Notes under the pieces: model-generated
What the model saw: the letters and a program-made list of their open reading frames with translations, nothing else
Database searches by the model: none
Told to the model about the DNA's origin: nothing
Part shown: positions 1-64,000 of the stretch, one piece after another
How the letters are laid out: every line of letters starts with the position of its first letter
Position numbering within the stretch: position 1 is the first letter of the stretch
NCBI GenBank assembly: GCA_045613125.1
Contig: JAZLAM010000020.1
Span: 4,782-68,781 of the forward strand
DNA length: 64,000 nt
Direction of reading: 5' to 3'
Source of the DNA: Alphaproteobacteria bacterium
GTDB taxonomy: Bacteria; Pseudomonadota; Alphaproteobacteria; RF32; CAG-239
Translations under genes and position numbers: made by a program

Positions 1-383
1 TCTACGGCAACAACACCTGCTAATATCTCTTGTTCTTTCAAGGGAATTCCCAGTTTATTATATGTGTCTAATATTTTAGGATCAATTTCATCAAGATTTT
101 TCGGTTTAACCTTTTGTTTTGGTTCTGAATAATAGTGTAAATCTTGGTAATTTATTTGTTCATAGCATAATTTTGCCCATGTCGGTTCTGACATGTTTTT
201 CCAAAACTCAAAAGCTTTAAGCCTTTTTTCCAAAAGCCAATCCGGTTCGGATTTTTTAGCTGAAATCATACAGATAATATCTTTTGTTAAACCTTTAGGT
301 AAAGTTTGAGCTTCAATATCGGTTATAAAACCGTATTTATAATTTTTACCCGAACTGTCGGTTATATTTAGTTTTTGTGACAT
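1..383 (-). CDS. sufB: Fe-S cluster assembly protein SufB (N-terminal part; gene continues beyond window start)
   Basis: Reverse-complement of 1..383 translates from ATG (381-383) as MSQKLNITDSSGKNYKYGFITDIEAQTLPKGLTKDIICMISAKKSEPDWLLEKRLKAFEFWKNM..., a typical SufB N-terminus. Not in the ORF track because it is truncated by the window edge. Confidence 0.7.
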   Translation of the reverse strand, partial: MSQKLNITDSSGKNYKYGFITDIEAQTLPKGLTKDIICMISAKKSEPDWLLEKRLKAFEFWKNMSEPTWAKLCYEQINYQDLHYYSEPKQKVKPKNLDEIDPKILDTYNKLGIPLKEQEILAGVVAV

Positions 384-504
384 ATCTTTCTTCCAACTTA
401 AAAGCTTTGTCAGGATACGAAAATGTTTTTCAAAAATCAAGCATTTTTAACGAATAGTTAGCTATTTAATGACATAATACCCAAGATGGAAATAAAGGAT
501 TTGA

Positions 505-1389
505 ATGTTTAAAAAGTGTTTTGCAACAATATTAACCGTTTTGATGATGTCGGGATGCTACAGTTCCGGCGGTGAAATTAGGTTGTTTAATAAATATCCC
601 TTATTTGGAAATATGCCATCAAGTGTAATTGTTGCAAAAGGTGATACCTTATACAGTATTGCAGGTCGTTATGATATTCCGTTAAAAGATTTAATAGAAG
701 TAAACTCTTTGAGAGCTCCATATTCGTTGAATGTGGGACAAAAACTGAATCTTCCTGTTGCAAGATATCATATTGTTAAAAAAGGCGACACTTTATACAG
801 TATTTCTCGTGAATATAATGTTGACATTGCTTCTCTAAGTAGAATAAACAATTTGAAAGCTCCGTATTCTTTAAATGTGGGGCAAAAATTGCAATTATCA
901 GGCAGTTTGTCATCAAAGGCAAGTAGTATAAAACAAAAACGTGTTATTGAAACAGGTAATAAAAAAACAGTTGTAAGTAAAAAGAATAGTACTTATCGAC
1001 CGCCTGCAAACAGAACAGCAAAATTTATGTGGCCGGTTAACGGTAAAGTTGTATCTGGCTTTGGTGCTATCGGTAAAGGTCGTAAAAATGATGGCATAAA
1101 TATCAAAGCTCCACTCGGAAGCGATGTTAAAGCAGCAGATACAGGAACAATAGCATATGCTGGTAATGAGCTTAAAGGTTTTGGAAATTTAATTTTGATA
1201 AAACATCCTGATGGTTGGATAACGGCTTATGCACATAACCAAAAGCTCCTTGTTAGAAAAGGCCAACGAGTTGTTAAAGGTGAAAAAATAGCGACTGTCG
1301 GAAAATCAGGAGGAGTAGATAGCCCTCAACTTCATTTTGAGGTAAGGGCCGGTAAAAAAGCCGTAAATCCTCGTAAATATTTACCTTAA
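505..1389 (+). CDS. LysM-LysM-M23 peptidoglycan DD-metalloendopeptidase lipoprotein (NlpD-like)
   Basis: Lipobox LMMSGC; two LysM-like repeats (GDTLYSIAGRY..., GDTLYSISREY...); C-terminal M23 motifs (HPDGWITAYAHN, GVDSPQLHFEVR). Confidence 0.8.
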   Translation: MFKKCFATILTVLMMSGCYSSGGEIRLFNKYPLFGNMPSSVIVAKGDTLYSIAGRYDIPLKDLIEVNSLRAPYSLNVGQKLNLPVARYHIVKKGDTLYSISREYNVDIASLSRINNLKAPYSLNVGQKLQLSGSLSSKASSIKQKRVIETGNKKTVVSKKNSTYRPPANRTAKFMWPVNGKVVSGFGAIGKGRKNDGINIKAPLGSDVKAADTGTIAYAGNELKGFGNLILIKHPDGWITAYAHNQKLLVRKGQRVVKGEKIATVGKSGGVDSPQLHFEVRAGKKAVNPRKYLP

Positions 1390-1499
1390 GATACTAATTT
1401 TGATAAAATAGTTGTTTAATAATTGTAACTTTAGTTTGTAAGCTCTAAAAAATGTTGTATATTTGTTGCAGTTAAAAATGTGTTTTTAAGGAGAAAATA

Positions 1500-1871
1500 A
1501 TGTTTATCAGTAATGCTTGGGCTCAAGCAAGTGCTCCTGTAGTTACAGGAGCATCACCATTAGGTATGATTCTTCAACTTGTATTAATTATGCTTGTTTT
1601 TTACTTTTTGCTCATTCGTCCACAACAAAAGAAAATAAAACAACATGAAGCCTCTCTAAATGCTATGAAAAAAGGTGATAAGGTTGTGACCGGTGGTGGT
1701 ATGTACGCCACAGTAACCAAAATTAACGAAGATAGAATCAGTGTCGAAATTGCAAAAGGCGTTGAAGTAGAGGTTCATAAATTTACGATTCGTGAAGTTT
1801 TGGGTAACGAAAAAACTGAAATTAAAACTATTAAAACAACAAAAAATTCTAAAACAAAAAATAGGATATAA
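1500..1871 (+). CDS. yajC: preprotein translocase subunit YajC
   Basis: Single TM helix followed by the QQKK...KGDKVVTGGGMYATV YajC signature; sits directly upstream of secD-secF. Confidence 0.8.
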   Translation: MFISNAWAQASAPVVTGASPLGMILQLVLIMLVFYFLLIRPQQKKIKQHEASLNAMKKGDKVVTGGGMYATVTKINEDRISVEIAKGVEVEVHKFTIREVLGNEKTEIKTIKTTKNSKTKNRI

Positions 1872-1873
1872 AA

Positions 1874-3418
1874 ATGTACAAACTTTCAACAAAAAGAGTT
1901 GCCCTCATTTTAGCGATATGCTTAATCGGTATCTTTATGGCAATTCCAAACTTTTTACCACAAGGAACAAAACTTCCCTCTTGGTGGAAACCAATAAGTT
2001 TGGGGCTTGATTTGCAAGGCGGTTCAAATTTATTGTTAGAAGTCAAAATGAGCGATGTTTTAAAAGAACGTATGGCAAATATTGAAGATTCTGTTCGCCA
2101 AGTTTTAAGAGAACATCGTATTCGTTATCAAAATCTTACATCGACCGATGATAGTGTCAGAGTTAAAATTGATAACTCTAATGCAAGAACTCAAGCTATG
2201 AGACATTTAAGATCTATAGAAGACGGACTAGAGATTTCAGTTGTTGATAACGATGTGATCGAGCTTAAATATTCTGAAATTGCATATAACCAAATGCAAG
2301 CAAAAGTTGTAGATCAGTCAATTGAAATTGTTCGTCGTCGTGTTGATGAATTAGGTACGAAAGAACCTACTATTCAAAGCCAAGGACAAGATAGAATAAT
2401 TGTTCAACTTCCGGGTATTCAAAATCCTGAAGAAGTAAAACAACTTTTGGGTAAAACTGCAAAAATGTCTTTCCACTTAGTAGACTCAAGAACATCTGCA
2501 ACAACTGCAAAACGTGGTAAAATAAGCAGTACATCTCGTGTTGTATCAGGTGTTGATGGCGGTCAATATGTTATTACACGTAAAGCTGTTGTAGATGGAG
2601 CTCACTTGGTTGATGCCGGGGTTTCTTTTCAAGATGGTGAACCTGTTGTAAGTTTCAAATTTGACACTGTCGGAGGACGTAAATTTGCTGAAGTGACTAG
2701 AGATCATGTTAAAGAAGCATTGGCTATTGTTTTGGATAACGAAGTTATTTCAGCTCCTACGATTCAGGGTGCTATTACAGGTGGAAGTGGTGTTATTACA
2801 GGTAATTTCAGTTCTGAAACCGCAAATGAGTTAGCAATGTTGTTGCGTTCAGGTGCACTTCCGGCTCAATTGGAAGTTTTAGAAGAAAGAACTGTCGGAG
2901 CAGGACTCGGCGCTGATTCTATCAGAGAGGGGATTCTTGCTTCAATTATTGGCCTTATATGTGTAATTGTATTTATGGTTGCAGCATATGGTTTGTTTGG
3001 GGTTTTCACAACAATTACAGTGTTTATCAATCTGTTTTTGACATTAGGTGCAATGAGTGCAATCGGTACAACCTTAACTCTTCCGGGTATTGCCGGTATC
3101 ATTTTAACAATTGCCATGGCAGTTGATGCAAACGTTTTGATTTTTGAGCGTATGCGTGAAGAAGTTAAAAAGGGACGTTCAACAAAAGATGCTGCTGATG
3201 CCGGATTTACCGAAGCAATAACAACAATTATTGATTCAAACTTAACAACCTTAGTTGCGGCTCTTGTATTGTTCTGGTTTGGAACCGGTCCTGTAAGAGG
3301 CTTTGCAGTGACATTAGCTATAGGTATTGCAACTTCTATGTTTACATCAGTAACTGTAACACGTTTGATTATAGCAAGTTGGATTGCTCGCTGTAAGCCT
3401 ACAAAATTGCCAATTTAA
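1874..3418 (+). CDS. secD: protein translocase subunit SecD
   Basis: Large periplasmic domain plus C-terminal 6-TM block with the conserved LPGIAGIILTIAMAVDANVLIFERMREE motif; yajC-secD-secF order. Confidence 0.9.
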   Translation: MYKLSTKRVALILAICLIGIFMAIPNFLPQGTKLPSWWKPISLGLDLQGGSNLLLEVKMSDVLKERMANIEDSVRQVLREHRIRYQNLTSTDDSVRVKIDNSNARTQAMRHLRSIEDGLEISVVDNDVIELKYSEIAYNQMQAKVVDQSIEIVRRRVDELGTKEPTIQSQGQDRIIVQLPGIQNPEEVKQLLGKTAKMSFHLVDSRTSATTAKRGKISSTSRVVSGVDGGQYVITRKAVVDGAHLVDAGVSFQDGEPVVSFKFDTVGGRKFAEVTRDHVKEALAIVLDNEVISAPTIQGAITGGSGVITGNFSSETANELAMLLRSGALPAQLEVLEERTVGAGLGADSIREGILASIIGLICVIVFMVAAYGLFGVFTTITVFINLFLTLGAMSAIGTTLTLPGIAGIILTIAMAVDANVLIFERMREEVKKGRSTKDAADAGFTEAITTIIDSNLTTLVAALVLFWFGTGPVRGFAVTLAIGIATSMFTSVTVTRLIIASWIARCKPTKLPI

Positions 3419-3440
3419 TTTTATGATAAAGGAATAGAAA

Positions 3441-4379
3441 ATGAAAATATTTAATTGGGTAACCAAAGATACAAATATTGACTTTATGAAACCTCGTAAG
3501 TTTACCTATGTACTTTCTGTTGTTTTGGCAATTATGTCTTGCTATTGGATATTTGTTGGCGGATTTAACTACGGAATTGATTTCTCCGGTGGTATTTTAA
3601 TAGAAGTTAAAAGCGAAAAGTCTATTGATGTCGAGCAAATTCGTAAACAATTATCAAATCTAGATTTAGATGAACTTACTTTACAAACTCTGGGTGATAA
3701 TAAAGATGAGTTAATCATAAGAACGCAAGTCGATAATGCCACAGAAGAATCTCAACGTATTGCAGTTGCTAAAATTAAGGAAATTTTAGGTGATGATTAT
3801 GAATATCGTAAAGTTGAATCTGTCGGTCCGCAAGTTGGTGATGAGTTAAAACGTGATGGTATCGTTGCATCATTAATTGCAATACTTGCCATAAGTCTTT
3901 ATATATGGTTCAGATTTGAATGGCAATTTGCATTAGGTGCATTGCTAGGTTTGTTCCATGACGTATTTATTACCATAGGTATGTTGGCGATGTTTAAATT
4001 TGACATCAGTTTGACAACTGTTGCTGCAATTTTGACATTAGCCGGATATTCAGTGAATGATACGGTTGTTACTTATGATCGAATTAGAGAAAACTTGCAA
4101 AAATATAAGAAAATGTCACAATACGACTTAATAAATAAGAGCTTGAATGACATATTTTCAAGAACCATTTTAACCGGTTTAACAACAATGTTTGCATCTG
4201 CTGCATTGTTTATTTGGGGTGGCGAAACTTTAAGAAGTTTCTCTTTTACCATTTTATGGGGGGTTATTATCGGCACTTATTCATCAATTTATATTTCTGC
4301 AGTTTTCTTGAATATTTTTGATTTAAGAAAGACTCAAGAAGCGCAAAACCAAAACTTGAACCCTTTTGGTAATGTGTAA
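3441..4379 (+). CDS. secF: protein translocase subunit SecF
   Basis: SecF-type TM block (ILTLAGYSVNDTVVTYDRIREN); adjacent to secD. Confidence 0.9.
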   Translation: MKIFNWVTKDTNIDFMKPRKFTYVLSVVLAIMSCYWIFVGGFNYGIDFSGGILIEVKSEKSIDVEQIRKQLSNLDLDELTLQTLGDNKDELIIRTQVDNATEESQRIAVAKIKEILGDDYEYRKVESVGPQVGDELKRDGIVASLIAILAISLYIWFRFEWQFALGALLGLFHDVFITIGMLAMFKFDISLTTVAAILTLAGYSVNDTVVTYDRIRENLQKYKKMSQYDLINKSLNDIFSRTILTGLTTMFASAALFIWGGETLRSFSFTILWGVIIGTYSSIYISAVFLNIFDLRKTQEAQNQNLNPFGNV

Positions 4380-4395
4380 ATAAAAAAGACAATCA

Positions 4396-4443
4396 AACCT
4401 CCGATGTGTAAGAATAATCTTATATACCGGAGGTTTGTTTTTA
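4396..4443 (+). terminator. putative rho-independent terminator after secF (long loop)
   Basis: aaacctccg ... cggaggttt stem followed by a T-tract (seen in sequence). Confidence 0.4.
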
Positions 4444-4460
4444 TAAAAGGACTTTAGTAT

Positions 4461-5423
4461 ATGTTATATTCAATGTTTATAATTATTATCGGCTTTATAT
4501 TACTTATTGCCGGTGCAGAATGGACAGTTAAAGGATCAGTGGCTATAGCTAACAAAATGAAGATACCGATGATAATTGTTGGTTTAACGATTGTTGCTTT
4601 GGGTACATCTTTACCTGAATTTATTGTGAGCGTTAAAGCAGCACTAAACGGAGCAGCCGGCATTTCAATCGGCAATGTTGTAGGATCAAATATTGCAAAT
4701 ATTCTACTTATTTTAGGCAGTGCCGCAATATTCTATCCGATAAAGTGCCGTCGTCGCATTTTTTTACGTAATTATAAATTTTTATTTTTAGTAAGTGCTC
4801 TTTTTGCAGCTTTTTCCATAAGCGGAAAGTTCGTTTTTTGGCATGGAATAATATTGCTCGGACTTTTGCTTGGATTTATTTATTATAACTATAAAAATGC
4901 ATCTAAAGTTGCTGTTAGTGAAGATAGTTTAAGTCCTCTTGCCAATAAAAATTGGATTTTAGTTATTGCCATTACTATTATCGGATTGTCAGCAATAATG
5001 TATGGTGCCGATTTTTTGGTTAACGGAGCAATAAATATTGCAAAGATATTAGGTGTTTCAGATGAAATTATAGGATTAACAATCATCGCTGTTGGTACGT
5101 CTTTGCCTGAGTTGGCAACTACAATTGTAGCCGCTATAAAAAAACAAAACGATGTAGCTCTCGGAAACATAATCGGCTCTAACATATGGAATATTGTATT
5201 TATAATGGGCTTCACATCGGTTGTAACAGATGTAAATGTTTCACAACAATTTATGTTTTATGATGTATGGGTAATGTTTTTAGCTACATTGTTGCTATAT
5301 CCGGTTATGATGACAAAAGCACGTATGAACCGATTTGAAGGTACAGTCTTTGTAAGCGTTTATGTATTATATATCCTATCGCAAATAATGATTGTAAAAA
5401 GCTATTGGAATTTTGGTTACTAA
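4461..5423 (+). CDS. Ca2+/Na+ antiporter (CaCA/YrbG family)
   Basis: Two internal alpha-repeats carrying GTSLPE motifs (GTSLPEFIVS, GTSLPELATT); about 10 TM segments. Confidence 0.8.
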   Translation: MLYSMFIIIIGFILLIAGAEWTVKGSVAIANKMKIPMIIVGLTIVALGTSLPEFIVSVKAALNGAAGISIGNVVGSNIANILLILGSAAIFYPIKCRRRIFLRNYKFLFLVSALFAAFSISGKFVFWHGIILLGLLLGFIYYNYKNASKVAVSEDSLSPLANKNWILVIAITIIGLSAIMYGADFLVNGAINIAKILGVSDEIIGLTIIAVGTSLPELATTIVAAIKKQNDVALGNIIGSNIWNIVFIMGFTSVVTDVNVSQQFMFYDVWVMFLATLLLYPVMMTKARMNRFEGTVFVSVYVLYILSQIMIVKSYWNFGY

Positions 5424-5447
5424 TCTGAGTAATCTTATGAGATAAAA

Positions 5448-5476
5448 AAGAGAATGTTCTCACATTCTCTTTTTTG
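5448..5476. terminator. bidirectional hairpin terminator between convergent genes
   Basis: Perfect 10-bp stem aagagaatgt/acattctctt with a 4-nt loop, flanked by an A-run upstream and a T-run downstream. Confidence 0.6.
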
Positions 5477-5488
5477 GTCATATGAAGT

Positions 5489-5755
5489 TTATTTAGATTG
5501 ATTATATTTGTATGGATCTTCTTTTTCTTTTCCGTGGTATACATCTGATGCCTGATCTAATTCTGTATTAAGTCTTCCTTTTAGTTTTGATGCACTGCTT
5601 GTTGTATCAGAAATATGAGAAGAAATATTAGAGCTTGCGCTTTGTATATAACCACTGATAGTATTCCATTGTTGATCTGGCTTAATATCGAATGCTAACC
5701 ATGTTAAACCACTACATACTGCTATAAGACCAATTAAATACAAGATAACTTTCAT
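5489..5755 (-). CDS. hypothetical small membrane-anchored protein
   Basis: ORF with an N-terminal TM helix and a Ser-rich tail; no recognisable domain. Confidence 0.3.
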   Translation of the reverse strand: MKVILYLIGLIAVCSGLTWLAFDIKPDQQWNTISGYIQSASSNISSHISDTTSSASKLKGRLNTELDQASDVYHGKEKEDPYKYNQSK

Positions 5756-5823
5756 TTTCTATTCCTCCGAAATTAAGTATATTCGAAAGTATATGAATAA
5801 TCATTTAAAAAGTATTTAATAAA

Positions 5824-6750
5824 CTAAGCAAAAATTGTATCGGTTGTGTAATCTTTATAGGCAAAAGCACTTCCGTCAATATAACGATGATTTTTGTTTA
5901 ATGCTTCAATTTCTTGCATGTCTTGATTGTCTAGTTGTATGTTTATTGCTTTTAAGTTATCTTTAAGATGTTGTTCTTTAACAGATTTCGGAATAACAAT
6001 AACACCTCGATTTATTTGCCAACTAAGTAATACTTGTGCCGGAGTAATATTTAGTTTTTGAGCAATGTTGATTATGGTTCTATCATTTAATAAATCAAAA
6101 TTATTTGAAGATACACCGGAACCTAATGGAGAGTAGGCTGTAACGGTAATCATATTTTTACGGCAAAAATCAATTAAATCTGTTTGTGTTAAATAAGGAT
6201 GAGATTCAATTTGATTAACAGCAGGTATGATGTTGCATTCAGATATTATATGTTCAAGATTTTTTTTACCGAAATTGGAAACTCCAATTGCCTTAGTTAA
6301 TCCTTGTTTTTGAACTTTTTCCATTTCTTTATATGTTATGGTTATATCTAATTCACTTAGAGATATCATATCTTCATCACTTTGTGGAAGTAAGGTCCCT
6401 TTTTTTTGAGCTATAGGCCAGTGCATTAGCCATAAATCTAGATAATCGAGTTTTAATTCTTTTAATGTTTGTTTTAGTTCAGGTAACACATCCTGTGGAT
6501 TATGAGAATCGTTCCACAGTTTTGAAGTAACAAAAATATCTTCTCTTTTTAGATTATCTTCCCTGAATGCGTCAGTGAATGCTTGTCCGATTTCTTCTTG
6601 ATTATTATAAATTGAAGCGCAGTCAAAGTGTTTATATCCTAATTTTAATGCCCATCTTATGGCTTGATAAACCTCTCCTGCATTAGATCTCCAAGTTCCT
6701 AGACCAATTACAGGTATATTTGCACCAGTGTTAAGTGTTATATATTTCAT
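5824..6750 (-). CDS. aldo-keto reductase (2,5-diketo-D-gluconate reductase-like)
   Basis: AKR signatures: GLGTW near the N-terminus, KLWN, and the IPKS C-terminal motif. Confidence 0.85.
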   Translation of the reverse strand: MKYITLNTGANIPVIGLGTWRSNAGEVYQAIRWALKLGYKHFDCASIYNNQEEIGQAFTDAFREDNLKREDIFVTSKLWNDSHNPQDVLPELKQTLKELKLDYLDLWLMHWPIAQKKGTLLPQSDEDMISLSELDITITYKEMEKVQKQGLTKAIGVSNFGKKNLEHIISECNIIPAVNQIESHPYLTQTDLIDFCRKNMITVTAYSPLGSGVSSNNFDLLNDRTIINIAQKLNITPAQVLLSWQINRGVIVIPKSVKEQHLKDNLKAINIQLDNQDMQEIEALNKNHRYIDGSAFAYKDYTTDTIFA

Positions 6751-6883
6751 GTTTTTCTCCTAAAAATGTTGTTTTAAGAGAATATAATTATCATATAGAA
6801 AAAATCCACTATGTAAAATATAAAACTTGTATTTGAGCTGAAAGCGTAATATTGTAAATATATAGTTTTAAAAGGAGATGGTT

Positions 6884-8341
6884 ATGCGTTTTTATAAAAT
6901 TTTATGCGTGTCAGCATTATGTTTTGCAACTCAAGCTTTTGCTTATGATAATATCAAAAATCTGGAAATAAGTATTTATAATGATAATTTAGCTTTAGTA
7001 AAAGATACCAGAGATATCAAACTTACATTAGGTAATAATGATATTGCATTTACCGGTGTAGCCTCTCAAATTAAAGCTGAAAGTGTAATGATACTCGGAA
7101 AAGATATTAATGTATTGGAACAAAATTATGATTATGATTTAATAACTCCTCAAAATATTCTTCAAAAATCAATAGGAAAAGATGTTAAAACCATTGTGCA
7201 AAATCCCACAACAGGAGAAAATATATTTAGCAAAGCTACAGTTTTGAGTGCTGTCGGAACAAAGCCGGTTTTAAAGTTTGATTACGGAATTGAAACAGAT
7301 TTTAGCGGACGTTTGGTTTTTGAACAATTGCCGAAAAATTTACAACAAAAACCAACTTTAATGGCGAAAATATATAGTCCTAAAGCCGGAATTCAAGAAC
7401 TTGAACTTGCATATCTTACTAATGGAATTTCGTGGAAAAGTAATTATGTGGCACGTATTGTTGATGATAAGTATCTAAATTTAACATCATGGGTTGCTAT
7501 TAATAATACATCAGGAGCAGATTATAACAATGCTCAAATTCAGCTTGTAGCCGGTGATGTAAATCAAGTTAAAGAGACCGGAGTTATGACAAATAGAGTT
7601 ATGATGGCAAAGGCAGTCACTTTAGAAACAGCTAATACGGATGCTATGGGAAGCAGAGAAACTAACCAACTAAGCTCTTACCAACTTTATACTTTGCCTA
7701 ACAGGGCTGATATTAAGGATAATCAAACTAAGCAAATTAGTTTGTTTGAACGTCTAAATGTTGATTATACAAAAGAAGGACGACTAAATTCTAGTCTTTA
7801 TTTTAATGGAGGATATCAGGCGGAATTTGAAAAAACACATCCTTTAGTTTATTATATTATCAATAATACAAAATCATCTGGTTTGGATTTACCTTTACCT
7901 GCAGGAACAATCAGGTTTTATGAAAATGATGATAATGATAATATGCAGTTTATAGGAGAAAATAATATTAATCATACGGCAAAAGGTGAAAAACTTGAGT
8001 TAAGACTTGGTAAAATGTTTAATGTCTTTGTAAATGGTAAAATTATTGATGTAAATGAAGTTTCATCAAGTAGAGTAGCAAGTGCAAATAACGGATGTTA
8101 TAGCGCAGATGTAGAAAAAGATTATAAAGCGGAAGTAGAATTTAATAATGGTGGAAATGATGATGTTAATATTGTTTTCACGCAAAATCTTGGTCAAGAT
8201 GTTAAAATGATGCAAGAAAATATAAAAGGTAAAAATAAAAATATTAATCAATATGAATGGAAGATATTGGTTTTAAAAAATTCAAAAGTAAATTTGAAGT
8301 TTACAGTTAGGGTAAAATCAAGAGAACGAATTTGTAATTAA
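6884..8341 (+). CDS. secreted DUF4140/DUF4139-like (MuiA-family-like) protein
   Basis: Signal peptide (CVSALCFATQAFA). N-terminal pattern (isIYnDnlAlVkdtRdikLtlGnNdIaFtgvaSqIkaeSvmilG) resembles DUF4140. Length about 485 aa and predicted beta-rich. Start moved to the ATG at 6884, which has good SD spacing to aggag at 6873-6877. Confidence 0.45.
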   Translation: MRFYKILCVSALCFATQAFAYDNIKNLEISIYNDNLALVKDTRDIKLTLGNNDIAFTGVASQIKAESVMILGKDINVLEQNYDYDLITPQNILQKSIGKDVKTIVQNPTTGENIFSKATVLSAVGTKPVLKFDYGIETDFSGRLVFEQLPKNLQQKPTLMAKIYSPKAGIQELELAYLTNGISWKSNYVARIVDDKYLNLTSWVAINNTSGADYNNAQIQLVAGDVNQVKETGVMTNRVMMAKAVTLETANTDAMGSRETNQLSSYQLYTLPNRADIKDNQTKQISLFERLNVDYTKEGRLNSSLYFNGGYQAEFEKTHPLVYYIINNTKSSGLDLPLPAGTIRFYENDDNDNMQFIGENNINHTAKGEKLELRLGKMFNVFVNGKIIDVNEVSSSRVASANNGCYSADVEKDYKAEVEFNNGGNDDVNIVFTQNLGQDVKMMQENIKGKNKNINQYEWKILVLKNSKVNLKFTVRVKSRERICN

Positions 8342-8352
8342 TTTATCAAATT

Positions 8353-8385
8353 GCTCCTTAAAGTTTCTTAAGGAGCTTTTTTTTA
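8353..8385 (+). terminator. rho-independent terminator
   Basis: gctccttaa/ttaaggagc stem with a 6-nt loop, followed by T8. Confidence 0.65.
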
Positions 8386-8393
8386 TTTTTTTC

Positions 8394-8422
8394 TTGCAAC
8401 TTACTGAAAAATTTGGTAAATT
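8394..8422 (+). promoter_or_regulatory. putative sigma70 promoter (TTGCAA, 17 bp spacer, TAAATT) for the 1159-aa lipoprotein gene
   Basis: Hexamers and spacing read directly from the sequence; about 115-nt leader to the ATG at 8540. Confidence 0.35.
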
Positions 8423-8539
8423 GTGAGTGATAAAAAGTTTTTGTGTTTATTATGGAGAATTGAAAAGATTTTTCAAAACCGTTTGTTATACGCAAAAGCT
8501 TTAATTTTGAATATTAATCATTAAAATTTATTTTATATT

Positions 8540-11500
8540 ATGGCAAAAATTAAAACTTTTGCAGCCGTTGTTTTATGTGCTGTAATGTTCATTTCCTCTT
8601 CATGTGAGGAACAAATGGAATCAACCTATGTAGGTTTTTCTGAAGGAATTAAAAGTACAAATATGAAGTACGAAAGTATGGAATATATTGTAAAGTTTGA
8701 CACGATAGTGAATGAATTATTCACTGTTGAGCAGAATGTACTAGGAGACATCGTAGAGTATGAAAACGATCAAGCAATTGACGTAAGTAGTTTTTTCTAT
8801 GAGTTAGATCTTAACGTTAAATTTAACGTTGAACCACAGCAGGTTTATGTTCTAAAAAAGGAACAACTGAGTTCTGTTGCGATGACATCGTCAAATGTAG
8901 CAGATAAAGTTGTTAAAGACAGTACGGAAGATGATTTCACCCTTACTTCGGTTGGATGTGAATATGAGTTTGTTTTTAACGAGGGCGAAAAAGTTGTAGC
9001 AAAAAGTGTATATGAGAAAGTTTCTCATATGGACACAACTTTTTCATATGCTGAAATCAGTCGGGTATCGTATAAGAAAAGCGATAGTAAACTGGATGAG
9101 GTAAAGACAAATGAGGATTCGATCGTGCATGATGTAAATTTCTATTTTGATGTAGAAATGATTATCAAGCGAGATACCGATGAAACAAGGACGTATGTGG
9201 TAAGAGTACCTGTGGAAAGAATTTACATGGAAGAGCTGGCAGAAGCTGTAACTGAGATTAAGGATTTGGAGTATAAGGGAAAATTTGCCGTAAGGGAAAG
9301 CGAACTTTATACAGTTGAACAATATGATTTAGGTTATTATGTGACGACATTGAAGGACAAAGAAGTTACCCGTAAGATGTTCAAATATGATCTGGATTTG
9401 AATGTTAAGTTCGATATCAATCCTAAAAAAGTGACAGTTGATAGTCCAAACAAATTAACGGATGTTGCGCTTAAGAGTGCGACGGCAGGAGATGAAGTTA
9501 AGCAAGAAATTAACCAAGATGAGTTCACCAAAGCTACAGTTGAACGTGACTATGAGTTTGTGTTCAATGAAGGTGAGGTTGTAACGGCAAAATCTTTATA
9601 TCAATATCTTTATAACAAAGATATGACATTTGCATATGCTGAGATTAGAAGTGTAACATATAAGAGATATGATACAAGTCCTAATCCTAACTCAAGCGAA
9701 GATGTAAAGATTTATGATATCGACCTTTATTTTGAGGTTGATATTGAGGGTAAGGAAGGTGCTAATATTGACGGAAAATATGAAGTAGTAGTTTCATATC
9801 AACGTGTATACGAGGTACCTGATACCCCCGTTTCTGAGACGGTGATAGAGAACGTAGAATATGTGGGTCAATTTGATACCATAACCAAAAAACTCTTTAC
9901 CGTAAGACAAGAAGTCAATGGTGATTTTGTAACCTACACTCAAAATAATGAAGAAATATCAAAAGAGCATTTTGAGAGAAAATTAAATCTTGAGGCAATT
10001 TTTGATATTCCTGCTGTTGTTTACGTAAATAGCGAACAAGAACTTGCAGATGTCAGTTTGACCAGCAGCTCAAAGGATGGCAACAAGGAAACAAAGTCAA
10101 GTTCGGATGGCTTTACCACTATAACTCGTTCGCAAAATTATAACTTTAAGTTTAATTGCAATGAGAATGTGGTTTCAGCAACTGAATATGACCGAGAAAC
10201 CTATGGTGATACATTGTTGATTTATTCTTCAATTGATAATATTACATACAAAAATTGTAATGTTGAAAAGAACGAAGCAAAATCTAATGTTGATTCAACC
10301 GTATATGATGTTATGCTTTACTTTAATGTAAATGTAAAACGTCATGTCAAAACAACATCTAAAACCCATCTTGTTGCTGTTCCTTATGCTCGTGTTTTGA
10401 AACATGTAGCAAAAGATACTCTTGTAAAGAAAAATTATCGTGATGTAAGAAGAAAAATTCTTTCAAGCACTACGGAATTAGTTTCTTTTACTGAGTATGA
10501 AATTTGGAGTGTTTCAGGCGAGAAAAATGCTAAGACAATCTCTAAAGTTTTGAACTTTGGTTTTACTAATCCATCAAATCAGACAGTTTATACAACCAAT
10601 ACTAACTATAAGACAATGTCTAATGGTTCTGTAGAGGGAAAAGAAACTTCAAGCAAGGATGGAAATTGGACGGTTTATACTCAAACTAACAATTATTCAT
10701 CAACAGCTGACAATGGAAATAAGTCCTTTAACAATAAGTATTCATATAATAGCCAAAAAGCTATTTATACAAATGAACACTATACTGTTGAATTTGCTTA
10801 TGGCAATTGGTCTGTAAACGAAGGTTCAAGTAATGTCGGTTCTAAGAATGGTGAAACAACATATAATGGTAATGCATACGAAGTTTATCCATATGTAAAC
10901 AACGTATCTTACACTTATGATGTTGAAGATGATTCTTATAGTGGTAATGGACAGTCAAATGTGAATGTTTGCATTGAAAAACCGGAAGAAGATATTCTTG
11001 TAGCTATCAATTATCGTGATGTAAGAAGAGAAATTCTTTCAAGCACTACGGAATTAGTTTCTTTTACTGAGTATGAAATTTGGAGTGTTTCAGGAGCGAA
11101 AAACGCTAAGACAATCTCTAAAGTTTTGAACTTTGGTTTTAATAATCCTTCATCACAGACAGTTTATACAACCAATACTAACTATAAGACAATGTCTAAT
11201 GGTTCTGTAGAGGGAAAAGAAACTTCAAGCAAGGATGGAAATTGGACAGTTTATACTCAAACTAACAATTATTCATCAACTGCTGACAATGGAAATAAGT
11301 CATTTAACAATAAGTATTCATATAATAGTCAAAAAGCTATTTATACAAATGAACACTACACTGTTGAATTTGACTATGGAAGTTGGTCTGTAAGCGAGGG
11401 TTCAAGCAATGTCGGTTCTAAGAATGGTGAAACAACATATAATGGTAATGTATACGAAGTTTATCCATATGTAAACAACGTATCTTACACTTATGATGTT

Positions 11501-12019
11501 GAAGATGATTCTTATAGTGGTAATGGACAGTCAAATGTGAATGTTTGCATTGAAAAGGAAGTCGGTTCTATTATTCCTGAAGAATGGGGTAAAATTATCG
11601 GCGCAGGTATTTCAGCTGTTCCGGCAGATGATGTAAATGGTACTTATGCTAAAAAGTGCTTGTGTATCAGGACTGAAAACGGAGCTGTTTCTGTTGTTTT
11701 TGACATGAACTCTACTGTTCCTACTGTAGAACAAATTCTGGGAGGTAACTTTGTAGTAGGTGATTATGATGCAACATACAACAGTGGTGTGTATACTAAT
11801 GGTGAATGGGAGCCAGCAATTGCTAAGGATTTGAGTGATCGTATTGCATATTATCAAGGTGAAACTTGTATGCGTAATATTCGTCACACTACTTTGCAAC
11901 GTTGGAATTGGAGAAATGGTAATATGTCAACAGTTGTTGATGGTTATGTATTCTCAGTTTCCAACAATGGAACCATTACAATTATGTATAATGGACAATC
12001 TGTTATGCAAATGCGTTAA
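8540..12019 (+). CDS. large repetitive surface lipoprotein (1159 aa), Asn/Tyr/Ser/Thr-rich, internal repeats
   Basis: Signal peptide with lipobox-like FISSSC. Three divergent ~200-aa repeats, each containing motifs such as EYEFVFNEGE..VAKS.Y and FYFDVE. Then two ~97% identical 192-aa repeats and a unique ~150-aa C-terminal domain. No known catalytic motif. Confidence 0.6.
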   Translation: MAKIKTFAAVVLCAVMFISSSCEEQMESTYVGFSEGIKSTNMKYESMEYIVKFDTIVNELFTVEQNVLGDIVEYENDQAIDVSSFFYELDLNVKFNVEPQQVYVLKKEQLSSVAMTSSNVADKVVKDSTEDDFTLTSVGCEYEFVFNEGEKVVAKSVYEKVSHMDTTFSYAEISRVSYKKSDSKLDEVKTNEDSIVHDVNFYFDVEMIIKRDTDETRTYVVRVPVERIYMEELAEAVTEIKDLEYKGKFAVRESELYTVEQYDLGYYVTTLKDKEVTRKMFKYDLDLNVKFDINPKKVTVDSPNKLTDVALKSATAGDEVKQEINQDEFTKATVERDYEFVFNEGEVVTAKSLYQYLYNKDMTFAYAEIRSVTYKRYDTSPNPNSSEDVKIYDIDLYFEVDIEGKEGANIDGKYEVVVSYQRVYEVPDTPVSETVIENVEYVGQFDTITKKLFTVRQEVNGDFVTYTQNNEEISKEHFERKLNLEAIFDIPAVVYVNSEQELADVSLTSSSKDGNKETKSSSDGFTTITRSQNYNFKFNCNENVVSATEYDRETYGDTLLIYSSIDNITYKNCNVEKNEAKSNVDSTVYDVMLYFNVNVKRHVKTTSKTHLVAVPYARVLKHVAKDTLVKKNYRDVRRKILSSTTELVSFTEYEIWSVSGEKNAKTISKVLNFGFTNPSNQTVYTTNTNYKTMSNGSVEGKETSSKDGNWTVYTQTNNYSSTADNGNKSFNNKYSYNSQKAIYTNEHYTVEFAYGNWSVNEGSSNVGSKNGETTYNGNAYEVYPYVNNVSYTYDVEDDSYSGNGQSNVNVCIEKPEEDILVAINYRDVRREILSSTTELVSFTEYEIWSVSGAKNAKTISKVLNFGFNNPSSQTVYTTNTNYKTMSNGSVEGKETSSKDGNWTVYTQTNNYSSTADNGNKSFNNKYSYNSQKAIYTNEHYTVEFDYGSWSVSEGSSNVGSKNGETTYNGNVYEVYPYVNNVSYTYDVEDDSYSGNGQSNVNVCIEKEVGSIIPEEWGKIIGAGISAVPADDVNGTYAKKCLCIRTENGAVSVVFDMNSTVPTVEQILGGNFVVGDYDATYNSGVYTNGEWEPAIAKDLSDRIAYYQGETCMRNIRHTTLQRWNWRNGNMSTVVDGYVFSVSNNGTITIMYNGQSVMQMR
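10415..11566 (+). repeat. near-perfect tandem duplication, 2 x 576 bp (192 aa), inside the lipoprotein CDS
   Basis: aattatcgtgatgtaagaaga... at 10433 recurs at 11009 (offset 576 bp). Only scattered substitutions (e.g. K/E, E/A, T/N, A/D, N/S, A/V at protein level). Confidence 0.85.
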
Positions 12020-12040
12020 ATCTTTTCACATTATTAATTA

Positions 12041-12066
12041 CGGCGCCTTTACAGGCGCCGTTTTTG
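12041..12066 (+). terminator. rho-independent terminator
   Basis: cggcgcc tttaca ggcgccg hairpin, GC-rich in an AT-rich background, followed by T5. Confidence 0.7.
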
Positions 12067-12086
12067 TGTTAATAAAATTATAACAC

Positions 12087-12692
12087 TTAATCAGAGTGTT
12101 TTTTCCACTTATAAAAATAAACATAACAAAAATAGTCATTATCACAAGCATTATTACAAGCCTCTTTGATATCAGCTAATGTATAGCTTGTTTTAATCTC
12201 AAGATTATAAACGTTATCTGTAATTGTTGAGTATATAAAATTATGATCACCACTATAAGTTACAGCACTTATCGCATTATAATTAATCGGTAATGCAGTT
12301 TCCCAATGATGGGATAAAAAATCTACACAAAGATTTATACGATTACTTTCTCTAAAAGTTATTCCAAAGGCACCATAGCTTAATTGTATCTCACCACCAT
12401 TAGGAAGCGTACATTTATAAGACGCATCGCACAACGCTTTATCTACTATGCCTAATTTTACTGCATTTTGATTAGATATTTCTTCATCTTCGTCAGAGTT
12501 TTTTAACAACAATTCATTCAAGCCCATCAAAATATTAGAAACAATATCTACAGTTTTATTCATTTTTTGTTTGTACATGGCTTTAGAATAACCGGCAATG
12601 CCTCCAACTGACAAGACACCGATGATGGCCAAGACGCCAAGCATTTCTACCATACTTCTTCCGTCTTGATTGTTTTTAAATAATTTCATCAA
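12087..12692 (-). CDS. type IV pilin-like protein (prepilin-type N-terminal cleavage/methylation domain), orphan
   Basis: Class-III signal: short basic leader, cleavage-site Gly, then RSMVEMLGVLAIIGVLSV with Glu at +5. C-terminal Cys pairs (CDASYKC; CNNACDNDYFC) typical of a pilin D-region. SD aggag 8 nt upstream of the ATG. Confidence 0.6.
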   Translation of the reverse strand: MMKLFKNNQDGRSMVEMLGVLAIIGVLSVGGIAGYSKAMYKQKMNKTVDIVSNILMGLNELLLKNSDEDEEISNQNAVKLGIVDKALCDASYKCTLPNGGEIQLSYGAFGITFRESNRINLCVDFLSHHWETALPINYNAISAVTYSGDHNFIYSTITDNVYNLEIKTSYTLADIKEACNNACDNDYFCYVYFYKWKKHSD

Positions 12693-12722
12693 AAAAAACT
12701 CCTAAAAATGATATTTAGTCAA

Positions 12723-12749
12723 ATTATAAGTTTATTTTTTTTTTTGCAA
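12723..12749 (-). promoter_or_regulatory. putative pilin promoter: -35 TTGCAA, 15-bp spacer containing an A11 homopolymer, -10 TATAAT (minus strand)
   Basis: Minus strand reads cTTGCAAaaaaaaaaataaacTTATAATttgac about 40 nt upstream of the SD/ATG. The homopolymer is T11 on the plus strand at 12735-12745. Confidence 0.45.
12735..12745. repeat. homopolymeric T11/A11 tract inside the promoter spacer (candidate slipped-strand phase-variation switch)
   Basis: Counted directly from the sequence. Confidence 0.8.
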
Positions 12750-12956
12750 GCATTAAGTGTAGAACTTAGGGAAAAAAAGGTAAAAAAGTCGTTCTTCATC
12801 ACAAATCAGAGCCAAGTTTACTTGACTCTGAAGAGTATATTTTAAGGAAAATATATTCGATCGCTTGGATACTTCGTAAATAGCATTGGCTTAGACGAGG
12901 AAAAATTAAACATTATGAGGGGTTTCAAGGACGACAGGATTTATGTCGGTATAACG

Positions 12957-12982
12957 AAAAGGCTCTCAAAAGAGAGCCTTTT
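12957..12982 (-). terminator. hairpin terminator downstream of the fadL-family gene
   Basis: aggctctc aaaa gagagcct perfect 8-bp stem, with T-run on the minus strand side. Confidence 0.6.
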
Positions 12983-13024
12983 CTATAGAAATCCCTGTTT
13001 ACTGAGGATATCTATTTTACTTAA

Positions 13025-14269
13025 TTAGAATTTATAATTAAGTGATAAACCAAACAACTGAACAGAGTTAGAAAAATCTACTGAAGTTCTTGATGTGTCA
13101 TTTGGTGTAATATTTTGTGTATTCATATGCGCTTTGTGAGCATAAATATAAGTATAAGACAAATCAAAACTCAATTTTTCGTTGTATTGATAGTTAAGAC
13201 CTGTAGAATACCATAAGCGGTCAGAGTCCGGAATACGAGGAGTTCTGTGTTTTAAGCGAGCAGCAGCTTGATCATAAGCCAAACCTAAACGCCATTTCCA
13301 TTGATTATCAATTTGATAACTTGCACCAACGGCAAAGAAGTTTGTATCACGCCATTTTTCTTTAACTTGAGAAACTTGAGATTTTGTATCTTCTCCCATA
13401 ATCGTCAAGTAATCAAAAGAACTCCAAAATACACGTTGATATTCTGCCATAACAGCCCATTTTTCACTTACTTGGTGGAAAATGCCAATTGAAGCCATTG
13501 CAGGAGTTGTTAAGTGGGCACTGATATCTTGATTAAGCAAAATGCTAGGTGCTGAAGATTCAATTTCACCTTTTAATTTATGCTTAACTTCACTTCTGTA
13601 CCCCAAACCGATACGAGTATTATCGTTAAATTCATACAAAGCACCTAATTGATAACCGATATCAAATGTGTCACCTTCTAAACGAGTATGATATGTTCCA
13701 TATACAGTATTCGTTAATTTTGCTTTCATATATTGTAATTGAGCGCCAGCCCCTATTGATAATTTATCAGTTGCTTTATATGCAAGAATCGGAGTAACCG
13801 TAACGGAGGTAACTTTTGAAGTGATACCATGGTCAGAACCTGCCCAATTTTTATCATATTTTGTTACCATACCATAAGGAACGTTCATTGTAACACCTAA
13901 AAATGTTTTTTCATCAATCTGATGTGAAAAAGCCATATTAGGAGCAACTGCAGCATGCACAATGTTGTTTATATCAGAATCTCTATGTGTTTCACCACTG
14001 TTGTCTATATATTTAACATTTTCAGCTCTTGCTTTTGGAGCAATGTATGTCCCGCCAATGTTAAATTGAGTTCCGCTTTGTCTTGTTAAACCAGCTGCGT
14101 TAAAATAAGCATAAGAATTGTTTTCGGCACCTGCTGTTGCACCTGCAAAAGCGTTACCTTGAGCTGCGGCTGACTGTTCACGTAAATGGAAACCAGCAGC
14201 ATTTGCATTGGCAGCTAATAAAACAGTTCCCAATGCTGTTAAAGTCAAAAATTTATTCATATTATTCAT
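13025..14269 (-). CDS. fadL: outer-membrane long-chain fatty acid/hydrophobic compound transporter, FadL/OmpP1/TodX family
   Basis: Signal peptide ...ANANA followed by AGFHLREQSAAAQGNAFAGATAG N-terminal hatch motif. Beta-barrel-like alternating pattern and terminal aromatic residue (…NYKF). Confidence 0.8.
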   Translation of the reverse strand: MNNMNKFLTLTALGTVLLAANANAAGFHLREQSAAAQGNAFAGATAGAENNSYAYFNAAGLTRQSGTQFNIGGTYIAPKARAENVKYIDNSGETHRDSDINNIVHAAVAPNMAFSHQIDEKTFLGVTMNVPYGMVTKYDKNWAGSDHGITSKVTSVTVTPILAYKATDKLSIGAGAQLQYMKAKLTNTVYGTYHTRLEGDTFDIGYQLGALYEFNDNTRIGLGYRSEVKHKLKGEIESSAPSILLNQDISAHLTTPAMASIGIFHQVSEKWAVMAEYQRVFWSSFDYLTIMGEDTKSQVSQVKEKWRDTNFFAVGASYQIDNQWKWRLGLAYDQAAARLKHRTPRIPDSDRLWYSTGLNYQYNEKLSFDLSYTYIYAHKAHMNTQNITPNDTSRTSVDFSNSVQLFGLSLNYKF

Positions 14270-14579
14270 TCACTTTTTCTGTTAATCCAAAAGTAACTTA
14301 ATATGCATCAATACCTTATTTATTGTTTATTATAATTTTGTATATTTGCGGCATATTTGAAATAAATGTACATAATATGTTACTAGGGCCTTATAGACAA
14401 TAAAAAAACAAAATGCAAGTGTTAAAACCTATCCCCGTTGATAAAATTTTAAAAAATAAGTAAAAACAATATGTTATATGTAGCATTTTTTCGAGATATA
14501 CACTAGACTTTTTTTTATCTTTACAAAAAACAGTTTTTTGTATACAACACAATATATGTTGTAATAATGGAGAAAAACA

Positions 14580-16769
14580 TTGAATAAATTTATGAGATTC
14601 TGTTTAAGAATGCTGTTTACCTTATTTAAAAGCAGATGTAAAATTCGCTTTGATTTGAAAAAACTCCCTAAAAAGGGTGTTTATGTGTCTAACCATGTAT
14701 CTTATCTAGATCCGCTATTGTTATATGCTTTTTTGCCCGGCAATCCGGTATTTGCATTAAATGGACATTTATATCGTAGAGGCTGGATTAGAAATTTAAT
14801 GAAATATGCTGATACAATTCTTTTTAATCCGATTGAACCATCAGATATTAAAGAATTGATTGCAAAAGTTGACAGCAATCGTTTAGTTGTCATTTTTGCT
14901 GAAGGGCGTATTACTGAAAATGGTGGATTGATGAAAATCTACGAGGCTCCGGGGTTGGTTGCAGATAAATCAAAAGCTCCGATTATTCCTGTGTGGATTG
15001 ATGGCCCTCAATATGGGTATTATTCAAAGACAAAAGGAAAATTACCTCATCGTCCTTTGCCTAAAATACGCATTACGATTGGTGAACCGAGACCGTTTAA
15101 GTTAAAAGATGAGTTACGTCGTCAGCGTGATCACATTAGTAATGAAGTTTATACAATTTTGCGTGATATGCAGTTTGAAATTAACTATAAACCAAATATT
15201 TCACTGTTTGCACAATTAATGAAAACAGCTAAAGTACATTCTAAAAAAGGTTTCTTTTTTAAACGTCCGTTAGTTATTGAAGATATTAATCGCAAACCCA
15301 ATTCATTTAAAGATTTGATTATTAAATCTTTTGTCATTGGTAAATTTTTCAAAAAAAGAACTTCTCATTTTGAGCAAATTGGTTTGATGTTGCCAAATAC
15401 TATCGCTGCGGTTTGCACTTTGTTTGGATTATCTGCATATGAGAGAATTCCGGTAATGCTTAACTTTTCGGTTGGGGCAAAGAATGTTATGTCTATGTGT
15501 AAAACCGCACAGGTTAGGATGGTAATTACGTCTTTAGCGTTTGTTAGAACGGCAAAATTAGAATCGGTAATTGAAGTTTTAAAATCTAATGGTATAGAAG
15601 TCTTTTATTTAGAAAGCATGGCTAAGAAAGTTAGTTTAATTGCTAAAATAGGAGCTTTCTTGCGTTATAAAGTTAAACGTGTCCCACATAAAGATGGTGG
15701 AAATAAAAAGGCAGTTATATTGTTTACATCTGGTTCTGAAGGAGCTCCAAAAGCTGTTGTGTTGAGCCATGCCAATATCATATCTAATATAAAACAGTTG
15801 GCAGCGCTTGAAACACTTAATACTACGGATTTAGTGTTTAATGCATTACCGATGTTCCATAGTTTTGGTTTGACAGTAGGTACTTTGTTCCCATTATTTG
15901 AAGGTAGTAGGTTGTTCTTGTATCCATCTCCTCTACATTATCGTATTATTGCAGAATTAGTATATGAGCTAGGTGCAACCATTATGTTTGGAACAGATAC
16001 ATTCTTTAGAGGATATGGCAAGATTGCTCATCCTTATGATTTCCATAATATGCGTTTTATGTATGGTGGAGCAGAAGCTGTTAAATTGGATACTCGTAAT
16101 ATGTGGATGGAACGTATGGGAATAAGAATGATGGAAGCTTATGGTTCTACAGAATGCTCTCCTGTTGTTACCGGAAATAATAGTGTATTTAATAGGTTTG
16201 GTTCAATAGGTAAATTATTGCCGGCTATGCAGTATAAAATAGAACCAGTTCCTGGAATTGATAAAGGTGGAGAACTATGGGTCAAAGGTCCGAATGTGAT
16301 GTTAGGGTACTATATGCCTGATAATCCTGGGGTTTTGGTTCCTCCGGAAGATGGATGGTACAAAACAGGTGATGTTGTGGAAATAGATGAAATCGGTTTT
16401 GTATATATCAGGGATCGTATTAAACGATTTGCTAAAATCGGCGGAGAGATGGTTTCTTTAACGGCTGTGATGGATATGGTTGTGAAAGCTTATGAGTGGA
16501 TGGGACCGGATTTTGAATATGGTGTTGTTGCTATTCCGCATGAAAGTAAAGGCGAACAGATAGTTTTGGTAACAAATAATAAACAAGTTAAGCAAAATGT
16601 TCTGCACGAGTATGTTAAAAACAATGGTTTATCAGAGTTGTTTATGCCACGTATAATAATGTATCGAGATACTATACCAACATTTGCAACAGGTAAAACA
16701 GATAATATTACTTTAAAAAGAGAAGTTCTTGCCGAATTGGAACAACAAGATGTTAAAAAAGCAAGTTAA
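14580..16769 (+). CDS. aas: bifunctional 2-acylglycerophosphoethanolamine acyltransferase / acyl-ACP synthetase (Aas-like)
   Basis: N-terminal PlsC-type acyltransferase HX4D motif (SNHVSYLDP). C-terminal AMP-binding domain (TSGSEGAPKAV, YGSTE, GWYKTGD). Alternative ATG at 14592. Confidence 0.8.
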   Translation: MNKFMRFCLRMLFTLFKSRCKIRFDLKKLPKKGVYVSNHVSYLDPLLLYAFLPGNPVFALNGHLYRRGWIRNLMKYADTILFNPIEPSDIKELIAKVDSNRLVVIFAEGRITENGGLMKIYEAPGLVADKSKAPIIPVWIDGPQYGYYSKTKGKLPHRPLPKIRITIGEPRPFKLKDELRRQRDHISNEVYTILRDMQFEINYKPNISLFAQLMKTAKVHSKKGFFFKRPLVIEDINRKPNSFKDLIIKSFVIGKFFKKRTSHFEQIGLMLPNTIAAVCTLFGLSAYERIPVMLNFSVGAKNVMSMCKTAQVRMVITSLAFVRTAKLESVIEVLKSNGIEVFYLESMAKKVSLIAKIGAFLRYKVKRVPHKDGGNKKAVILFTSGSEGAPKAVVLSHANIISNIKQLAALETLNTTDLVFNALPMFHSFGLTVGTLFPLFEGSRLFLYPSPLHYRIIAELVYELGATIMFGTDTFFRGYGKIAHPYDFHNMRFMYGGAEAVKLDTRNMWMERMGIRMMEAYGSTECSPVVTGNNSVFNRFGSIGKLLPAMQYKIEPVPGIDKGGELWVKGPNVMLGYYMPDNPGVLVPPEDGWYKTGDVVEIDEIGFVYIRDRIKRFAKIGGEMVSLTAVMDMVVKAYEWMGPDFEYGVVAIPHESKGEQIVLVTNNKQVKQNVLHEYVKNNGLSELFMPRIIMYRDTIPTFATGKTDNITLKREVLAELEQQDVKKAS

Positions 16770-16797
16770 TGATGTTCTCAATCGTAATAAAGCACCT

Positions 16798-16827
16798 CTT
16801 TAAAGGTGCTTTATTTTTAGGTGGAAT
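16798..16827 (+). terminator. rho-independent terminator after aas
   Basis: aaagcacct ... aggtgcttt stem followed by T-run. Confidence 0.6.
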
Positions 16828-16856
16828 CTTTAATATTGTAATATATGTTATTTTTA

Positions 16857-16885
16857 ATTGCAAAACAGCTTTTTTTGTACTATAA
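16857..16885 (+). promoter_or_regulatory. near-consensus sigma70 promoter (TTGCAA, 17 bp spacer, TATAAT) for the Cys-rich protein gene
   Basis: Hexamers and spacing read directly from the sequence; ATG lies about 40 nt downstream. Confidence 0.5.
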
Positions 16886-16925
16886 TACTTAATAAGTTAG
16901 TTAAAATTGCACAAAGGGTGTACCT

Positions 16926-17474
16926 ATGAAATTGTTTGTTGCGCTATTTTTATTTATACTTCCGATAACAGCTAATGCTTCTAATTGCAAGGTGGGGTGT
17001 GTGGATATGCCCACGTGTGAAGATTTGGGATATTCTAAAACTATACGTTGTGGTAATGGTAGTGATGTTGTTTTATGCCCGTTTGATTCTTCATATAAAT
17101 GGTGCAAACAATATTCTTGTGAAGATGGTAAATATCGTTCATCTGCTCCTACTGGAGAGGAGGGGTGGAATTGTCCTGAGGTGAGTTATAATGGTTTAAA
17201 ATGTTATAATTGTTCATGTAAGCCTTCTGATGATTGTATATATAATAGCCAAAATAGAGGATCAGGAACTTTAAGTAATAGATGCTGTAATGGTAACTAT
17301 AAAAAATGTATAACTAATTGCCCAGGTAATGAAAAGTATCCAAAGAATTCTACACCGACTTATTCGGCCTGTTTAGATTGTGGCAAGACAATTATGTATA
17401 TAAGTGGTTTTACATGTAATGAAGGTTACGTAAAAAGTGATAATGGTGAGAGATGTGTAAACAAGCCATACTAA
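16926..17474 (+). CDS. secreted cysteine-rich protein (20 Cys in ~160 mature residues), EGF-like/knottin-like spacing, function unknown
   Basis: Signal peptide MKLFVALFLFILPITANA. Cys motifs such as CNEGYVKSDNGERC and CYNCSC. No enzymatic motif. Confidence 0.55.
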   Translation: MKLFVALFLFILPITANASNCKVGCVDMPTCEDLGYSKTIRCGNGSDVVLCPFDSSYKWCKQYSCEDGKYRSSAPTGEEGWNCPEVSYNGLKCYNCSCKPSDDCIYNSQNRGSGTLSNRCCNGNYKKCITNCPGNEKYPKNSTPTYSACLDCGKTIMYISGFTCNEGYVKSDNGERCVNKPY

Positions 17475-17550
17475 CCATTTCTTCTAAAAGCATTTAACAT
17501 AAGGTTTGATATATACGTATTTATTTGTGAAAACAGGATAAAAATTGTGG

Positions 17551-18210
17551 CTATTTGTTTTGCTCAGACAACCACTGTTTAAATTCTGATAGGCTGTGTA
17601 TTTCTGGAATCCATTTTAGATTTTCCGGTAAATCGGAAGTAAACTCACATCTGTATCTGATAGGGTGTGCACCAACGTTGATAGCTGCTGCTTGGTTATA
17701 TATACGATCATCGACTAATACTGTTTCTTCTGCTTTTAGACCATATTGCTTAAAACAAGCTTTTAACATATCTTCTTTTGCTGTATCATGCATGAATTTT
17801 CCATGTTGAACACATTCAATAACCAAAAAATCTTTTACATCTGCTAATAGATTGTTTAAAAATCTTTTTTTTGTTTCCACATCAAAAGTTGCAGACATTG
17901 TAAATTGGCGATATCCCATCTGATTTAGTTCTTTTAGAGTTTCGATTACATTAGGATACAAGGGGCGATTAGTAAAAAATTCAGGAGAATGGCAAAAGTC
18001 ATAATCTAATTCTGTACCGAGGGTTGGATGAGTTTTGAGCTCTAGAGCACCATATTTAGGGGAAATAGGTAATACTTTAGGCAATTCTTCCCATTTTATA
18101 TGACCAAACATCGGAGCATATTTAGGGTGTTTTGTTAAAAAGTTATAATAAGCAAAATTTAAGTTAGCTAAAACTCCGTCAACATCCCAAAATATATTTT
18201 TGATAACCAT
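17551..18210 (-). CDS. HAD-family 5'(3')-deoxyribonucleotidase-like protein (NT5C-like)
   Basis: HAD motif I FWDVDGVLA near the N-terminus. Start moved to MVIKNIF, which has SD ggag 7 nt upstream; the ORF-track start would translate the SD itself. Confidence 0.45.
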   Translation of the reverse strand: MVIKNIFWDVDGVLANLNFAYYNFLTKHPKYAPMFGHIKWEELPKVLPISPKYGALELKTHPTLGTELDYDFCHSPEFFTNRPLYPNVIETLKELNQMGYRQFTMSATFDVETKKRFLNNLLADVKDFLVIECVQHGKFMHDTAKEDMLKACFKQYGLKAEETVLVDDRIYNQAAAINVGAHPIRYRCEFTSDLPENLKWIPEIHSLSEFKQWLSEQNK

Positions 18211-18380
18211 TTTTTTCTCCGTATAAATCATTCATTCGTTGTCTACGATATAATAAATATTTTATTAAGTAAAGAACTTAATATTTTTGTTGTATAATGT
18301 TTATAATACTTGAAGTTTTATATTAAGTGGCGTAAAATTAACTCGAAAAATAATTTAATTAATTTAGGAGAATATATAAA

Positions 18381-20078
18381 ATGTCAAAAGTACTTATTAC
18401 ATCAGCTTTGCCATATATTAACGGAGTTCCTCATTTAGGACACATGGTTGGTTGTTTGCTTCCTTCTGATGTGTATGCCAGATATATGCGCATGATGGGT
18501 AATGATGTTTTATATATTGTTGGCACAGACGAACACGGAACAACTTCTGAAGTTGGAGCTATTAAAGCCGGTTTAAGTGTACAAGAATATTGCGATTTAT
18601 TTCATGCAAAACATTATAATGCATATAAAAATTTTAACCTTTCGTTTGATTGTTTTGGTAGAACTTCTTCTGAACAGAACAAAGAAATTGTATACCATAT
18701 TTTTGAACAGCTTGATAAAAATGGTTTTATAGAAGAAAGAACAATCAAACAAGTTTATTCTATTGATGATAAAATGTTTTTGGCCGATAGATATATTACC
18801 GGAACATGTCCGTATTGTGGATATGATAAAGCCAGAGGTGATCAGTGTGAGAACTGTACAAAAGTTTTGGAACCGACAGATTTAATTGAAGCAAAAAGCA
18901 CAATTTCAGGAAGTTCTAATTTGGAAGTTCGTGAGACAAAGCACCTTTTCCTCAGTTTACCTAAAATTGAACCTATTCTTAAGGAATGGCTAAAAACAAA
19001 AGAAGCTTTTTGGCCGGAAGTCGCTTATTCTATTGCCCAAAAGTGGCTTAAAGAAGGTTTGCAGGCTCGTTGCATTACACGTGATTTGAAGTGGGGATTT
19101 CCTGTAAATAAAGAAGGATTTGAAGATAAGGTTTTCTATGTTTGGTTTGATGCTCCTATAGGTTATATCGGTATTACTAAACAATGGTCTGATGAAAAAC
19201 CAGATGAACGTAATTGGAAAGATTGGTGGTATGACGCTAAAGATGTACGTCATATTGAATTTATGGCAAAAGATAATGTGCCGTATCATTCGATTACATT
19301 TCCAGCGACACTTTTAGGCACAAAAGAACCTTGGACACAAGTTGATTATTTAAAAGGTGTTAGCTATTTAACTTTTGAAGGCGGTAAATTTTCAAAATCA
19401 GAGAATAGAGGTGTCTTTGCTGAAGATGCAATTAAAGAATTTGAGGCTGATTATTGGCGCTATTGGTTAATGAGCAATATTCCGGAAAGTTCCGACACAA
19501 GTTTTACATTTGATTTATTTGCCTCTGTGATAAATAAAGATTTAAATGGAGTGTTAGGTAATTTTGTATCAAGAGTTTTAAAAATGACATCCTCAAAAAT
19601 TGGAAATGTAGTACCGGATGGTGGGGAATTTGGAGAGCTTGAATATAAATTGATAGAGAATTTACAGACAAGAGTTAATGATTATTTCAAATATTTTAAT
19701 GAATTAGAGTTTCGTAAAGCGTTTGCAGAACTGCGTGCAATTTGGGTTGAAGGAAATAATTATATATCGGAAGCAGAGCCTTGGACAGTTATAAAAGAAG
19801 ATAAAAATAAAGCTTCTATGGTTTTAAGAACCTGTATTAATCTTATTCGTATTTTTGCAATTTTAAGTGCACCCATTATGCCCAAAACTTCTGAAAATAT
19901 GCTTGCAAAACTTAATTTAAGCGTTGATACATTGGGATTATTAAAAGATTTTGATATTAAAAAAGAAATTATCTCTATCAAGGCTGGTGCAGAATTTGTA
20001 GTCGGAGATATGTTATTTGAGCGTATTACTCCAGAACGTGTTGAAGAGCTAAAATCTAAATATGGGAGTTCAAAATAA
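18381..20078 (+). CDS. metG: methionine--tRNA ligase (short form, no C-terminal EMAPII/tRNA-binding domain)
   Basis: HIGH-type motif PYINGVPHLGHM, KMSKS-type KFSKS, and zinc knuckle CPYCGY...CENC. Confidence 0.95.
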   Translation: MSKVLITSALPYINGVPHLGHMVGCLLPSDVYARYMRMMGNDVLYIVGTDEHGTTSEVGAIKAGLSVQEYCDLFHAKHYNAYKNFNLSFDCFGRTSSEQNKEIVYHIFEQLDKNGFIEERTIKQVYSIDDKMFLADRYITGTCPYCGYDKARGDQCENCTKVLEPTDLIEAKSTISGSSNLEVRETKHLFLSLPKIEPILKEWLKTKEAFWPEVAYSIAQKWLKEGLQARCITRDLKWGFPVNKEGFEDKVFYVWFDAPIGYIGITKQWSDEKPDERNWKDWWYDAKDVRHIEFMAKDNVPYHSITFPATLLGTKEPWTQVDYLKGVSYLTFEGGKFSKSENRGVFAEDAIKEFEADYWRYWLMSNIPESSDTSFTFDLFASVINKDLNGVLGNFVSRVLKMTSSKIGNVVPDGGEFGELEYKLIENLQTRVNDYFKYFNELEFRKAFAELRAIWVEGNNYISEAEPWTVIKEDKNKASMVLRTCINLIRIFAILSAPIMPKTSENMLAKLNLSVDTLGLLKDFDIKKEIISIKAGAEFVVGDMLFERITPERVEELKSKYGSSK

Positions 20079-21046
20079 TGAAAATTGAGAGTTTAAAAGG
20101 TTTACGTTTACGAGGAATGGGGAAATTTATACATAATTTTTTTATGTTTTTGACATACCCGTTTAGACATGCTTTTAATTTTTTTGGTTTATTGTTGGTT
20201 GGTATTGTGATTTTTGCTGCAATTCCTATGTCACAAGGTATAAGCTACAAGCATGTATTGGATTGGTATTTATTTAGATATAATCAAATAGAAACAAAAG
20301 TGAACTTTAGAAAAATAGAAAAACCAGAAGCAGTGGAAAGACAAGTTAAAAAAGAGTTTAGAAAAGAATTTAAGTTTAAAGAAACAGCGGCTCCTGACAG
20401 GAAGCATATATCTGCGGAATTGAAGAAAAAAATGGAAACAGATATGTCTGATGATATAGAGGCTAAAACGAGCAAAAGAAAAATATTAAAAATTAAAAAT
20501 TTACCATTTAGACGTGCTAATATTAATAACCGAGCAAATATAGATACGGCAAAAAAATCTTTAGATGGTATACAACAAGAAGAGGTTTTATCAAAAAATA
20601 TTAATAGTGCAGATGAAAAACAATCTGTATTATTAACACAATCGCTACAAGTAAAAACATCTCCTGTGATACCGCATAAGGAAGAAGTTGTTGTAGCCAT
20701 GCCTGAAATAAAAAATGAAATTTCTTATCGTAAAATAGAAGCATTACCGCTGATTTATAAAGATGTTACGGAATATATTGAAGGTTTAGCTTTAGTGTTT
20801 GGAGCCAACGATTTATCTGTGGGCGATAAGTATGTTATTTTATATGGAATATATACGGATAAACATAGATATGATGTAGAAAAAGCAACTATTTATTTAC
20901 AAGAATTGGTTGATAAGAAAAAAGTAGAATGTGAAATTGTTGCTTACACATATGATAATTATCCTACAGCGATTTGCTTTTTAGATGGAAAAAGTATAAA
21001 CCAACATTTAGTAGATGCCGGTTTTGCTGATAATGTTGCTTTATAG
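20078..21046 (+). CDS. membrane-anchored Lys-rich protein with C-terminal SNase-like (thermonuclease-fold) domain, probably catalytically degenerate
   Basis: Start overlaps the metG stop (TAATG). One TM segment, then a charged linker. C-terminal end matches the SNase family (KKVECEIVAYTYDNYPTAICFLDGKSINQHLVDAGFA versus V.CE...DRYGR.LA.C..G.DLN..LV..GWA). Canonical Ca/catalytic residues appear substituted (GIYTDK in place of GIDAPE). Confidence 0.4.
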   Translation: MKIESLKGLRLRGMGKFIHNFFMFLTYPFRHAFNFFGLLLVGIVIFAAIPMSQGISYKHVLDWYLFRYNQIETKVNFRKIEKPEAVERQVKKEFRKEFKFKETAAPDRKHISAELKKKMETDMSDDIEAKTSKRKILKIKNLPFRRANINNRANIDTAKKSLDGIQQEEVLSKNINSADEKQSVLLTQSLQVKTSPVIPHKEEVVVAMPEIKNEISYRKIEALPLIYKDVTEYIEGLALVFGANDLSVGDKYVILYGIYTDKHRYDVEKATIYLQELVDKKKVECEIVAYTYDNYPTAICFLDGKSINQHLVDAGFADNVAL

Positions 21047-21056
21047 GAAATAATAT

Positions 21057-22499
21057 ATGTGGCAACCAGTACTTATGATTAATGGATTTATACTTTCAAT
21101 TTTGGGAGTAAGTATGATATGTCCGGCTATTGTTGATATATATGATAATAATACTAACTGGTCTCCTTTTATTACATCTATGTTAGTAACTATGTTTATA
21201 GGTTTATCTTTGTTTTTATCTAATAGAGTTAAGATTGCAAATATAAGTTTAAGACAAGGATATCTAGTAACAGCAACTTGCTGGATTTCTGTTTCGTTGT
21301 TTGCATCCATTCCTTTTGTTATAAGTGGCTCAATAGTTGATATTGCATCGGCAATTTTTGAAAGTGTTTCAGGTGTTACCGGTACAGGTGCAACTATTTT
21401 AACTGATATAGAAGCAGAACCTCGTTCTATTTTGTTATGGCGCTCTATGTTAAATGGGTTAGGTGGTATCGGTATTGTGATTTTTGCTATTGCAATGCTT
21501 CCTTTTTTGGGAGTTGGCGGAATGCAAATTTTTGCTCGTGAAAATGCTAACGCTAATGATAAACTTATGCCTAAATTTATAGATATGGCAAAATGGATTA
21601 TGCTGGTTTACATAGGATTAGTGGTTTTATGCATGTTACTACTTTATTTTTGTGGAATGGGAAAATTTGATGCATTAAATCATGCTATATCAGCTGTTGC
21701 TACAGCCGGATTTTCCACAAAGAATAATTCGATAGCATATTTTAACAATAAGATTATCGAGTTGGTTTTGGCCACGTTTATGTTATTGGGTGCTTTACCA
21801 ATGACGTTTTATATTATGTTACTAAAAAAGAAAGAGTTAGATCCGTTTCATATAGGACAAATAAAGTATTTTTTAAAAACTATTATTACTTTATCTTTTT
21901 TTGTAGCTCTTTGGCTAAGTATTCAAAGTAATATGAACTTTTTTACAGCTTTACGTTATAGTACATTTAATATTATATCTGTTATAACGACAACAGGAAT
22001 GGGGTCAACAGATTTCCTAGATTGGGGAATTTGGACTGCTGTATTTTTTACGCTTTTATCTATGCATGGTGGATGTATAGGATCTACAACAGGTTCGATT
22101 AAAGTAATGCGATGGCAGGTGTTGAAGTCATATTTTCATAAGATGCTAATCTCAGCAATTGAGCCCAATAGAGTGGTGCCTATTAAAGTAGGGGAAGTTT
22201 CTGTAAGTGAGAGTGTGATAAGTTCTGTATTTTTATATGTGTTTTTATTTATTATTTCTATTGCTGGAACTGCCGTAATATTAAATTTTATAGGGTATGA
22301 TTTTACAACATCGGTGTCTGCTGCCATTGCAAGTGTAACAAATACGGGGCCGGGAATAACTACATCAATAGGTGTTATGGGGAATTATGCATTTTTTAGT
22401 ACAACAGCAAAATATATATTATGCTTTGCTATGATTTTGGGAAGATTAGAAATTATTACGATTTTGGTAGCATTCACCAAAGCTTTTTGGAAAAAATAA
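21057..22499 (+). CDS. trkH: TrkH/KtrB-family potassium uptake protein
   Basis: Four MPM repeats with selectivity-filter-like glycines (SGVTGTGATIL, TTTGMGSTD); about 480 aa. Confidence 0.8.
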   Translation: MWQPVLMINGFILSILGVSMICPAIVDIYDNNTNWSPFITSMLVTMFIGLSLFLSNRVKIANISLRQGYLVTATCWISVSLFASIPFVISGSIVDIASAIFESVSGVTGTGATILTDIEAEPRSILLWRSMLNGLGGIGIVIFAIAMLPFLGVGGMQIFARENANANDKLMPKFIDMAKWIMLVYIGLVVLCMLLLYFCGMGKFDALNHAISAVATAGFSTKNNSIAYFNNKIIELVLATFMLLGALPMTFYIMLLKKKELDPFHIGQIKYFLKTIITLSFFVALWLSIQSNMNFFTALRYSTFNIISVITTTGMGSTDFLDWGIWTAVFFTLLSMHGGCIGSTTGSIKVMRWQVLKSYFHKMLISAIEPNRVVPIKVGEVSVSESVISSVFLYVFLFIISIAGTAVILNFIGYDFTTSVSAAIASVTNTGPGITTSIGVMGNYAFFSTTAKYILCFAMILGRLEIITILVAFTKAFWKK

Positions 22500-22554
22500 A
22501 AGACCCATATTAAGCAGTGGGACTTTTATTAAAATTGCATTTCTAAAAAAAATA

Positions 22555-22914
22555 TTATTTTTTGTTTTTTATAAACGGTCGAATATATGCATCAAACTTT
22601 ATTCTATAGGTATCGGACCATCCCATTATATATTTATCTCCCAAACAAAACAATGGAACTCCGATATTGTTACCAAGATTAAACTTTTTGGCACATTTGA
22701 ATAGCATTTCAGTTCCATCTTTTGATGCTATATCAATTTGAGTAATATTTAATTTAGGGTATTTTTTAGCAATATATTCTCTTGCTTCATGACAATGTGG
22801 GCAAGTTTGAGAATAAAATAAATATGCCTTATTTTTGTTAATTTCGGCATTACTGTCATTACATCCTGTAATTAAAAATAATGAGGCAACAAGCGTGATA
22901 AAAATGTTTTTCAT
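22555..22914 (-). CDS. thioredoxin-fold lipoprotein (CxxC thiol-disulfide oxidoreductase-like)
   Basis: Lipobox LITGC. Active-site-like CPHC. Second Cys pair (FKCAKK ... FCLGD). Confidence 0.55.
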   Translation of the reverse strand: MKNIFITLVASLFLITGCNDSNAEINKNKAYLFYSQTCPHCHEAREYIAKKYPKLNITQIDIASKDGTEMLFKCAKKFNLGNNIGVPLFCLGDKYIMGWSDTYRIKFDAYIRPFIKNKK

Positions 22915-22926
22915 TTCTCGTCCTTT

Positions 22927-23532
22927 TTATTCAATACAGCAATCAACAGCTTTTCTTACAAAAGCTTTCATTTTAGAAAGGGCAGAAGTTTTAGTTTCAG
23001 GTTCTTCTGTCTTAATTTCTTTTTCCTTAAGTATATTTTCGGTTAACGTATTTTCGTTGATTTTTGCTGTAATTTTTTTTATATCTTCCATGCTTGTTTC
23101 AACCCATTTCAGGTCTTCAACTTTGAGCATATCCATATTTAAGCCCCAAAACAAACAATACATATCGTACGCTTTGTTGAACAAATCATATGCTTGTTCC
23201 TTATTACCTAAACTTTGTTGTTTTGTGCCAACTTCAAGTAAACGCATGGAAGTGGCAAGTAAGTGTTTGGAAATACACCAAACTTCTCCTTCATATGAAG
23301 GAATGATTTTTTGCATTAAGTTTTTGCGAGTCTCACGAACTTCTTCTATCAAATCATAAAATGCGGTTTTACCGGTTTTAGCTCCTGAAAAAACCAAGTG
23401 TTCTTCAATAGAAATTAAGTTCATGATAGCAATAGTTAAATCTTGATCTGATGATAAATCTTTAGGATTGACTTTTTTTGTGCTGTCAATACGTTCAACA
23501 AACTCTTTTACGGTCTTTGCTTTGTCTTTCAT
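22927..23532 (-). CDS. hypothetical protein
   Basis: ORF only. Start set at MKDKAKTV. No signal peptide, no recognisable motif. Confidence 0.3.
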   Translation of the reverse strand: MKDKAKTVKEFVERIDSTKKVNPKDLSSDQDLTIAIMNLISIEEHLVFSGAKTGKTAFYDLIEEVRETRKNLMQKIIPSYEGEVWCISKHLLATSMRLLEVGTKQQSLGNKEQAYDLFNKAYDMYCLFWGLNMDMLKVEDLKWVETSMEDIKKITAKINENTLTENILKEKEIKTEEPETKTSALSKMKAFVRKAVDCCIE

Positions 23533-23604
23533 AATACCTCCTAAAAGCATAATACAAATTATACATAAAATAAGGCATATAAGATAAAATTGTCAAGTAT
23601 AAAA

Positions 23605-23652
23605 GCAAAAAAAAGCTCCTTTGAGGATTAATACAAAGGAGCTGTTTTTTTT
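23605..23652 (-). terminator. hairpin terminator after the YgiW-like gene
   Basis: agctcctttg ... caaaggagct 10-bp stem with poly-A/T runs on both sides. Confidence 0.55.
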
Positions 23653-24013
23653 ATTTTACCAAACGGATTTCTTCAACTTCAATAATTGTAGGATTCATCA
23701 TATTTTTATCAATTTCACCTTCAATAATAACGATATCATTTGGTGTCACGGTAACGTCAGCCCAATTGTCATCATCAATTTCAAGAATGATAGTACCGGT
23801 ATTGTCCTTAAAATTATAAGTTTCTTCGCCAGTTTTTTCCAAAATATTACCTTGCATTACAACGTAATCGCCATCTTTAAGTTCTGCAATTTCAGAAACA
23901 CTGATGATTTCTTGCTGATTATTATTTTGAAATCCTCCTTTATTTTCTTTGGCCAAAGTATTTACGGTTGTTGCAAAGATTGTTGCTATTGTAAGCATTA
24001 AAAGTTTTTTCAT
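23651..24013 (-). CDS. YgiW/YdeI (BOF, bacterial OB-fold) family periplasmic stress protein
   Basis: Signal peptide. Then the typical pattern: V..I......DG.YV...G.I......E.F.F.D.TG.I..EIDD..W....V....I.I.GE.D. Confidence 0.6.
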   Translation of the reverse strand: MKKLLMLTIATIFATTVNTLAKENKGGFQNNNQQEIISVSEIAELKDGDYVVMQGNILEKTGEETYNFKDNTGTIILEIDDDNWADVTVTPNDIVIIEGEIDKNMMNPTIIEVEEIRLVK

Positions 24014-24143
24014 TTTACATCTCCTATTTAATTATTGACGCAGATTATATATGCTCTTAAATTTTGTTTTTAAATAAAGATAATTATTTACTTTTAAAAT
24101 TTTAAGTGTATTTTCTTGATGTTTAAAGTAAGGAATTTATGCT

Positions 24144-25526
24144 ATGAAGAATATGTCAACCGGTTCACCGGCAAAATTAATATTACTGTTTAGTTTACCT
24201 TTGTTAATAGGTAATATTTTTCAACAATTGTATAATATATCCGATATTTTAATTGTTGGCCGTTTGATAGGGGTCAACGCTTTGGCTGCGGTTGGATCAA
24301 CGGCTCCGCTTTATTTTGTTTTCTTGCTTATTTCTTTTGGATTTACGGCAGGTTTAACGGTTATTACTGCACAAAATTTTGGTGCAAAAAATTATGATTT
24401 GATGCGAAAATCTATAACACACTGTGTTATGGCAAGTACTGCTTTAAGCGTTTTAATAATGTTTTTATTGTTAGTTTTTTTAAGACCTTTTTTAATTTTA
24501 ATGAATATTCCGGAAATTATTTTTGAAGATTCTTATAATTTTATGGCCATTTTGACAGGCGGAATGGTAATGATAGTCTTCTTTAATTTATTGTCCGGTT
24601 TTATTAGAGCTGTCGGAGATAGTAAAACACCATTATATTTTTTGATTTTTTCTACGGTTTTAAATGTATTGTTTAATTTCACATTTATTTATTATTGCAA
24701 ATTAGGTGTTATAGGCTCAGCTTTAGGCACTGTTTGTGCAATTTGTATAGCTGTATTTTTGTGCTTGGCTTATATGTATAAAAAATTTCCGATTATGCGT
24801 CTTAAAAAATCTGATTGGAAATATGATAAACAATTTATGAGGGATCATTTGGCAGTTGCTGTGCCTATGGCTCTACAATTTTCAGTATTATCATTTAGTT
24901 TAATGATTATTCAAAGTGTTTGTAATTCATTCGGTCCTGATGTGATTGCAGCTTTTACGGCAGCTTTAAGAATTGAACAGCTTGCTACCCAACCTTTATT
25001 GGCGTTAGGTATCGCTATGGCAACATATGTGGCACAAAATTGGGGAGCCAGAAAATTAGCGCGCATCAGGAAAGGAGTACGTTTTGCAGCATTAGTATCT
25101 TTAATAATAGGTATTTGCGCATCTTTGTCAGTTAGATTTATTGGTAGTGATATGATTGCTATTTTTATCAAAGATGAAAATCCGTTAATTATTGAAATCG
25201 GAAAGGAATATTTGCGTTTAAGTACTTATTTTTATTTCTTTTTAGGAATGATTTTTGTTTTCAGAAATGCCTTGCAAGGTATGGGAAAAACATTGATCCC
25301 ATTATTGGGAAGTTGCGTGGAACTGGTTTTACGATCTTTTGCTGCAATATATTTGGCTAATATTATCGGATACAAAGGAGTGTTCTATGCTGCTCCCATC
25401 GCATGGGTAGGCGCAGCAATTGTTGTTATTGTAGGATATTTTTGGGTAATATATAATCTTAAATTTTCTAAAACTAAAAATTATAGTATCTTACAACGGT
25501 ATAATAAAATAGTAACAAACAAATAA
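24144..25526 (+). CDS. MATE-family multidrug/oligosaccharidyl-lipid efflux transporter
   Basis: 12-TM architecture with two 6-TM halves; N-terminal MATE-type motif (PLLIGNIFQQLYNISDILIVGRL). Confidence 0.8.
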   Translation: MKNMSTGSPAKLILLFSLPLLIGNIFQQLYNISDILIVGRLIGVNALAAVGSTAPLYFVFLLISFGFTAGLTVITAQNFGAKNYDLMRKSITHCVMASTALSVLIMFLLLVFLRPFLILMNIPEIIFEDSYNFMAILTGGMVMIVFFNLLSGFIRAVGDSKTPLYFLIFSTVLNVLFNFTFIYYCKLGVIGSALGTVCAICIAVFLCLAYMYKKFPIMRLKKSDWKYDKQFMRDHLAVAVPMALQFSVLSFSLMIIQSVCNSFGPDVIAAFTAALRIEQLATQPLLALGIAMATYVAQNWGARKLARIRKGVRFAALVSLIIGICASLSVRFIGSDMIAIFIKDENPLIIEIGKEYLRLSTYFYFFLGMIFVFRNALQGMGKTLIPLLGSCVELVLRSFAAIYLANIIGYKGVFYAAPIAWVGAAIVVIVGYFWVIYNLKFSKTKNYSILQRYNKIVTNK

Positions 25527-25617
25527 AGCATATGGATATATATATTAAACTACTTGCGTAACAAATATAATAATGTTATAAATGGGGCATTGACTTCTAT
25601 TTTGGAGAATAACTATT

Positions 25618-26064
25618 ATGAATGAAAATAAAATTTATTATATAGTATCAGGAGGTTTTGACCCTATACATGAGGGGCATATCCAAATGATAAGCGCTGC
25701 CGCAGAAGCATCTGACGGTGTGATTGTTTTGCTTAATTCGGATGCGTGGTTATGTCGTAAAAAAGGTAAAAATTTTCATTCTATAAAAACAAGAAAGGTT
25801 ATATTGGAACACATAAAAGGTGTTATTGATGTTATAGAGTTTGATGATACAGATGGAAGTGCTTCTGATGGAATTTATAAAGCTCGTAGTAAGTATCTGA
25901 ATGATAAACTCGTATTTGCAAACGGCGGAGATCGAAGAAAAGATAATATTCCTGAAATACAAATATGTCAAAAATATGATATAGATTTGGTTTTTGGTGT
26001 TGGCGGAGATTATAAAGCTAATTCTTCTTCGTGGATTTTACAAAAATGGGAAAAAAAGGATTAA
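25618..26064 (+). CDS. sugar-phosphate nucleotidyltransferase, HldE domain II-like (heptose-1-phosphate adenylyltransferase-like cytidylyltransferase fold)
   Basis: GGFDPIHEGH (HxGH nucleotidyltransferase motif). VIVLLNSDAWLCRKKGKN and GGDYK, matching the RfaE/HldE adenylyltransferase domain pattern (LIVAVNSDASV.RLKG...KGGDYK). Confidence 0.6.
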   Translation: MNENKIYYIVSGGFDPIHEGHIQMISAAAEASDGVIVLLNSDAWLCRKKGKNFHSIKTRKVILEHIKGVIDVIEFDDTDGSASDGIYKARSKYLNDKLVFANGGDRRKDNIPEIQICQKYDIDLVFGVGGDYKANSSSWILQKWEKKD

Positions 26065-26067
26065 GAT

Positions 26068-26802
26068 ATGAAAAAACTTATTGTTATACCCACATATAAT
26101 GAAAAAAAGAATATTAATGAATTGTTATCAAGGATCTTTTATGTTCAGAAAGATGTTGATGTGTTAATTGTTGATGATAATTCTCCCGATGGTACAGGTA
26201 AATTAGTGGATAAATTTATACAGGATAAAGTGTTTGGAGATTCTTTATTTGTGTTACACAGATCTTGTAAATTAGGGTTAGGAACTGCGTATATAGAAGG
26301 TTTTACATGGGGAATGGAAAAAGGCTACGATGTATTTTTAAGTATGGATGCCGATATGTCTCATAATCCTAAATATTTACCTCAAATTTTTTCAGCTATG
26401 CAAGAAAATGATTTGGTTATCGGTTCAAGATACGTTAAAGGTGGTGGTGTTAGAGATTGGCCTTTGCTAAGACGTTTAATTTCGCTTGGTGGTAATATAT
26501 ACTCTCAAATGGTTTTAATGTCTAATGTTAGAGATCTTACAGGTGGATTTAACTGTTACCATAGACGTTTTCTTGAGAAAATTAATTTAAAAAGCATTGT
26601 GTCTAAGGGATATTGTTTTCAAATTGAGATGAAGTTTAGACATGTTTTATTAGGTTGTAAAATCAAAGAGATTCCCATTATTTTTGCAGATAGAAAGATG
26701 GGTGTATCAAAAATGAGTGGTAGCATTTTTAAGGAAGCTGTTTTCGGGGTAATTAATTTATCACTGAAACGTAACGAAATTAGAACTAAAATGAAAGTTT
26801 AG
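26068..26802 (+). CDS. GT2 polyprenyl-phosphate glycosyltransferase (Dpm1/ArnC/GtrB-like)
   Basis: VIPTYNEKKNI ... VDVLIVDDNSPDGT ... DADMSH (DXD) motifs. Confidence 0.8.
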   Translation: MKKLIVIPTYNEKKNINELLSRIFYVQKDVDVLIVDDNSPDGTGKLVDKFIQDKVFGDSLFVLHRSCKLGLGTAYIEGFTWGMEKGYDVFLSMDADMSHNPKYLPQIFSAMQENDLVIGSRYVKGGGVRDWPLLRRLISLGGNIYSQMVLMSNVRDLTGGFNCYHRRFLEKINLKSIVSKGYCFQIEMKFRHVLLGCKIKEIPIIFADRKMGVSKMSGSIFKEAVFGVINLSLKRNEIRTKMKV

Positions 26803-26805
26803 AAA

Positions 26806-28368
26806 ATGATAGATGCTGTTAAGAAATTTTTCAAGACCGGATTTGCTGATATAAACGAAGTCTTTATTCAACCTTTTATAGAATTGTCATTTTACAAAAA
26901 ATGCTTTGTTTTAATAGTTTGTGGTTTGCTTCTTTATGTCCCATATATAAATTTGGTAAACGCCTCTCATGACGAACAGTACACAATGTTAATGAATCGG
27001 TTTTCTATCCCGGAGATGATTAGAATTATTGCAACCGAAGACGGACATCCTCCGTTTTCTTATCTGTATGCTAAGTTTTGGTGTGTGTTGTTTGGTGGCG
27101 ATGCATATAATATTTTACCGATGCGTATTGCGACACTTTTTAGTTTTTTTATGTTAGCACTGTTAGGGGTGTTTCCTGTAAGACGTTTGTTGGGTGATAA
27201 AGTAGCTCTTATCTTTATTGCTTCGGTTTTCTTGTTGCCATCGGCATATTTCTTAGCTATGAACATGAGAATGTATCCGTTAGCAGTGTTTTTGATTACG
27301 GGAACATTTATCTATGCTATGCTGATGGTTTATAAACCTAAGAAATTCGATTGGTTGTTGTTTGGCATATTTTCACTTCTTTCTCTTTATACTCACTACT
27401 ATGCTGCCATTTTAACAGTGGTTATTTGGGGAGTGGTGTTCCTTGATTTGATACGCCTTAAAAAATATAAAACTCTTAAAAAGTTTTTCTTAGGTGGTGT
27501 CGTAATTTCTCTTATGTACTTACCATGGTTGTTTGCTTTTATGCAACAATATCAAAATATGAAAGAAAATTGGTATCCGACAACAAATCATGTGTTTTTT
27601 GCTATTAGAGGAGCTTTGATGATTTACCAATCTCCGATAGAGATTTTTACTCTTTTTGCTGAGTTTTTCGGAATTTTATGTTGGTTATTGGTTTTTGAAT
27701 TTTTAATTGATAAAGATAAGAAAAATATTACGCATGTTGTTGTAAAACGAGCAGTTTGGGTGTTTTGGAGTATTTATATTATATCAGCATTATCTTCTAT
27801 CTTTTTTAGACCTAACTTAGTGGCAATGTATATGTGTATACCAGTAGGATTATTATATTTAAGCATTGCGATAACTTTTGTGCACTTCAAAAAATACAGA
27901 ACAATGCTTTTACTTTTCTTATTTCCTGTATTTTTAGTTGGTTATAGTGAATGTTATTATAAAGCTAATGATGAAACACTAGGTAATATGAAAAAATATA
28001 TTCAAACAAATATGTCGAAAGATACTTTAGTGTTATATGATTATACTCATGGACATATAAATATGATGTTTTATGGCAAAGACGCCAAGCTTTATTCCAC
28101 ATTATATAAAAACTACTTAGTTTTATATAAAGATGAAGTGCTAAAGGAAGAAGATAATATTAAAGATTTAAGTAAATATAAAGACATATATCATCTTTCG
28201 GTGCTGTGGTGGGACAATGAATATGGTGGATGTGATGCATCATTTGCAGCAAAATATGAAAGAAAATTTTATTGTTTTAATAAACTGGATGTCAAACAGG
28301 CAGAAAAACTTATTGAAAAGAAGAAAAGTTTTCGAATATTATCACTTGGTAATGTCCAGAAACACTAA
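26806..28368 (+). CDS. GT-C fold membrane glycosyltransferase (ArnT/PMT_2, GT39/GT83-like)
   Basis: About 11 TM helices. First periplasmic loop EDGHPPFSYLYAKFW resembles the ArnT/PMT motif. C-terminal ~140-aa soluble domain. 4-nt gaps to flanking genes indicate an operon. Confidence 0.55.
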   Translation: MIDAVKKFFKTGFADINEVFIQPFIELSFYKKCFVLIVCGLLLYVPYINLVNASHDEQYTMLMNRFSIPEMIRIIATEDGHPPFSYLYAKFWCVLFGGDAYNILPMRIATLFSFFMLALLGVFPVRRLLGDKVALIFIASVFLLPSAYFLAMNMRMYPLAVFLITGTFIYAMLMVYKPKKFDWLLFGIFSLLSLYTHYYAAILTVVIWGVVFLDLIRLKKYKTLKKFFLGGVVISLMYLPWLFAFMQQYQNMKENWYPTTNHVFFAIRGALMIYQSPIEIFTLFAEFFGILCWLLVFEFLIDKDKKNITHVVVKRAVWVFWSIYIISALSSIFFRPNLVAMYMCIPVGLLYLSIAITFVHFKKYRTMLLLFLFPVFLVGYSECYYKANDETLGNMKKYIQTNMSKDTLVLYDYTHGHINMMFYGKDAKLYSTLYKNYLVLYKDEVLKEEDNIKDLSKYKDIYHLSVLWWDNEYGGCDASFAAKYERKFYCFNKLDVKQAEKLIEKKKSFRILSLGNVQKH

Positions 28369-29474
28369 CTACATAAATCTTCTATGATTTTATTTAACAA
28401 CAAGAAACCTTCTTTTGTAGCATATATACAATCGGAGGTTTCTTTTATTAGACCTAAATTTAACAATTCGTTTTTTGCTTTTTGATTTATAAAATTATCA
28501 AATTTTATATTACATATTTGTTCAAAATGCTGTTTATTTATACCTTGATTAAGCCGTAATCCCATAATTATCAGCTCTTCAGCTCGTTCTTGCTTGGTAA
28601 GCTTTTCCATATTATGAGGATACGTTATGGCAAAATGTTCATCGTTAATTTTTAAGCGTCCGTGAGCAGATTCTCCAATGCCTATATATTCGTCTCCAAG
28701 CCAATAACACTTATTGTGTGATGACTGATATGAAACTTGAGCAAAATTTGAAACCTCATATTGCGGATAGCCGTTTGCTTCTAAAAAAGATATTGTATCA
28801 GTGTACATTCTAGCAGCTAATTCTTCATTAAGAGGTTTAATACCTTTTGCTGCAAAAACAGTTCCTTCTTCTATGGTTAACTGATATAATGATAAATGCT
28901 TAAATCCAAAATTTACAGATTGCTCAAGTTCTTTTTGCCATGAAGAAAATGTTTGTTCTGGTCTTGCATATATCAAATCAATAGAGTGATTATTAAAAGA
29001 TGTTAAAACCTCCTCAATGCTATGCAATGCTTGATTTAAGTTATGTGTGCGTCCCAAAAACTTTAAGTCATTGTCATTTAGTGCTTGCACACCAAGAGAA
29101 AGACGATTTACACCGGCATTTTTAATGAGCTTAAACATGTTTTCATATTCAGAGTTCGGATTGGCTTCTAAGCTGATTTCGATGTTTTTTTCTATCGGCC
29201 ATAATTTATATATATGTTCAATGATACGATATATATTTTCGGGTTTTATAAGGGAAGGGGTTCCACCACCAAAAAACACAGATCGAACTACTCTGTTTGG
29301 AACTAAAGAATGATAATAATCCAATTCTTTTATGTAAGTATCAATAATGAGCGTTTGATCTAAATCTTTTTTTATTTTTTTAAAAAAATCACAATAAGGG
29401 CATTTGCTTTTGCAAAAAGGCCAATGAATATAAATTGATAAGGGTTTATATTCCATTGGCCTTAAAACTTTCAA
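28365..29474 (-). CDS. hemW: radical SAM heme chaperone HemW (coproporphyrinogen III oxidase-like)
   Basis: CKSKCPYCDF radical-SAM cysteine motif; FFGGGTPS; HemN-like C-terminal domain. Confidence 0.8.
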   Translation of the reverse strand: MKVLRPMEYKPLSIYIHWPFCKSKCPYCDFFKKIKKDLDQTLIIDTYIKELDYYHSLVPNRVVRSVFFGGGTPSLIKPENIYRIIEHIYKLWPIEKNIEISLEANPNSEYENMFKLIKNAGVNRLSLGVQALNDNDLKFLGRTHNLNQALHSIEEVLTSFNNHSIDLIYARPEQTFSSWQKELEQSVNFGFKHLSLYQLTIEEGTVFAAKGIKPLNEELAARMYTDTISFLEANGYPQYEVSNFAQVSYQSSHNKCYWLGDEYIGIGESAHGRLKINDEHFAITYPHNMEKLTKQERAEELIIMGLRLNQGINKQHFEQICNIKFDNFINQKAKNELLNLGLIKETSDCIYATKEGFLLLNKIIEDLCS

Positions 29475-29485
29475 TAAAATTGATA

Positions 29486-30376
29486 TTAAACTAAAATTGT
29501 ATCAAGAAGTTCTTTGGTATACGCCCTTAAATCAGGATTTAACATCAAAGATAATTTCAAATTTGATTTAGCCAGTTCATCGTTGGTGCCACAATCAAAA
29601 CGCAGACCTCTGCATAACACACCTGTTAACGGTACACCACGTTCTGTAGCCAAATTAAGAGCATCGGTAAGATTAATTTCACCATTTGAACCGTTTTTAA
29701 CTTCAGGTAAAATATCCATAATTACATTAGGTAAAATATATGGCCCCATGCTGGCATAATTTGACGGAACTTCTTCCAATTTTGGTTTTTCAACCAAACC
29801 TTTAGCCTGAACAGTGCGTCCATCCCTTACGGCACCGACCAATGCACCATATCTTACCATTTCTTCTTTCGGAAATTCCATAATATTTTCAACTATCCCG
29901 CCGGTTTTTTCATAAACATCGGAAAGTTGTTTTAAGATACCTTCTCCGTGAAAATTAATATATATATCATCCGGCCACATTACAATGAAATCTCGTTTTC
30001 CGACAATTTCTTTGGCCATTAAAATTGCATGTCCGTTACCTAAAGGCTCTTTTTGTTCAGCAAAAGAAAATTTCATCCCTTCAGGAATTATATCTTTAAC
30101 AGCTTTGAGTAAATCTGTTTTTCCCTTTTTTTCTAAATGTGCTTCAAGCCAAGGATATGGAGAAAAATATCTTTCAAAAAGATGTTTACAAGATTGATCA
30201 CTATAAATAAAGACAATCTCTTTAACACCGATTTCTTTACAAGCATTTATGGCATATTGAATAATCGGAAGGTTGTTTAATGTTAAAAAACCTTTATGTA
30301 AAACTTTAGTTGCTGGGAGGTTGCGAGTAGATAAACCGGCAACCGGTAAAATACAAACTTCTGGTTTGTTAGGCAT
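29486..30376 (-). CDS. galU: UTP--glucose-1-phosphate uridylyltransferase
   Basis: N-terminal PVAGLSTRNLPATKVLHKGFL, close to the GalU consensus ([21 protein letters not shown]); about 295 aa. Confidence 0.85.
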   Translation of the reverse strand: MPNKPEVCILPVAGLSTRNLPATKVLHKGFLTLNNLPIIQYAINACKEIGVKEIVFIYSDQSCKHLFERYFSPYPWLEAHLEKKGKTDLLKAVKDIIPEGMKFSFAEQKEPLGNGHAILMAKEIVGKRDFIVMWPDDIYINFHGEGILKQLSDVYEKTGGIVENIMEFPKEEMVRYGALVGAVRDGRTVQAKGLVEKPKLEEVPSNYASMGPYILPNVIMDILPEVKNGSNGEINLTDALNLATERGVPLTGVLCRGLRFDCGTNDELAKSNLKLSLMLNPDLRAYTKELLDTILV

Positions 30377-30470
30377 ATTTTAGCTCCAAATTATATAGTT
30401 AGTGTTATATAACCCAATATAACATTGTTTTTATATAAAGCAACAAATGTTTTATGATGTTTGCACAGCA

Positions 30471-32024
30471 TTATCTTGCATATTGATTAAATATATATGC
30501 ATTTATATCTGGAGTAAAACCATTATCTTTTATGCGTTTATTATTGATAGAATTTTGGATTATATGTCCATACCTGTTAGAGACCTGATATATACCTTCA
30601 AAACGAGCAATTTCCGAAGCTGAAAGGTTTGTAAAAGCTTCTTCAATATCCAAAGATGCAGAAGGTGAAAATTCATCAAAAGTGGGTTCTAACTTACCAA
30701 TCATGCGTAAAAAACACATTCTGTTAGTTTCATCATCAAGGCTAAAAGCTTCTTTTGCATTAAAATCTTTTAACGATTCCGGCATATATTCATTAAACAA
30801 AAAGTCTCGGCATTCTTTATATGTTCCGTCTGCAAAATCTGGCTCGGCTTCAATCTGGAGATATCCATCATCTTCGAGGCGTCTTACTTTATCAACAACC
30901 ATCATATTATATTGATGTATTGCATTTTTGTTTATTTGTGCAATTTTGTTCGTCAAGATTTTCTTTCTTGCCAATAACTGAGCTTTTTCCATTTCTTGTT
31001 GTTTAACATTTTTTTGCATTCTTATTTCTTCAGGATCTTGGCTGTTTTTATTAAGTTGTTTTTTTAATCTCTCTGTTTTATCATAGTCTTTATTTATCTG
31101 TTTTTCAATTTCTCTAATTTCTTCATAAACTTTATGAGTTCTTATATCTGCATAATAAAGACAATCTATTTTGAATTGTACTTCTGTATCAATTATTTGG
31201 CCTTCTTCATCAGGAATATGTAAAACAAGTTTGATATCAAAATACATTTTGGGGTTATCTTCCAATTTGTCGGTAAAACGATTACGAGTTTCTTCAAAAA
31301 TGGTATAATAAGGCTCTTCTTCTTTTATCCTTTTTTCTTCAGAAGCGTTGGTTTTGTGATAGTCTTTGGAATTTTTTGTACATATGGTTCTGTCTCTTTG
31401 AAACAAATTACAAACACGTTCAACATCGGTTTTGTATTTACAAGTTACCGTAAGGCGTAAAGGATCATGTAACTTACTGCTTGGAGACGGTATATCTTGT
31501 AAAGCTGAAGTATATCCTTCTCTATCTTCATCAATAAATGCAATATCCGAAATTTTATGCAACTCTTTATTATATTCTTTACCATATTCATAAATGGTTT
31601 TATCAACCGCTCTTCTTGCATCTTTCATTTTCGGAAAGATAATTTTTATCGGATTGTTAAATTTATCAAAATATAAAAGTTCGGTGTTTGTGAAAGGAGT
31701 AACAACTTTTAGCGAATAGTTTATCGGAGCTCCGTTTGCATCTGTTTCAACTTTACCGGTGTTAAGATCAATTGCATAAGTTGCTTCCGGTTGTCTGAAT
31801 AAGTCAAAAATAGCACGATATGTACGATTATATATTTTACCTGGATTTTTATAAAACTTTTTTAAACAGTCATAACTAATGTCATCAATTTCCATATCTT
31901 TATATGCTTGATAAATAATCGCAAGGTTTTTCTCAGACATTTCGGATATAATTTCTTTTATCCGATTCTTAGGCATTTCAAAAACTTCACTTACACTATA
32001 TTCTTTTTCTTTATTTTCTAACAT
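30471..32024 (-). CDS. hypothetical protein, ~517 aa, central coiled coil; no confident domain
   Basis: Start set at MLENKEKEY (aagg SD 9 nt upstream). Weak, unverified resemblance of the segment QIIDTEVQFKIDCLYYADIRTHKVYE to the RelA/SpoT-synthetase EIQIRT...WAE.EH..YK motif. Confidence 0.35.
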   Translation of the reverse strand: MLENKEKEYSVSEVFEMPKNRIKEIISEMSEKNLAIIYQAYKDMEIDDISYDCLKKFYKNPGKIYNRTYRAIFDLFRQPEATYAIDLNTGKVETDANGAPINYSLKVVTPFTNTELLYFDKFNNPIKIIFPKMKDARRAVDKTIYEYGKEYNKELHKISDIAFIDEDREGYTSALQDIPSPSSKLHDPLRLTVTCKYKTDVERVCNLFQRDRTICTKNSKDYHKTNASEEKRIKEEEPYYTIFEETRNRFTDKLEDNPKMYFDIKLVLHIPDEEGQIIDTEVQFKIDCLYYADIRTHKVYEEIREIEKQINKDYDKTERLKKQLNKNSQDPEEIRMQKNVKQQEMEKAQLLARKKILTNKIAQINKNAIHQYNMMVVDKVRRLEDDGYLQIEAEPDFADGTYKECRDFLFNEYMPESLKDFNAKEAFSLDDETNRMCFLRMIGKLEPTFDEFSPSASLDIEEAFTNLSASEIARFEGIYQVSNRYGHIIQNSINNKRIKDNGFTPDINAYIFNQYAR

Positions 32025-32178
32025 GTTACAACCTTTCATGAAGAAACATTTTGCCATAAATTTTATTGTTTGGCAAGTTTTAATTTTAGTCCTAAATAAA
32101 AATATACATGTGTGTTAAATGATAAAAGAGTTGAGGTTTAAAAATATACTGTTATTCTTAAACTCAAGGAGAAATATA

Positions 32179-32757
32179 ATGACTAAAGTTGCAGTATGGT
32201 GCAGACATCAAAATGACAATATCATTGGTATAGGGCCGGAAATTCCATGGCGTGTGTCGTCAGATTTTAAGCGTTTCAGACGTATTACCGAAGGACAAAA
32301 TATTGTTGCGGGAGAGAAAACTTACGAAAGTTTTCCTAACAGGACTTTACCTAACAGAAAAATTTATGTTCTGACCTTTAATGAAAGTTATGAAGTTTCG
32401 GATAATAAAAACCACTTTGTTGTTACTGATATAAATAAATTTAAAGATTTTGAACAAGATTTGTATATTTCCGGTGGAGCTACCATATATAAGCTTTTTA
32501 TGAGCTTGAATGAAAAATTGATGCCGGATATTATAGTTGATAGTGTCTATAAAGGAGAACTTAATCCTAATTTGACGGGAGATAAAATTGATATTACGGA
32601 ATGTGTTAATATTATGAATGATAAATATTTTCGTATTTCAGATGAGTATGAATTGGATAATATCATAACTTCCGTATGGGTTAAAAAAGGTGATTTTGTT
32701 GAACAATCTGTCCTTAAACGGATTATTTACGCGATAGAAAACGAAGGAGAAAAATAA
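32179..32757 (+). CDS. folA: dihydrofolate reductase
   Basis: MTKVAVWCRHQNDNIIGIGPEIPWRVSSDFKRFRRITEGQNIVAGEKTYESF is a DHFR N-terminal signature. Start moved to 32179 (aaggag SD 7 nt upstream). Abuts thyA. Confidence 0.8.
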   Translation: MTKVAVWCRHQNDNIIGIGPEIPWRVSSDFKRFRRITEGQNIVAGEKTYESFPNRTLPNRKIYVLTFNESYEVSDNKNHFVVTDINKFKDFEQDLYISGGATIYKLFMSLNEKLMPDIIVDSVYKGELNPNLTGDKIDITECVNIMNDKYFRISDEYELDNIITSVWVKKGDFVEQSVLKRIIYAIENEGEK

Positions 32758-33543
32758 ATGAAAGAATATCTTGATTTGCTGCAAGACATTTTGGATAACG
32801 GTGTTGATAAAATCGATAGGACAGGGGTTGGAACGCGTTCTGTGTTCGGACGACAAATGCGTTTTGATTTGAGCAAAGGTTTTCCTCTTGTAACAACTAA
32901 GAAAGTCCATCTTAAAAGCATTATTTATGAACTCCTATGGTTTATAAAAGGTGATACAAACGTTAAATATTTGCAAGACAATGGTGTTCGTATATGGAAT
33001 GAATGGGCTGATGAAAATGGCAATTTGGGTCCTGTTTATGGTTCTCAATGGCGCAATTGGAACGGTGAAGGTGTTGATCAACTGGCAGATGTTATCAAAC
33101 GTTTGAAAGAAACTCCAAATGATAGAAGAATGATTGTATCAGCTTGGAATGTCAGTAAAATTTCGCAAATGAAATTGCCTCCGTGTCATATGATGTTCCA
33201 ATTTTATGTGGCAAATGGTAAACTTTCGTGTATGTTGTATCAACGTTCGTGCGATATGTTTTTAGGTGTTCCGTTTAATATAGCATCATACGCTCTTTTA
33301 ACCATGATGATAGCTCAAGTATGCGGTTTAGAGGTTGGAGAGTTTGTTCATACCTTGGGAGATACTCATATATATCACAACCATTTTGATCAGGTAAAAG
33401 AACAACTTACACATACACCGTTAAAGCTTCCGGTTATGAAAATTAATCCTGATGTTAAAGATATAAATGACTTTAAGTTTGAAGATTTTGAACTGGTTGG
33501 ATATGAAAGTTACGGAGTTATAAAAGGTAAAGTTGCCGTATAA
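32758..33543 (+). CDS. thyA: thymidylate synthase (ThyA type)
   Basis: Classical ThyA motifs (DRTGVGT, LPPCH, active-site Cys context, C-terminal ...AV). Confidence 0.95.
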
Positions 33544-33659
33544 ATTATACTTTATTTTTATTAAATAGCATATTTATGGTTGACAAAAAACATAAATATG
33601 CTATTTTTTTGTTTAGATATATATAATTAGTACGTATAACACTTATAATTAAAATCATT

Positions 33660-34223
33660 ATGAAAACAAATCACACTAAAGAAAGAGCTAGACTCTTTAC
33701 TACATCTGCAGATGTGTTAAAATTAAAGGATGCACAATTGCAAAAGAAAACAGTCAAAACACCACTGCCAATAATTTACAAGACAGAAGATGGGATGTTT
33801 GAAGAACTCAATTATCTTGACTTATCAAGACGTCATGAGGTTTGTGGTATTTTAACCGGAATGATTGTTTGGCCTCTTGTCGGACAAAGTTTTAACATTC
33901 CCTACTTTGGTGTTGAAAAATACGTCGAAACTAGTAATGGAGAAGTAGATGAACTTTGTTTGCCAAGTGTTGCCGGTTTCGAGAGCTTTGATGAAGGAGA
34001 ACTGAATGCAACTTTTCATATTTTAAGATCTTACGGCTTAGAATGTGAAGATTTTGTAAAACATGGCGTTTATTGGACAAGAAATCGAGACGGATACTCT
34101 GTCGCTGCATATTCGTTTGCAAGCAAAACTACGTATTATGTCAATCCAAACAGAAGGACAGGACATTTCCGTGGTTGTGTGTCAAAATGCCGTTTGTGTA
34201 TTAGCGGTAAACTCAAAAAATAG
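33660..34223 (+). CDS. hypothetical protein
   Basis: ORF followed by a strong terminator; no recognisable motif. Confidence 0.3.
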   Translation: MKTNHTKERARLFTTSADVLKLKDAQLQKKTVKTPLPIIYKTEDGMFEELNYLDLSRRHEVCGILTGMIVWPLVGQSFNIPYFGVEKYVETSNGEVDELCLPSVAGFESFDEGELNATFHILRSYGLECEDFVKHGVYWTRNRDGYSVAAYSFASKTTYYVNPNRRTGHFRGCVSKCRLCISGKLKK

Positions 34224-34256
34224 TAGGAATAATCTTGCTGATTTGTACAAATTTAT

Positions 34257-34288
34257 ACCTCCCAACCAAGTTGGGAGGTATGTTTTTG
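34257..34288 (+). terminator. rho-independent terminator
   Basis: acctcccaac / gttgggaggt 10-bp stem followed by T5. Confidence 0.7.
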
Positions 34289-34329
34289 AATTAGATTTAA
34301 AAAAGCATCATCGTATGAGTTGTTAGTTG

Positions 34330-34530
34330 GGAAAATTTAATCGGGAGATCGCTGGACGCGTTCGGCATAAAAGCCTCAGCGAGCGATGACTTTTACTAGA
34401 ATCGTCACCGGCTTTGAACGAAAAAAATAATACTGTCACCGCTCCGAGCAAAGCGAGATCAAGCGGCCTTCAAATTAGTTTAAAAAATCGGAAGGTCCCT
34501 TGACGTTTCTTGGCAGAAACGAGGGAAGAC
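34330..34530 (+). ncRNA. candidate structured non-coding RNA or leader (GC-rich island in an AT-rich intergenic region); identity unknown
   Basis: Local GC is far above the genome background. Short complementary segments (tcgctg/cagcga; repeated gtcaccg). No ORF. A downstream long hairpin plus U-tract at 34631-34690 could serve as its 3' end. Strand not established. Confidence 0.2.
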
Positions 34531-34630
34531 AGGTTTGTGTTTTTTTGTATTTTTATGGCATAAAATGGGTATTTTTTTCAGCAAATGAGAATCGTTAAAA
34601 AACGTTTATTTACAATGCTTTCAAGCATTT

Positions 34631-34690
34631 AAAACTGCTCTATTTAAACGTACGTTTAAATCAAGCAGTTTTTTTGATGTTTTTTTCGAA
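34631..34690 (+). terminator. 42-bp near-perfect palindrome/hairpin (contains 18-bp perfect palindrome TTTAAACGTACGTTTAAA at 34643-34660) followed by T7 and T7 runs
   Basis: aaaactgctcta-TTTAAACGTACGTTTAAA-tcaagcagtttt then tttttttgatgttttttt; read directly from the sequence. Confidence 0.5.
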
Positions 34691-34784
34691 CCTCTATTTC
34701 TTCTAAATCTTTGAAAAACAATAAAATGCAAATTTTAAATTTTGTAAATTTCTCCTTTTTACACTGCGTCAAAAAAACGTACGT

Positions 34785-34800
34785 TTAAATTACACTACTT
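34785..34800. promoter_or_regulatory. second copy of the AAACGTACGTTTAAAT motif (12-bp perfect palindrome core), about 100 bp upstream of the 34898 gene
   Basis: Identical 16-mer at 34646-34661 and 34785-34800. Confidence 0.5.
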
Positions 34801-34897
34801 ATGTGCTGAAAAAACTTGGAAATCTGGACCAAAGCGCTTGGTGTGGTTGTTCGTTTTTTTAGCCTATGTAACGTTATATAAATAGGAGATTTTTATT

Positions 34898-35515
34898 ATG
34901 AAAAAACATATTTTATTAACAACAATGGCAATGCTTTTATCTGCTACGGCTATTAATGCAAATGCCGGTTCAAACAGCGCAACCCTTGAAATGACAGTAT
35001 CTGTGTTAGCACCAGTTGAAATTATCAAAAAGCAATATCTAGGATTTGGTGTAGTTCTAGCAGGAGAAGAAGGTGAAACCGTGATTGTTACAACAGACGG
35101 AAAATTAGATCCGAAATCCACCGCAACTATGATGTTAAAAGCCACATATCAGAACTATGGCGATGGTGAGTCCTATCCGGGTACTGCACATGGTTCATTA
35201 AATGAGGGTTTATTTCAAATTAAACACCCGGACATAACAACGGAATATGATGAAGAAAGTTTGAATTTATTATATAAAGTAAACTTTGCTCAGAATGAAG
35301 TTAATCTTGTTGATGCCGCAACCGGAACAACGTGTGGCAGCGTTAGTGGTTTTGACGCTCGTTTTACACCTTCAGCTGAAGGAGAAATGCATCTTCATGT
35401 TGGTGGAACTTTTACAACCGCTAAGATGAGTAAAAGTGCAACATGTCAGGGGGAAACAACTGTTACAATCGTTTTAAATGAAGAGTATATAAAAAGTGAT
35501 ATAGAGAATATGTAG
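34898..35515 (+). CDS. secreted protein, possibly SCPU/DUF4402-like (Csu-type pilin fold)
   Basis: Signal peptide ...AINANA. Mature N-terminus ATLEMTVSVLAPVEIIKKQYLGFGVV resembles the SCPU/DUF4402 donor-strand region. Two Cys (CGSVSG...CQGE). Confidence 0.35.
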   Translation: MKKHILLTTMAMLLSATAINANAGSNSATLEMTVSVLAPVEIIKKQYLGFGVVLAGEEGETVIVTTDGKLDPKSTATMMLKATYQNYGDGESYPGTAHGSLNEGLFQIKHPDITTEYDEESLNLLYKVNFAQNEVNLVDAATGTTCGSVSGFDARFTPSAEGEMHLHVGGTFTTAKMSKSATCQGETTVTIVLNEEYIKSDIENM

Positions 35516-35577
35516 TTCAATATATTGCCAATAAAAAACTCGTTTATGTTCAGCTAGTGTCTGATACAAAAAAAAGC

Positions 35578-35613
35578 TTGGATGAAAAATCCAAGCTTTT
35601 TTGTATTCTGTAA
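35578..35613. terminator. bidirectional hairpin terminator between convergent genes
   Basis: aaaagcttgga tgaaaaa tccaagctttt, flanked by A-run and T-run. Confidence 0.65.
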
Positions 35614-35623
35614 AACGTAAATA

Positions 35624-36103
35624 CTAACGTTTTGAGAATTGGAATGAGCGACGTGCTTTTGCTTTACCGTATTTTTTACGTTCAACAACACGATCATCAC
35701 GAGTTAAGAAACCAGCTTGTTTCAAAACGGTGCGAAGTTCCGGCTCATATTCATTCAAAGCTTTTGAGATACCGTGTTTGATAGCACCGGCCTGACCTGA
35801 CAAGCCACCGCCTTTAACTGTACAAACAACGTCAAATTCATTCAAACGATTGGTGATTTCAAACGGTTGATTGATAATCATCTTCAAAACAGGACGTGCA
35901 AAGTATGTATCAATGTTTTTATCATTGATTGTGATGTTACCTTTACCAGGCATAATCCAAACTCTTGCAACAGCGTCTTTTCTTTTACCTGTAGCATAAG
36001 AACGACCAAGCTTGTCTTTGTTTGCTTTACGAGCAACAGGAGCTTCAGTTTTGCTTGTTGTTGCAGATTTTATTTCTTGCAAAGATTCTAATTTCTTAGC
36101 CAT
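35624..36103 (-). CDS. rpsI: 30S ribosomal protein S9
   Basis: C-terminal ...[11 protein letters not shown] signature; start overlaps the rplM stop (TAATG). Confidence 0.9.
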
Positions 36104-46100: not shown

Positions 46101-47372
46101 ATGGCTTTGTATCGAAAAATAGCAATCATAATAATGAGTTTGTTTATGTTTTTTTCAAACAGTGTAAAAGCTGTTGAATATACTCCTAAAGAGTGGTTAG
46201 ATTGGCTTGATAATTTAAAAAAAGAAATGATTTCAAAAGGAATAAGTGAAAAAACTATTCAAAAAGCTTATAGTAATAAGACATATTATCATAAAACACC
46301 TGAAGTTGTTCAAAAAGATAAAGAACAGACGGAATTTGTTTTGACTTCAAGAGATTATGTAAATAAGTTAGTAAATGAAAAAAGAGTTGATATTGCTCGT
46401 AAGCATTATAAAAAATTACAAAAAAAATATCAAAAAATAGAAGAACAATATGGAGTGCCACTTAATTATTTGACTGCTTTTTGGGCAATTGAGACTAATT
46501 TTGGGCAAAATAAGGGAAAATATCATATAATTGACGGTTTAACAAATTTGAGCTACAAAAACCGACGTTCCAAATTTTTTAAAAATGAACTTTATAATGT
46601 CTTAAAAATTATGGAAAAGTTTGAACTTGAAAACGATAAAATGATGGGATCTTGGGCTGGTGCTATGGGGCATTTTCAATTTATGCCTTCTACGTATAAT
46701 GTTTATGCTATAGACTACGATAACGATGGCATAATTGATATTTGGGATTCTTTTGATGATGCTGTTGCATCGGCAGCAAATTATCTTAGCCATCTAGGGT
46801 GGAAAAAAGATGAACCTTGGGGAATGAAAATAAGCTTACCTTGGAATTTCGATTATACTCAAATCGGATATAAAAAGGTTAAAACTCTTGAAGATTGGGC
46901 AAAAATAGGAATTAGAAAAACAGATGGTAAAAAAATAGATTTGAATTCTGACTTGAAGGCATCGATTATACTTCCTGATGGAAAAAAAGGAAATGCTTAT
47001 ATTATACTTTCTAATTTCAAAAGGATTATGATTTGGAATCGATCTGAAAACTATGCTTTGGCTGTGGCAAGATTGGCAGATTATATTAAAAATTCCCAAA
47101 AATATACTCCTATAAGTTCTGATAGACAATATTTGTTAACTGATAAAGATGTTAAAAAAGTTCAGCGATTTGCAAATAAATTGTTGCGAACAAAATTAAA
47201 AGTAGATGGAATTTTAGGTCCTAAAACTAGAGATGCTGTAAAAATTTTGCAAAAAAAGGCAAAAATGCAACAAGATGGATATCCTGATTATCAATTATTG
47301 CTAAAAATTGATAACTATAATCCTAAAATGGGGTTTATGGTGCCTGTTCAACCTATAAAATCGGTAAAGTAA
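46101..47372 (+). CDS. lytic murein transglycosylase (MltB/SLT_2 family) with C-terminal PG_binding_1 domain
   Basis: Signal peptide; SLT_2-like core; C-terminal LLRTKLKVDGILGPKTRDAVKILQKK peptidoglycan-binding repeat. Confidence 0.75.
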   Translation: MALYRKIAIIIMSLFMFFSNSVKAVEYTPKEWLDWLDNLKKEMISKGISEKTIQKAYSNKTYYHKTPEVVQKDKEQTEFVLTSRDYVNKLVNEKRVDIARKHYKKLQKKYQKIEEQYGVPLNYLTAFWAIETNFGQNKGKYHIIDGLTNLSYKNRRSKFFKNELYNVLKIMEKFELENDKMMGSWAGAMGHFQFMPSTYNVYAIDYDNDGIIDIWDSFDDAVASAANYLSHLGWKKDEPWGMKISLPWNFDYTQIGYKKVKTLEDWAKIGIRKTDGKKIDLNSDLKASIILPDGKKGNAYIILSNFKRIMIWNRSENYALAVARLADYIKNSQKYTPISSDRQYLLTDKDVKKVQRFANKLLRTKLKVDGILGPKTRDAVKILQKKAKMQQDGYPDYQLLLKIDNYNPKMGFMVPVQPIKSVK

Positions 47373-48194
47373 ATGAAAGTGACTAAATTTAAAATATTAT
47401 CTCTGTTGATGATTGCTTTTTTATATGGATGTGCTTCAAAAGGTACCCCAGAATTAAGTGGCTTATCACCGCAAGCTCAGGCAATAGCAATTAAAAACTA
47501 TGGTGGTGTTTATAAAGTTGGCAATCCCTATAAAATTATGGGAAGATGGTATTACCCGAAAGAAGATTATTCTTATTCAGAAGTAGGAATAGCCAGTTGG
47601 TATGGAGAAGATTTTCATGCAAAAAAAACAGCCAATGGTGAAGTTTATGATATGAATACTTTGACTGCAGCACACAGAACTCTTCCATTACCGTCTATAG
47701 TTAAGGTTACAAATTTGGAAAACGGACGATCATTGGTGTTACGAGTTAATGATAGAGGTCCGTATGCAAAAGAACGTATAATTGATATTTCAAAACGAGG
47801 GGCGCAACTTTTAGGATATCAAACTAAAGGAATAACAAAGGTAAAAGTTGAAATTATGGCTGAAGAAAGTAAGGCTCTAAAAGCAGCAATGCTGGGACAA
47901 AAAACTTCTAATATTTCGAGGATACCTGTGATAAAAATATCAAGTTCTGATGAAAATAGTTCTAATACAATATATTATGTTCAAGTAGGGTCTTTTTCAC
48001 AAAAAAAATTAGCAGATAATTTAAATTCTAGACTTTGTCAATTCGGTAAAAGCGAAGTAAAAGAAATTTACTTAGGTGGCGCAACTTTTTATAGAGTAAG
48101 GATAGGGCCGTTTTCATATAAAGAAGATGCCGATATTATGTTAAATAAGGTTAGAGATTATGGTATTTATGATGCCAGAGTTGTTAAAAATTAA
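47373..48194 (+). CDS. rlpA: septal ring lytic transglycosylase RlpA (DPBB domain + C-terminal SPOR domain) lipoprotein
   Basis: Lipobox FLYGC. DPBB motifs (ASWYGEDFHAKKTANGEVYD...TAAHRTLPLPS...VRVNDRGP). SPOR-like tail (YYVQVGSF...YRVRIGPF). Confidence 0.85.
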   Translation: MKVTKFKILSLLMIAFLYGCASKGTPELSGLSPQAQAIAIKNYGGVYKVGNPYKIMGRWYYPKEDYSYSEVGIASWYGEDFHAKKTANGEVYDMNTLTAAHRTLPLPSIVKVTNLENGRSLVLRVNDRGPYAKERIIDISKRGAQLLGYQTKGITKVKVEIMAEESKALKAAMLGQKTSNISRIPVIKISSSDENSSNTIYYVQVGSFSQKKLADNLNSRLCQFGKSEVKEIYLGGATFYRVRIGPFSYKEDADIMLNKVRDYGIYDARVVKN

Positions 48195-48207
48195 AGGAGA
48201 TTGTTTG

Positions 48208-49353
48208 ATGAAAAATAAATATAAATTGTTGGCTTATACTTTTTTATGTAGTTTGATTTCTACAGAAGTTCTTTCTTTTGAAACATCAGCTAAAAATGCT
48301 ATATTGATGGATTATGATACAGGGGCATACATATATACAAAAAATCATGATGTAAAGGTAGCTCCGGCATCTATGAGCAAATTGATGACAATTTATGTTG
48401 TTTTTGATAAAATAAAAAGCGGGTTACTTTCTTTAGATGATGTTTTTACTGTCAGCGAAAATGCTTGGCGTAAAGGAGGAGCAGCAAGTGGTAGTTCAAC
48501 AATGTTTTTAAAAATAGGTGAAAAAGTAACTGTTGAAGATTTACTCAAAGGTATCATTATTCAATCGGGTAATGATGCTTGCATAGTTATGGCTGAAAAT
48601 ATTGCCGGTTCTGAAGAAAATTTTACTGTTTTGATGAATGAAATGGCTGAAAAAATAGGATTAAAAAATAGTAGTTTTGCGAATTCTACAGGGTGGCCTC
48701 ATCCGGATCATAAAATGTCAGTTGAAGACTTAGCTAAACTTTCAAAATTATTAATTAAAGATTTCAATGAATATTATCATTTATTTTCACAAAAAGAGTT
48801 TACACATAACAATATTAAACAATCTAACAGAAATCCGTTATTGTACAGTATGGAAGCTGCTGATGGTTTGAAAACCGGGCATACAGATGAGGCAGGATTT
48901 TGTCTTAGTGCATCGGCATATAAAAATGGTCGTCGTTTAATTGGAGTGATGAGTGGTATGGCAAGTAATAAAGAACGCTCTGAAGAAACGGAAAAGCTTA
49001 TGAACTATGGCTTTCGAGAGTTTGATAATTATAAAATAGTTAATAAAAATGATGTAATGGCAACAGCAAATGTTTGGTATGGACAAAGTAAAACAATTGA
49101 TTTGGTTGTACCGTATGATATAACAGAAACAATTAAGAGAAATTTACGCGATAAGTATGAACTAAAAGCTCGTTACAAAGAACCTGTTAAAGCTCCGATA
49201 AGAAAAGGAGATACTGTTGGAAAAATTATTTTAGTAGATGCTGAGGGTGTAGAAAAAGAATTTCCTCTAGTTGCAAAAGATAATGTTGAACAAATTGGAG
49301 TATTTCAAAAATTTGTTGCTAATTTAAAATATTTAGTATTGGGAAATAAATAA
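48208..49353 (+). CDS. dacA: D-alanyl-D-alanine carboxypeptidase (PBP5/6 family, S11 peptidase)
   Basis: SxxK (SMSKLMT), SGN (IQSGND) and KTG (KTGHT) motifs. Start set at 48208 with aaggag SD. Confidence 0.85.
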   Translation: MKNKYKLLAYTFLCSLISTEVLSFETSAKNAILMDYDTGAYIYTKNHDVKVAPASMSKLMTIYVVFDKIKSGLLSLDDVFTVSENAWRKGGAASGSSTMFLKIGEKVTVEDLLKGIIIQSGNDACIVMAENIAGSEENFTVLMNEMAEKIGLKNSSFANSTGWPHPDHKMSVEDLAKLSKLLIKDFNEYYHLFSQKEFTHNNIKQSNRNPLLYSMEAADGLKTGHTDEAGFCLSASAYKNGRRLIGVMSGMASNKERSEETEKLMNYGFREFDNYKIVNKNDVMATANVWYGQSKTIDLVVPYDITETIKRNLRDKYELKARYKEPVKAPIRKGDTVGKIILVDAEGVEKEFPLVAKDNVEQIGVFQKFVANLKYLVLGNK

Positions 49354-49997
49354 TGTTAGGTAAATTTATCACATTCGAAGGTGGAGAAGGTACAGGAAAA
49401 TCAACCCAAATCAAGTTACTATCTGATTTTCTTAAACTAAAAAATAAAGATGTAATTTTAACCAAAGAACCGGGAGGAACCGATATAGGGTTGGAATTGA
49501 GGCGTATTTTAATTGAAGGAGAAGTAAGCAAACTTGATGCAGAGGCAGAGGCTTTGTTGTTTTTTGCGGATAGACGCATACATATGGTGAAAAAAGTTTG
49601 GCCGGCTATTAACAATGGAAATTGGGTGCTAAGTGACAGATTTGCAGATTCTACTATGGCTTATCAATATTATGCCTATGATAAAAGATTATCAAAAGAA
49701 GATATAAATATGTTATATTCTTTTGCTGTCGGAAATTTTAAGCCTGATTTAACAATAGTGTTGGATATTGATCCTAAAATAGGTTTAGCCAGATCGTTTA
49801 AAAAGGCCGAAACCATGCTTAATAAAGAAACAAGAAATGAAAACAGAGAACTTATTTGGCATGAAAATTTAAGAAAAGGGTATTTAGAAATAGCAAAAGC
49901 TGAACCTGAAAGATGTGTTGTTTTAGATGCAAATAAAAGTATTGAAGATTTGCATTCTGATGTTGTAAAAGCAGTTGCTGACAGATTTGGATTATAA
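49353..49997 (+). CDS. tmk: thymidylate kinase
   Basis: P-loop FITFEGGEGTGKSTQ and the DRF/LID region. Confidence 0.9.
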   Translation: MLGKFITFEGGEGTGKSTQIKLLSDFLKLKNKDVILTKEPGGTDIGLELRRILIEGEVSKLDAEAEALLFFADRRIHMVKKVWPAINNGNWVLSDRFADSTMAYQYYAYDKRLSKEDINMLYSFAVGNFKPDLTIVLDIDPKIGLARSFKKAETMLNKETRNENRELIWHENLRKGYLEIAKAEPERCVVLDANKSIEDLHSDVVKAVADRFGL

Positions 49998-50000
49998 CAT

Positions 50001-51044
50001 ATGGAAAATATTTCACCTAATCAAAATTCTTATCTTTTAGGTCATGATGATGCACTTGATAAATTTTTAAATGCGTTTAAACAAGGTACACTTCATAACT
50101 CATGGCTTATAAGCGGCCCTCAAGGTGTAGGAAAAGCAACTTTTGCCTATAAAATAGCTCGGTTTTTGTTAGCATCAAAAGATGACAAAGTAACTGAATA
50201 TACATCAATTCATATAACGGAAAATCATCCTGTTTTTAAATTAGTATCATCAAATTCACACCCGGATTTAAAAGTTCTTGAGCGAGATTTTATAGAAACT
50301 GACAAGAAAAAGATTATAAAAGCAATAAAAGATGGGGAGCCTCTTGATGAGTCAGAACTTAAAAATTTAAAAAAATCAGCTGTAATTCGAATTGATGATA
50401 TAAGAAGTGTTAATGATTTTTTGAATAAAAAGTCGTTTGATGGTAATTGGCGTGTTGTAATTATTGATTGTGCCGATGATATGAACGCAAATTCTGCCAA
50501 TGGGTTATTAAAAGTGTTGGAAGAACCTCCTGCAAAAAGTGTTTTACTTCTGATTTCTCATAATCCAAATAAATTGTTGCCGACTATAAAATCAAGGTGT
50601 GCGAAAATTAATCTTTCGCCTTTAAATGCAAATATAGTATCATCTCTGTTACGCCGTTATCGTCCGAATTTGTCAGAAGTTGAGATCGAAAAATTATCAC
50701 AAATTTGTTCCGGAAGTATCGGAAAAGCGATAAATTATGCAGATAATAACGGATTGATGTTATACCAAATGCTGGAAAACTTGTTTTTTGCCGGAAAAGA
50801 TTTTGATGTTGTAAAAGCAATTGAATTGGCAACTATGGTATCAAAAGATGAAAACGTTTGGGATTTATTGCAAGAATTGGTTACAAAGTTTATTTCAGAT
50901 ATGATGTTGGGTGGTGAACATGTTGAAGAATTAGGACAAGCATGGGATAAAGTAAGAGTTATTTTTGCAGATACAATAAATCTGAATATGGATAAAAAGC
51001 AAGCCATGATAAATATAATCAATACAATATGTAAGGCTATATAG
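50001..51044 (+). CDS. holB: DNA polymerase III subunit delta'
   Basis: AAA+ Walker-A-like GPQGVGKATFAYKIARFLL; tmk-holB-tatD synteny. Confidence 0.85.
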   Translation: MENISPNQNSYLLGHDDALDKFLNAFKQGTLHNSWLISGPQGVGKATFAYKIARFLLASKDDKVTEYTSIHITENHPVFKLVSSNSHPDLKVLERDFIETDKKKIIKAIKDGEPLDESELKNLKKSAVIRIDDIRSVNDFLNKKSFDGNWRVVIIDCADDMNANSANGLLKVLEEPPAKSVLLLISHNPNKLLPTIKSRCAKINLSPLNANIVSSLLRRYRPNLSEVEIEKLSQICSGSIGKAINYADNNGLMLYQMLENLFFAGKDFDVVKAIELATMVSKDENVWDLLQELVTKFISDMMLGGEHVEELGQAWDKVRVIFADTINLNMDKKQAMINIINTICKAI

Positions 51045-51830
51045 ATGTTGATAGATAGTCATTGTCATTTAAATTCAGTTGATAATTTAGAGGAAATAGT
51101 TAAACGAGCGAAAGAAAACGGCGTTGATGTCATGCTCAATGCCGGAGGAAAGTTTGATGAACTGAAACAAAGCTTGAATATATGTCAACAATTTAAAAAT
51201 ATCTACACTGTTAGTGGTGTGCATCCTCATGATGCAAAAGATTATGAAAATATTAAGGCTGAAGATGTTTTAAACAATCTAGTACATGATAAAGTTGTGG
51301 CAATTGGTGAGTGTGGGCTTGATTATTATTATGATTTTAGTCCTAAAGAGGTACAAAGAAAAGTTTTGAAAGAAATGATAAAAGCCGCACAAGAAAGTAA
51401 TTTACCGATAATTATTCATAACAGACAATCAGATGATGATATGATAGAGATTTTAACAACTTCATATAAACAAAAGCCGTTTAGCGGTGTTATTCATTGC
51501 TTTTCTTCATCTTGGAGTTTGGCAAAAGTAGCTCTTGATATAGGTTTTTATATATCAGCTTCAGGAATTATAACGTTTAATTCAGCTTCAGACATTAGGG
51601 ATTGTTTTATTAAGGTTCCTCTGGATAGGTTATTAATAGAAACAGATACGCCATATTTAGCTCCTGTTCCCAAAAGAGGAAAAGTAAATGAACCAGCACA
51701 TATTGTATATACAGCAAAATGTTTAGCACAGATAAAAGATGTTGATTTTAATATAATATCAGATATAACGACATCAAACTTTTTTAATTTATTCAAAAAA
51801 ACAAATAAGAAGGGTCTGTCAAATGAATAA
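51045..51830 (+). CDS. tatD: TatD-family metal-dependent deoxyribonuclease/hydrolase
   Basis: DSHCHL start and the HxH...H...E...H...D TIM-barrel metal ligands. Confidence 0.85.
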   Translation: MLIDSHCHLNSVDNLEEIVKRAKENGVDVMLNAGGKFDELKQSLNICQQFKNIYTVSGVHPHDAKDYENIKAEDVLNNLVHDKVVAIGECGLDYYYDFSPKEVQRKVLKEMIKAAQESNLPIIIHNRQSDDDMIEILTTSYKQKPFSGVIHCFSSSWSLAKVALDIGFYISASGIITFNSASDIRDCFIKVPLDRLLIETDTPYLAPVPKRGKVNEPAHIVYTAKCLAQIKDVDFNIISDITTSNFFNLFKKTNKKGLSNE

Positions 51831-52617
51831 ACTTGTTATATTAGGTAGTGGTGCGGCTCCGGGTGTCCCATCCTTGACATCAGGTTGGGGTGCTTGCAAT
51901 CCTAATAATCCTAAAAACAGACGCAGACGTACAAGTGTATATGTTGAAATTGAAGGTGTTAAGTTTTTGATTGATACGTCACCAGATATTCATTGGCAAC
52001 TGTTGGACAATAATATCAGACATGTTGATGCTGTTTTGTACACACATTCGCATGCAGATCATTTGCACGGAATTGACGATTTAAGAGATTTAAACCGAAT
52101 ATCAAAACAATCAATAGAAGTATATTCTAATTTTGATACAATAGAGGTTATAAAAAATAGATTTCCATATTTGGTAACAGATAAGAACACACCTAATAAT
52201 CCATTATATAAAGCAAGTCTATCGCTTAATGTCGTTGAATTTACAAAGCCGTTTTATGTGAAAGGTGTTAAGATTGTTCCGATAAAATTATCAGGTCATC
52301 CGGTTACTACAAACGGATATATATTTAATGATAATGAACTTGTATATATTGCTGATTGTTTACAAATTGAAGATACAAGCTTGCGTTTGATAGAAAAAAA
52401 TCCTAAATTAATGGTAATGCCACTTACGATTATACAATCTAAATGGGAAAAACCTTATCATATGGGACTTGAAAAGTTATTAGAATATGTTAATATCATC
52501 GAACCTTGTAAGATGGTTATAAATCATATGGCTGTAGAATGTGATTATGATAATGTAAATAACTTAACACCTGAAAATGTTTTACCAGCCTATGATAATA
52601 TGGTAGTAGAGTTTTAA
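51823..52617 (+). CDS. MBL-fold metallo-hydrolase (PhnP/GPP-like)
   Basis: HSHADHLHG metallo-beta-lactamase motif; overlaps the tatD end by 8 nt (operon). Confidence 0.75.
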   Translation: MNKLVILGSGAAPGVPSLTSGWGACNPNNPKNRRRRTSVYVEIEGVKFLIDTSPDIHWQLLDNNIRHVDAVLYTHSHADHLHGIDDLRDLNRISKQSIEVYSNFDTIEVIKNRFPYLVTDKNTPNNPLYKASLSLNVVEFTKPFYVKGVKIVPIKLSGHPVTTNGYIFNDNELVYIADCLQIEDTSLRLIEKNPKLMVMPLTIIQSKWEKPYHMGLEKLLEYVNIIEPCKMVINHMAVECDYDNVNNLTPENVLPAYDNMVVEF

Positions 52618-52633
52618 TTAAAAGGAAATAAAG

Positions 52634-53527
52634 ATGCTTTGTATATATCATATTGCCGATCATGACGGAAAAGGGTCCGCCGCTATTGTTAAAAGTGTAT
52701 ATCCTGAAATTGAGCTTTTAGGACTAAATCATGATATGGAGATTCCTTATGATGAAATATTAAAACACGATAAAATCGTGGTATGCGATATATCATTACC
52801 GGTTGATTTTATGTTTAAGTTAAGTCAAGAAAAAGATTTCGTGTGGATAGATCATCATATTTCGGTGATCGAGCAATATGAAAGCAAATTACAATCGGAA
52901 GGTTTGGAACCAATTAAAGGAATAAGGCGTGTCGGAACGGCAGCAATGATTTTAACTTGGGAATATTTTTATCCTAACAAAGAACTACCATTAGGAATTA
53001 AACTTTTAGGGTTAAATGATATATTTGATTTAAGAGATAAAAGGGTGCGAGCCTTTGAATATGCAATGCAAGCAATAGGTGTAAACAGACCTACGGATAA
53101 AGTGTGGAAAGAACTCATAGAAGACACAATGGATATAGATTCAATGGTTGAAAAGGGTAAAGCCATATTATCTTATATCAGAAACCGTAATTTCAGACTT
53201 GTAAGAGCAGAGGCTTTTGTGAGCGAGTTTGAAGGATATAAGTGTATTTGTGCCAATATGCCTCAAGGATATTCAGAATTTTATGATTCTCTTGATAATA
53301 TTAAAGACTATGATGTGATGATAAATTTCTTCATGAATAAGAAAAATTGTTGGAACTTATCATTTTATACAGCAAAAGATGATGTTGACGTATCAAAAAT
53401 TGCTGAAAAATTTGGCGGTGGAGGTCATGCAAAAGCAGCAGGGGCTTCGTCGTTAAAAGAATTGCCTGAATTTTTACGAAACGGCACAATGTGGGTAAGC
53501 CCTAAATTGTTAAATCAGAATAATTAA
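52634..53527 (+). CDS. DHH/DHHA1 phosphoesterase (NrnA-like oligoribonuclease/pAp phosphatase)
   Basis: DHH motifs I-III (HIADHDGKGSAAI; WIDHH) and DHHA1 GGGGHAKAAG. Confidence 0.7.
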   Translation: MLCIYHIADHDGKGSAAIVKSVYPEIELLGLNHDMEIPYDEILKHDKIVVCDISLPVDFMFKLSQEKDFVWIDHHISVIEQYESKLQSEGLEPIKGIRRVGTAAMILTWEYFYPNKELPLGIKLLGLNDIFDLRDKRVRAFEYAMQAIGVNRPTDKVWKELIEDTMDIDSMVEKGKAILSYIRNRNFRLVRAEAFVSEFEGYKCICANMPQGYSEFYDSLDNIKDYDVMINFFMNKKNCWNLSFYTAKDDVDVSKIAEKFGGGGHAKAAGASSLKELPEFLRNGTMWVSPKLLNQNN

Positions 53528-53538
53528 TAATCGGATTT

Positions 53539-54684
53539 GTGAAAATGAGTGAAACAGATTATTACGATCTTTTAGAAGTAAATAAAAATGCGAGCGCAGA
53601 TGAAATTAAGCGCTCATTCAGAAAATTAGCAATGAAATATCATCCGGATAGAAATCCTGGGGATAAAGATGCGGAACAACGCTTCAAAGAAATTAACGAA
53701 GCTTATGAAGTATTAAAAGATGATCAGAAACGTGCTGCATATGACAGATATGGACATCAAGCATTTCAAAGCGGTATGGGAGGTGGAAATCCGTTTGGTG
53801 GCGGTTTTGGTTTTAATGCAGAAGATTTATCAGATTTATTTTCTAACGTGTTTAATGATTTTATGGGTGGCGGAATGCGTTCTGCCCGTAAAAACGGACC
53901 TAAACGTGGAGAAGATTTAAGCTATGCGTTAGAAATATCGTTAGAAGAAGCTTTTACAGGTGTTGAAAAAGAAATAGCTGTTCGTACAACCCAAACTTGC
54001 GAAAAATGTTCCGGACATGGTACTGCAGATGGTAAAGAAGCTCCTGTTTGTGATATGTGTCACGGAAGCGGTAAAGTTCGTACTCAGCAGGGTGGATTTT
54101 TTGTATTTGAAACTGTATGCCCAAGATGTAGAGGTGAGGGAAAAGTTGTAAAAGATAAATGTCGAGAATGCCATGGTGAAGGAGTCGTAAGAGTAGAAAA
54201 ATCTTTGAAAGTTAAGGTTCCGGCCGGCGTTGAGGATAATACACGTATGCGTATAACTGGTGCTGGACAAACTGGTAAAAATGGAGGGCCTAAAGGCGAT
54301 TTATATATATTTATCAATATTAAAGAGCATAAACTTTATGAAAGAGATGATAAAAATTTATACACATCCGTTCCTGTGTCAATGGTCTGTGCAACATTGG
54401 GAGGAAGGGTTGAAATACCCGGAATTGATGGTCAAAAGGTGGAAATAAAAATATCTGCCGGAGCTCAAACAGGAGATAAGTTAAGAATAAAAAATGAAGG
54501 TATGAGTATACTTAATTCGGATAAAAGGGGAGACTTGTTTGTTATATTAAAAGTTGTTACTCCAACAAATTTAACATCTCGTCAAAAAGAATTATTGGAA
54601 GAGTTTAGAGATATAACAGGTGATGACAGTTGCCAACCGGAAATAAAAACATTTTTGGATAAGATAAAAGATCTGTTCAAATAG
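53539..54684 (+). CDS. dnaJ: molecular chaperone DnaJ
   Basis: J-domain HPD (KYHPDRNPGD), G/F-rich linker, four CxxCxGxG zinc-finger repeats, C-terminal dimerisation region. Confidence 0.95.
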   Translation: MKMSETDYYDLLEVNKNASADEIKRSFRKLAMKYHPDRNPGDKDAEQRFKEINEAYEVLKDDQKRAAYDRYGHQAFQSGMGGGNPFGGGFGFNAEDLSDLFSNVFNDFMGGGMRSARKNGPKRGEDLSYALEISLEEAFTGVEKEIAVRTTQTCEKCSGHGTADGKEAPVCDMCHGSGKVRTQQGGFFVFETVCPRCRGEGKVVKDKCRECHGEGVVRVEKSLKVKVPAGVEDNTRMRITGAGQTGKNGGPKGDLYIFINIKEHKLYERDDKNLYTSVPVSMVCATLGGRVEIPGIDGQKVEIKISAGAQTGDKLRIKNEGMSILNSDKRGDLFVILKVVTPTNLTSRQKELLEEFRDITGDDSCQPEIKTFLDKIKDLFK

Positions 54685-54703
54685 TGTGTGGTAAGGAGAA
54701 GAT

Positions 54704-55951
54704 ATGATATTTTCAAGATTTGAAAGAATAGTTGCCGGGCGATATTTAAGAGCAAAACGTAAAGAAGGGTTTATTTCTGTGATAACAGGTTTTGCTTTTA
54801 CGGGTATTGCTTTGGGTGTAGCAACTCTTATAATCGTTATGTCCGTAATGAATGGCTTTAAAAGTGAGTTGTTATCCAGAATTTTGGGTATTAACGGACA
54901 TATTATGATTGCATCAACTCCCGGATTTCCATTCACGGACTATAAAAATGCAGTTGAAGATATTGAAAAAATCGGTGGAGTTAAAGTTGCTATTCCTATG
55001 ATTGAAAATCAAATTCTACTATCTTCAAGGAGTGGTTCCGTTGGAGCAATGGTTAGGGGTATCCATAAAGAAGATTTGCTTAAAAAACAGGTGTTGCGTA
55101 ATGCTATGTCTTCGATAAGTGTAGATAATTTTCGTGATAATATGGTGGTCGTAGGTAATAGACTTGCTGATAAATTAGGTGTTTTACCCGGAGATGAAAT
55201 TACGCTTATATCTCCTAACGGAAAAGTGACAGCATTTGGTACAATGCCAAGAATGAAATCTTATCAGGTTTTAGGAACGTTTGATGTTGGTATGTATGAA
55301 TATGATGCAAATTATATTTTTATGCCGATGGAAGCTGCTCAAAAATATTTTAGTATGCCAGAATCTGCAGAACAGATTGATGTTACTTTAAATAATGAAA
55401 CAGATTTAGCGTCACTTAAAGCTCTTATCGAGCAAGGAGTAGGTATGGATGCTTATGTTTATGATTATAAGCAAACTAATTCGGCGTTTTTTAATGCAAT
55501 TGATGTCGAGCGTAATGTCATGTTTTTGATATTGACACTTATTATTATCGTTGCGGCATTTAACATAATTACGGGGTTAATTATGCTAGTAAAAGATAAA
55601 GGTCGAGATATTGCTGTTTTACGGACTATGGGTGCAACAAAAGGTATGATTATGCGCATATTCTTTATTGATGGTGCTTTTATAGGTGTTGTCGGTACTG
55701 TAATAGGTTTGATTTTAGGAGTATTGTTTTGTGAAAATATTGAAAGTATTCGCCAATTTTTGGAAGGATTATCAGGACGTGAATTGTTTTCAGCAGAAAT
55801 ATACTTTTTATCAAAATTGCCGGCCAAAATAGACTTTAATGAAGTGGCAATTGTTGCTGGGGTATCGTTAATGCTTTCATTTTTAGCAACGTTATATCCG
55901 GCGTACAGAGCTGCAAAATATGATCCGGTGGAGGCTTTGCGTTATGAATAA
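54704..55951 (+). CDS. lolC: lipoprotein-releasing ABC transporter permease LolC/LolE
   Basis: MacB/FtsX-type topology with a large periplasmic loop and C-terminal ...YPAYRAAKYDPVEALRYE. Confidence 0.85.
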   Translation: MIFSRFERIVAGRYLRAKRKEGFISVITGFAFTGIALGVATLIIVMSVMNGFKSELLSRILGINGHIMIASTPGFPFTDYKNAVEDIEKIGGVKVAIPMIENQILLSSRSGSVGAMVRGIHKEDLLKKQVLRNAMSSISVDNFRDNMVVVGNRLADKLGVLPGDEITLISPNGKVTAFGTMPRMKSYQVLGTFDVGMYEYDANYIFMPMEAAQKYFSMPESAEQIDVTLNNETDLASLKALIEQGVGMDAYVYDYKQTNSAFFNAIDVERNVMFLILTLIIIVAAFNIITGLIMLVKDKGRDIAVLRTMGATKGMIMRIFFIDGAFIGVVGTVIGLILGVLFCENIESIRQFLEGLSGRELFSAEIYFLSKLPAKIDFNEVAIVAGVSLMLSFLATLYPAYRAAKYDPVEALRYE

Positions 55952-56666
55952 GATATCTACTTTAGAATTAAGGCAAATTTGTAAACACTATTATCAGGGC
56001 GAACAAAAACTGGAAGTTTTAAAAGAGCTTGATTTAAAAATTGCACCTAAGGAAGTGGTAGCATTGATTGGCCCTTCAGGTTCAGGTAAATCTACATTGT
56101 TACAAATTGCAGGACTTTTAGACAGACCTACAAGCGGTGAAATTTTAATTGATGGGCAGAGTTATGCAAAAGCCGGAGATTCTTTAAGGACAACGTTAAG
56201 AAGAGATTATATGGGTTTTGTTTATCAGTATCACAATTTGTTATCAGATTTTAATGCTTTAGAAAATGTGATGATACCTCAGCTTATTGCAGGTGTAAAA
56301 TATGCTATGGCAAAGGAAAAATCAGAATGGCTATTATCCAGGCTTGGTTTAAAAGAAAGATTGTTACATCGTCCTGCTGAAATGTCAGGTGGTGAACAGC
56401 AACGTGTCGCAATAGCCAGAGCCCTTGCCAATACACCAAAATTGTTACTTGCTGATGAGCCGACAGGAAACTTAGATCCTAATACATCAGATAATGTTTT
56501 TATTGCATTGTTAGACATTGTAAAAGAGACAGGCTTATCAGCGCTGATTGCTACACATAATATGGAGTTGGCCGGTAAAATGGATAGGCAGTTGCAGTTA
56601 AAAGACGGTAAATTGATAGACTTGCGTCCAAGTAAACGCATAAAAGAAACCAAAAACTTTTATTAG
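55944..56666 (+). CDS. lolD: lipoprotein-releasing system ATP-binding protein LolD
   Basis: Walker A GPSGSGKST, signature LSGGEQQR, Walker B LLLADEPT. Start set at 55944 with SD ggtggagg. Confidence 0.9.
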   Translation: MNKISTLELRQICKHYYQGEQKLEVLKELDLKIAPKEVVALIGPSGSGKSTLLQIAGLLDRPTSGEILIDGQSYAKAGDSLRTTLRRDYMGFVYQYHNLLSDFNALENVMIPQLIAGVKYAMAKEKSEWLLSRLGLKERLLHRPAEMSGGEQQRVAIARALANTPKLLLADEPTGNLDPNTSDNVFIALLDIVKETGLSALIATHNMELAGKMDRQLQLKDGKLIDLRPSKRIKETKNFY

Positions 56667-56670
56667 GATA

Positions 56671-56700
56671 AAAAAACTCCGGACTAGCCGGAGTTTTTTC
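56671..56700. terminator. bidirectional hairpin terminator between convergent lolD and the 56700-57422 gene
   Basis: aaaaaa ctccgg actag ccggag tttttt. Confidence 0.7.

Positions 56701-64000: not shown

Follow-up and report, generated by a model that had tools for sequence, protein, structure and literature searches.

A predicted lipoprotein of a gut alphaproteobacterium combines tandem all-beta domains with a C-terminal domain homologous to phage fibre distal domains

Results

The locus and its transcription unit

The window, i.e. the whole stretch of DNA analysed here (64,000 nucleotides), comes from an uncultured low-GC gut Alphaproteobacterium. At 8540..12019 on the + strand it contains an intact open reading frame with an ATG start, and the 1159-amino-acid repetitive protein described there by the initial annotation is thus confirmed, as is its Asn/Tyr/Ser/Thr-rich composition, these four residues making up 34.7% of the protein. 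The gene and its flanks can be divided as follows:

8353..8386, + strand: terminator-like hairpin with T-tract (9-bp stem, 4 GC pairs, T8 tail)
8387..8539, + strand: AT-rich 5′ intergenic region, putatively with the promoter inside (sequence inspected)
8540..8605, + strand: predicted signal peptide, aa 1-22, ending with the lipidation residue Cys22 (FISSS/C; Cys conserved in relatives)
8606..8677, + strand: post-Cys tether, aa 23-46 (aligned N-termini)
8678..9244, + strand: R1a, first copy of a ~190-aa stalk domain modelled as all-beta, aa 47-235 (BLASTP, alignment)
9266..9847, + strand: R1b, second copy, aa 243-436 (the copy used for the AF2 model)
9854..10414, + strand: R1c, third copy, aa 439-625 (BLASTP, alignment)
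10415..10990, + strand: R2a, first copy of a 192-aa Asn/Tyr/Ser/Thr-rich domain modelled as all-beta, aa 626-817 (BLASTP, nucleotide comparison)
10991..11566, + strand: R2b, young tandem duplicate of R2a, aa 818-1009 (93.8% nucleotide identity; dN/dS 0.29)
11567..12016, + strand: C-terminal domain (CTD), aa 1010-1159, the proposed binding head (most conserved domain; homologous to phage fibre/baseplate distal domains)
12040..12071, + strand: intrinsic-terminator-like hairpin with T-tract (9 bp, 7 GC pairs; 20 nt past the stop codon)

The hairpin at 8353..8386 closes the upstream DUF4139 gene and so sets the lipoprotein gene apart as its own transcription unit; with terminator-like elements on either side, the gene is predicted to be monocistronic. 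Within 8387..8539 we found no Shine-Dalgarno motif ahead of the ATG and no + strand sigma-70-like site, and an Rfam search of the same region returned no Rfam element or regulatory RNA.

The neighbours in the window encode SecDF, an aldo-keto reductase, FadL, an Aas-like enzyme and MetRS, with no phage genes nearby. The prepilin-like ORF and the FadL gene (Pfam Toluene_X, E 7e-100) highlighted by the initial annotation are both real, but the link that this implied fails, since the neighbourhood is not conserved: the homologues lie in unrelated housekeeping settings, and the pilin-like and FadL neighbours are therefore incidental. That the pilin-like, FadL or DUF4139 genes are functionally linked to the lipoprotein gene was rejected, because every homologue context is different. 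No Slam (DUF560) gene adjoins the gene, in the window or in loci L003-L007, and no other export partner is adjacent.

Signal peptide and tether

From the N-terminus (MAKIKTFAAVVLCAVMFISSSC), in which a basic n-region is followed by a hydrophobic core and then by the conserved Cys22, the proposal of a lipoprotein-type signal is well supported, and the product is predicted to be a signal peptidase II substrate that would be acylated and attached to a membrane. The lipobox reads MAKIKTFAAVVLCAVMFISSS directly before the Cys, which is invariant in family alignment A1; among 160 sequences screened, a Cys after the hydrophobic core was present in 96 relatives and in the window protein. The Ser at position -3 of the lipobox is non-canonical; in most relatives, L, V, I or F occupies -3 or -4. 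All full-length homologues (30 of 30) carry a signal peptide.

The tether consists of the acidic stretch EEQME and then a family-conserved S-T-[FY]-[VLI]-G motif (aa 28-32, nt 8621-8635). Acidic residues directly past the Cys are found in the window protein (CEEQME) and in relatives (CSKEDD, CEKDD, CTKDS). They occupy the position (+2 to +5) of the Bacteroidota-type export signal, which is defined for Bacteroidota only, while the host here is labelled as one of the Alphaproteobacteria.

Two sets of repeats of different age

The three R1 copies are 32-40% identical to each other over about 180 aa (BLASTP, E 1e-21 to 2e-39), which bears out the three old, divergent repeats noted earlier, with a length of ~190 aa; the motifs then quoted correspond to the family consensus NYxFxFNEGExV / LYFxVEV / VxVPYxRIYK. 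R2a and R2b form an exact in-frame tandem with a unit of 576 nt, and differ at 36 of the 576 nt (93.8% identity) and at 14 of the 192 aa; when only the BLAST-aligned core is counted, nucleotide identity is 95% and amino-acid identity 94%. The two fresh ~192-aa duplicates thus exist, but at 93-94% the previously given identity of ~97% was somewhat too high, and with a dS of about 0.15 they are "young" rather than brand-new. Each resembles the other more closely than it does the nearest orthologue (81-82%), and their dN/dS of 0.29 indicates purifying selection. Two homologues sit at contig ends in other MAGs, meaning that short-read assemblies evidently break within the gene, and that the R2 copy number in the window rests on the assembly.

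Elsewhere in the 64-kb window there is no further copy of any part of the gene and no silent cassette; the possibility of a DGR target was rejected, as this window holds no template repeat for the 3′ end of the gene. That R1, R2 and CTD are diverged copies of one domain was also rejected, with hhalign probabilities below 1%; despite these values, the secondary-structure patterns of R1 and R2 in the AF2 models are similar.

Structure models and database comparisons

The AF2 models of R2b plus CTD and of R1b (pLDDT 94.5 and 95.7) are confident and all-beta, in agreement with the beta-rich nature suggested at the outset, although the Ig-like sandwich expected per repeat was not detected by structure comparison. 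No elongated beta fold matched solved members of the aerolysin/ETX-MTX2-type pore-forming toxins, and the CTD gave no structural or sequence match to a known lectin, CBM or adhesin domain. For the whole protein and for each domain, no profile match above threshold was obtained in Pfam-A, NCBIfam, PHROGs or PADLOC. A comparison of PDB sequences with the family profiles gave no match either (CTD to pullulanase was non-significant, E 0.16), and a literature search found nothing relevant. The absence of a recognizable family thus holds for Pfam, NCBIfam and PDB, and no well-characterised enzyme family was matched. The models add three confidently modelled beta-domain families that have neither a Pfam entry nor a structural neighbour in the PDB searches run, and R1, R2 and CTD may each represent a fold unseen in solved structures.

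A modular family with a constant C-terminal domain

This is a rare family, with 30 close homologues and 104 clusters at 50% identity, and every member has the same architecture, i.e. a lipid anchor, a spacer made of a variable number of R1/R2 domains or of an acidic linker, and the CTD. The spacer can contain any number of zero to four R1 and zero to five R2 domains, and in members of about 200 aa (for example, P0145 and P0152) it is an acidic disordered linker only. Since the spacer is variable and the CTD constant, the CTD appears to be the autonomous functional unit and the remainder to serve spacing. Besides the window protein (R2, 93%), young duplications are seen in P0013 (R2, 96%), P0032 (R2, 90%), P0003 (R1, 97%) and P0053 (R1, 84%), and from these sequences the duplications are judged independent in several lineages, making the family a clean natural case of stalk-length tuning via whole-domain duplication. 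One MAG carries at least two divergent paralogues, and distant R2-lipoprotein paralogues are flanked by two autotransporter genes. The family also includes distant Bacteroidota-like members, on short contigs.

Conservation increases toward the distal end, from R1 (44-54%) through R2 (59%) to the CTD (65%), and the family alignments show many invariant Tyr, Trp and Asn residues in R2 and the CTD. If the earlier suggestion of a surface antigen is taken to mean a variable one, the data do not favour it, since the membrane-distal CTD varies least, not most, of all parts of the protein.

The C-terminal domain is homologous to phage fibre and baseplate domains

The CTD, correctly recognized before as unique within the protein (150 aa, no internal relative), is 44% identical over 150 aa to the C-termini of P0068 and P0069 (E 7e-51 and 9e-41). 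P0068 has a Head_fiber_dimeric + PEGA + CTD architecture, which is shared by P0100 (E 4.7e-16), and the N-terminus of P0069 matches a PHROG tail protein and tail fibre. A CTD-like domain is fused to a Pam3_gp18 baseplate domain in P0159, and the CTD also occurs in P0142 and P0143. Three CTD-bearing phage proteins are located within phage structural modules. In IMG/VR, GenBank phages and plasmids no CTD match was found. The homology of the CTD to distal domains of head-fibre, tail-fibre and baseplate proteins of uncultured phages, as judged from these alignments, is a new result.

When arranged by similarity, phage CTDs and lipoprotein CTDs interleave: the P0159 domain shares 44% identity with lipoprotein P0109, and just 22% with other phage CTDs. 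The domain has probably crossed between phage proteins and host lipoproteins at least twice. The window protein itself has no N-terminal virion-attachment module, with the signal peptide in that place, and does not lie in a phage structural cluster.

Discussion

Taken together, the anchor signal, the domain architecture, the all-beta models, the modularity of the family, the phage homology and the conservation gradient are best explained by a lipid-anchored "stalk-and-head" binding protein (an adhesin) of the low-GC gut Alphaproteobacterium, a reading to which we assign a probability of about 0.5, and in which surface exposure, binding and the nature of the ligand are what we infer. The initial annotation's "candidate adhesin" remains the best reading, and appears better grounded now that the CTD is found to be homologous to phage head/tail fibre distal domains. 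The siting of distant R2-lipoprotein paralogues between autotransporter genes and the predicted monocistronic layout of the gene also fit this reading. After Sec export, acylation of Cys22 would anchor the protein in a membrane; this is most probably the outer one, from which the chain would point outward. The three R1 and two R2 domains, each about 190 aa long, rigid and all-beta, would form an extended spacer keeping the conserved 150-aa CTD at a distance from the membrane, and the spacer length could be adjusted in evolution by in-frame tandem duplication of whole domains. The CTD, possibly with the adjacent Tyr/Trp/Asn-rich R2, would then bind a ligand on a cell surface or mucosa, with a glycan as the likeliest candidate. 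Phages carry the same domain at the outer end of their head fibres and tail fibres and of a baseplate protein. Some considerations count against the adhesin reading: we know of no established rules for lipoprotein surface sorting in Alphaproteobacteria, no Slam-like or other export partner adjoins the gene, the lipobox has its non-canonical Ser at -3, the CTD resembles no known lectin, CBM or adhesin domain, and the CTD-bearing phages have no counterpart among GenBank phages or in IMG/VR. Under pressure from immunity or phages, moreover, an exposed tip would not usually be so strongly conserved. The C-terminal domain of a phage fibre can also act in folding or oligomerisation instead of binding.

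A rather doubtful alternative is that the protein captures glycans for nutrition in the manner of SusE/SusF, holding substrate for uptake instead of attaching the cell. A lipoprotein with tandem beta domains, post-Cys acidic residues resembling the Bacteroidota surface-export signal, many invariant Tyr, Trp and Asn in R2 and CTD, and a FadL transporter nearby in the window would all fit; however, the homologues have no transporter, glycosidase or regulator as a constant neighbour, the FadL neighbour is not conserved, and the use of the CTD in phage fibres points to attachment.

Proteobacterial lipoproteins face the periplasm by default, and no surface-export partner is adjacent, so we also weighed an envelope-structural role, in which the protein is a spacer or tether between membrane and cell wall with its CTD on peptidoglycan or another periplasmic partner, and its variable spacer length could tune envelope geometry. 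Judging from the domain count and the long modelled strands, however, five extended ~190-aa domains would probably far exceed the periplasm width; phage head fibres, which carry the CTD, stay outside the periplasm at all times, and no match to known peptidoglycan-binding domains was found. We regard such a role as rather improbable.

It is also unlikely that the protein acts on phages themselves, either as a chromosomally encoded imitation of a phage receptor-binding protein, occupying and masking the receptor (a passive anti-phage mechanism that would be new), or as a phage receptor whose homotypic CTD-CTD contacts serve as docking site and in cell-cell aggregation. The shared head domain would then reflect competition for, or recognition of, one and the same structure at the surface. 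This is suggested by the presence of homologous domains in phage head-fibre, tail-fibre and baseplate proteins, by the pairing of phage and host CTD subtypes (P0159 with P0109), as expected if both have a niche in common, and by the presence of at least two divergent paralogues within one MAG; yet no PADLOC defence model was matched, the gene lies among housekeeping genes and not in a defence island or prophage, and the CTD evolves most slowly of all parts, the opposite of what is usual at arms-race interfaces. That the gene is a domesticated phage fibre gene in decay, or that its repeats are an assembly artefact, is very improbable: the CTD is common to phages and homologues do break short-read assemblies, but the 1159-codon frame is intact, the 30 full-length homologues all have signal peptides, the two R2 copies are under purifying selection, their 6% divergence speaks against assembly duplication, and no phage genes are close by in the window.

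We know of nothing on how low-GC gut Alphaproteobacteria, which are uncultured, attach to anything, and this adhesin-like family is a defined candidate for attachment. If its binding head is repeatedly traded between lipoproteins on bacterial surfaces and fibres of the phages presumed to infect these bacteria, it would offer a direct handle on both host range and adhesion in an uncultured clade.

Among the closest known systems are the repeat-stalk bacterial adhesins (intimin/invasin, SraP, Bap-like and Big-domain proteins). Bacteroidota surface lipoproteins of the SusE/SusF type share the SPII signal, the post-Cys acidic residues and the tandem beta domains leading to a terminal binding domain; unlike them, the window protein comes from a host labelled as alphaproteobacterial, has no polysaccharide-utilisation locus and matches them neither in sequence nor in fold. 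The Slam-dependent TbpB and fHbp of Neisseria are likewise proteobacterial lipoproteins thought to be surface-displayed, with a conserved C-terminal beta domain, but the window protein has no adjacent Slam (DUF560) gene and no sequence similarity to them. Compared with phage head and tail fibres (Head_fiber_dimeric PF25641; PHROG 1396, 9648), in which the CTD is unnamed and uncharacterised as well, the window protein differs by its lipoprotein signal, its five beta domains and its chromosomal housekeeping setting; nevertheless, the two share the homologous C-terminal 150-aa domain, and in both it is the module furthest from the attachment point.

Domain organization of the lipoprotein

The ORF under study starts with ATG, spans 1159 codons and lies in a 32% GC, housekeeping chromosomal context, where the terminator-like hairpins on either side mark it as its own transcription unit. 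No Shine-Dalgarno-like motif is present ahead of the ATG at 8520-8539, the leader consisting only of A and T (…AAATTTATTTTATATT ATG), and no Rfam element was found upstream of the gene. The features of the gene and its product are:

8353-8376, terminator-like hairpin at the end of the upstream gene
8540-12019 (+), ORF of the lipoprotein
12040-12061, terminator-like hairpin after the stop codon
aa 47-235, 243-436 and 439-625, three old repeats (R1a-R1c)
aa 626-817 and 818-1009, two young repeats (R2a and R2b)
aa 1010-1159, C-terminal domain (CTD)

As the initial annotation had proposed, the protein begins with a lipoprotein-type signal (MAKIKTFAAVVLCAVMFISSSC), which ends with Cys22, and self-comparison bore out the three old and two young internal repeats. 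The R1 copies share 32-40% identity across ~180 aa (E 1e-21 to 2e-39), while the R2 pair forms an exact, in-frame 576-nt tandem unit with mismatches at 36/576 nt and 14/192 aa. The nucleotide identity of 93.8% (95% in the BLAST core) is slightly below the ~97% first given for this pair. Since dS is ~0.15 and dN/dS 0.29, the R2 copies are young, though not brand-new, and both are under purifying selection. Asn, Tyr, Ser and Thr together make up 34.7% of the residues. The 150-aa CTD has no relative within the protein. Elsewhere in the 64-kb window there is neither a second copy of any part of the gene nor a DGR-type template repeat.

Predicted all-beta domains without a named family

The view that the protein belongs to no recognized family still holds, since Pfam, NCBIfam, PHROGs and PADLOC gave no match to the whole protein or any single domain, and a family profile matched nothing among PDB sequences. 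AlphaFold2 models built from family alignments are all-beta and very confident, both for R1b (pLDDT 95.7, pTM 0.86) and for R2b plus CTD (pLDDT 94.5), with ~12-14 strands per R1 and per R2, many of them 12-17 residues long. The models support the beta-rich prediction, but the Ig-like fold suggested with it was not confirmed, as Foldseek against the PDB returned nothing at E ≤ 1e-3 and no convincing structural match. Profile-profile comparison detected no homology among R1, R2 and CTD, and relative to the PDB the models may represent three new folds.

A variable spacer and a conserved C-terminal domain

Only 30 close homologues were found in a database of 5.8 billion sequences, and when 1.84 billion representatives were scanned exhaustively with HMMER, 104 clusters emerged. 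The label "MAG: Alphaproteobacteria bacterium" is carried by the named members and the related genome contigs (GC 32-42%), and at least two divergent paralogues occur in one MAG. The members share one design, in which an SPII signal whose Cys is conserved is followed by a short acidic stretch, a conserved S/T-[FY]-[LVI]-G motif, a spacer and the CTD. The spacer combines 0-4 R1 with 0-5 R2 domains in varying arrangements, and in the ~200-aa members (P0145, P0152) it is an acidic low-complexity linker only, which argues that the CTD is the autonomous functional unit and that the main contribution of R1 and R2 is distance.

Entire domains were duplicated independently in different lineages, and the duplications are of all ages, with identities of 97% (R1 of P0003), 96% (R2 of P0013), 93% (R2 of the window protein), 90% (R2 of P0032) and 84% (R1 of P0053); the window R2 copies are nearer each other than to their nearest orthologue, P0001 (81-82%). 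Two homologues from other Alphaproteobacteria MAGs are cut off at contig ends (L001 1-1248, L002 2-1369), so that the repeats evidently break short-read assemblies, and repeat copy numbers in MAGs are therefore uncertain.

Mean pairwise identity grows with distance from the anchor, from 44-54% in R1 to 59% in R2 and 65% in the CTD, and ~25 positions of R2, occupied by Tyr, Trp, Asn and Ser, are invariant. The gradient of identity is the opposite of that expected for a variable antigen, so that the antigen role raised initially is not favoured in this sense.

Two further relatives were observed. P0169, a 264-aa fragment in the same 90% cluster as the window protein, carries the JGI/IMG label "SHS2 domain-containing protein", which looks like an automatic mislabel and finds no support in the present analyses. 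P0114 (656 aa) has an R1 domain but no signal peptide, and also carries "KPNLISKSFTENGVYNPENGTDGYNQITINV" repeats in tandem and a C-terminal domain that lacks annotation; lipoproteins may thus not be the only proteins in which R1 circulates, phages being a possible further setting.

The CTD is shared with phage virion proteins

Many CTD-bearing proteins are phage virion proteins without a signal peptide. Over its full length, the CTD of the window protein shares 44% identity with P0068 and P0069 (E 7e-51 and 9e-41). The N-terminus of P0069 matches PHROG tail protein (E 6e-7), tail fibre (E 1e-5) and, weakly, Mtd_N, and its 40-kb contig also encodes an SU10-type major capsid protein. In P0068, P0100, P0142 and P0143 the CTD is joined to Head_fiber_dimeric (up to E 4.7e-16), in some cases along with PEGA. 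The head-fibre N-terminus also occurs in short "(F/M)WSKKLL..." proteins such as P0134, which is flanked by a 769-aa protein and a lysozyme, adjoining a 1884-aa LPD38 protein. P0156 lies within a 39-kb temperate phage, with a capsid gene on one side and a lysozyme gene on the other, and P0159 fuses a CTD-like domain to a Pam3_gp18 baseplate domain.

The CTDs of phages resemble those of lipoproteins as closely as they resemble the CTDs of other phage architectures, and one divergent subtype is specific to P0159 and a single lipoprotein lineage, P0109 (44% identity to each other; 22% between P0159 and other phage CTDs). It therefore seems that the CTD has been exchanged repeatedly. CTD-carrying phages were absent from IMG/VR and GenBank.

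On a 31% GC phage-like fragment (L010 158-5078, L011 1004-3974), P0068 comes after a 636-aa protein that shows faint matches to YadA_head; L010 also encodes an LRR_5 (BspA-like) protein. Several adhesin-type modules cluster there.

Gene neighbourhood

A FadL gene (Toluene_X, E 7e-100) and a prepilin-like ORF do adjoin the window gene, but their association with it is incidental: homologues lie among unrelated housekeeping genes (nuo genes, UvrA and the mraZ division cluster are examples), and these loci have no neighbour in common. ORFs observed in the window, the prepilin-like one among them, are:

6878-8341 (+), upstream neighbour of the lipoprotein gene, DUF4139/DUF4140 protein with a signal-peptide-like N-terminus and a weak "mucoidy inhibitor MuiA" subfamily match (39 bits, cutoff 112.6); not found beside homologues elsewhere
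12087-12692 (-), prepilin-like, 200 aa, N-terminus MKLFKNNQDG|RSMVEMLGVLAIIGVLS, weakly matched in NCBIfam by prepilin peptidase-dependent proteins (E 4.5e-4), with a terminator-like hairpin of its own (12831-12806), no adjoining pilus or type II secretion genes
26806-28368 (+) and 30471-32057 (-), each ~520 aa, no Pfam match at E ≤ 0.001
36763-42846 (-), 2026 aa, matched in Pfam by Peptidase_M48 alone, over ~50 residues close to the N-terminus, other ~1900 aa unannotated

Proposed function

The best-supported reading, with a probability of about 0.5, is that the window protein is a lipid-anchored stalk-and-head binding protein, its surface exposure, binding function and ligand all being inferred. 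The acylated Cys would serve as a tether, the R1 and R2 domains as an adjustable spacer and the conserved CTD as a binding head, perhaps jointly with R2. At L016 3578-11273, on a 2.04-Mb contig of 47.5% GC (GCA_965643355.1), two autotransporter genes flank a pair of distant lipoprotein paralogues with R2 repeats (730 and 1090 aa), which lends slight support to a surface role. The 1090-aa paralogue is very widespread (630 blocks of the collection, 372 members in its 90% cluster).

A SusE/F-like lipoprotein for nutrient capture and a structural lipoprotein facing the periplasm are equally unlikely alternatives. The phage-shared CTD could also belong to a phage receptor or a mask of one, which we consider slightly less probable still. 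A pseudogene or assembly artefact is scarcely credible.

In the stalk-and-head reading, the head would parallel the position of the CTD in phage fibres, where it lies at the tips. A modular repeat-stalk surface protein is a familiar kind of protein; what is new here is that its domain families are unnamed, that they have no structural match in the searches run, and that its head is common to phage fibres.

Follow-up and report, generated by a model that had tools for sequence, protein, structure and literature searches.

The window, by which we mean the whole 64,000-nucleotide stretch of DNA that was analysed, contains a gene for a modular lipoprotein in which a 576-bp unit stands twice, head to tail, and this arrangement could represent a fresh mutation or it could represent an older, inherited duplication whose two copies have been kept alike. 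We addressed this question by comparing the units with each other and with the homologous genes of other genomes. The layout of the gene is given in Table 1. Its designation as a lipoprotein gene in the first-pass annotation was correct: the protein begins with a hydrophobic segment (signal-peptide h-region FAAVVLCAVMFI), and Cys22 is invariant across the 31 aligned homologous sequences. In these two respects the protein resembles bacterial lipoproteins processed by Lgt, LspA and Lnt, but its own lipobox, ISSS↓C, is atypical, carrying SSS at positions -3 to -1 against a consensus of L-[AS]-[GA]-C. Many homologues have canonical lipoboxes (e.g., VIGC, LVSC, and LSSC). Terminator-like hairpins flank the gene on both sides, and it is apparently transcribed as a unit by itself.

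Table 1. Positions in the window of the lipoprotein gene, its modules, and the hairpins beside it. SP, signal peptide.
Feature	Position	Strand	Basis or remark
Terminator-like hairpin 3' of the upstream DUF4139 gene, between the DUF4139 and lipoprotein genes	8353..8376	+	
Whole gene, 1159-aa modular lipoprotein, SP-A1-A2-A3-B1-B2-C	8540..12019	+	ORF list, translation
Signal peptide with lipobox-like ISSS↓C end	8540..8605	+	MAKIKTFAAVVLCAVMFISSSC; Cys22 codon 8603-8605
A1 module, old ~205-aa all-beta repeat	8606..9244	+	BLASTP unit mapping; AF2 pLDDT ~90
A2 module	9245..9859	+	BLASTP unit mapping, AF2
A3 module and linker to B1	9860..10411	+	BLASTP unit mapping, AF2
B1, first 576-bp (192-codon) unit	10412..10987	+	aa 625-816; 5' edge 10412-10432 diverged
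B1/B2 junction	10972..11022	+	codes for IEKPEEDILVAINYRDV; KPEED junction also in L008 and L006
B2, second unit	10988..11563	+	aa 817-1008; 93.9% nt and 92.7% aa identity to B1
C module, ~150 aa, most conserved domain	11564..12016	+	identity across the family
Intrinsic-terminator-like hairpin, 9-bp stem (7 GC pairs), then T run	12040..12061	+	21 nt past the stop codon

The duplication is genuine, tandem, and in frame, and what it doubles is an entire all-beta module of 192 residues, B, that folds on its own. The direct repeat, with a spacing of 576 nt, occupies positions 10412-11563, in frame within the ORF and with unit limits that are codon-aligned; the first-pass annotation had described an in-frame 576-bp tandem duplication at 10415-11566, within 3 nt of these limits. 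Self-comparison at an offset of 576 gave 83-100% identity per 30-nt bin between ~10430 and ~10970 and 10-47% elsewhere in the gene, so that the similarity at this offset is far above chance. Tandem Repeats Finder, run on 8-15 kb, failed to detect the 576-bp repeat because its maximum period is 500, and no paralogue of the lipoprotein gene was found elsewhere in the window. Each B repeat is predicted by AF2 to be a globular folded domain, with a model of B2 plus C (mean pLDDT 95, pTM 0.72) that is all-beta and has ~13 beta strands per B unit; the full-length model reached a pTM of 0.35, and its inter-domain geometry is therefore unreliable. The three A modules share 32-40% identity with one another by BLASTP unit mapping. 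Comparisons of A with B, A with C, and B with C by hhalign were not convincing (best probability 10.6%), and A and B are therefore handled as separate module types.

The two B units had been credited with a mere handful of differences, but counting gave 35 differences in 576 nt (93.9% identity) and 14 in 192 aa. Approximately 16 of the nucleotide differences are synonymous and ~19 non-synonymous, corresponding to a dS of 0.15 (0.13 in the core), a dN of 0.042, and an omega of ~0.28 (0.16 in the core). Derived changes are evenly divided, with 8 in B1, 8 in B2, and 19 ambiguous. The differences are densest at the 5' edge, where 7 of the first 21 nt differ as compared with 22 of 548 in the core, an 8-fold excess (Fisher P = 3e-5). 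The longest perfectly identical blocks measure 105, 92, and 64 nt, and a test for clustering of the core differences into conversion tracts, based on the 105-nt block, was not significant (P = 0.19), meaning that a direct mosaic signature of such tracts is absent. Given the dS, the even polarity, and an edge far more diverged than the core, the duplication does not qualify as "very recent," as had been claimed for it.

The omega values indicate that both B copies are constrained, and purifying selection acts on both. This bears on whether the duplication was fixed because B1 and B2 each bind something different and their functions are diverging by neo- or sub-functionalisation, which we consider very unlikely. 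Several of the 14 amino acid differences do change charge (K/E, E/A, and A/D), and relatives with ancient multiple B modules (P0033, P0036, and P0041) have retained diverged copies. It is opposed by the core omega, which is well below 1, by replacements that are not in excess outside the linker, by B copies that are up to 100% identical in other genomes, and by the frequency of relatives with a single B or none.

We were also concerned that the second copy could be an assembly artefact, produced by a mis-join or by placing two strain haplotypes in tandem, or conversely that more than two true copies had been partly collapsed. Short-read contigs do stop in repeat units in this family: two metagenome-assembled genome (MAG) contigs (L006 and L008) start within a B repeat, and a third (L009) starts within the A2 unit, of which L002, a relative 99.9% identical to L009, has two tandem copies. 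These breaks support the earlier remark that the repeat is an assembly hazard, and they carry a practical warning, as the gene is a recurrent short-read MAG breakpoint whose lengths and copy numbers in databases are unreliable. Collapse could also have hidden extra B copies in the window. An artefact, however, would give identical copies, and the units found here differ at 35 positions in a coding-like pattern, preserve the reading frame, and meet at a distinct junction; in addition, the two-B layout and its junction peptide recur in assemblies made independently, with different assemblers and from different samples. We therefore regard an artefactual origin as extremely unlikely.

To place the duplication in time, we turned to relatives of the protein. 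We found 30 homologues, confined to uncultured gut Alphaproteobacteria, the window itself coming from a gut alphaproteobacterium of uncultured type, and in a set of 1.84 billion proteins the family makes up 83 representative clusters. A search for strains of the same species returned a closest match of only 78% aa identity, and looking up the exact protein gave no record; a metagenome scan with the window protein found no relatives, and with the alignment as query it picked up a single distant locus (L023). The gene diverges much faster than its neighbours, with 52-59% aa identity for the window protein as compared with 91-92% for Aas and 83-87% for FadL, and the locus order of the window (AKR-DUF4139-gene-FadL-Aas) is the same in L008. 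The closest relative, L022/P0001, contains one B, which stands at a dS of 0.46-0.47 from either window copy.

Two-B genes are present in other genomes as well. The window, L008, and L006 agree in register and in the period of 576, and all have KPEED as their junction peptide, written with differing synonymous codons among the three. KPEED differs from both edges of the window's own units, HVAKD on the left and EKEV on the right. Within a genome the B copies are 93.9% (window), 96.1%, and 93.5% identical, while between genomes B identity is 72-80%. Three type-II two-B proteins (P0013, L017, and P0031) have the junction "IAIVKP" in common, and their B copies group by genome and not by position. 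The junction-linker DNA is no more similar between genomes than unrelated edges are, and the left edges joining A3 to B are missing from the L006 and L008 contigs, which are truncated, so that the case for shared ancestry consists of junction peptide, period, and register. Microhomology was considered as a cause of the recurrent breakpoint and rejected, as the sole common string, GGAAG, would yield EKEED where EKPEED is observed. Separately, a type-II B unit sits in an otherwise type-I protein (P0002/L011).

A possible, if somewhat unlikely, explanation of these data is that the window lineage duplicated B after its split from L022/P0001, with simple divergence and no gene conversion, and that the other two-B genes (L008, L006, P0013, L017, and P0031) arose in parallel, selection for intact domains having produced the same boundaries. 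The single B of the closest relative fits this, as do a B1-B2 dS of 0.15 that is below the 0.46 to L022, differences that are evenly polarised and unclustered, the lack of detectable junction DNA conservation between genomes, and the existence of fresh duplications in the family (A2 of L002, 100% over 561 nt, and the B core of L001, 100% over 513 nt). It would, however, need the same 576 period, register, and breakpoints to have arisen in at least three type-I and at least three type-II lineages; KPEED fits neither edge of the window units; uniform divergence does not predict the 8-fold excess at the edge; and at a dS of 0.15 even this event would not be "very recent."

The common period and KPEED junction, together with B identities of 94-96% within genomes as compared with 72-80% between them, favor an older, inherited B duplication kept alike by gene conversion, with occasional loss or gain of a unit, and we hold this to be the likelier account. 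Gene-conversion homogenisation had been offered in the first-pass annotation as the alternative to recent origin, and of the two it is the better supported. The duplication is thus probably not new in the window lineage and most likely arose in an ancestor that the window lineage has in common with two or more further lineages of species rank. Gene conversion within the gene would then have held B1 and B2 at ~94% identity, so that the dS of 0.15 would show when the copies were last homogenised, not when the unit was duplicated. The same homology would permit occasional unequal recombination, deleting or adding a unit, and so would account for family members differing in module number. Because the closest relative, L022, has a single copy, the inherited duplication requires a secondary loss of B there. 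The A and B modules may be spacers that set a conserved C "head" apart from the lipid anchor at the N terminus, in which case module number would set length and reach and alter the exposed surface, as in the Periscope proteins discussed below.

Consistent with gain and loss of units, the family ranges from 0 to 4 A modules and from 0 to 5 B modules. The commonest layout is 3A1B; others are 2A1B, 4A1B, 3A2B, 1A3B, 1A4B, 1A5B, 2A0B, and 1A0B. Comparative evidence is direct in one instance: L002 has exactly one 585-bp A unit more than L003, although the two loci are 99-99.98% identical across 13 kb, the A2-orthologous unit being tandemly duplicated in L002 (100% nt identity) and single in L003, so that whole-domain copy number shifts between near-identical strains. 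In L001, the B copies are identical for 513 nt after a diverged edge of ~55 nt. The proposal that such units expand and contract to give size-variable proteins accordingly stands at the level of the family, on evidence from members of which the nearest found is 78% aa identical to the window protein; the window itself has two B copies only. A dependence of expansion and contraction on RecA may be presumed.

The head-plus-spacer design fits the distribution of C, which is the most conserved module by sequence (53-88% identity across the family as compared with 27-57% for most A units) and the only one in ~200-aa members, which consist of a lipobox, an acidic linker, and C. C alone matches many such short proteins, themselves carrying lipoboxes, and one ~200-aa member shares its MAG with two long paralogues. 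No profile match was found in Pfam, NCBIfam, or PHROGs for the protein or for its distant relatives, and a PDB sequence-profile search returned no match. Foldseek searches with the full-length model, and with the B2 plus C model against PDB and BFVD, gave only noise (TM ~0.1), and databases name the family no further than "hypothetical protein." One could suppose that A, B, and C are undescribed folds making up a gut-alphaproteobacterial, lipid-anchored, periscope-like family with a putative host-, glycan-, or phage-facing C head, in which gain, loss, and cassette exchange of modules, as exemplified by the type-II B unit of P0002/L011, are the main source of surface variation; we offer this tentatively and think it unlikely in full. 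To our knowledge, the low-GC uncultured gut Alphaproteobacteria are almost unstudied, and we know of no work on their envelope proteins. The locus offers a fast-evolving modular lipoprotein family with high-confidence predicted domains, for which no relatives among known proteins were detected.

Repeat-containing surface-protein genes can undergo concerted evolution by gene conversion or unequal crossing-over. The window family resembles such intragenic tandem repeats in having units that are more alike within a genome than between genomes, in having unit edges more diverged than the interior (window and L001), and in a copy number that differs between near-identical strains. It departs from them in that the conversion-tract test in the window was not significant and in that common origin is argued here from junction peptide and register only. 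Because tandem domain repeats, concerted evolution, and unequal recombination are all well known, the biological surprise is modest.

The closest known concept for the window lipoprotein, by analogy, appears to be that of the Periscope proteins, surface proteins of bacteria in which high DNA identity between tandem domains lets the gene recombine internally and its product vary in length (Whelan et al. 2021, PNAS; PMC8201768), with examples including Sgo_0707 (SHIRT), SasG/Aap, Rib/alpha C, Esp, and CdrA (PMC8201768). As in those proteins, the repeats of the window family are long tandem units that are whole folded domains by AF2 prediction, adjacent repeats are highly identical in DNA (94% in the window and 100% over 513-561 nt in L001 and L002), repeat number differs among close relatives, a conserved non-repeated domain (C) lies distal to the anchor, and the repeats disrupt short-read assemblies. 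The differences are that the window has two high-identity copies, and the family 0-5 B and 0-4 A modules, where classical cases have tens; that the protein belongs to a diderm alphaproteobacterium and is anchored by an N-terminal lipid, not through LPXTG, T1SS, or T5SS; that the modules are large (192-205 aa) and without a Pfam match; and that surface exposure and rod shape are putative, the localisation features visible in the sequence being the signal peptide and lipobox Cys only. As its relatives bear differing domain numbers, the window gene is an uncharacterised new example of a known, length-variable type of bacterial protein and not a fresh mutation.

The first-pass annotation was right that a head-to-tail, in-frame repeat of 576 bp lies within the lipoprotein gene, and its placement of the repeat agrees with ours (10412-11563) to within 3 nt. 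We found a direct repeat at ~10413-11560 with a start-to-start spacing of 576 nt, enclosed in a single ORF of 1159 aa (8540-12019, + strand); the unit length equals 192 codons and so keeps the reading frame. When the gene was compared with itself at an offset of 576, identity was 83-100% per 30-nt bin from ~10430 to 10970, versus 10-47% over the rest of the gene. TRF did not report the 576-nt repeat, because its longest period is 500; its sole result in the region, a 14-nt tandem repeat inside module A2 (9588-9619; 2.3 copies, 83% matches), is probably insignificant.

Coordinates of the codon-aligned B units and of the hairpins flanking the lipoprotein gene
Feature	Position	Strand	Remark
Terminator-like hairpin	8353-8376		after upstream DUF4139 gene
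B1	10412-10987	+	codon-aligned unit, aa 625-816
B2	10988-11563	+	codon-aligned unit, aa 817-1008
Terminator-like hairpin	12040-12061		after lipoprotein gene

Between B1 and B2 there are 35 nucleotide differences in 576 (93.9% identity) and 14 residue differences in 192, several-fold more than the "handful of positions" first described. The nucleotide differences are unevenly spread, with 7 in the 21 nt that open the unit versus 22 in the 548-nt core (Fisher P = 3e-5); within the core, their clustering was not significant (longest identical run 105 nt, permutation P = 0.19). The three longest perfectly identical blocks measure 105, 92, and 64 nt, which is enough, in principle, for homologous recombination, and the 6% divergence between the copies would be expected to lower its rate. 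By the Nei-Gojobori method, dS between the copies is 0.15 and dN 0.042; in the core (codons 8-190), dS is 0.13 and dN 0.02, giving an omega of about 0.16. Polarized with three outgroup units, 8 changes are derived in B1 and 8 in B2, with 19 ambiguous. We conclude that both units are intact, are gathering changes, and are under purifying selection, and that, given this dS and the derived changes in both copies, the duplication is not "very recent" as had been proposed. The nearest relative found, protein P0001 at locus L022 (78-80% aa identity), carries a single B unit with a dS of 0.46-0.47 from either window copy; therefore, B1 and B2 last shared an ancestor after the split from this relative.

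We considered whether B2 could be an artefactual duplicate of a single B copy. Such a duplicate would equal its template, whereas the window copies differ in a coding-type pattern; this pattern, the number of differences, the distinct in-frame junction, and the occurrence of the same architecture in independent assemblies argue that both copies are real. Further B copies in the window may have been collapsed during assembly. The suspected assembly hazard is borne out among relatives: the contigs of L006 and L008 start inside a B unit (L006:1-355, L008:1-180), and that of L009, 99.87% identical to L002, starts inside an A2 unit which is present twice in L002 (L009:1-375). With three MAG contigs ending inside repeat units, truncation is evidently common among published MAG family members, and copy numbers read from them are unreliable.

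The protein begins with MAKIKTFAAVVLCAVMFISSSC. All 31 aligned sequences have Cys22, and homologues have canonical lipoboxes (such as VIGC, LVSC, and LSSC), so the protein can reasonably be called a lipoprotein. The signal peptide is followed by A1, A2, and A3 (~205 aa each), B1, B2, and a C-terminal domain, C, of ~150 aa, making a five-module array plus C. The A units are tandem repeats much older than the B pair and upstream of it (8606-10411; mutual aa identity 32-40%), and hhalign of the A, B, and C profiles gave no convincing relationship (best probability 10.6%). AlphaFold2 modeled the full protein as all-beta with long strands (mean pLDDT 79.7, pTM 0.35), and B2+C alone with a mean pLDDT of 95.0 and a pTM of 0.72. 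In the full-length model (m14fa749bb3db), pLDDT is only 28-75 over residues 625-856, from B1 into the beginning of B2; near-identical neighbors may be confusing the alignment-based prediction. The protein had no match in Pfam-A or NCBIfam, no significant match in PHROGs, and none at E <= 1 when all PDB sequences were searched by profile; ten distant relatives had no Pfam match above cut-off. Foldseek with the full-length and B2+C models against PDB and BFVD gave none at E <= 1e-3 (TM about 0.1).

With a terminator-like hairpin on each side, the lipoprotein gene appears to be transcribed separately from its neighbors. Its surroundings are ordinary chromosome (SecD/F, Ca/Na antiporter, aldo-keto reductase [AKR], DUF4139, FadL, Aas, MetRS, PPDK; window GC 32.8%), and the order AKR, DUF4139, lipoprotein, FadL, Aas (window 5824-16769) is conserved in L002-L005, L008, and L009. 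The lipoprotein diverges fastest at this locus, at 52-59% aa identity versus 91-92% for Aas, 83-87% for FadL, 73-77% for AKR, and 62-63% for DUF4139. The DUF4139/MuiA-like gene (mucoidy inhibitor family; 6878-8341, +) adjoins the lipoprotein gene in orthologous loci, with a terminator-like hairpin between them. Just downstream, a 201-aa ORF (12087-12692, -) has a weak prepilin-type N terminus (NCBIfam E = 4e-4), and stretches 70-75% identical to its first ~45 residues lie near the family loci of other genomes (L002, L003, L012, and L013). Elsewhere, a 2027-aa ORF (36763-42846, -) has as its sole Pfam match a short N-terminal Peptidase_M48 segment (residues 76-129), the other ~1900 residues being without a match.

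A word-indexed search returned 30 homologues, and an exhaustive representative search of 1.84 billion proteins only 83 clusters at E <= 1e-3. All 18 loci from species-representative genomes are from MAGs, 17 labeled (uncultured) Alphaproteobacteria and one Proteobacteria; where record names tell the source, it is faecal, colon, or human gut. Several genomes carry two or three paralogues. The commonest architecture is 3A+1B+C; we also found 2A+1B+C (P0025, P0026, P0028-30), 4A+1B+C (P0003), 3A+2B+C (window, P0013/L001, L017, P0031), 1A+3B (P0041), 1A+4B (P0036), 1A+5B (P0033), and, with no B, 2A+C (L019) and 1A+C (L020). Members of ~200 aa consist of a lipobox, an acidic linker, and C, nothing else, and one of them shares a MAG with two long paralogues. 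C is also the best-conserved module (53-88% identity versus 27-57% for most A units). Its conservation and the C-only members suggest that C is the functional core and that A and B modules have been inserted between C and the lipid anchor. Two homologues are mosaics: P0002 matches the window protein at 72-88% identity in A1-A3 and C but at only 49% in B, where it has a unit of the other sequence type (SEPALQWIYT), and L011:2-1369 is likewise 79% identical in A3, 52% in B, and 83% in C. Such sequences suggest cassette-like exchange of B between lineages.

The size variation by unit gain and loss anticipated by the first-pass annotation is found in the family. L002 (P0003) and L003 (P0006), from different samples, share the window's gene order, are 99.0-99.98% identical over ~13 kb, and differ by exactly one 585-bp A2 unit; the two A2 copies of L002 are 100% identical over 561 nt. 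This pair is direct evidence of fast unit-number change, as is L001 (P0013), in which a B duplication has the window's period of 576 nt, with copies 100% identical over 513 nt and a diverged 55-nt 5' edge; its ~90%-identical relatives have one B each.

Tandem B units that agree with the window's in period and register occur in L006 and also in L008, which is the orthologous locus and is followed by FadL and Aas. The junction peptides of the window (CIEKPEEDILVAINYRD), L008 (CIEKPEEDQFVKRAYRD), and L006 (CVDKPEEDKLVKKSYRD) all contain K-P-E-E-D, with different synonymous codons in each, and the junction differs from both the present left edge (KHVAKD) and the right edge (EKEV) of the window's own units. 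B copies are 93.9%, 96.1%, and 93.5% identical (nt) within the window, L008, and L006 genomes, versus 72-80% between them, which supports the suggested gene-conversion homogenization. A second type of B has a junction, IAIVKP-xDK, common to P0013, L017, and P0031, with EKP in the terminal copy; these copies group by genome, not position (97%, 95%, and 90% aa identity within; 79-89% between). The data are most simply explained by a duplication that predates these lineages, and we consider an inherited duplication with gene conversion somewhat probable. Three points leave a lesser probability for repeated, lineage-specific duplication at identical breakpoints: the L006 and L008 contigs lack the 5' parts of the genes, divergence has left the junction DNA uninformative, and the B core of the window shows no conversion tracts. 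Under inherited duplication, conversion would homogenize the B interior over and over while the 5' edge escapes, and some lineages (L022) would have collapsed the two-B array to a single copy.

These changes would be driven by unequal homologous recombination (RecA-type) and gene conversion among the units, the A and B modules may be spacers setting the distance from C to the membrane, and exposure to an external selective agent may be involved. The mechanism is familiar, but the protein family, the folds predicted for it, and the clade that carries it are unexplored. Among described proteins, the Periscope class comes closest in concept: folded domains are encoded by long DNA repeats of high identity, similar strains differ in repeat number, and a stalk projects a functional domain (PMC8201768). 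The window lipoprotein shares high-identity tandem repeats, predicted to be folded domains, and copy-number variation at the level of its family; as to a rod-like stalk, its full-length model has a pTM of 0.35. It differs from Periscope proteins in having only two copies, an N-terminal lipid anchor in a diderm, and large modules (192-205 aa) without a known domain family.

Follow-up and report, generated by a model that had tools for sequence, protein, structure and literature searches.

Conserved promoter modules with a poly(A) spacer upstream of scattered type IVb-like pilin genes as candidates for slippage-tuned expression in uncultured gut Alphaproteobacteria

A pilin gene on the minus strand of the window, by which we mean the whole 64-kb stretch of DNA analysed here, is preceded by a promoter-like sequence whose spacer consists largely of an adenine homopolymer, and the question raised by this locus is whether the length of that run could set the expression of the gene. 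The initial annotation had proposed that it could, describing an orphan pilin gene under a candidate phase-variable switch. We approached the question through the protein, the genomic setting, the promoter and the corresponding regions of related loci.

The gene, at positions 12087-12689, was assigned as encoding a type IVb-like major pilin (200 aa plus stop; leader MKLFKNNQDG|RSMVE). The open reading frame listing begins it at a TTG at 12692, resulting in the 201 aa given initially, but the homologues all begin with MKLFKNN, so that the ATG at 12689 is the likely start; the pilin gene was thus correctly recognized, whereas its start was not, and a length of 200 aa is probable. The class-III prepilin leader claimed for it was found as described, the N-terminus (MKLFKNNQDG|RSMVEMLGVLAIIGVLSVGGIAGY) having Gly at -1 and Glu at +5 with a hydrophobic helix next. 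In an alignment of 50 sequences, G10, R11, S12, M13, E15, the hydrophobic helix, C121 and C178 were invariant, and C182 and C188 were nearly so. The protein's own matches to Pfam N_methyl (E=0.012, 15.6 bits vs a cut-off of 21.2) and, at the N-terminus, to TIGR02532 of NCBIfam were below threshold, and its identification as a pilin draws on the invariant residues together with the domains of its relatives, a profile match to BfpA and an AF2 model. A database search returned at least 7996 relatives, mostly in Alphaproteobacteria MAGs, and many of these relatives carry PF05307 (bundlin) and PF08805 (PilS N-terminal). The profile of the 50-sequence alignment matched BfpA (1zwt; E=1.7e-5) with the cysteines aligned, making a disulfide-bonded D-region a candidate feature of the C-terminal part, and the AF2 model (pLDDT 81.7) comprised a helix at residues 12-63 and a globular alpha-beta pilin head packed on this alpha-1 helix. 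The protein was closer, in sequence or fold, to TcpA, CofA, BfpA and PilS than to type IVa pilins or T2SS pseudopilins, and its residue at +1 is Arg instead of Phe; the leader, on the other hand, is 10 aa and not the long leader of type IVb pilins (about 15-30 aa). As judged from these features, the protein is a type IVb-like major pilin with an unusually short leader and Arg at +1. Leaders of 40-57 aa occur in some paralogues (P0010, P0020 and P0045), those of P0020 and P0045 being a different conserved long leader from that of P0010.

Pfam scans of about 50 ORFs in the 64-kb window gave no PilB, PilC, PilD, PilQ or Tad component, in agreement with what had been noted for pilB, pilC, pilD and pilQ, and only one pilin-like N-terminus was present. 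The window genes are of the housekeeping type (secDF, yajC, metG, thyA, folA, rplM/rpsI, ppdK, dnaJ and pyk), with fadL-like, aas-like and other genes besides. The pilin gene is predicted from the sequence to be a stand-alone transcription unit made up of a terminator, a promoter, a short 5'UTR, the gene and a second terminator. The first of these, a terminator-like hairpin 5' of the promoter (12806-12831, minus strand) found by scan, insulates the unit from the fadL-like gene, and the second, a GC-rich hairpin identified by scan and reading (12040-12061, assigned to neither strand), is likely a bidirectional terminator, lying between the pilin gene and a convergent gene for a 1159-aa protein (8540-12019, plus strand). 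This protein has a lipoprotein-like signal peptide and no Pfam match, and contains two near-identical internal repeats of about 190 aa.

The same layout was observed in the relatives, in which the neighbours of the pilin genes were a methyltransferase gene and PTS genes (L002), lepA and recR (L003), rplT and pheST (L023), ppdK (L032), or uvrA and queH (L038), and some related contigs had two or more pilin copies. All pilin copies examined were complete genes, each equipped with a promoter, Shine-Dalgarno sequence, leader and terminator of its own. Since scattered single genes with their own promoter and terminator are the norm in this very large paralogue family, the label 'orphan' is misleading: the gene does stand alone, but this is no peculiarity of it. 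An exact-protein look-up gave no identical record for the window pilin or the adjacent fadL-like protein. A scan of a genome collection with the pilin protein gave a single true relative (L003), its Duganella matches being weak and unrelated; a JGI metagenome scan with a pattern spanning the -10 hexamer to the Shine-Dalgarno sequence gave 14 loci, of which L019 was the one relative and the other 13 matched by chance; and two viral-contig scans gave no relatives.

Direct reading of the minus strand upstream of the gene gave the order ACACTTAATGC-TTGCAA-AAAAAAAAATAAACT-TATAAT-TTGACTAAATATCATTTTT-AGGAG-TTTTTTTTG-ATG. The predicted -35 hexamer TTGCAA (12744-12749), preceded by c, and the predicted -10 hexamer TATAAT (12723-12728) are separated by 15 bp, composed of nine further A's and TAAACT, and the A11 homopolymer (12735-12745) accounts for 9 of the 15 spacer bases and the final two bases of the -35 hexamer, as had been claimed for this site. 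Directly 5' of the -35 hexamer lies a conserved block, ACACTTAATGC (12750-12760), which could be a putative activator site or UP-like element. The Shine-Dalgarno sequence AGGAG (12699-12703) is followed, up to the ATG, by a T8 run (12691-12698), the second length-variable homopolymer of the unit; in the relatives this run is T8, T7 or TCTTTT, which alters the spacing between the Shine-Dalgarno sequence and the ATG. An Rfam search of 11900-13100 gave nothing near any gathering score, so that the leader contains no known riboswitch or sRNA. Another CATTTTTAGGAG, at 6768, proved to be the ribosome-binding site of an aldo-keto reductase gene.

A stock promoter scan, which admits spacers of 16-18 bp only, gave no match in the intergenic region upstream of the pilin gene. 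When the scan was relaxed (-35, TTG and at least 4/6; -10, TAnnnT and at least 5/6; spacers of 14-18 bp) and applied upstream of long ORFs in the window and the related loci, the sole match in that region was the TTGCAA/TATAAT site, which upholds its description as the only good promoter match there. We infer that this predicted sigma-70-type element is the promoter actually used. Sigma-54 promoters are common for pilin genes, and TTGC was considered as a -12 element (TGGCAC-N5-TTGC, GG-N10-GC); this was rejected, there being no GG 10 nt upstream in either class of the module described below. Alternative hexamer registers that would give spacers of 16-17 bp (CTTGCA, GCTTGC, TAATTT) were likewise rejected as poor matches or missing from class 2.

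Comparison with relatives indicated that the element recurs in two classes. Class 1 was represented by eight promoter blocks belonging to orthologues and paralogues that show 60-77% aa identity and lie among unrelated genes. Between about -50 and the start codon, the mean column identity of these blocks was 87%, and farther upstream they were unrelated. TTGC (TTTC in one block), TATAAT, AGGAG and ATG were invariant, as was CACACTT.AT within the block 5' of the -35 hexamer, and the indels of the 140-nt alignment were confined to the poly-A run, the poly-T run and a single G. Class 2, GACTCGTATAAA-TTGC-A(n)-CGGTT-TAGAAT, lies upstream of the more distant pilin genes P0016, P0018 and P0020 and also precedes two DUF4402 genes with different flanks, the class-2 pilin and DUF4402 copies having only the core TTGC-A(n)-CGGTT-TAnnAT in common. 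TTGC is thus kept in both classes, apart from the single TTTC. Because conservation over genes of 49-77% aa identity and in two classes extends to the run, both hexamers and the 5'UTR, the TTGCAA/TATAAT pair is, by comparative sequence evidence, a conserved promoter-like element and not a chance match. The shared core in front of pilin and DUF4402 genes indicates that the A run is part of the module and that several putative surface-protein genes are served by it, which suggests one promoter module common to several surface-related genes. The DUF4402 genes encode small proteins with a hydrophobic N-terminus; their copies of the module, TTGC-A12/13-CGGTT-TAnnAT, were located at L032:3509-4000 (also in L033, L034 and L037) and at L023:3157-3260, and in L032 a pilin promoter of the same type and the DUF4402 promoter point away from each other.

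Among the homopolymers of the window, the A11 run is the longest, and it is the sole A/T run of 10 or more; the other long A/T runs are one of 9 and seventeen of 8, and no G or C run exceeds 6 in the 64 kb. According to an analytic Markov-type estimate, about 1.4-5 A/T runs of 11 or more are expected per 64 kb from composition alone, and A11 by itself is within chance expectation. For A/T runs of 9 or more, on the other hand, 2 were observed against 11-28 expected, and in the light of this strong depletion the retention of a pure A11 stands out and suggests selection. Relatives, moreover, have the run and both hexamers at the corresponding position, and this recurrence is not explained by chance. 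The only other A/T run of 9 or more, an A9 at 36621-36629, forms part of the spacer in the predicted rplM-rpsI promoter (TTGACA-agcA9tatg-TATATT, 16 bp spacer), and an A8 at 46047-46054 lies in the spacer of a predicted promoter of a transglycosylase gene at 46101. The presence of A8-A9 in housekeeping promoter spacers means that the organism may generally place A runs just 3' of the -35 hexamer in its promoters.

We compared the length of the run among relatives, and it ranged from 9 to 13, the A11 of the window being compared with loci of relatives. Within class 1, the window (A11, spacer of 15 bp) was matched in length by the first copy in L003, by both copies in L019 and by P0010 in L030/L031 (A11 in 2/2 samples), all with spacers of 15 bp, and differed from L002 (77% aa; A12, 16 bp), from L006 (69% aa; A10, 14 bp) and from the second copy in L003, in which the run is interrupted (A8-C-A3, 16 bp); lengths of 10, 11 and 12 were thus found among orthologues. 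Within class 2, the run was A12 in 6/6 samples of P0020, in 2/2 samples of P0018 and on 4/4 contigs of the first DUF4402 gene, whereas it was A9 in L021 vs A12 in L022 at P0016, with an identical protein, and A12, A12, A12 and A13 at the other DUF4402 gene, where one A (A12 vs A13) is all that separates L037 from L034 in 2551 bp. At four of the six loci sampled more than once, no length variation was found in the assembly consensus. As a control, the upstream region of the run-free pilin paralogue P0096 was identical in seven contigs. Single-base indels at non-repeat sites were also present in the same assemblies, making assembly error a possible source of length differences, although the agreement of six independent assemblies on A12 at P0020 indicates that homopolymer calling was reproducible. 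The phase-variable switch proposed initially is therefore only partly sustained: the conservation of the module and the lengths of 9-13 among relatives speak for it, and the stability of most runs at the same locus (6/6, 4/4, 2/2 and 2/2) speaks against it.

The L021/L022 pair requires separate treatment. Between L021:597-1485 and L022:39-928, the CDS and 3' flank are 100% identical over 735 nt, and the promoter and 5'UTR (150 nt) differ by about 25 substitutions and indels, so that recombination rather than slippage may explain the A9/A12 difference at this locus. This mosaic suggests that upstream blocks may be exchanged by recombination. A further rearrangement was observed in L001 (Logan SRR24653741), a 96%-identical allele that shares the fadL-side flank of the window: in the comparison of L001:1-215 with window 12696-12950, the promoter block of about 220 bp (window 12915-12696) is missing entirely, and an in-frame insert of 135 nt is present in the leader-coding region. 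P0010 (L030:1249-1420 and L031:284-455) has this insert as well, there with the A11 promoter retained. An assembly chimera was considered for L001 and set aside, since the 135-nt insert is found in two independent ENA contigs and there is no repeat of mis-join length at the junction.

The spacer of the pilin promoter had been described as short, and the relaxed scan agreed with this: the predicted promoters of non-pilin genes had spacers of 16-18 bp, mostly 17 (ppdK, metG, 16926, 46101, 57422, rplM and others), so that 15 bp is 1-2 bp below those elsewhere in the window, and every 15-bp match of the scan was a poly-A module. At sigma-70 promoters, a spacer of 17 bp is optimal and one of 15 bp is weak. 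Because the pilin promoter also lacks a TG extended -10 motif, the usual state of the module is predicted to be of low output. The window allele (A11, 15 bp) would then represent a low-output state, and A12 or A13 (16-17 bp) are predicted to be higher-output states. The expectation that a gain of 1-2 nt by slippage would bring the spacer to its optimum held for the first step, as seen in the A12 of the orthologue in L002 (16 bp), but not for the second, a 17-bp spacer being found in none of the pilin promoters examined. The commonest spacer was 15 bp in both classes, reached as A11+6 in class 1 and as A12+5 in class 2, and this compensation suggests selection for that geometry. A spacer of 15 bp could be the selected working state and not an 'off' state, and the conserved block upstream may be where a regulator acts.

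From these observations, the reading that we favor, at a confidence falling slightly short of even, is that individual pilin paralogues have their expression set by a conserved promoter module that slippage can tune. Each paralogue would be a self-contained unit in a very large family of uncultured animal-gut Alphaproteobacteria, transcribed from a sigma-70-type module, TTGCAA-poly(A)-N5/6-TAtAAT, with a spacer consisting mainly of an uninterrupted A run. Slippage during replication would add or remove single bases in the run, and such changes of length, presumed to be frequent and reversible, would alter both the distance and the rotation between the -35 and -10 hexamers. Promoter output would accordingly depend on run length, and promoter strength would shift heritably and independently for each paralogue, resulting in an on/off switch or a graded 'rheostat'. 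A more far-reaching version is unlikely, though worth stating: a genome-wide set of pilin and DUF4402 genes on a portable poly(A) promoter that idles at a sub-optimal 15 bp, in which slippage, independent for each copy, would give a Gram-negative commensal of the animal gut Vlp-like combinatorial pili built by one assembly machine encoded elsewhere.

The alternative that survives best, and that we regard as a tentative but serious possibility, is a fixed architecture without switching, in which the poly-A spacer serves structure or recognition within a surface-gene module regulated in trans. The run could be a rigid A-tract, or a shared regulator or specialised sigma factor could bind or bend the DNA there, and the length differences would be rare neutral or mildly deleterious mutations. 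Such an architecture would be expected to hold its length, as it does at the loci with 6/6, 4/4, 2/2 and 2/2 identical samples, and it accommodates the compensation that keeps 15 bp between classes, the conserved block adjoining the -35 hexamer upstream, the A8-A9 in housekeeping promoter spacers and the retention of the core, including CGGTT, before unrelated genes (pilin and DUF4402) with different flanks. It is less easily reconciled with the occurrence of lengths 9, 10, 11, 12 and 13 at homologous positions and with the contig pair that differs by the A run alone; in addition, no regulator or alternative sigma motif was found, the sigma-54 pattern GG-N10-GC being absent on direct reading.

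A quite improbable alternative is that the shared promoter, 5'UTR and N-terminal blocks provide the homologous arms through which gene conversion or cassette exchange proceeds, in a manner like that of pilE/pilS, so that promoters and variable C-terminal domains are shuffled and the run length travels with its block. The L021/L022 mosaic is of the kind that this would produce, as are the allele in L001, which has the same gene and fadL-side flank without the whole promoter block, and the near identity of the block between tandem paralogues. All copies examined, however, are complete genes, unlike silent pilS cassettes, and the L037/L034 difference is a pure 1-nt change of the run; recombination is also compatible with the slippage model and does not exclude it. 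Compositional chance combined with homopolymer errors of metagenome assembly, which would make an A11 near AT-rich hexamers unremarkable at 33% GC and would fit the runs of 11 or more expected per 64 kb and the non-repeat indels, is highly improbable, being largely refuted by the conservation of the run, hexamers and 5'UTR at 49-77% aa identity in two classes and opposed by the depletion of long runs and by the A12 that six independent assemblies give at one locus.

The slippage model, if true, would be a case of the classical contingency switch with a repeat in the promoter spacer, a mechanism already known, and it is the host and the gene family that would be unusual. Judged by analogy, the closest parallel in overall design is the Mycoplasma hyorhinis vlp family, the runs of which are longer (about 17-20 A). 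Poly(A) insertions and deletions in all vlp promoters are stated to switch the genes on and off (PMC10502178, citing Citti and Wise 1995), and the likeness extends to a multigene family of surface proteins with one transcript per gene, a conserved promoter and leader, a variable body and an A run in the promoter (PMC10502178). The vlp products are lipoproteins of a wall-less Mollicute for which switching was shown experimentally; here, in contrast, a Gram-negative alphaproteobacterium has runs of 9-13 A, as a candidate switch, in front of genes for type IVb pilins. The type IVb major pilins CofA (9iuf), TcpA (8uhf), BfpA (1zwt) and PilS (1q5f) are encoded within assembly operons, usually as the single major pilin, whereas the window pilin belongs to many scattered stand-alone paralogues and has a 10-aa leader, Arg at +1 and no machinery within 64 kb.

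Repeats also control fimbrial genes in Bordetella pertussis (poly-C at fim2/fim3) and Haemophilus influenzae (TA repeats at hifA/hifB). Known for these and proposed for the present genes is the control of a fimbrial subunit gene by the repeat length in its promoter region, and the fim genes are likewise unlinked to assembly genes; the differences are that fim and hif encode chaperone-usher fimbriae with C or TA repeats and that fim needs the activator BvgA, whereas the window gene encodes a type IVb pilin and has an A repeat. The promoters of Neisseria meningitidis porA (poly-G) and opc (poly-C) carry similar tracts. As proposed for the present module, a mononucleotide run in the core promoter sets transcription via spacing and strains differ in its length, but porA, opc and nspA are single-copy genes for outer-membrane proteins. 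At nspA, a run of 5A vs 6A upstream of the -10 hexamer sets transcription, and yet phase variation was undetectable by the authors despite the effect on expression (PMC6389960). The nspA case indicates that length polymorphism and an expression effect are by themselves no proof of a switch. A graded form of control was reportedly described by Aberg and colleagues in 2014 for the Helicobacter pylori sabA promoter, whose T-tract is said to act as a 'rheostat'. There, an A/T mononucleotide run near the core promoter leads to graded, heritable adhesin expression, as the present run may do for pilins, the difference being that the sabA run adjoins the -35 hexamer upstream and lies outside the spacer. 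Related work is also available (PMC11162790).

If run length sets expression here, switching by promoter-spacer contingency would be extended to the type IVb pilins of uncultured gut Alphaproteobacteria from a range so far known mainly from pathogens such as Mycoplasma, Neisseria, Bordetella and Haemophilus. It would also explain why there are many scattered, complete major-pilin genes, each tuned alone with consequences for adhesion or for exposure to phages or immunity. Should the run prove to be a fixed structural spacer, the modules would represent an ordinary family of promoters that are unusually short-spaced. The signature TTGC-A(9-13)-N5/6-TAnAAT could be used for mining metagenomic reads for length heterogeneity within populations.

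Two more window genes gave minor observations. A 2027-aa ORF (36763-42846, minus strand) has as its only Pfam match a short M48 peptidase segment near the N-terminus, and its 2046-aa homologue in L032 adjoins ppdK as well as a pilin paralogue. The gene at 16926-17474 (plus strand), downstream of a predicted promoter of canonical form, TTGCAA-17 bp-TATAAT, encodes a secreted protein of 182 aa that is rich in cysteine and has no Pfam match.

Follow-up and report, generated by a model that had tools for sequence, protein, structure and literature searches.

We found that the 182-aa protein encoded by a small gene in a 64,000-nucleotide window (the whole stretch of DNA analyzed, from an Alphaproteobacteria bacterium) is the shortest form of an undescribed family of Cys-packed exported proteins. 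Sequence comparisons show that it has the minimal layout of this family, i.e., a signal peptide followed by one N-terminal domain (N-domain) and one copy of a disulfide-rich unit (C-module) that is repeated in larger relatives (Table 1). With a probability of about 0.5, we take it to be exported, stabilized by disulfides, and exposed on the outside of the cell, as the smallest kind of member in a new modular family of surface proteins. To our knowledge, bacteria very seldom have proteins in which Cys exceeds 10% and disulfides number in the dozens to hundreds.

TABLE 1 Features of the Cys-rich gene and its upstream region (positions in the window)
Feature	Position	Strand	Basis
Hairpin with a 9-bp stem (AAAGCACCT / AGGTGCTTT) and a 6-nt loop, followed by a T-run	16789..16818	+	Direct sequence reading
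Promoter-like TTGCAA-17 nt-TATAAT, 39 nt 5′ of the ATG, in the intergenic gap	16858..16886	+	Consensus scan, 10/12
Shine-Dalgarno-like AAGGG, 7 nt 5′ of the ATG	16914..16918	+	Direct sequence reading
CDS, 182 aa, 20 Cys (stop codon included)	16926..17474	+	ORF list and translation
Sec-type signal peptide, residues 1-18 (MK, LFVALFLFILPI, TANA; S follows)	16926..16979	+	Sequence features
N-domain, residues 19-95 (Cys 21/25/31/42/51/60/65/83/93)	16980..17210	+	phmmer, conservation, pLDDT
Variable stretch, residues 82-137	17169..17336	+	Comparison of 5 conspecific alleles
C-module, residues 93-182, disulfide-rich repeat unit of ~85 aa, 10 Cys	17202..17471	+	Repeats in paralogs, AF2 model

A Sec-leader protein with 20 cysteines

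The original prediction of a 182-aa Sec-leader protein with exactly 20 Cys was confirmed by the ORF, the residue count, and direct reading of the leader, which has an n/h/c layout with an AXA site. Cleavage probably takes place between TANA and S, and an equivalent hydrophobic leader starts nearly all family members. The mature part holds all 20 Cys, at residues 21, 25, 31, 42, 51, 60, 65, 83, 93, 96, 98, 104, 120, 121, 128, 132, 149, 152, 164, and 177, and every spacing that had been pointed out was found among them, namely, C-x-C (96/98), CC (120/121), and C-NG-x4-C (121-128). Two CxxC motifs lie at 93-96 and 149-152. The Cys content of 11.0% is by far the highest of the ORFs in the window, where the next highest (6.3%) belongs to an overlapping, probably spurious ORF and the median is 1.15% (ORFs of at least 200 aa). 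Since the Cys residues are conserved among homologs, this richness is not due to chance.

The GC content of the gene is native (34.4% versus 32.8%). The protein ends in ...CVNKPY, without a hydrophobic tail, and its possible status as a lipoprotein was rejected, as it has no lipobox (ASN precedes the C). The motif F-[AS]-[AS]-C occurs in only a few homologs.

Two domains shared by a narrowly distributed family

The N-domain matched 91 family proteins in phmmer searches, almost always as a single copy adjoining the signal peptide, and contains two invariant motifs, PTCxxLGY and CPFDSSYKWCKxYxC-DG-Y. Like its relatives, the 182-aa protein has a leader and then the PTCxxLGY and CPFDxxYxxC motifs by which members of the family are recognized. 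The C-module, with the pattern CYxCxC..C(K/Y)W..N.G..L..CCNGxY..C..C...P.NA...C..CG.T...F.C..GY...G..C, was found in 43 proteins in 1 to 14 copies each, with 14 copies in P0005 (3,041 aa) and 10 in P0006, and residues 93-182 of the 182-aa protein fit the consensus of 76 such copies (CYxCxC...CCNGxY...CxxCG...CxxGY...C).

The C-terminal parts behind the N-domain vary widely and include Lcl_C/DUF1566 heads, beta-helix-like repeats (long ones in L011, P0029, and P0064), and Cys-rich arrays. The Lcl_C match was above the Pfam cutoff in P0055 (E value of 1.8e-8) and below it in P0013 (8e-6) and P0009 (0.095), and P0111 weakly matched an adhesive domain of the pectate-lyase-like type. Tandem arrays of paralogs are present at four loci (L005, L006, L007, and L009). 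A further candidate relative, P0053 (2,316 aa), turned out to be a low-complexity false positive.

Searches of annotated families yielded little. The 182-aa protein had no match in Pfam or NCBIfam at an E value of ≤10, nor any in PHROGs or PADLOC; P0005, for all its 14 modules, matched 0 Pfam families at an E value of ≤0.1; and a profile of the whole family gave 0 matches to PDB sequences. Rfam and tRNA scans of the window found nothing for the Cys-rich gene, and a scan of viral contigs found no relatives of the protein. The literature search returned no account of such proteins, just general work on Lcl and on gut Alphaproteobacteria with reduced genomes.

The family amounts to only 111 clusters among 1.84 billion representatives. 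Its 11 genome loci all come from gut metagenome-assembled genomes (MAGs), 10 labeled as Alphaproteobacteria and 1 on a contig binned as Lachnospiraceae, so that the family is, as far as visible so far, confined to uncultured gut Alphaproteobacteria. The suggested link to a host-dwelling organism is reasonable. A known housekeeping family of periplasmic metal-binding proteins, the finding that had been named as fatal to the original prediction, did not emerge in Pfam, NCBIfam, or PDB sequences, and the narrow range also speaks against it. The small, Sec-exported, Cys-rich character of the protein was borne out.

The neighbors of the gene are aas, a gene for a HAD hydrolase, and metG. Because SecDF/YajC and a FadL-type outer-membrane barrel are encoded in the same window, the organism is a diderm with the Sec pathway. 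At the family loci examined, no type II secretion system (T2SS), autotransporter, or other export gene was linked to the family genes, and no conserved partner gene was found beside them, the only recurrent neighbor cluster being generic ABC ATPases. We also looked for the syntenic position of P0005 in the window. The block from SLT_2 to DHHA1 matches 46101-53527 by gene lengths and order, and the paralog is absent there; the gene in its place is one that we take, from its translation, to encode pyruvate phosphate dikinase.

Probable disulfides rather than metal sites

The sister-species ortholog and all of the alleles keep the full set of 20 Cys. Across the module repeats, Cys residues tend to be lost together: all 16 repeats without C132 also lack C149 (which is missing in 18), C98 and C121 are both absent from 5 repeats (6 and 5 losses, respectively), and C104 is absent from 8 of the 9 repeats without C120. 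From this pattern, we infer part of the disulfide map, namely, the pairs 98-121, 104-120, and 132-149. The even number of Cys and their paired loss argue for disulfides rather than metal sites, and the 182-aa protein itself probably forms disulfides. When the C-module profile was compared with PDB sequences, the only hit was the zinc ribbon of uS14, at a nonsignificant E value of 0.088; we rejected this likeness as chance because C149 appears to pair with C132.

Rapid divergence of the Cys-rich gene

The gene order is the same in the sister species L001, which thus carries a syntenic ortholog. The Cys-rich protein is 53% identical to this ortholog, versus 94% for the flanking Aas, 94% for the HAD protein, and 97% for MetRS. 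Its dN of 0.41 compares with 0.016 to 0.078 in the Pfam-annotated flanking genes and 0.22 in an unannotated 322-aa ORF, and its omega of 0.36 compares with 0.04 to 0.13 and 0.23, respectively. Public assemblies contain the identical protein (P0114) and four allelic variants. Within the species, the ratios of nonsynonymous to synonymous changes were 4:0 and 8.5:0.5, versus 3:24 and 5:16 in the flanks (Fisher P value of about 0.001 to 0.002), in a comparison that rests on 4 to 9 substitutions. All 8 amino acid polymorphisms among the five conspecific alleles fall in the variable stretch, and residues 82, 111, and 131 are tri-allelic.

The best reading of these patterns would be that the Cys-rich gene is under diversifying selection. 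An omega of 0.36, being below 1, is compatible with relaxed constraint combined with strong constraint on Cys. The FadL-type outer-membrane protein nearby is only 86% identical within the species, versus 99 to 100% for cytoplasmic neighbors, which suggests that exposed proteins of the source organism are under pressure to vary.

These data bear on the possibility that the protein is a periplasmic resident, either structural (envelope associated) or a redox or metal buffer, that never leaves the cell. A Sec leader with no linked secretion system is what such a protein would have, and the two CxxC motifs, along with the weak uS14 likeness, would suit a redox or metal role. However, the paired loss of Cys favors disulfides, with C149 of the second CxxC motif assigned to C132, and neither the low identity relative to the neighbors nor the nonsynonymous excess is expected for a housekeeping protein. 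Moreover, the adhesin-type heads of the relatives (Lcl_C and beta-helix-like repeats) make sense only outside the cell, and the distribution is narrow. We therefore regard a purely periplasmic life as unlikely.

The high evolutionary rate could also mark a decaying or functionless N-terminal remnant of a once-larger family gene, particularly as the 182-aa protein corresponds to the first ~180 residues of the giant P0005 and P0006 and as the L001 ortholog is 20 residues shorter, ending inside the last hairpin. This is improbable, since six conspecific contigs and the sister species all carry an intact ORF, every Cys is kept at 47% divergence, omega is well below 1, and the family commonly includes short forms of 150 to 200 aa in which an N-domain is followed by one small Cys module. 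The conserved upstream elements (the -35 element, T-run, and Shine-Dalgarno site) point the same way, and purifying selection on the Cys and motif codons is suggested as well.

Predicted structure and the question of a eukaryote-like module

The AlphaFold models were confident (pLDDT of 85.1 for the full model and 93.0 when the C-module was modeled alone, with approximately 81 to 93 over residues 31-95), which indicates real folded domains. The whole-protein model is nearly all beta or coil, with just two 4-residue helices. Foldseek searches of the PDB with the full model and the C-module alone found nothing at an E value of ≤1e-3, and neither did a search of BFVD. The best PDB matches were Plasmodium Pfs25/Pvs25 (E values of 0.036 to 0.06 and TM scores of 0.13 to 0.16) and a hairpin of factor Xa EGF2. 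The last ~20 residues (F-x-C-x2-G-Y-x8-C) superposed on the C-terminal hairpin of factor Xa EGF2 over 17 to 24 residues, with an rmsd of 0.8 to 3.1 Å and a probability of 0.3 to 0.54. In the model, the EGF likeness thus seems limited to this terminal hairpin, which resembles the C-terminal half of an EGF domain.

It had been proposed that the protein contains a eukaryote-like EGF, knottin, or anaphylatoxin module, to be checked by structural modeling and by comparison with the respective profiles. Neither check upheld the proposal, as the models matched no PDB fold at an E value of ≤1e-3 and the EGF, TIL, knottin, and ANATO profiles of Pfam gave no match to the query even at an E value of ≤10. 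Among 22 family members searched against Pfam and NCBIfam, the only hit was a subthreshold cEGF match in 2 (best E value of 0.022). The size of the unit also differs, at ~85 aa with 10 Cys versus ~40 aa with 6 for EGF, and the inferred pairs differ from those of EGF (1-3, 2-4, 5-6) and knottin (1-4, 2-5, 3-6). For Cys 96/98/104/120/121/128, the pairs of co-lost residues would be 2-5 and 3-4, which, if correct, are incompatible with a knot, and no knottin was among the Foldseek matches. As for ANATO and TIL, the lack of a profile match is accompanied by a model without substantial helix.

That the protein mimics a host ligand, or is a toxin, of the EGF, knottin, or anaphylatoxin kind and acts on a eukaryotic receptor is accordingly a highly improbable reading. 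It would draw on the secreted and Cys-rich nature of the protein, the origin of the organism from animal guts, the superposed terminal hairpin, and the cEGF hits, but besides the profile, fold, size, and pairing results, the 14-fold repetition of the module in giant proteins looks structural and not ligand-like. Nothing points to an acquisition from a eukaryote; with its native GC and a family that diversified inside these bacteria (tandem paralogs and giant repeat proteins), a eukaryotic origin is not indicated. We give hardly any credence to a secreted antagonistic factor (a bacteriocin- or defensin-like Cys-rich toxin) against competing microbes, for although the protein is small, secreted, disulfide stabilized, and fast evolving, the genes next to it (aas, the HAD hydrolase gene, and metG) include none for immunity, ABC export, or processing, the protein is not obviously cationic or amphipathic, PADLOC and PHROGs found no match, and its domains are common to multikilodalton repeat proteins and Lcl_C-headed proteins.

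A proposed role at the cell surface

As an externally exposed family member, the protein would be exported by Sec, and its two small modules would fold in the oxidizing periplasm with about ten disulfide bonds. The folded protein would then, most likely, leave the cell or stay on its outer face, although a Sec leader alone would keep it in the periplasm. The N-domain, as the constant part, may act in export or fasten the protein to the envelope of the producing cell, and the C-module may be a stiff spacer that withstands proteases and can be joined into long stalks. In larger relatives, ligand-binding heads such as Lcl_C/DUF1566 would sit at the distal end, in an Lcl-like stalk-and-head layout, while in the short form the only exposed parts would be loops, those of the C-module and those at the end of the N-domain. 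Fast change of these loops is what would be expected if host immunity, phages, or partner cells recognized the protein. In this scheme, the extracellular location, the assignment of anchor and stalk, and the kind of selective agent are thus presumed. The protein is most likely a module of the exposed-surface or adhesin type, yet the name adhesin fits the relatives and not the 182-aa protein, which has no recognizable ligand-binding head.

Lcl of Legionella is secreted by the T2SS and remains bound to the surface as a "lollipop," in which a stalk joins a short N-region to a glycosaminoglycan-binding DUF1566 head (PMC11162425). Like Lcl, the larger family members begin with a Sec leader and a short constant region, continue as a repetitive stalk, and end in a head. 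However, the 182-aa protein has no Lcl_C (PF07603) head and is a relative of Lcl_C-bearing proteins rather than one of them. Furthermore, the stalk of the family is a disulfide-rich ~85-aa module whereas that of Lcl is a collagen triple helix, the N-domain is a Cys-rich globule whereas the N-region of Lcl is a helix, and the C-terminal domain of Lcl has no disulfides.

EGF-like domains such as factor Xa EGF2 and Plasmodium Pfs25/Pvs25 are likewise small, disulfide-stabilized beta-hairpin modules of extracellular proteins that can occur in tandem, and there is a local structural overlap at the terminal hairpin (C-x2-G-Y-x(n)-C). The C-module differs in being twice as long, in its 10 Cys instead of 6, in its inferred connectivity, and in the absence of a significant sequence or fold match. 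The furin-like repeats (e.g., R-spondin Fu) and TNFR-type repeats also form elongated ladders of short, disulfide-pinned hairpins, and R-spondin Fu1-Fu2 and the CR region of the insulin receptor were among the weak Foldseek matches (E values of at least 1 and TM scores of ~0.2), but no profile matched and the resemblance is generic.

The variant-specific surface proteins (VSPs) of Giardia (PF03302) are Cys-rich proteins with CXXC motifs from a gut organism, with many paralogs of varied length and fast divergence. The family resembles them in the way it may work, with ~11 to 12% Cys, CXXC motifs, a gut organism, many paralogs of unequal length, and fast divergence, and by analogy a disulfide-rich coat would resist gut proteases. 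In contrast to VSPs, the family protein is bacterial, neither the query nor P0005 has a VSP match, the 182-aa protein lacks a C-terminal membrane anchor and a CRGKA tail, and the family shows no sign of switching or mutually exclusive expression.

A broader scenario, which we offer tentatively as possible rather than probable, is that reduced-genome gut Alphaproteobacteria have lineage-specific, hyper-disulfide, fast-diversifying surface proteins, in which the N-domain would be a new module that exports the protein through or anchors it to the outer membrane, C-modules, with a new disulfide-ladder fold, would form protease-proof stalks of up to about 3,000 residues, and exchangeable heads would attach to host mucosa or partner cells. 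The 182-aa protein might then be a bare immunodominant stub, and the family might do for these bacteria what variable Cys-rich coats do for gut protists.

The family offers two confidently folding domains that are absent from Pfam and NCBIfam and that neither sequence profiles nor Foldseek matched to the PDB, and it marks organisms about which almost nothing is known, the uncultured gut Alphaproteobacteria. Its export signal, stalk-and-head modularity, tandem paralogs, giant members, and nonsynonymous-biased change are signatures expected at an interface with the host, partners, or phages. If the protein is surface exposed, it would give a handle on the attachment and persistence of these bacteria, new gut-stable disulfide-rich scaffolds, and strain-level markers; if it stays in the periplasm, what is left is an unusual envelope protein specific to the lineage.

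Flanking signals

The promoter-like site upstream of the gene is a plausible promoter by its sequence, but it is not the best in the window, as had been claimed: 68 sites across the window reach 10/12 and 8 reach 11/12, and the count of promoter-like sites in the 14- to 19-kb region (24) equals the expectation from shuffles (24.7). The region of this promoter-like site is identical at 158 to 159 of 159 nt in five conspecific contigs, and in L001 the -35 element and T-run are conserved and the -10 element is not. The gene was also said to have its own terminator. None was found downstream on the + strand by the consensus scan, and in the 76 nt between the gene and the convergent HAD gene, folding is no stronger than in shuffled sequence (z = 0.65). 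The clear hairpin with a T-run lies upstream instead and is the terminator of the preceding aas-like gene and not of the Cys-rich gene; it is missing from the output of the consensus terminator scan. Both this hairpin and the Shine-Dalgarno-like sequence (AAAGGG) are conserved in L001.

A predicted secreted protein with 20 cysteines among core chromosomal genes

The ORF was read as a 182-aa protein with exactly 20 cysteines, every one of them beyond residue 20, as originally predicted, and its cysteine share of 11.0% makes it an outlier in the window (median, 1.15% for ORFs of ≥200 aa). The N-terminus consists of MK, LFVALFLFILPI, and TANA|S, a layout of charge, hydrophobic core, and AXA that reads as a Sec signal peptide with a predicted cleavage site; no lipobox was seen in it. 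The predicted spacings C-x-C, CC, and C-NG-x4-C were all found. The GC content of the gene (34.4%) is native to the window (32.8%).

The source organism is a diderm equipped with the Sec pathway. The gene lies among core chromosomal neighbors, namely, those for a FadL-type outer-membrane channel, a bifunctional acyltransferase/acyl-ACP-synthetase-like protein (Aas), a HAD hydrolase encoded on the convergent strand, metG (MetRS), and trkH, with yajC-secDF, thyA/folA, and rpsI farther away. A mobile element, phage, or defense context was looked for around it and none was found, nor were RNA genes found in the window. Elsewhere, a 1,159-aa ORF without a Pfam match has a lipoprotein-like leader (…FISSSC) and several internal repeats, including two near-identical ~190-aa units toward its C-terminus. 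The sole Pfam match of a 2,027-aa ORF is a short M48 peptidase segment (residues 75-128), leaving ~1,900 residues without assignment. A 322-aa ORF between metG and trkH had no Pfam match.

The putative promoter TTGCAA-17-TATAAT is sensibly placed upstream of the ORF and matches the consensus at 10 of 12 positions. The claim that it is the best in the window fails: 68 sites in this AT-rich sequence reach 10/12 and eight reach 11/12, and such sites are as numerous as shuffling predicts (24 versus 24.7 in 14-19 kb). In the sister-species locus (L001), the -35 element and a T-run are kept and the -10 element is not. The terminator ascribed to the gene did not hold up either, since the site scan found none on its 3′ side (downstream fold z = 0.65) and the obvious hairpin belongs to the upstream gene.

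Features of the window and of loci carrying related genes
Feature	Sequence	Position	Strand	Remark
1,159-aa ORF	window	8540-12019	+	
FadL/TodX-type protein	window	13025-14269	-	
Hairpin and T-run	window	16789-16818		assigned to gene upstream of 182-aa ORF
TTGCAA-17-TATAAT	window	16858-16886		
CDS of Cys-rich protein	window	16926-17474	+	182 residues; ORF reading
322-aa ORF	window	20078-21046	+	
trkH	window	21057-22499	+	
2,027-aa ORF	window	36763-42846	-	
Putative pyruvate phosphate dikinase	window	43081-45729		precedes the block below
Block matching that of L020	window	46101-53527		
Giant paralog P0005	L020	557-9682		3,041 aa; upstream of SLT_2/RlpA/PBP5/tmk/holB/TatD/Lactamase_B/DHHA1 block
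Adjacent paralogs	L005	8001-9317 and 12834-14585		
Adjacent paralogs	L006	3818-5947		
Adjacent paralogs	L007	7989-9341		
Adjacent paralogs	L009	7932-9514		

A family built from two undescribed domains

A word-indexed search with the 182-aa protein returned only four relatives; at E ≤ 1e-3, an exhaustive phmmer search of 1.84 billion representatives returned 111 clusters, of which 49 also passed E ≤ 1e-10, and not one relative from either search bears a name. Scanning 185,579 species genomes gave 11 loci, 10 of which carry the label of a MAG from uncultured Alphaproteobacteria. The names of several of these indicate that the sample came from a gut, such as roe-deer colon or collections from the human gut. 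The remaining contig (L007, CAVBCV010000002.1) is binned as a Lachnospiraceae bacterium; its family gene is nevertheless closely similar to those of the Alphaproteobacteria MAGs. Misbinning probably explains the label, with horizontal transfer as the other reading. Reduced genomes and a possibly partner-dependent lifestyle have been described for gut Alphaproteobacteria of the order Rs-D84, a statement that concerns Rs-D84 itself (PMC12306168).

Splitting the query revealed an N-domain (residues 19-95) and a C-module (residues 93-182), neither of which is described in Pfam (2025 copy), NCBIfam 20, the PDB, or the searchable literature; the protein belonged to none of the known families tested. 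The N-domain, with the invariant motifs PTCxxLGY and CPFDSSYKWCKxYxC-DG-Y, matched 91 proteins, almost always as one copy immediately behind the signal peptide. The C-module (consensus, CYxCxC..CKW..N.G..L..CCNGxY..C..C...P.NA...C..CG.T...F.C..GY...G..C) matched 43 proteins and occurs in 14 copies in the giant relative P0005 (11.5% Cys) and in 10 in P0006. The regions behind the N-domain differ greatly, one type being Cys-rich arrays. Others carry long beta-helix-like repeats (L011, P0029, and P0064), a weakly matched pectate-lyase-like adhesive domain (P0111), or Lcl_C/DUF1566, the domain that forms the head of the Legionella collagen-like adhesin Lcl; the Lcl_C match of P0055 (E = 1.8e-8) passes the Pfam cutoff, and that of P0013 (8e-6) does not. 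Members of 150 to 200 aa with the N-domain and a single small Cys module are common, and the 182-aa protein is this minimal form, without a head. Tandem genes in four loci each encode a leader and N-domain followed by differing Cys-rich parts; no recurrent partner gene was found beside family genes. In P0084 (432 aa), a ~35-aa core, C..LGY...C...CPFD..Y..C, occurs twice (residues 23-56 and 216-250), each copy followed by a non-Cys-rich region without a Pfam match, and may be an independent mini-domain. The block downstream of the P0005 gene corresponds in gene lengths and order to one in the window that is preceded by what reads as a dikinase gene; the giant gene is thus present in one relative and absent from the window.

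Probable disulfide bonding and predicted fold

The cysteine number is even, and all 20 are retained by every allele and by the 53%-identical ortholog. Among 76 C-module copies, cysteines were lost in pairs: all 16 copies lacking C132 also lacked C149, C98 and C121 were lost jointly in five copies (total losses, six and five), and C104 was missing in eight of the nine copies without C120. Such losses point to disulfide partners; independent metal ligands do not behave so. The loss of C132 with C149 also means that the CxxC at 149-152 is no zinc knuckle, and a marginal match to the uS14 zinc ribbon (E = 0.088) was therefore discarded.

AlphaFold2 models of the 182-aa protein (22-sequence family alignment; pLDDT 85.1, mature part mostly >90) and of the C-module alone (44 repeat copies; pLDDT 93.0) consist predominantly of beta-hairpins. 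Foldseek found no match at E ≤ 1e-3 for either model in the PDB, and a search of BFVD gave none either. The best PDB matches were the four-EGF proteins Pfs25/Pvs25 (E = 0.036-0.06; TM, 0.13-0.16), and the only other likeness was to the C-terminal hairpin of factor Xa EGF2 (17-24 residues; rmsd, 0.8-3.1 Å). The EGF/knottin reading of the original prediction is unsupported, and an EGF-type host mimic fits the whole data set less well than the modular protein proposed below.

Rapid evolution of putatively exposed loops

Gene order is identical in the sister species, in which Aas, HAD, and MetRS are 94%, 94%, and 97% identical to their counterparts in the window and the 182-aa protein is 53% identical. 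Its gene has a dN of 0.41 and an omega of 0.36, versus 0.016-0.078 and 0.04-0.13 for the Pfam-annotated flanks and 0.22 and 0.23 for the 322-aa ORF. Six conspecific sequences (the window and five contigs) contained five protein alleles. Relative to the window, we counted four nonsynonymous and no synonymous changes in the gene and 3 and 24 in Aas, HAD, and MetRS together (Fisher p = 0.0011); between the conspecific contigs L015 and L016, the N:S counts, which are small, were 8.5:0.5 in the gene and 5:16 in the flanks (p = 0.0016). All eight variable residues lie within positions 82-137, three of them tri-allelic (82, 111, and 131), and the cysteines and motif residues are invariant. The scaffold and the N-terminal core are conserved and the loops change recurrently; with these small counts, this is the pattern expected of diversifying selection on a putatively exposed protein.

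Proposed role

We rate the 182-aa protein as a bacterial modular protein, putatively secreted or at the surface, made of new disulfide-rich domains. The first step, which is well supported, would be export by the Sec pathway, with the protein folding oxidatively into two modules locked by disulfides. The family architecture, the evolutionary pattern, and the precedent of Lcl for a surface location (PMC11162425) suggest that the protein then gets outside the cell. The constant N-domain would be a handle for export or attachment, the C-module a protease-resistant rigid spacer, and the heads, in members having them, would bind ligands. The 182-aa protein itself may be a cap, a stub standing bare on the surface, or a small binding protein, or it may compete for the docking site of the N-domain. 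A periplasmic resident, a remnant, or a bacteriocin-like toxin each fitted the whole data set less well than this modular protein. In function, the 182-aa protein most resembles surface proteins with a stalk and a head, Lcl among them, and perhaps also the Cys-rich coats that protists have in the gut. Giant bacterial proteins that contain hundreds of cysteines and have a presumed surface role, together with a clear signal of diversification, are a real lead in a gut lineage that is nearly unknown.

Other variable genes in the neighborhood

The FadL/TodX-type protein is about 86% identical to its L015 counterpart, versus 99-100% for its cytoplasmic neighbors Aas, HAD, and MetRS. For an outer-membrane protein that is exposed, this divergence looks like the outcome of diversifying selection or of replacement of one allele by another. 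The 322-aa ORF is the second-fastest evolver of the neighborhood (65.5% identity to the sister species). Between conspecific contigs, trkH has a dS of about 0.36 (91% amino acid identity), versus 0.015-0.04 for genes a few kilobases away. This sharp difference suggests that a recombination tract has its boundary between trkH and the 322-aa ORF.

Follow-up and report, generated by a model that had tools for sequence, protein, structure and literature searches.

A predicted lipid-linked mannosylation operon in a gut alphaproteobacterium and its candidate noncanonical GDP-mannose pyrophosphorylase

An uncultured gut alphaproteobacterium carries three tightly packed genes on the same strand, encoding a small nucleotidyltransferase (NT), a GT2 glycosyltransferase, and a membrane protein modeled as a GT-C glycosyltransferase. 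We consider it probable that the trio is one operon with coupled translation, whose products mannosylate a target in the envelope, outside the cytoplasm, via a lipid carrier; mannose, and not heptose, is most likely the donor sugar. The pathway logic is of a known kind: the preliminary description of the locus had proposed nucleotide-sugar synthesis, a GT2 polyprenyl-phosphate sugar synthase, and periplasmic transfer by a GT-C enzyme, and this three-step scheme held. The new element is the assignment of the NT, which, judging from genomic context and gene fusions, is probably a non-orthologous mannose-1-phosphate guanylyltransferase.

In the window, the whole 64,000-nucleotide stretch that we analyzed, the NT gene (positions 25618–26064, + strand; 148 aa, PF01467 CTP_transf_like with an HxGH motif) is followed by the GT2 gene (26068–26802, + strand; 244 aa, PF00535, no transmembrane domain) and by ORF3 (26806–28368, + strand; 520 aa), assigned to GT-C by the fold of its AF2 model and Foldseek. 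The packing, order, and enzyme classes agree with what had been described for the three genes, except that the spacers from stop codon to next ATG measure 3 nt at both junctions and not 4 nt. The G+C content of the trio, 0.31, is the same as that of its flanks. Downstream, hemW (28365–29474) is convergent on the opposite strand and overlaps the GT-C stop codon by 4 nt, and a galU-like gene (29486–30376), also on the opposite strand, lies 1.1 kb away behind hemW. No PMI, PMM, or GMD gene was found within the window. Promoter and terminator scans returned the counts expected from shuffled sequence and are uninformative in such AT-rich DNA.

The trio was found again in four other genomic backgrounds, with GT-C identities of 50–59%. 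The NT–GT2–GT-C order is kept in L005/L006, L094, and L102, with 1-nt gaps or 4-nt overlaps, and, as it recurs there between different flanking genes, the arrangement is not due to chance. The NT–GT2 junction is likewise kept, with overlaps or gaps of 1–3 nt, and the GT2/GT-C pair, when the full trio is not required, was seen again in more distant loci. Co-transcription of the trio is not universal, the GT-C gene being inverted in the closest metagenome-assembled genome (L008).

A MATE-family transporter gene (24144–25526, + strand; PF01554 and TIGR00797 above cut-off) ends 91 nt upstream of the NT gene, with no terminator predicted between the two. The position claimed for it, directly upstream, was thus correct. 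For its suggested flippase role there is a published precedent in a GT2/GT-C system, the PPPRS/MATE/GT136 genes of C. youngae (PMC11127046), but outside the window a MATE gene adjoins the trio in L008 alone, the closest relative of the window, and in none of L005, L094, and L102. We regard the transporter as a candidate flippase for the lipid-linked sugar whose membership in the cassette is uncertain, conservation not being in its favor.

On sequence grounds, the GT2 is a predicted Dpm1/Ppm1-type polyprenyl-phosphate mannose synthase. Its best relative of solved structure is the dolichyl-phosphate mannose synthase (DPMS) of P. furiosus (PfDPMS, 5mlz; E = 3.9e-33), whereas ArnC and GtrB-type enzymes match at about 1e-7. 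In PfDPMS, D39 binds guanine, G68–L69 form the stacking pair, R117, R131, and S135 contact the acceptor phosphate, and R202 and K208 lie in the A-loop (PMC5526996). The GT2 keeps this signature, comprising Y10, E12, D37 at the guanine site, G70–L71, D94-A-D96, H99, R121, R135, S139, R209, and K215. Among 18 homologues, the guanine-site D37 and stacking pair G70 and L71 are invariant, as are the acceptor-phosphate residues R121, R135, and S139 and the A-loop residues R209 and K215; the DADxxH motif reads D94-A-D96-M-S-H99, with D94, A95, D96, S98, and H99 invariant. The exceptions among the published donor, metal, and acceptor-phosphate residues are Q93, a metal ligand in PfDPMS, and F177, both replaced by Ser, while most of the others are invariant in the 18 homologues (PMC5526996). 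Homologues 55–64% identical to the GT2 carry the NCBI name polyprenol monophosphomannose synthase, given by automated naming.

The identity of ORF3 was resolved only by its AF2 model and Foldseek, since the protein itself gave no Pfam, NCBIfam, or PDB sequence match, even with a 24-sequence profile. The model is confident (pLDDT 90.8, pTM 0.91), and its top 30 Foldseek matches in the PDB are all GT-C enzymes, led by ArnT (5ezm, TMq 0.60) and continuing with STT3, PglB, AftA, ALG9/12, and Pmt4; identity to the solved GT-Cs is only about 12%. The protein has about 10 hydrophobic spans, and it fits the definition of the GT-C fold, a multi-pass transmembrane core with two helices on the first extracytoplasmic loop. 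Directly after TM1, its first periplasmic loop contains an invariant D56 and an E57 conserved in at least 90% of sequences, and D79 and H81 (both invariant), R155, and Y157 are also conserved. PF13231 (PMT_2) is carried by 9 of the 24 aligned homologues (best E = 1.5e-8), which links the window protein to that family transitively. By its modeled fold, ORF3 is a GT-C integral membrane glycosyltransferase, distantly placed in the PMT_2/GT39/GT83 clan.

The NT is a member of the HIGH-motif nucleotidyltransferase superfamily: it matches PF01467 above cut-off (E = 2.2e-11), has a Rossmann-like fold, and shows the motif H18-E-G-H21, in which H18, G20, and H21 are invariant in the family. The family is highly conserved (mean column identity 73%) and has an invariant C-terminal K-x-N-(S)-S-S motif (KANSSSWIL). 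As the protein belongs to PF01467 and not to PF00483 (NTP_transferase), it stands outside the ManC family by fold. The AF2 model (pLDDT 82) has TagD, HldC, CCT, Fom1, and PPAT as structural neighbors, all at TM 0.5–0.63 and about equal, and therefore the fold neighbors do not discriminate the substrate. The names currently attached to NT homologues are inconsistent and include HldE (some in JGI and RefSeq), TagD, and plain "cytidyltransferase."

The genomic context of the NT family points to GDP-mannose. In 162 distinct loci, its members adjoin or are fused to type-II PMI, PMM, true GMD, and Fcl; within these loci we found no canonical ManC, with the proviso that the tblastn probes, RmlA and GalU, may miss a monofunctional ManC. 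Counts were made on the 60 loci having an NT at least 60% identical and sufficient flanking sequence. PMI, PMM, GMD, or Fcl lay within 3 kb of the NT in 33 of them (directly adjacent in 24), 38 of the loci carried a glycosyltransferase gene, and matches to the NTP_transferase-fold probes, which a monofunctional ManC may escape, numbered 0/60. The GMDs score 437–562 bits against a curated cut-off of 415. NTs that are 73–75% identical to that of the window directly adjoin PMM or GMD (L099, L101, L103, and L104), and a Holosporaceae metagenome-assembled genome has a compact PMI::PMM-NT-GT4 unit between ffh and cas1.

The PMI near the NT has no GMP domain and corresponds to what is, in the bifunctional GMP/PMI enzyme, the C-terminal domain. 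NT and PMI form one fused ORF in 27 of 28 NT–PMI adjacencies from genomes and metagenomes and in 77 of the 80 best viral loci, and this NT::PMI fusion mirrors the canonical GMP::PMI fusion. The company of PMI, PMM, GMD, and Fcl, beside or fused to the NT, together with a Dpm1-type GT2 that has the guanine-binding Asp, argues for GDP-mannose as the donor. Nearly everywhere, the family is found within clusters of glycan genes. The contexts that depart from this, namely SAR11 (63 loci), where the NT has housekeeping surroundings and comes after a ComF-like gene, and T4-like cyanophages, where it lies between the DNA polymerase and UvsX, indicate that the wider family may be functionally non-uniform.

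The preliminary description had hinted at a heptose or other unusual sugar, in which case an HldC-like NT would make ADP-, CDP-, or UDP-heptose for the GT2 to load onto the lipid carrier. The NT does resemble HldE domain II in its pattern (NSD and GGD, with SSS replacing STT in the C-terminal part), HldC is among its structural neighbors, some homologues are annotated HldE, and the HldC/HldE-II model TIGR02199 matches with E = 7e-12. That match reaches only 45.3 bits, however, against a cut-off of 181.5, and the C-terminal motif of HldC, GxSTT or (F/L)xxGRSTT (PMC11573728), is missing from the NT family. None of the Pfam-annotated NT neighborhoods contains GmhA, HldA, GmhB, or GT9, PMI, PMM, GMD, and Fcl being there instead, and the GT2 carries the guanine and mannose contacts of DPMS. 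We thus rejected HldC as the identity of the NT, did not retain the hint, and find a heptose pathway improbable. Should the NT instead activate a non-sugar phosphate (CDP-glycerol as TagD does, CDP-choline, CDP-ethanolamine, or a phosphonate) or make a cofactor, it would be unrelated to the GT2 and GT-C, and its best sequence and fold matches, TagD (1coz, E = 1.5e-8), ECT, and the CyTase domain of Fom1, as well as the SAR11 and cyanophage contexts, which are not glycan-related, would be in keeping with that. Yet the curated models all score far under their cut-offs, the TagD model TIGR01518 giving 47.1 bits against 165.4, and the alignment to 1coz is confined to residues 9–76, the N-terminal ~70 residues. 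Glycerophosphotransferase, LicD, and PepM genes were not found in the annotated neighborhoods, and the NT–PMI fusion and the adjacency to PMM and GMD would be unexpected for such enzymes. TagD was dismissed on the cut-off, the missing partner genes, and the want of full-length similarity. A cofactor-biosynthesis enzyme, raised at the outset as the counter-possibility, is not what we found: CoaD, NadD, and RibF miss their curated cut-offs by far and were discarded as identities, and the family lies in glycan clusters. A non-sugar role appears most improbable.

Another reading would keep the GT2 and separate it from the NT: the GT2 would be a GtrB-like polyprenyl-phosphate-glucose synthase fed by GalU, and the NT a mere neighbor making GDP-mannose for other pathways. 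A GalU-like gene does lie 1.1 kb off, PfDPMS shows some activity with GDP-Glc (PMC5526996), and GtrB-type systems provide the classical model with three components (PMC11127046). On the other side, galU is convergent, stands behind hemW, and is not beside the trio in L005, L094, or L102; the GT2 lacks the GtrB transmembrane domain and is far closer to DPMS, at the E values given above; and the NT–GT2 junction is conserved. The proposal that galU supplies UDP-glucose was abandoned, as was any functional tie of the trio to galU or hemW, given their opposite strand and unconserved adjacency. We judge the glucose route quite unlikely.

In the mannosylation pathway that we favor, the NT would convert mannose-1-phosphate and an NTP, most likely GTP, into GDP-mannose, as its contexts and fusions suggest, standing in for the canonical ManC, an enzyme of another fold. 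Sequence and structural homology support the next step, in which the Dpm1-type GT2, attached to the membrane by its amphipathic helices, would load the mannose of GDP-mannose onto polyprenyl (undecaprenyl) phosphate to give polyprenyl-P-beta-mannose. The lipid-linked mannose would be flipped, the upstream MATE protein being one candidate for this, and the GT-C, whose fold is seen in its model, would use the lipid-linked sugar at a periplasmic active site in the D56/E57 loop. Candidate acceptors are lipid A or the LPS core, another glycolipid, and a secreted or envelope protein.

On balance we lean toward the NT representing a GDP-mannose pyrophosphorylase class not described before, with the HIGH-motif cytidylyltransferase fold as its scaffold. 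Such a class would have taken over from ManC in Alphaproteobacteria of gut and rumen, in Holosporaceae and Puniceicoccales, and possibly in SAR11, and would also occur as bifunctional NT::PMI in hundreds of viral contigs from aquatic sources. On this view the cassette would cover by itself every step from mannose-1-phosphate to the periplasmic mannoside. To our knowledge, all known GDP-mannose pyrophosphorylases have the NTP_transferase fold, and we know of no HIGH-fold member that uses GTP or alpha-mannose-1-phosphate; HldC, the nearest sugar-1-phosphate enzyme to the NT, takes beta-heptose-1-phosphate and ATP. Our literature search for a cytidylyltransferase-fold GDP-mannose pyrophosphorylase returned nothing relevant. 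GDP-mannose holds a central place among nucleotide sugars. If a second, unrelated fold does make it, abundant uncultured lineages whose metabolic reconstructions seem to lack ManC would no longer show that gap, the inconsistent annotations of the family would be corrected, and an auxiliary gene common in phages would turn out to encode an enzyme for two steps of mannose activation. For gut alphaproteobacteria, the cassette itself predicts an envelope modified with mannose.

Among known systems, the Ppm1/Pmt and Dpm1/PMT mannosylation of Actinobacteria and eukaryotes pairs a polyprenyl- or dolichyl-phosphate mannose synthase with a GT-C mannosyltransferase. The trio shares with it a Dpm1-family GT2 with the DPMS residues and no transmembrane domain, and a predicted PMT_2-clan GT-C with an acidic D–E pair in the first extracytoplasmic loop; it differs in its Gram-negative alphaproteobacterial host, in a GT-C too divergent for Pfam, and in having a nucleotide-sugar synthesis gene built into the operon. 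As in the GtrA/GtrB/Gtr* systems and the C. youngae PPPRS/MATE/GT136 system (PMC11127046), a lipid-phosphate sugar would be made in the cytoplasm and used outside by a GT-C, and, as in the Citrobacter system (PMC11127046), a MATE gene adjoins the trio. Unlike these three-component systems, the cassette has no GtrA (PF04138), its MATE adjacency is not conserved, its third conserved gene is the NT and no flippase, and its synthase is of the Dpm1 type, neither GtrB-type nor PRPP-dependent.

ArnC/ArnT, FlmF/FlmK, LgmA/LgmB, and RgtE/RgtA-D are lipid A or core modification systems with the same architecture of a GT2 polyprenyl-phosphate sugar synthase and an ArnT-like GT-C. The earlier comparison with ArnC/ArnT stands for this architecture and fails for ArnC identity, the GT2 scoring 36.8 bits against the NF007986 cut-off of 529; neither ArnA, B, D, E, or F genes nor a deacetylase gene was found in the window region, and the predicted donor of the trio is mannose. 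With ManC and type-II PMI-GMP, the NT shares its place in PMI-PMM-GMD-Fcl clusters and the type-II PMI cupin domain as fusion partner, while ManC has a GT-A-like NTP_transferase fold and the NT, of ~145 aa and with a predicted ManC-like activity, a HIGH-motif Rossmann cytidylyltransferase-like fold. The NT resembles HldC/HldE domain II and TagD in its fold and in two motifs, HxGH and a C-terminal one of the SSS/STT type, and departs from them in a distinctive C-terminal half and in annotated neighborhoods where no heptose or teichoic-acid partner genes were found. HldC is itself proof that the HIGH fold can accept a manno-configured sugar-1-phosphate.

For the HIGH-motif nucleotidyltransferase of the cassette (NT; 25618-26064, + strand, 148 aa), the best reading is a non-orthologous enzyme that forms GDP-mannose, not one that acts on heptose. 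It carries the HxGH motif and PF01467, and about 8000 homologues were recovered (the best 120 listed being at least 71% identical). Conservation is striking: mean column identity is 73% in an alignment extending to Puniceicoccales and SAR11. Database names for the family are generic or, inconsistently, HldE or TagD. The preliminary description had seen a hint of heptose in the likeness to HldE; this is not supported, as NT lacks the HldC (F/L)xxGRSTT motif and reaches 45 bits against a curated cut-off of 181.5 for HldC. TagD (47 bits, cut-off 165) and CoaD (27 bits, cut-off 103) were rejected as well, NT falling far under every curated model. Sequence and fold searches placed it roughly equidistant from TagD, HldC, CCT, ECT, the Fom1 CyTase domain and PPAT.

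To examine the genomic context of NT, we gathered 162 distinct loci, drawn from metagenomes and from genomes of species representatives, and scored the neighbours with probes that Pfam and NCBIfam validated. Within the 60 loci where NT was at least 60% identical to that of the window and had enough flank, the GDP-mannose pathway genes PMI, PMM, GMD or Fcl lay at most 3 kb away in 33, directly adjacent in 24, and a glycosyltransferase (GT4, GT2, GT8 or Dpm1 type) was present in 38. The probe search of these neighbourhoods gave an NTP_transferase-fold match in 0 of 60. The neighbouring GMDs are true equivalogs (437–562 bits, cut-off 415), and NTs 73–75% identical to that of the window directly adjoin PMM or GMD (L099, L101, L103 and L104); the window itself contains neither PMI nor PMM. 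A type-II PMI cupin domain normally forms the C terminus of bifunctional ManC, the canonical mannose-1-phosphate guanylyltransferase. Near NT, the cupin lacks the ManC nucleotidyltransferase domain and either stands alone or is joined to a PMM of eukaryote type. Such cupin::PMM fusions (HAD, PF03332) stand directly upstream of NT in Holosporaceae-like MAGs (L017 4845-5915, L018 777-1853 and L020 3751-4854), and together with NT would make an unusual bacterial mannose pathway of three noncanonical parts. One Holosporaceae MAG has a PMI::PMM-NT-GT4 unit alone between ffh and cas1, a full route from fructose-6-P to mannoside only if NT fills the missing step. In a more distant NT group, 27 of 28 NT-PMI adjacencies are one fused ORF with both Pfam domains above cut-off (e.g., L164 5992-6756, L169 963-1739 and L136 5980-6765).

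The second gene of the cassette encodes GT2 (26068-26802, +, 244 aa), by its sequence a Dpm1-type enzyme, whose closest solved relative is the Pyrococcus furiosus dolichyl-phosphate mannose synthase PfDPMS (E = 3.9e-33; ArnC, ~1e-7). We assigned its residues by HMMER alignment onto PfDPMS positions (PMC5526996). GT2 keeps Y10, E12, G68-L69, D89-A-D91 and H94, the motif reading DADMSH in the window protein, and retains as D37 the residue D39, which binds guanine N1/N2 in PfDPMS (PMC5526996). Also kept are R117, R131 and S135, which contact the acceptor phosphate, and the A-loop residues R202 and K208 (PfDPMS numbering; PMC5526996); it departs from PfDPMS at Q93 and F177, both Ser. The conserved positions are invariant across 18 homologues with identity down to 52%, among them cultured-bacterium proteins that NCBI names polyprenol monophosphomannose synthase.

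We infer that the NT family supplies GDP-mannose; if so, the NT of the window would feed the Dpm1-type GT2 immediately downstream. To our knowledge, both GTP use and alpha-mannose-1-P use would be new for the HIGH-motif fold, and the reassignment of NT is the part of the cassette that merits experiment.

The third protein, GT-C (26806-28368, +, 520 aa), is very divergent: we found no Pfam, NCBIfam or PDB sequence match, a profile query included, and only 46 homologues among 5.8 billion sequences, the more distant of which contain PF13231 (PMT_2). Its confident AlphaFold model (pLDDT 90.8, pTM 0.91; 24-sequence alignment) had GT-C enzymes as all 30 of its best PDB structural matches, including ArnT (TMq 0.60), STT3, PglB, AglB, AftA, ALG9/12, Pmt4 and EmbA/B. 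The conservation of D56-E57 straight after TM1 and of D79, H81 and P82 in the first periplasmic loop, all invariant or nearly so, and of R155-M-Y157, Y195, H197, Y198 and P240-W241, fits a periplasmic active site.

From each stop to the following ATG there are 3 nt, and AAGGA precedes the GT2 gene. The three-gene arrangement is genuine, the NT-GT2-GT-C order being found again in contigs with other flanks, with 1-nt gaps or 4-nt overlaps and a GT-C merely 50–59% identical to that of the window. These trios lie between a sulfatase-family gene upstream and mlaC downstream (L005/L006), between mlaC downstream and a thioredoxin gene and 572-aa multi-pass protein upstream (L094), and on a metagenome contig (L102). 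At 36% identity the GT2/GT-C pair remains without NT, as a pair in L095 and, in L007 (5742-9542), as a Dpm1-type GT2 followed by two tandem GT-C paralogues 35–37% identical to the window protein; the L007 genes adjoin an autotransporter and two-partner-secretion locus. Because of the tandem paralogues and the mlaC adjacency (L005, L094), we lean weakly toward a lipid or LPS acceptor over protein. Pfam-less multi-pass proteins (8–10 TM, 570–620 aa) beside GT2 genes or NT (L001 2758-4626, L094 3025-4743 and L095 7369-9090) may be further unrecognized GT-C-like enzymes, L095_573 weakly resembling the window GT-C (E = 0.001).

A MATE transporter gene (24144-25526, +) ends 91 nt upstream of the NT gene, and a scan between them, powerless at 31% G+C, gave no terminator-like site. 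Its proposed role as flippase is reasonable by precedent, since published work suggests a MATE flippase in a related GT2/GT-C system (PMC11127046), but only the window and its nearest relative show the adjacency. In L008 (RGIG4267), the MAG closest to the window, the MATE-NT-GT2 stretch is collinear with the window. In its region 5545-10310 the GT-C gene is inverted together with 64 nt from the 3′ end of hemW and is flanked by three inserted ORFs of 207, 604 and 137 aa, none with a Pfam match, the 604-aa protein being soluble with an HNH-like H-H...N...H stretch; the inversion may reflect either genuine rearrangement or misassembly of the MAG. Downstream in the window, convergent hemW (28365-29474, −) overlaps the GT-C stop, and behind it, also on the minus strand, lies the galU-like gene (29486-30376), leaving the suggested UDP-glucose supply link unsupported. 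With 212 bits on TIGR01099 (curated cut-off 326.8), its product is a divergent sugar-1-P nucleotidyltransferase of uncertain specificity. Around the cassette the window carries the unremarkable housekeeping genes (secDF, metG, trkH, folA-thyA, rplM-rpsI, ppdK, lolCD) of a small alphaproteobacterium with low G+C, whose nearest relatives with a name are MAGs from rumen and gut labeled 'Alphaproteobacteria bacterium'. Large ORFs lie at 8540-12019 (+, 1159 aa), 36763-42846 (−, 2027 aa) and 30471-32057 (−, 528 aa), the last without a Pfam or NCBIfam match.

Elsewhere, the NT gene of SAR11 (product 54% identical) overlaps the end of the gene for a ComF-like phosphoribosyltransferase (L032 5307-6420 and ~60 other Pelagibacterales loci) amid housekeeping genes (pdxH, fabI, aroC), with no glycan genes nearby. 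In cultured T4-like cyanophages a homologue stands by itself, with DNA polymerase gp43 on one side and uvsX on the other (Synechococcus phage S-SSM7, L257 6001-6465; Prochlorococcus phage P-TIM68, L258 5995-6456), annotated by record as HldE, TagD or hypothetical; these SAR11 and cyanophage contexts say nothing on mannose. NT relatives occur on 413 viral contigs of IMG/VR, and 77 of the best 80 (L177–L256) encode NT and a type-II PMI cupin in one ORF of ~255 aa (e.g., L177 5001-5744). Databases label it only 'cytidyltransferase-like', and it has the look of an auxiliary gene widespread among phages.

The three-step logic of the preliminary description is supported and belongs to a familiar type, in which a polyprenyl-phosphate mannose synthase is paired with a GT-C enzyme. 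GT2 has no TM domain, as in catalytic subunits of the type-I Dpm1 and Ppm1 kind. The viral NT::PMI fusion in turn parallels the canonical GMP::PMI enzyme, a type-II PMI (PMC9602691).

Follow-up and report, generated by a model that had tools for sequence, protein, structure and literature searches.

Two copies of a dyad-symmetric site, AAACGTACGTTT, stand upstream of a probable pilin gene in an uncultured alphaproteobacterium, and we consider it probable on balance that they are the left and right inverted repeats (IRL and IRR) of a 129-bp invertible element that renders pilin expression phase-variable. A hix-like inverton controlling a pilin family is the most likely identity of the region; we infer the inversion itself, the class of the recombinase and the split-promoter logic.

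The sites are located in a 674-bp intergenic gap (34224-34897) of the window, that is, the whole 64-kb stretch of DNA that was analysed. The features of this gap and its borders are listed in Table 1. The pilin gene on its right is an orphan copy, without an operon and with a terminator behind it, beyond which rpsI-rplM lie on the opposite strand; a 2027-aa ORF (36763-42846, minus strand) adjoins rplM-rpsI. No plausible small ORF was found in the intergenic region, the tRNA/tmRNA scan gave no match, and Rfam, searched at gathering and permissive thresholds with the window, this region and five loci, returned chance-level matches only. Folding of the GC-rich island at 34300-34560 did not make either strand stand out (z = -0.9 and -1.3). 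The hosts of these loci are low-GC, uncultured Alphaproteobacteria known from metagenome assemblies alone, and a gut origin is not demonstrable.

Table 1. Positions of the features in and around the intergenic region (window coordinates).
Feature	Position	Strand	Remark
187-aa gene, function unassigned	33660-34223		Left border of intergenic gap
Terminator of 187-aa gene	34254-34282
GC-rich modules, AATCGG(G/A)AG plus hairpin; the second then a T-run	34339-34546	+	Tandem copies in relatives
Candidate promoter P1 left of IRL, TTTACA-16 bp-AAAACT	34609-34636	+	Consensus match only
Site 1 (IRL), 42-bp dyad, core AAACG-TA-CGTTT at 34646-34657	34631-34672		From sequence; both sites in 13 loci
Presumed invertible segment, 129 bp between site centres	34652-34780
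Inner half of IRL, ACGTTTAAATCAAGCAG	34652-34668		From alignments; putative function
T7-GATG-T7 beside inner IRL half	34669-34686	+	T-run in all lineages; putative role
Central block CTAA..TTTGAAAAACAATAAAATGCAAATTTTAAATTTTG	34703-34753		Kept in relatives (alignments)
Site 2 (IRR), core AAACG-TA-CGTTT at 34775-34786	34763-34790
TACACT, -10-like hexamer fixed in right flank	34791-34796	+	TATACT in some loci
Palindrome ACCAAAGCGCTTGGT, right flank	34828-34842		Absent from L010 and L013 type
TGTAACGTTA, 8 bp upstream of SD	34867-34876		Separate from IRL/IRR motif
SD AGGAGA	34884-34889	+	Upstream of 205-aa gene
205-aa secreted protein gene	34898-35515	+	Right border of intergenic gap
Terminator behind 205-aa pilin gene	35570-35602

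The earlier note had described this gap as an array of ACGT-core palindromes forming an operator set for one dimeric regulator. Direct reading and a search confirmed that TTTAAACGTACGTTTAAA at 34643-34660 is a perfect 18-bp palindrome, that with its flanks aaaactgct (34631-34639) and agcagtttt (34664-34672) the dyad spans 42 bp, interrupted by a 2x2 internal mismatch (cta/tca), and that two T7 runs (34669-34675 and 34680-34686, separated by GATG) stand behind it. The second copy of the 16-mer AAACGTACGTTTAAAT is exact as reported, but it lies at 34775-34790 and not at 34785-34800, a displacement of 10. The two shorter elements, AAACGTTT at 34600-34607 and TAACGTTA at 34869-34876, are positioned as claimed; as relatives of the same motif, however, they do not survive comparison, since AAACGTTT is not kept in related loci and TAACGTTA belongs to a different conserved 12-bp palindrome, TGTAACGTTACA. 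In addition, TAACGTTA ends 8 bp before the SD, rather than about 20 bp as had been stated, and 22 bp ahead of the ATG. Thus, dyad symmetry holds for the two large sites, whereas four ACGT-core operators serving a single regulator fail the comparison.

Each large site is built around a clear centre. The presumed crossover point of site 1 falls between 34651 and 34652, with the half-sites carrying CTGCT (34635-34639) and AGCAG (34664-34668), and the centre of site 2 falls between 34780 and 34781, with CTGCG (34764-34768) in the inner half. Complementarity between the 28-nt arm of site 2 and 34642-34669 is 82%. Each half-site terminates in AAAC(C/G), and three of the four carry CTGC approximately 13-17 bp from the centre; judged by its sequence, the dyad at each site fits one protein dimer per site. 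The 17-bp inner half of IRL, ACGTTTAAATCAAGCAG, is invariant in all loci that include it, and its reverse complement carries TTGATT (AATCAA at 34659-34664). Within the same half, AATCAAGCAGTTT resembles WATCAANNNNTTR, which we take to be the IHF consensus.

The genome-wide 12-mer search proposed in the earlier note as a way to define a regulon was run on the window, where the 12-mer occurred at these two places only and gave no regulon signal. In 16 related loci, the degenerate core AAACSNNSGTTT was confined to the corresponding positions upstream of pilin genes and came as a pair wherever a contig spanned both sites; the motif was found nowhere else in the 64-kb window or in about 90 kb of related loci. 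MITE, REP and IS-end identities were rejected, the sites being confined to this position upstream of pilin genes.

Twenty related upstream regions were compared, drawn from metagenome and MAG contigs. A scan of GTDB genomes yielded one locus and a pattern scan of JGI metagenomes one short contig, and a match on a viral contig (L012) was set aside as a chance match within a coding region. Both large sites were present in 13 loci, that is, everywhere the contigs reach them. Centre to centre, they were 129 bp apart in 11 loci and 128 bp apart in two, reflecting a single 1-bp indel in the segment across lineages, though about 40 bp of it are freely substituted.

The cores of the two sites change together. 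In the window type, both sites read AAACG-TA-CGTTT. In L002 and L003, site 1 reads AAACC-TA-CGTTT and site 2 AAACG-TA-GGTTT; in L010, L011, L013 and L015, the cores are AAACC-AA-CGTTT and AAACG-TT-GGTTT, respectively; and in L001 they are AAACC-TA-CGTTT and AAACG-TA-CGTTT. In the L002 and L010 lineages, neither core is palindromic, yet the core of site 1 is the exact reverse complement of that of site 2. The central dinucleotides match in inverted orientation in 13 of 13 loci, as TA/TA in the window, L002, L001 and others and as AA/TT in L010, L011, L013 and L015. Over 21 positions in nine distinct sequences, complementarity between the sites was 92%, compared with 34-44% when the partner was slid. 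Four positions changed on both sides, and none of 500 shuffles reached the covariation score; the covariation consists of only two independent double substitutions. The core variants recurred in independent samples. Because the cores covary as reverse complements, the two sites stand to each other as an inverted repeat and not as separate operators.

This covariation is not predicted by independent operators, whereas inverted recombination sites or RNA pairing predict it. We therefore regard as quite improbable the proposal that a dimeric or tetrameric factor of the GalR or LacI kind loops the 129 bp between the sites, with TGTAACGTTACA as a further operator. The dyad symmetry of both sites, the strict spacing around a conserved central block, the TetR-family gene adjoining the pilus operon in L010, L011 and L015 and the lack of orientation variants among the loci would all suit such a loop. 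Looping nevertheless offers no reason for sites that remain exact mutual reverse complements through two double substitutions while losing their own palindromes, and the absence of the motif from the rest of the window and of the related loci and the lack of conservation of AAACGTTT also count against it.

RNA pairing deserves closer attention, since it shares the prediction of covariation. Site 1 would then be a terminator, or the 5' hairpin of a leader or small RNA, and would pair with site 2, either as a long-range helix in a 5' UTR of about 250 nt or between a nearby small RNA and the pilin mRNA, to control termination, processing or stability. The hairpin of the window is stable (-18.1 kcal/mol, z = -5.5), with U7 behind it, and RNAalifold recovers a site 1:site 2 helix with covarying pairs. 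The GC-rich modules upstream share the layout of AATCG, hairpin and T-run, so that site 1 could terminate the last of them, and a single orientation at all loci is as expected for an RNA. The terminator or attenuator suggested earlier is borne out in part: terminator-like hairpins of -15 to -19 kcal/mol form in L002, L005 and the window, but that of the L010 type is weak, at -10.1 kcal/mol (z = -1.4), indicating that termination is not the conserved function. A consensus terminator scan did not call the site-1 hairpin.

Several properties of the helix itself also fit an RNA poorly. A partner sited behind the terminator comes too late in transcription to serve as an anti-terminator. Outside the core of 12-16 bp there are three invariant A-A mismatches, only one G-U was counted among 189 cells, and L001 has a C-C mismatch mid-helix. 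Moreover, there is no obvious RNA rationale for a site 1 that is complementary both to itself and to site 2, the rest of the region is little structured (right-flank consensus -5.85 kcal/mol), and no Rfam family matched. Taken together, these observations make an RNA element unlikely in our view, although it retains a real share of the probability.

We return to inversion as the favoured reading. A recombinase encoded elsewhere in the genome would bind each dyad site as a dimer, synapse the two sites and flip the segment between them, with exchange at the central dinucleotide. It would most likely be a serine invertase of the Hin/Gin/Mpi kind, which is favoured because the cores fit AAAC(C/G)-(A/T)A-(C/G)GTTT. 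The core pair of L001 breaks both the RNA pair and the long overlap of a tyrosine recombinase, and its sequence is compatible with the 2-bp crossover of a serine recombinase.

The orientation found in the assembly is predicted to be OFF, with the weak -35 GTCAAA now 17 bp from TACACT and with a hairpin and U-tract behind upstream transcription. Inversion would bring the invariant inner IRL half into place so that TTGATT lay 17 bp from the fixed TACACT, predicted to be ON, and would convert the T7 runs to A-tracts just ahead of TTGATT, similar to an UP element. An in silico flip of 34652-34780 yielded TTGATT-17-TA(C/T)ACT with A-tracts upstream in 12 of 12 loci, and the predicted flipped junctions are AAACTGCTCTATTTAAACGTACGTTTTTTTGACGCAGTG and AAAAACTGCTTGATTTAAACGTACGTTTAAATTACACTAC (also given as AAAACTGCTCTATTTAAACGTACGTTTTTTTGACGCAGTGTAAAAAGGAG and CATCAAAAAAACTGCTTGATTTAAACGTACGTTTAAATTACACTACTTATG). 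Scored with an approximate E. coli matrix, and for a split-promoter idea conceived post hoc, the flipped site was the best gene-directed sigma-70-like site in these 12 loci (8.9-9.0 bits, compared with 5.5-8.4 bits in the present orientation), a score that the window reaches roughly every 2.2 kb on each strand. Promoter-like matches occur at chance frequency in the AT-rich DNA of the window.

Other observations weigh against inversion. The flipped orientation was not seen among approximately 12 distinct assembled loci, which makes a weak test, as assemblies report the majority orientation only. No serine or tyrosine recombinase gene was detected in the 64-kb window or beside the operons of L010 and L015; the Pfam scan, which covered essentially every window ORF of at least 120 aa except the 2027-aa ORF, returned housekeeping families or no match. 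The 129-bp segment leaves little length for synapsis, which would require the DNA to be bent. At the sites, the match to the outer TTC/GAA of the Din consensus is poor, and the TA centre of the window is symmetric, so that the core alone would not fix the direction of the exchange.

The same sites also occur upstream of more than one pilin gene per sample: the paralogues P0007, P0013 and P0022 co-occur in samples ERZ27256946, ERZ28653801 and ERZ28653731. P0001 and P0004, each on a 73,916-bp contig, probably represent one contig. Among 12 truncated contigs, seven end within 20 bp of a site centre; heterogeneous structure, collapsed repeats or thin coverage of AT-rich hairpin DNA may lie behind this. 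Contigs starting near site 1 or site 2 include L003, L008, L009, L014, L015, L020 and L021, as well as L017, L018 and L022.

In L001, the sequence passes from L010-like to window-like precisely at the centre of IRR; in L015, it remains L010-like across IRR and turns window-like further to the right. Mosaic stretches were noted at 2749-2900 of L001, 130-250 of L015 and 1-175 of L006; these mosaics point either to recombination between paralogous loci or to chimeric assembly. The contig ends and the switch point of L001 are no more than suggestive of inversion, since other mosaic breakpoints exist. The mosaic relatives (L001 at the IRR centre, L015 further right) and the failure to find a recombinase gene in the DNA scanned could also mean that the sites are an inactive relic, footprints of past duplication or recombination that spread a pilin cassette and have been kept by linkage. 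This we think very improbable: the non-coding region is better conserved than the coding sequence in nine of ten loci, the 17-bp half-site is invariant and the spacing fixed, and the compensatory core changes indicate ongoing selection.

Between the sites, the central block includes a dyad, GCAAA-N-TTTGC, and is a candidate site for an accessory or bending protein; no Fis-like match was found in it by eye. To the left of IRL, the -10 of P1 reads TAAATT or TAAACT in relatives, and the TTTATTTACAA block is strongly conserved. Promoters of the sigma-54 and EcfG types and TyrR, PurR, LexA and CIRCE boxes were rejected by eye on spacing or sequence.

The right flank holds a second dyad set (34799-34868), in which the inverted repeats ATGTGCTGAAAAA and TTTTTTAGC..AT (TTTTTTAGC.CAT) flank ACCAAAGCGCTTGGT. 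It shows a few compensatory changes but weak RNA stability (the consensus of -5.85 kcal/mol given above), and in L010, L011, L013 and L014 its central block is swapped for unrelated sequence. Closer to the gene, the 12-bp palindrome TGTAACGTTACA is present in most relatives, with the variants TGTAACGTTATA in the window and TGTACCGTTACA in L009. The window copy is a possible operator, and the TetR-family product encoded beside the pilus operon in L010, L011 and L015 could, judging from its position, bind TGTAACGTTACA.

The GC-rich modules were found at 34339-34546 of the window, 2026-2608 of L001, 666-890 of L013, about 95-300 of L019 and 2144-2212 of L002. Four stand in tandem in L001, repeating every 182 bp or so, and L010 lacks them. 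The module hairpin consists of an outer stem, a conserved TTGA bulge and an inner stem, and is usually followed by GACAGG and a T-run; its sequence varies between lineages with the same architecture, and it has no Rfam match. The left flank of the switch also starts with AATCG (34590). The modules upstream of the switch are candidate small transcription units, perhaps small-RNA genes in tandem or terminator modules.

The earlier note had taken the downstream gene to encode a secreted SCPU/DUF4402-like protein; the protein has a signal peptide, and its match to DUF4402 falls below threshold (E = 0.005). Thirty homologues of the 205-aa protein were collected, at 41-100% identity, and weak DUF4402 matches were obtained for 22 of 29 aligned family members. 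In L010, L011, L015, L013 and L001, the homologue is the first gene of an operon that also codes for a 316-aa DUF4402 protein, a PapD_N chaperone and a 902-aa usher-like protein. The top folds for the AlphaFold model (pLDDT 84.9) were the pilins Caf1, CfaB, FimA and SafA, at weak similarity (TM 0.26-0.40), and the family profile gave no match among PDB sequences. Operon context and the predicted structure thus point to a probable subunit of a chaperone-usher pilus.

The signal peptide is nearly invariant in the pilin family. In nine of ten loci, the 250 bp upstream (34648-34897) are 71-85% identical to the window, compared with 59-69% for the coding sequence, a pattern that suggests diversifying selection on the mature pilin. 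Two tandem pilin paralogues lie behind one upstream region in L007 (15-1260) and L019 (1172-1938). A type-IV-pilin-like N-terminus, GRSMVEMLGVLAIIGVLSVG, is common to two proteins of about 200 aa, encoded at 12087-12692 of the window (minus strand) and at 1407-2009 of L001, the latter directly upstream of the switch region; Pfam gave no match for either.

If the favoured reading is correct, uncultured Alphaproteobacteria vary their surface pili by DNA inversion, a form of surface variation described chiefly from Bacteroidales and enterobacteria. Inversion would also explain why a non-coding region is better conserved than the antigenically diversifying gene under its control, and the compact 129-bp switch with hix-like sites would be a possible genetic part. 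A more specific proposal, to which we attach only tentative belief, is that a Hin-like invertase varies pilins at multiple loci and that the 129-bp mini-inverton swaps only the -35/UP half of a split promoter. In that case, each divergent pilin gene would have its own copy, allowing combinatorial antigenic variation, and the segments would be among the smallest of the Din type, with a new promoter logic. The motif pair AAAC[CG]NN[CG]GTTT, occurring twice about 129 bp apart, offers a handle for finding further loci and the cognate recombinase.

Among known systems, gal OE/OI with HU and lac O1/O3 likewise have two dyads approximately 100-130 bp apart, a central element and strict spacing, but such operators need not be mutual reverse complements, whereas the cores described here covary as such. 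The fimS element of E. coli and the mrp element of Proteus, which are inverted by the tyrosine recombinases FimB/FimE and MrpI, resemble the present one in lying directly upstream of the gene for a chaperone-usher major subunit and in the expectation of accessory bending-protein sites. fimS spans 314 bp, its inverted repeats measure 9 bp, and its recombinase genes lie next to it; here, no recombinase is adjacent, and the dyads are long with hix-like cores.

Another parallel is Mpi, in which one distant serine recombinase serves short invertible regions upstream of many variable surface loci; here, the same inverted repeats lie upstream of at least three co-occurring pilin paralogues. AAACGTACGT would match ARACGTWCGT, which we presume to be the Mpi inverted-repeat consensus and for which a literature search returned no match. 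The two systems differ in phylum (Alphaproteobacteria against Bacteroidota), in target (pilin genes against capsule operons) and in the smaller segment here, as well as in promoter placement, which is predicted to be split across IRR here and lies wholly inside the segment in Mpi-controlled regions; our inversion is, moreover, inferred. Mpi of Bacteroides fragilis inverts 13 regions (PMC4747536), and, according to the title of Patrick et al. (2003), the inverted repeats of B. fragilis resemble those of hin.

The Din family (Hin/hix, Gin/gix, Cin/cix, Pin/pix and Min/mix) differs from the present element in its segments of 1-4 kb, compared with 129 bp here. Our segment also contains neither a recombinase gene nor a recognisable 65-bp Fis enhancer, the TA centre of the window type is symmetric, the outer TTC/GAA is poorly matched, and extra conserved CTGC motifs lie beyond the 26-bp core. 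The likeness resides in an inverted pair of sites, each an imperfect dyad around a 2-bp centre, and in an output of surface-structure variation. [quoted passage not shown] The core AAAC-/-A/-GTTT is matched in all of our loci, and the site 1 core of L010 is identical to the pixR/mix core at 12 of 12 positions.
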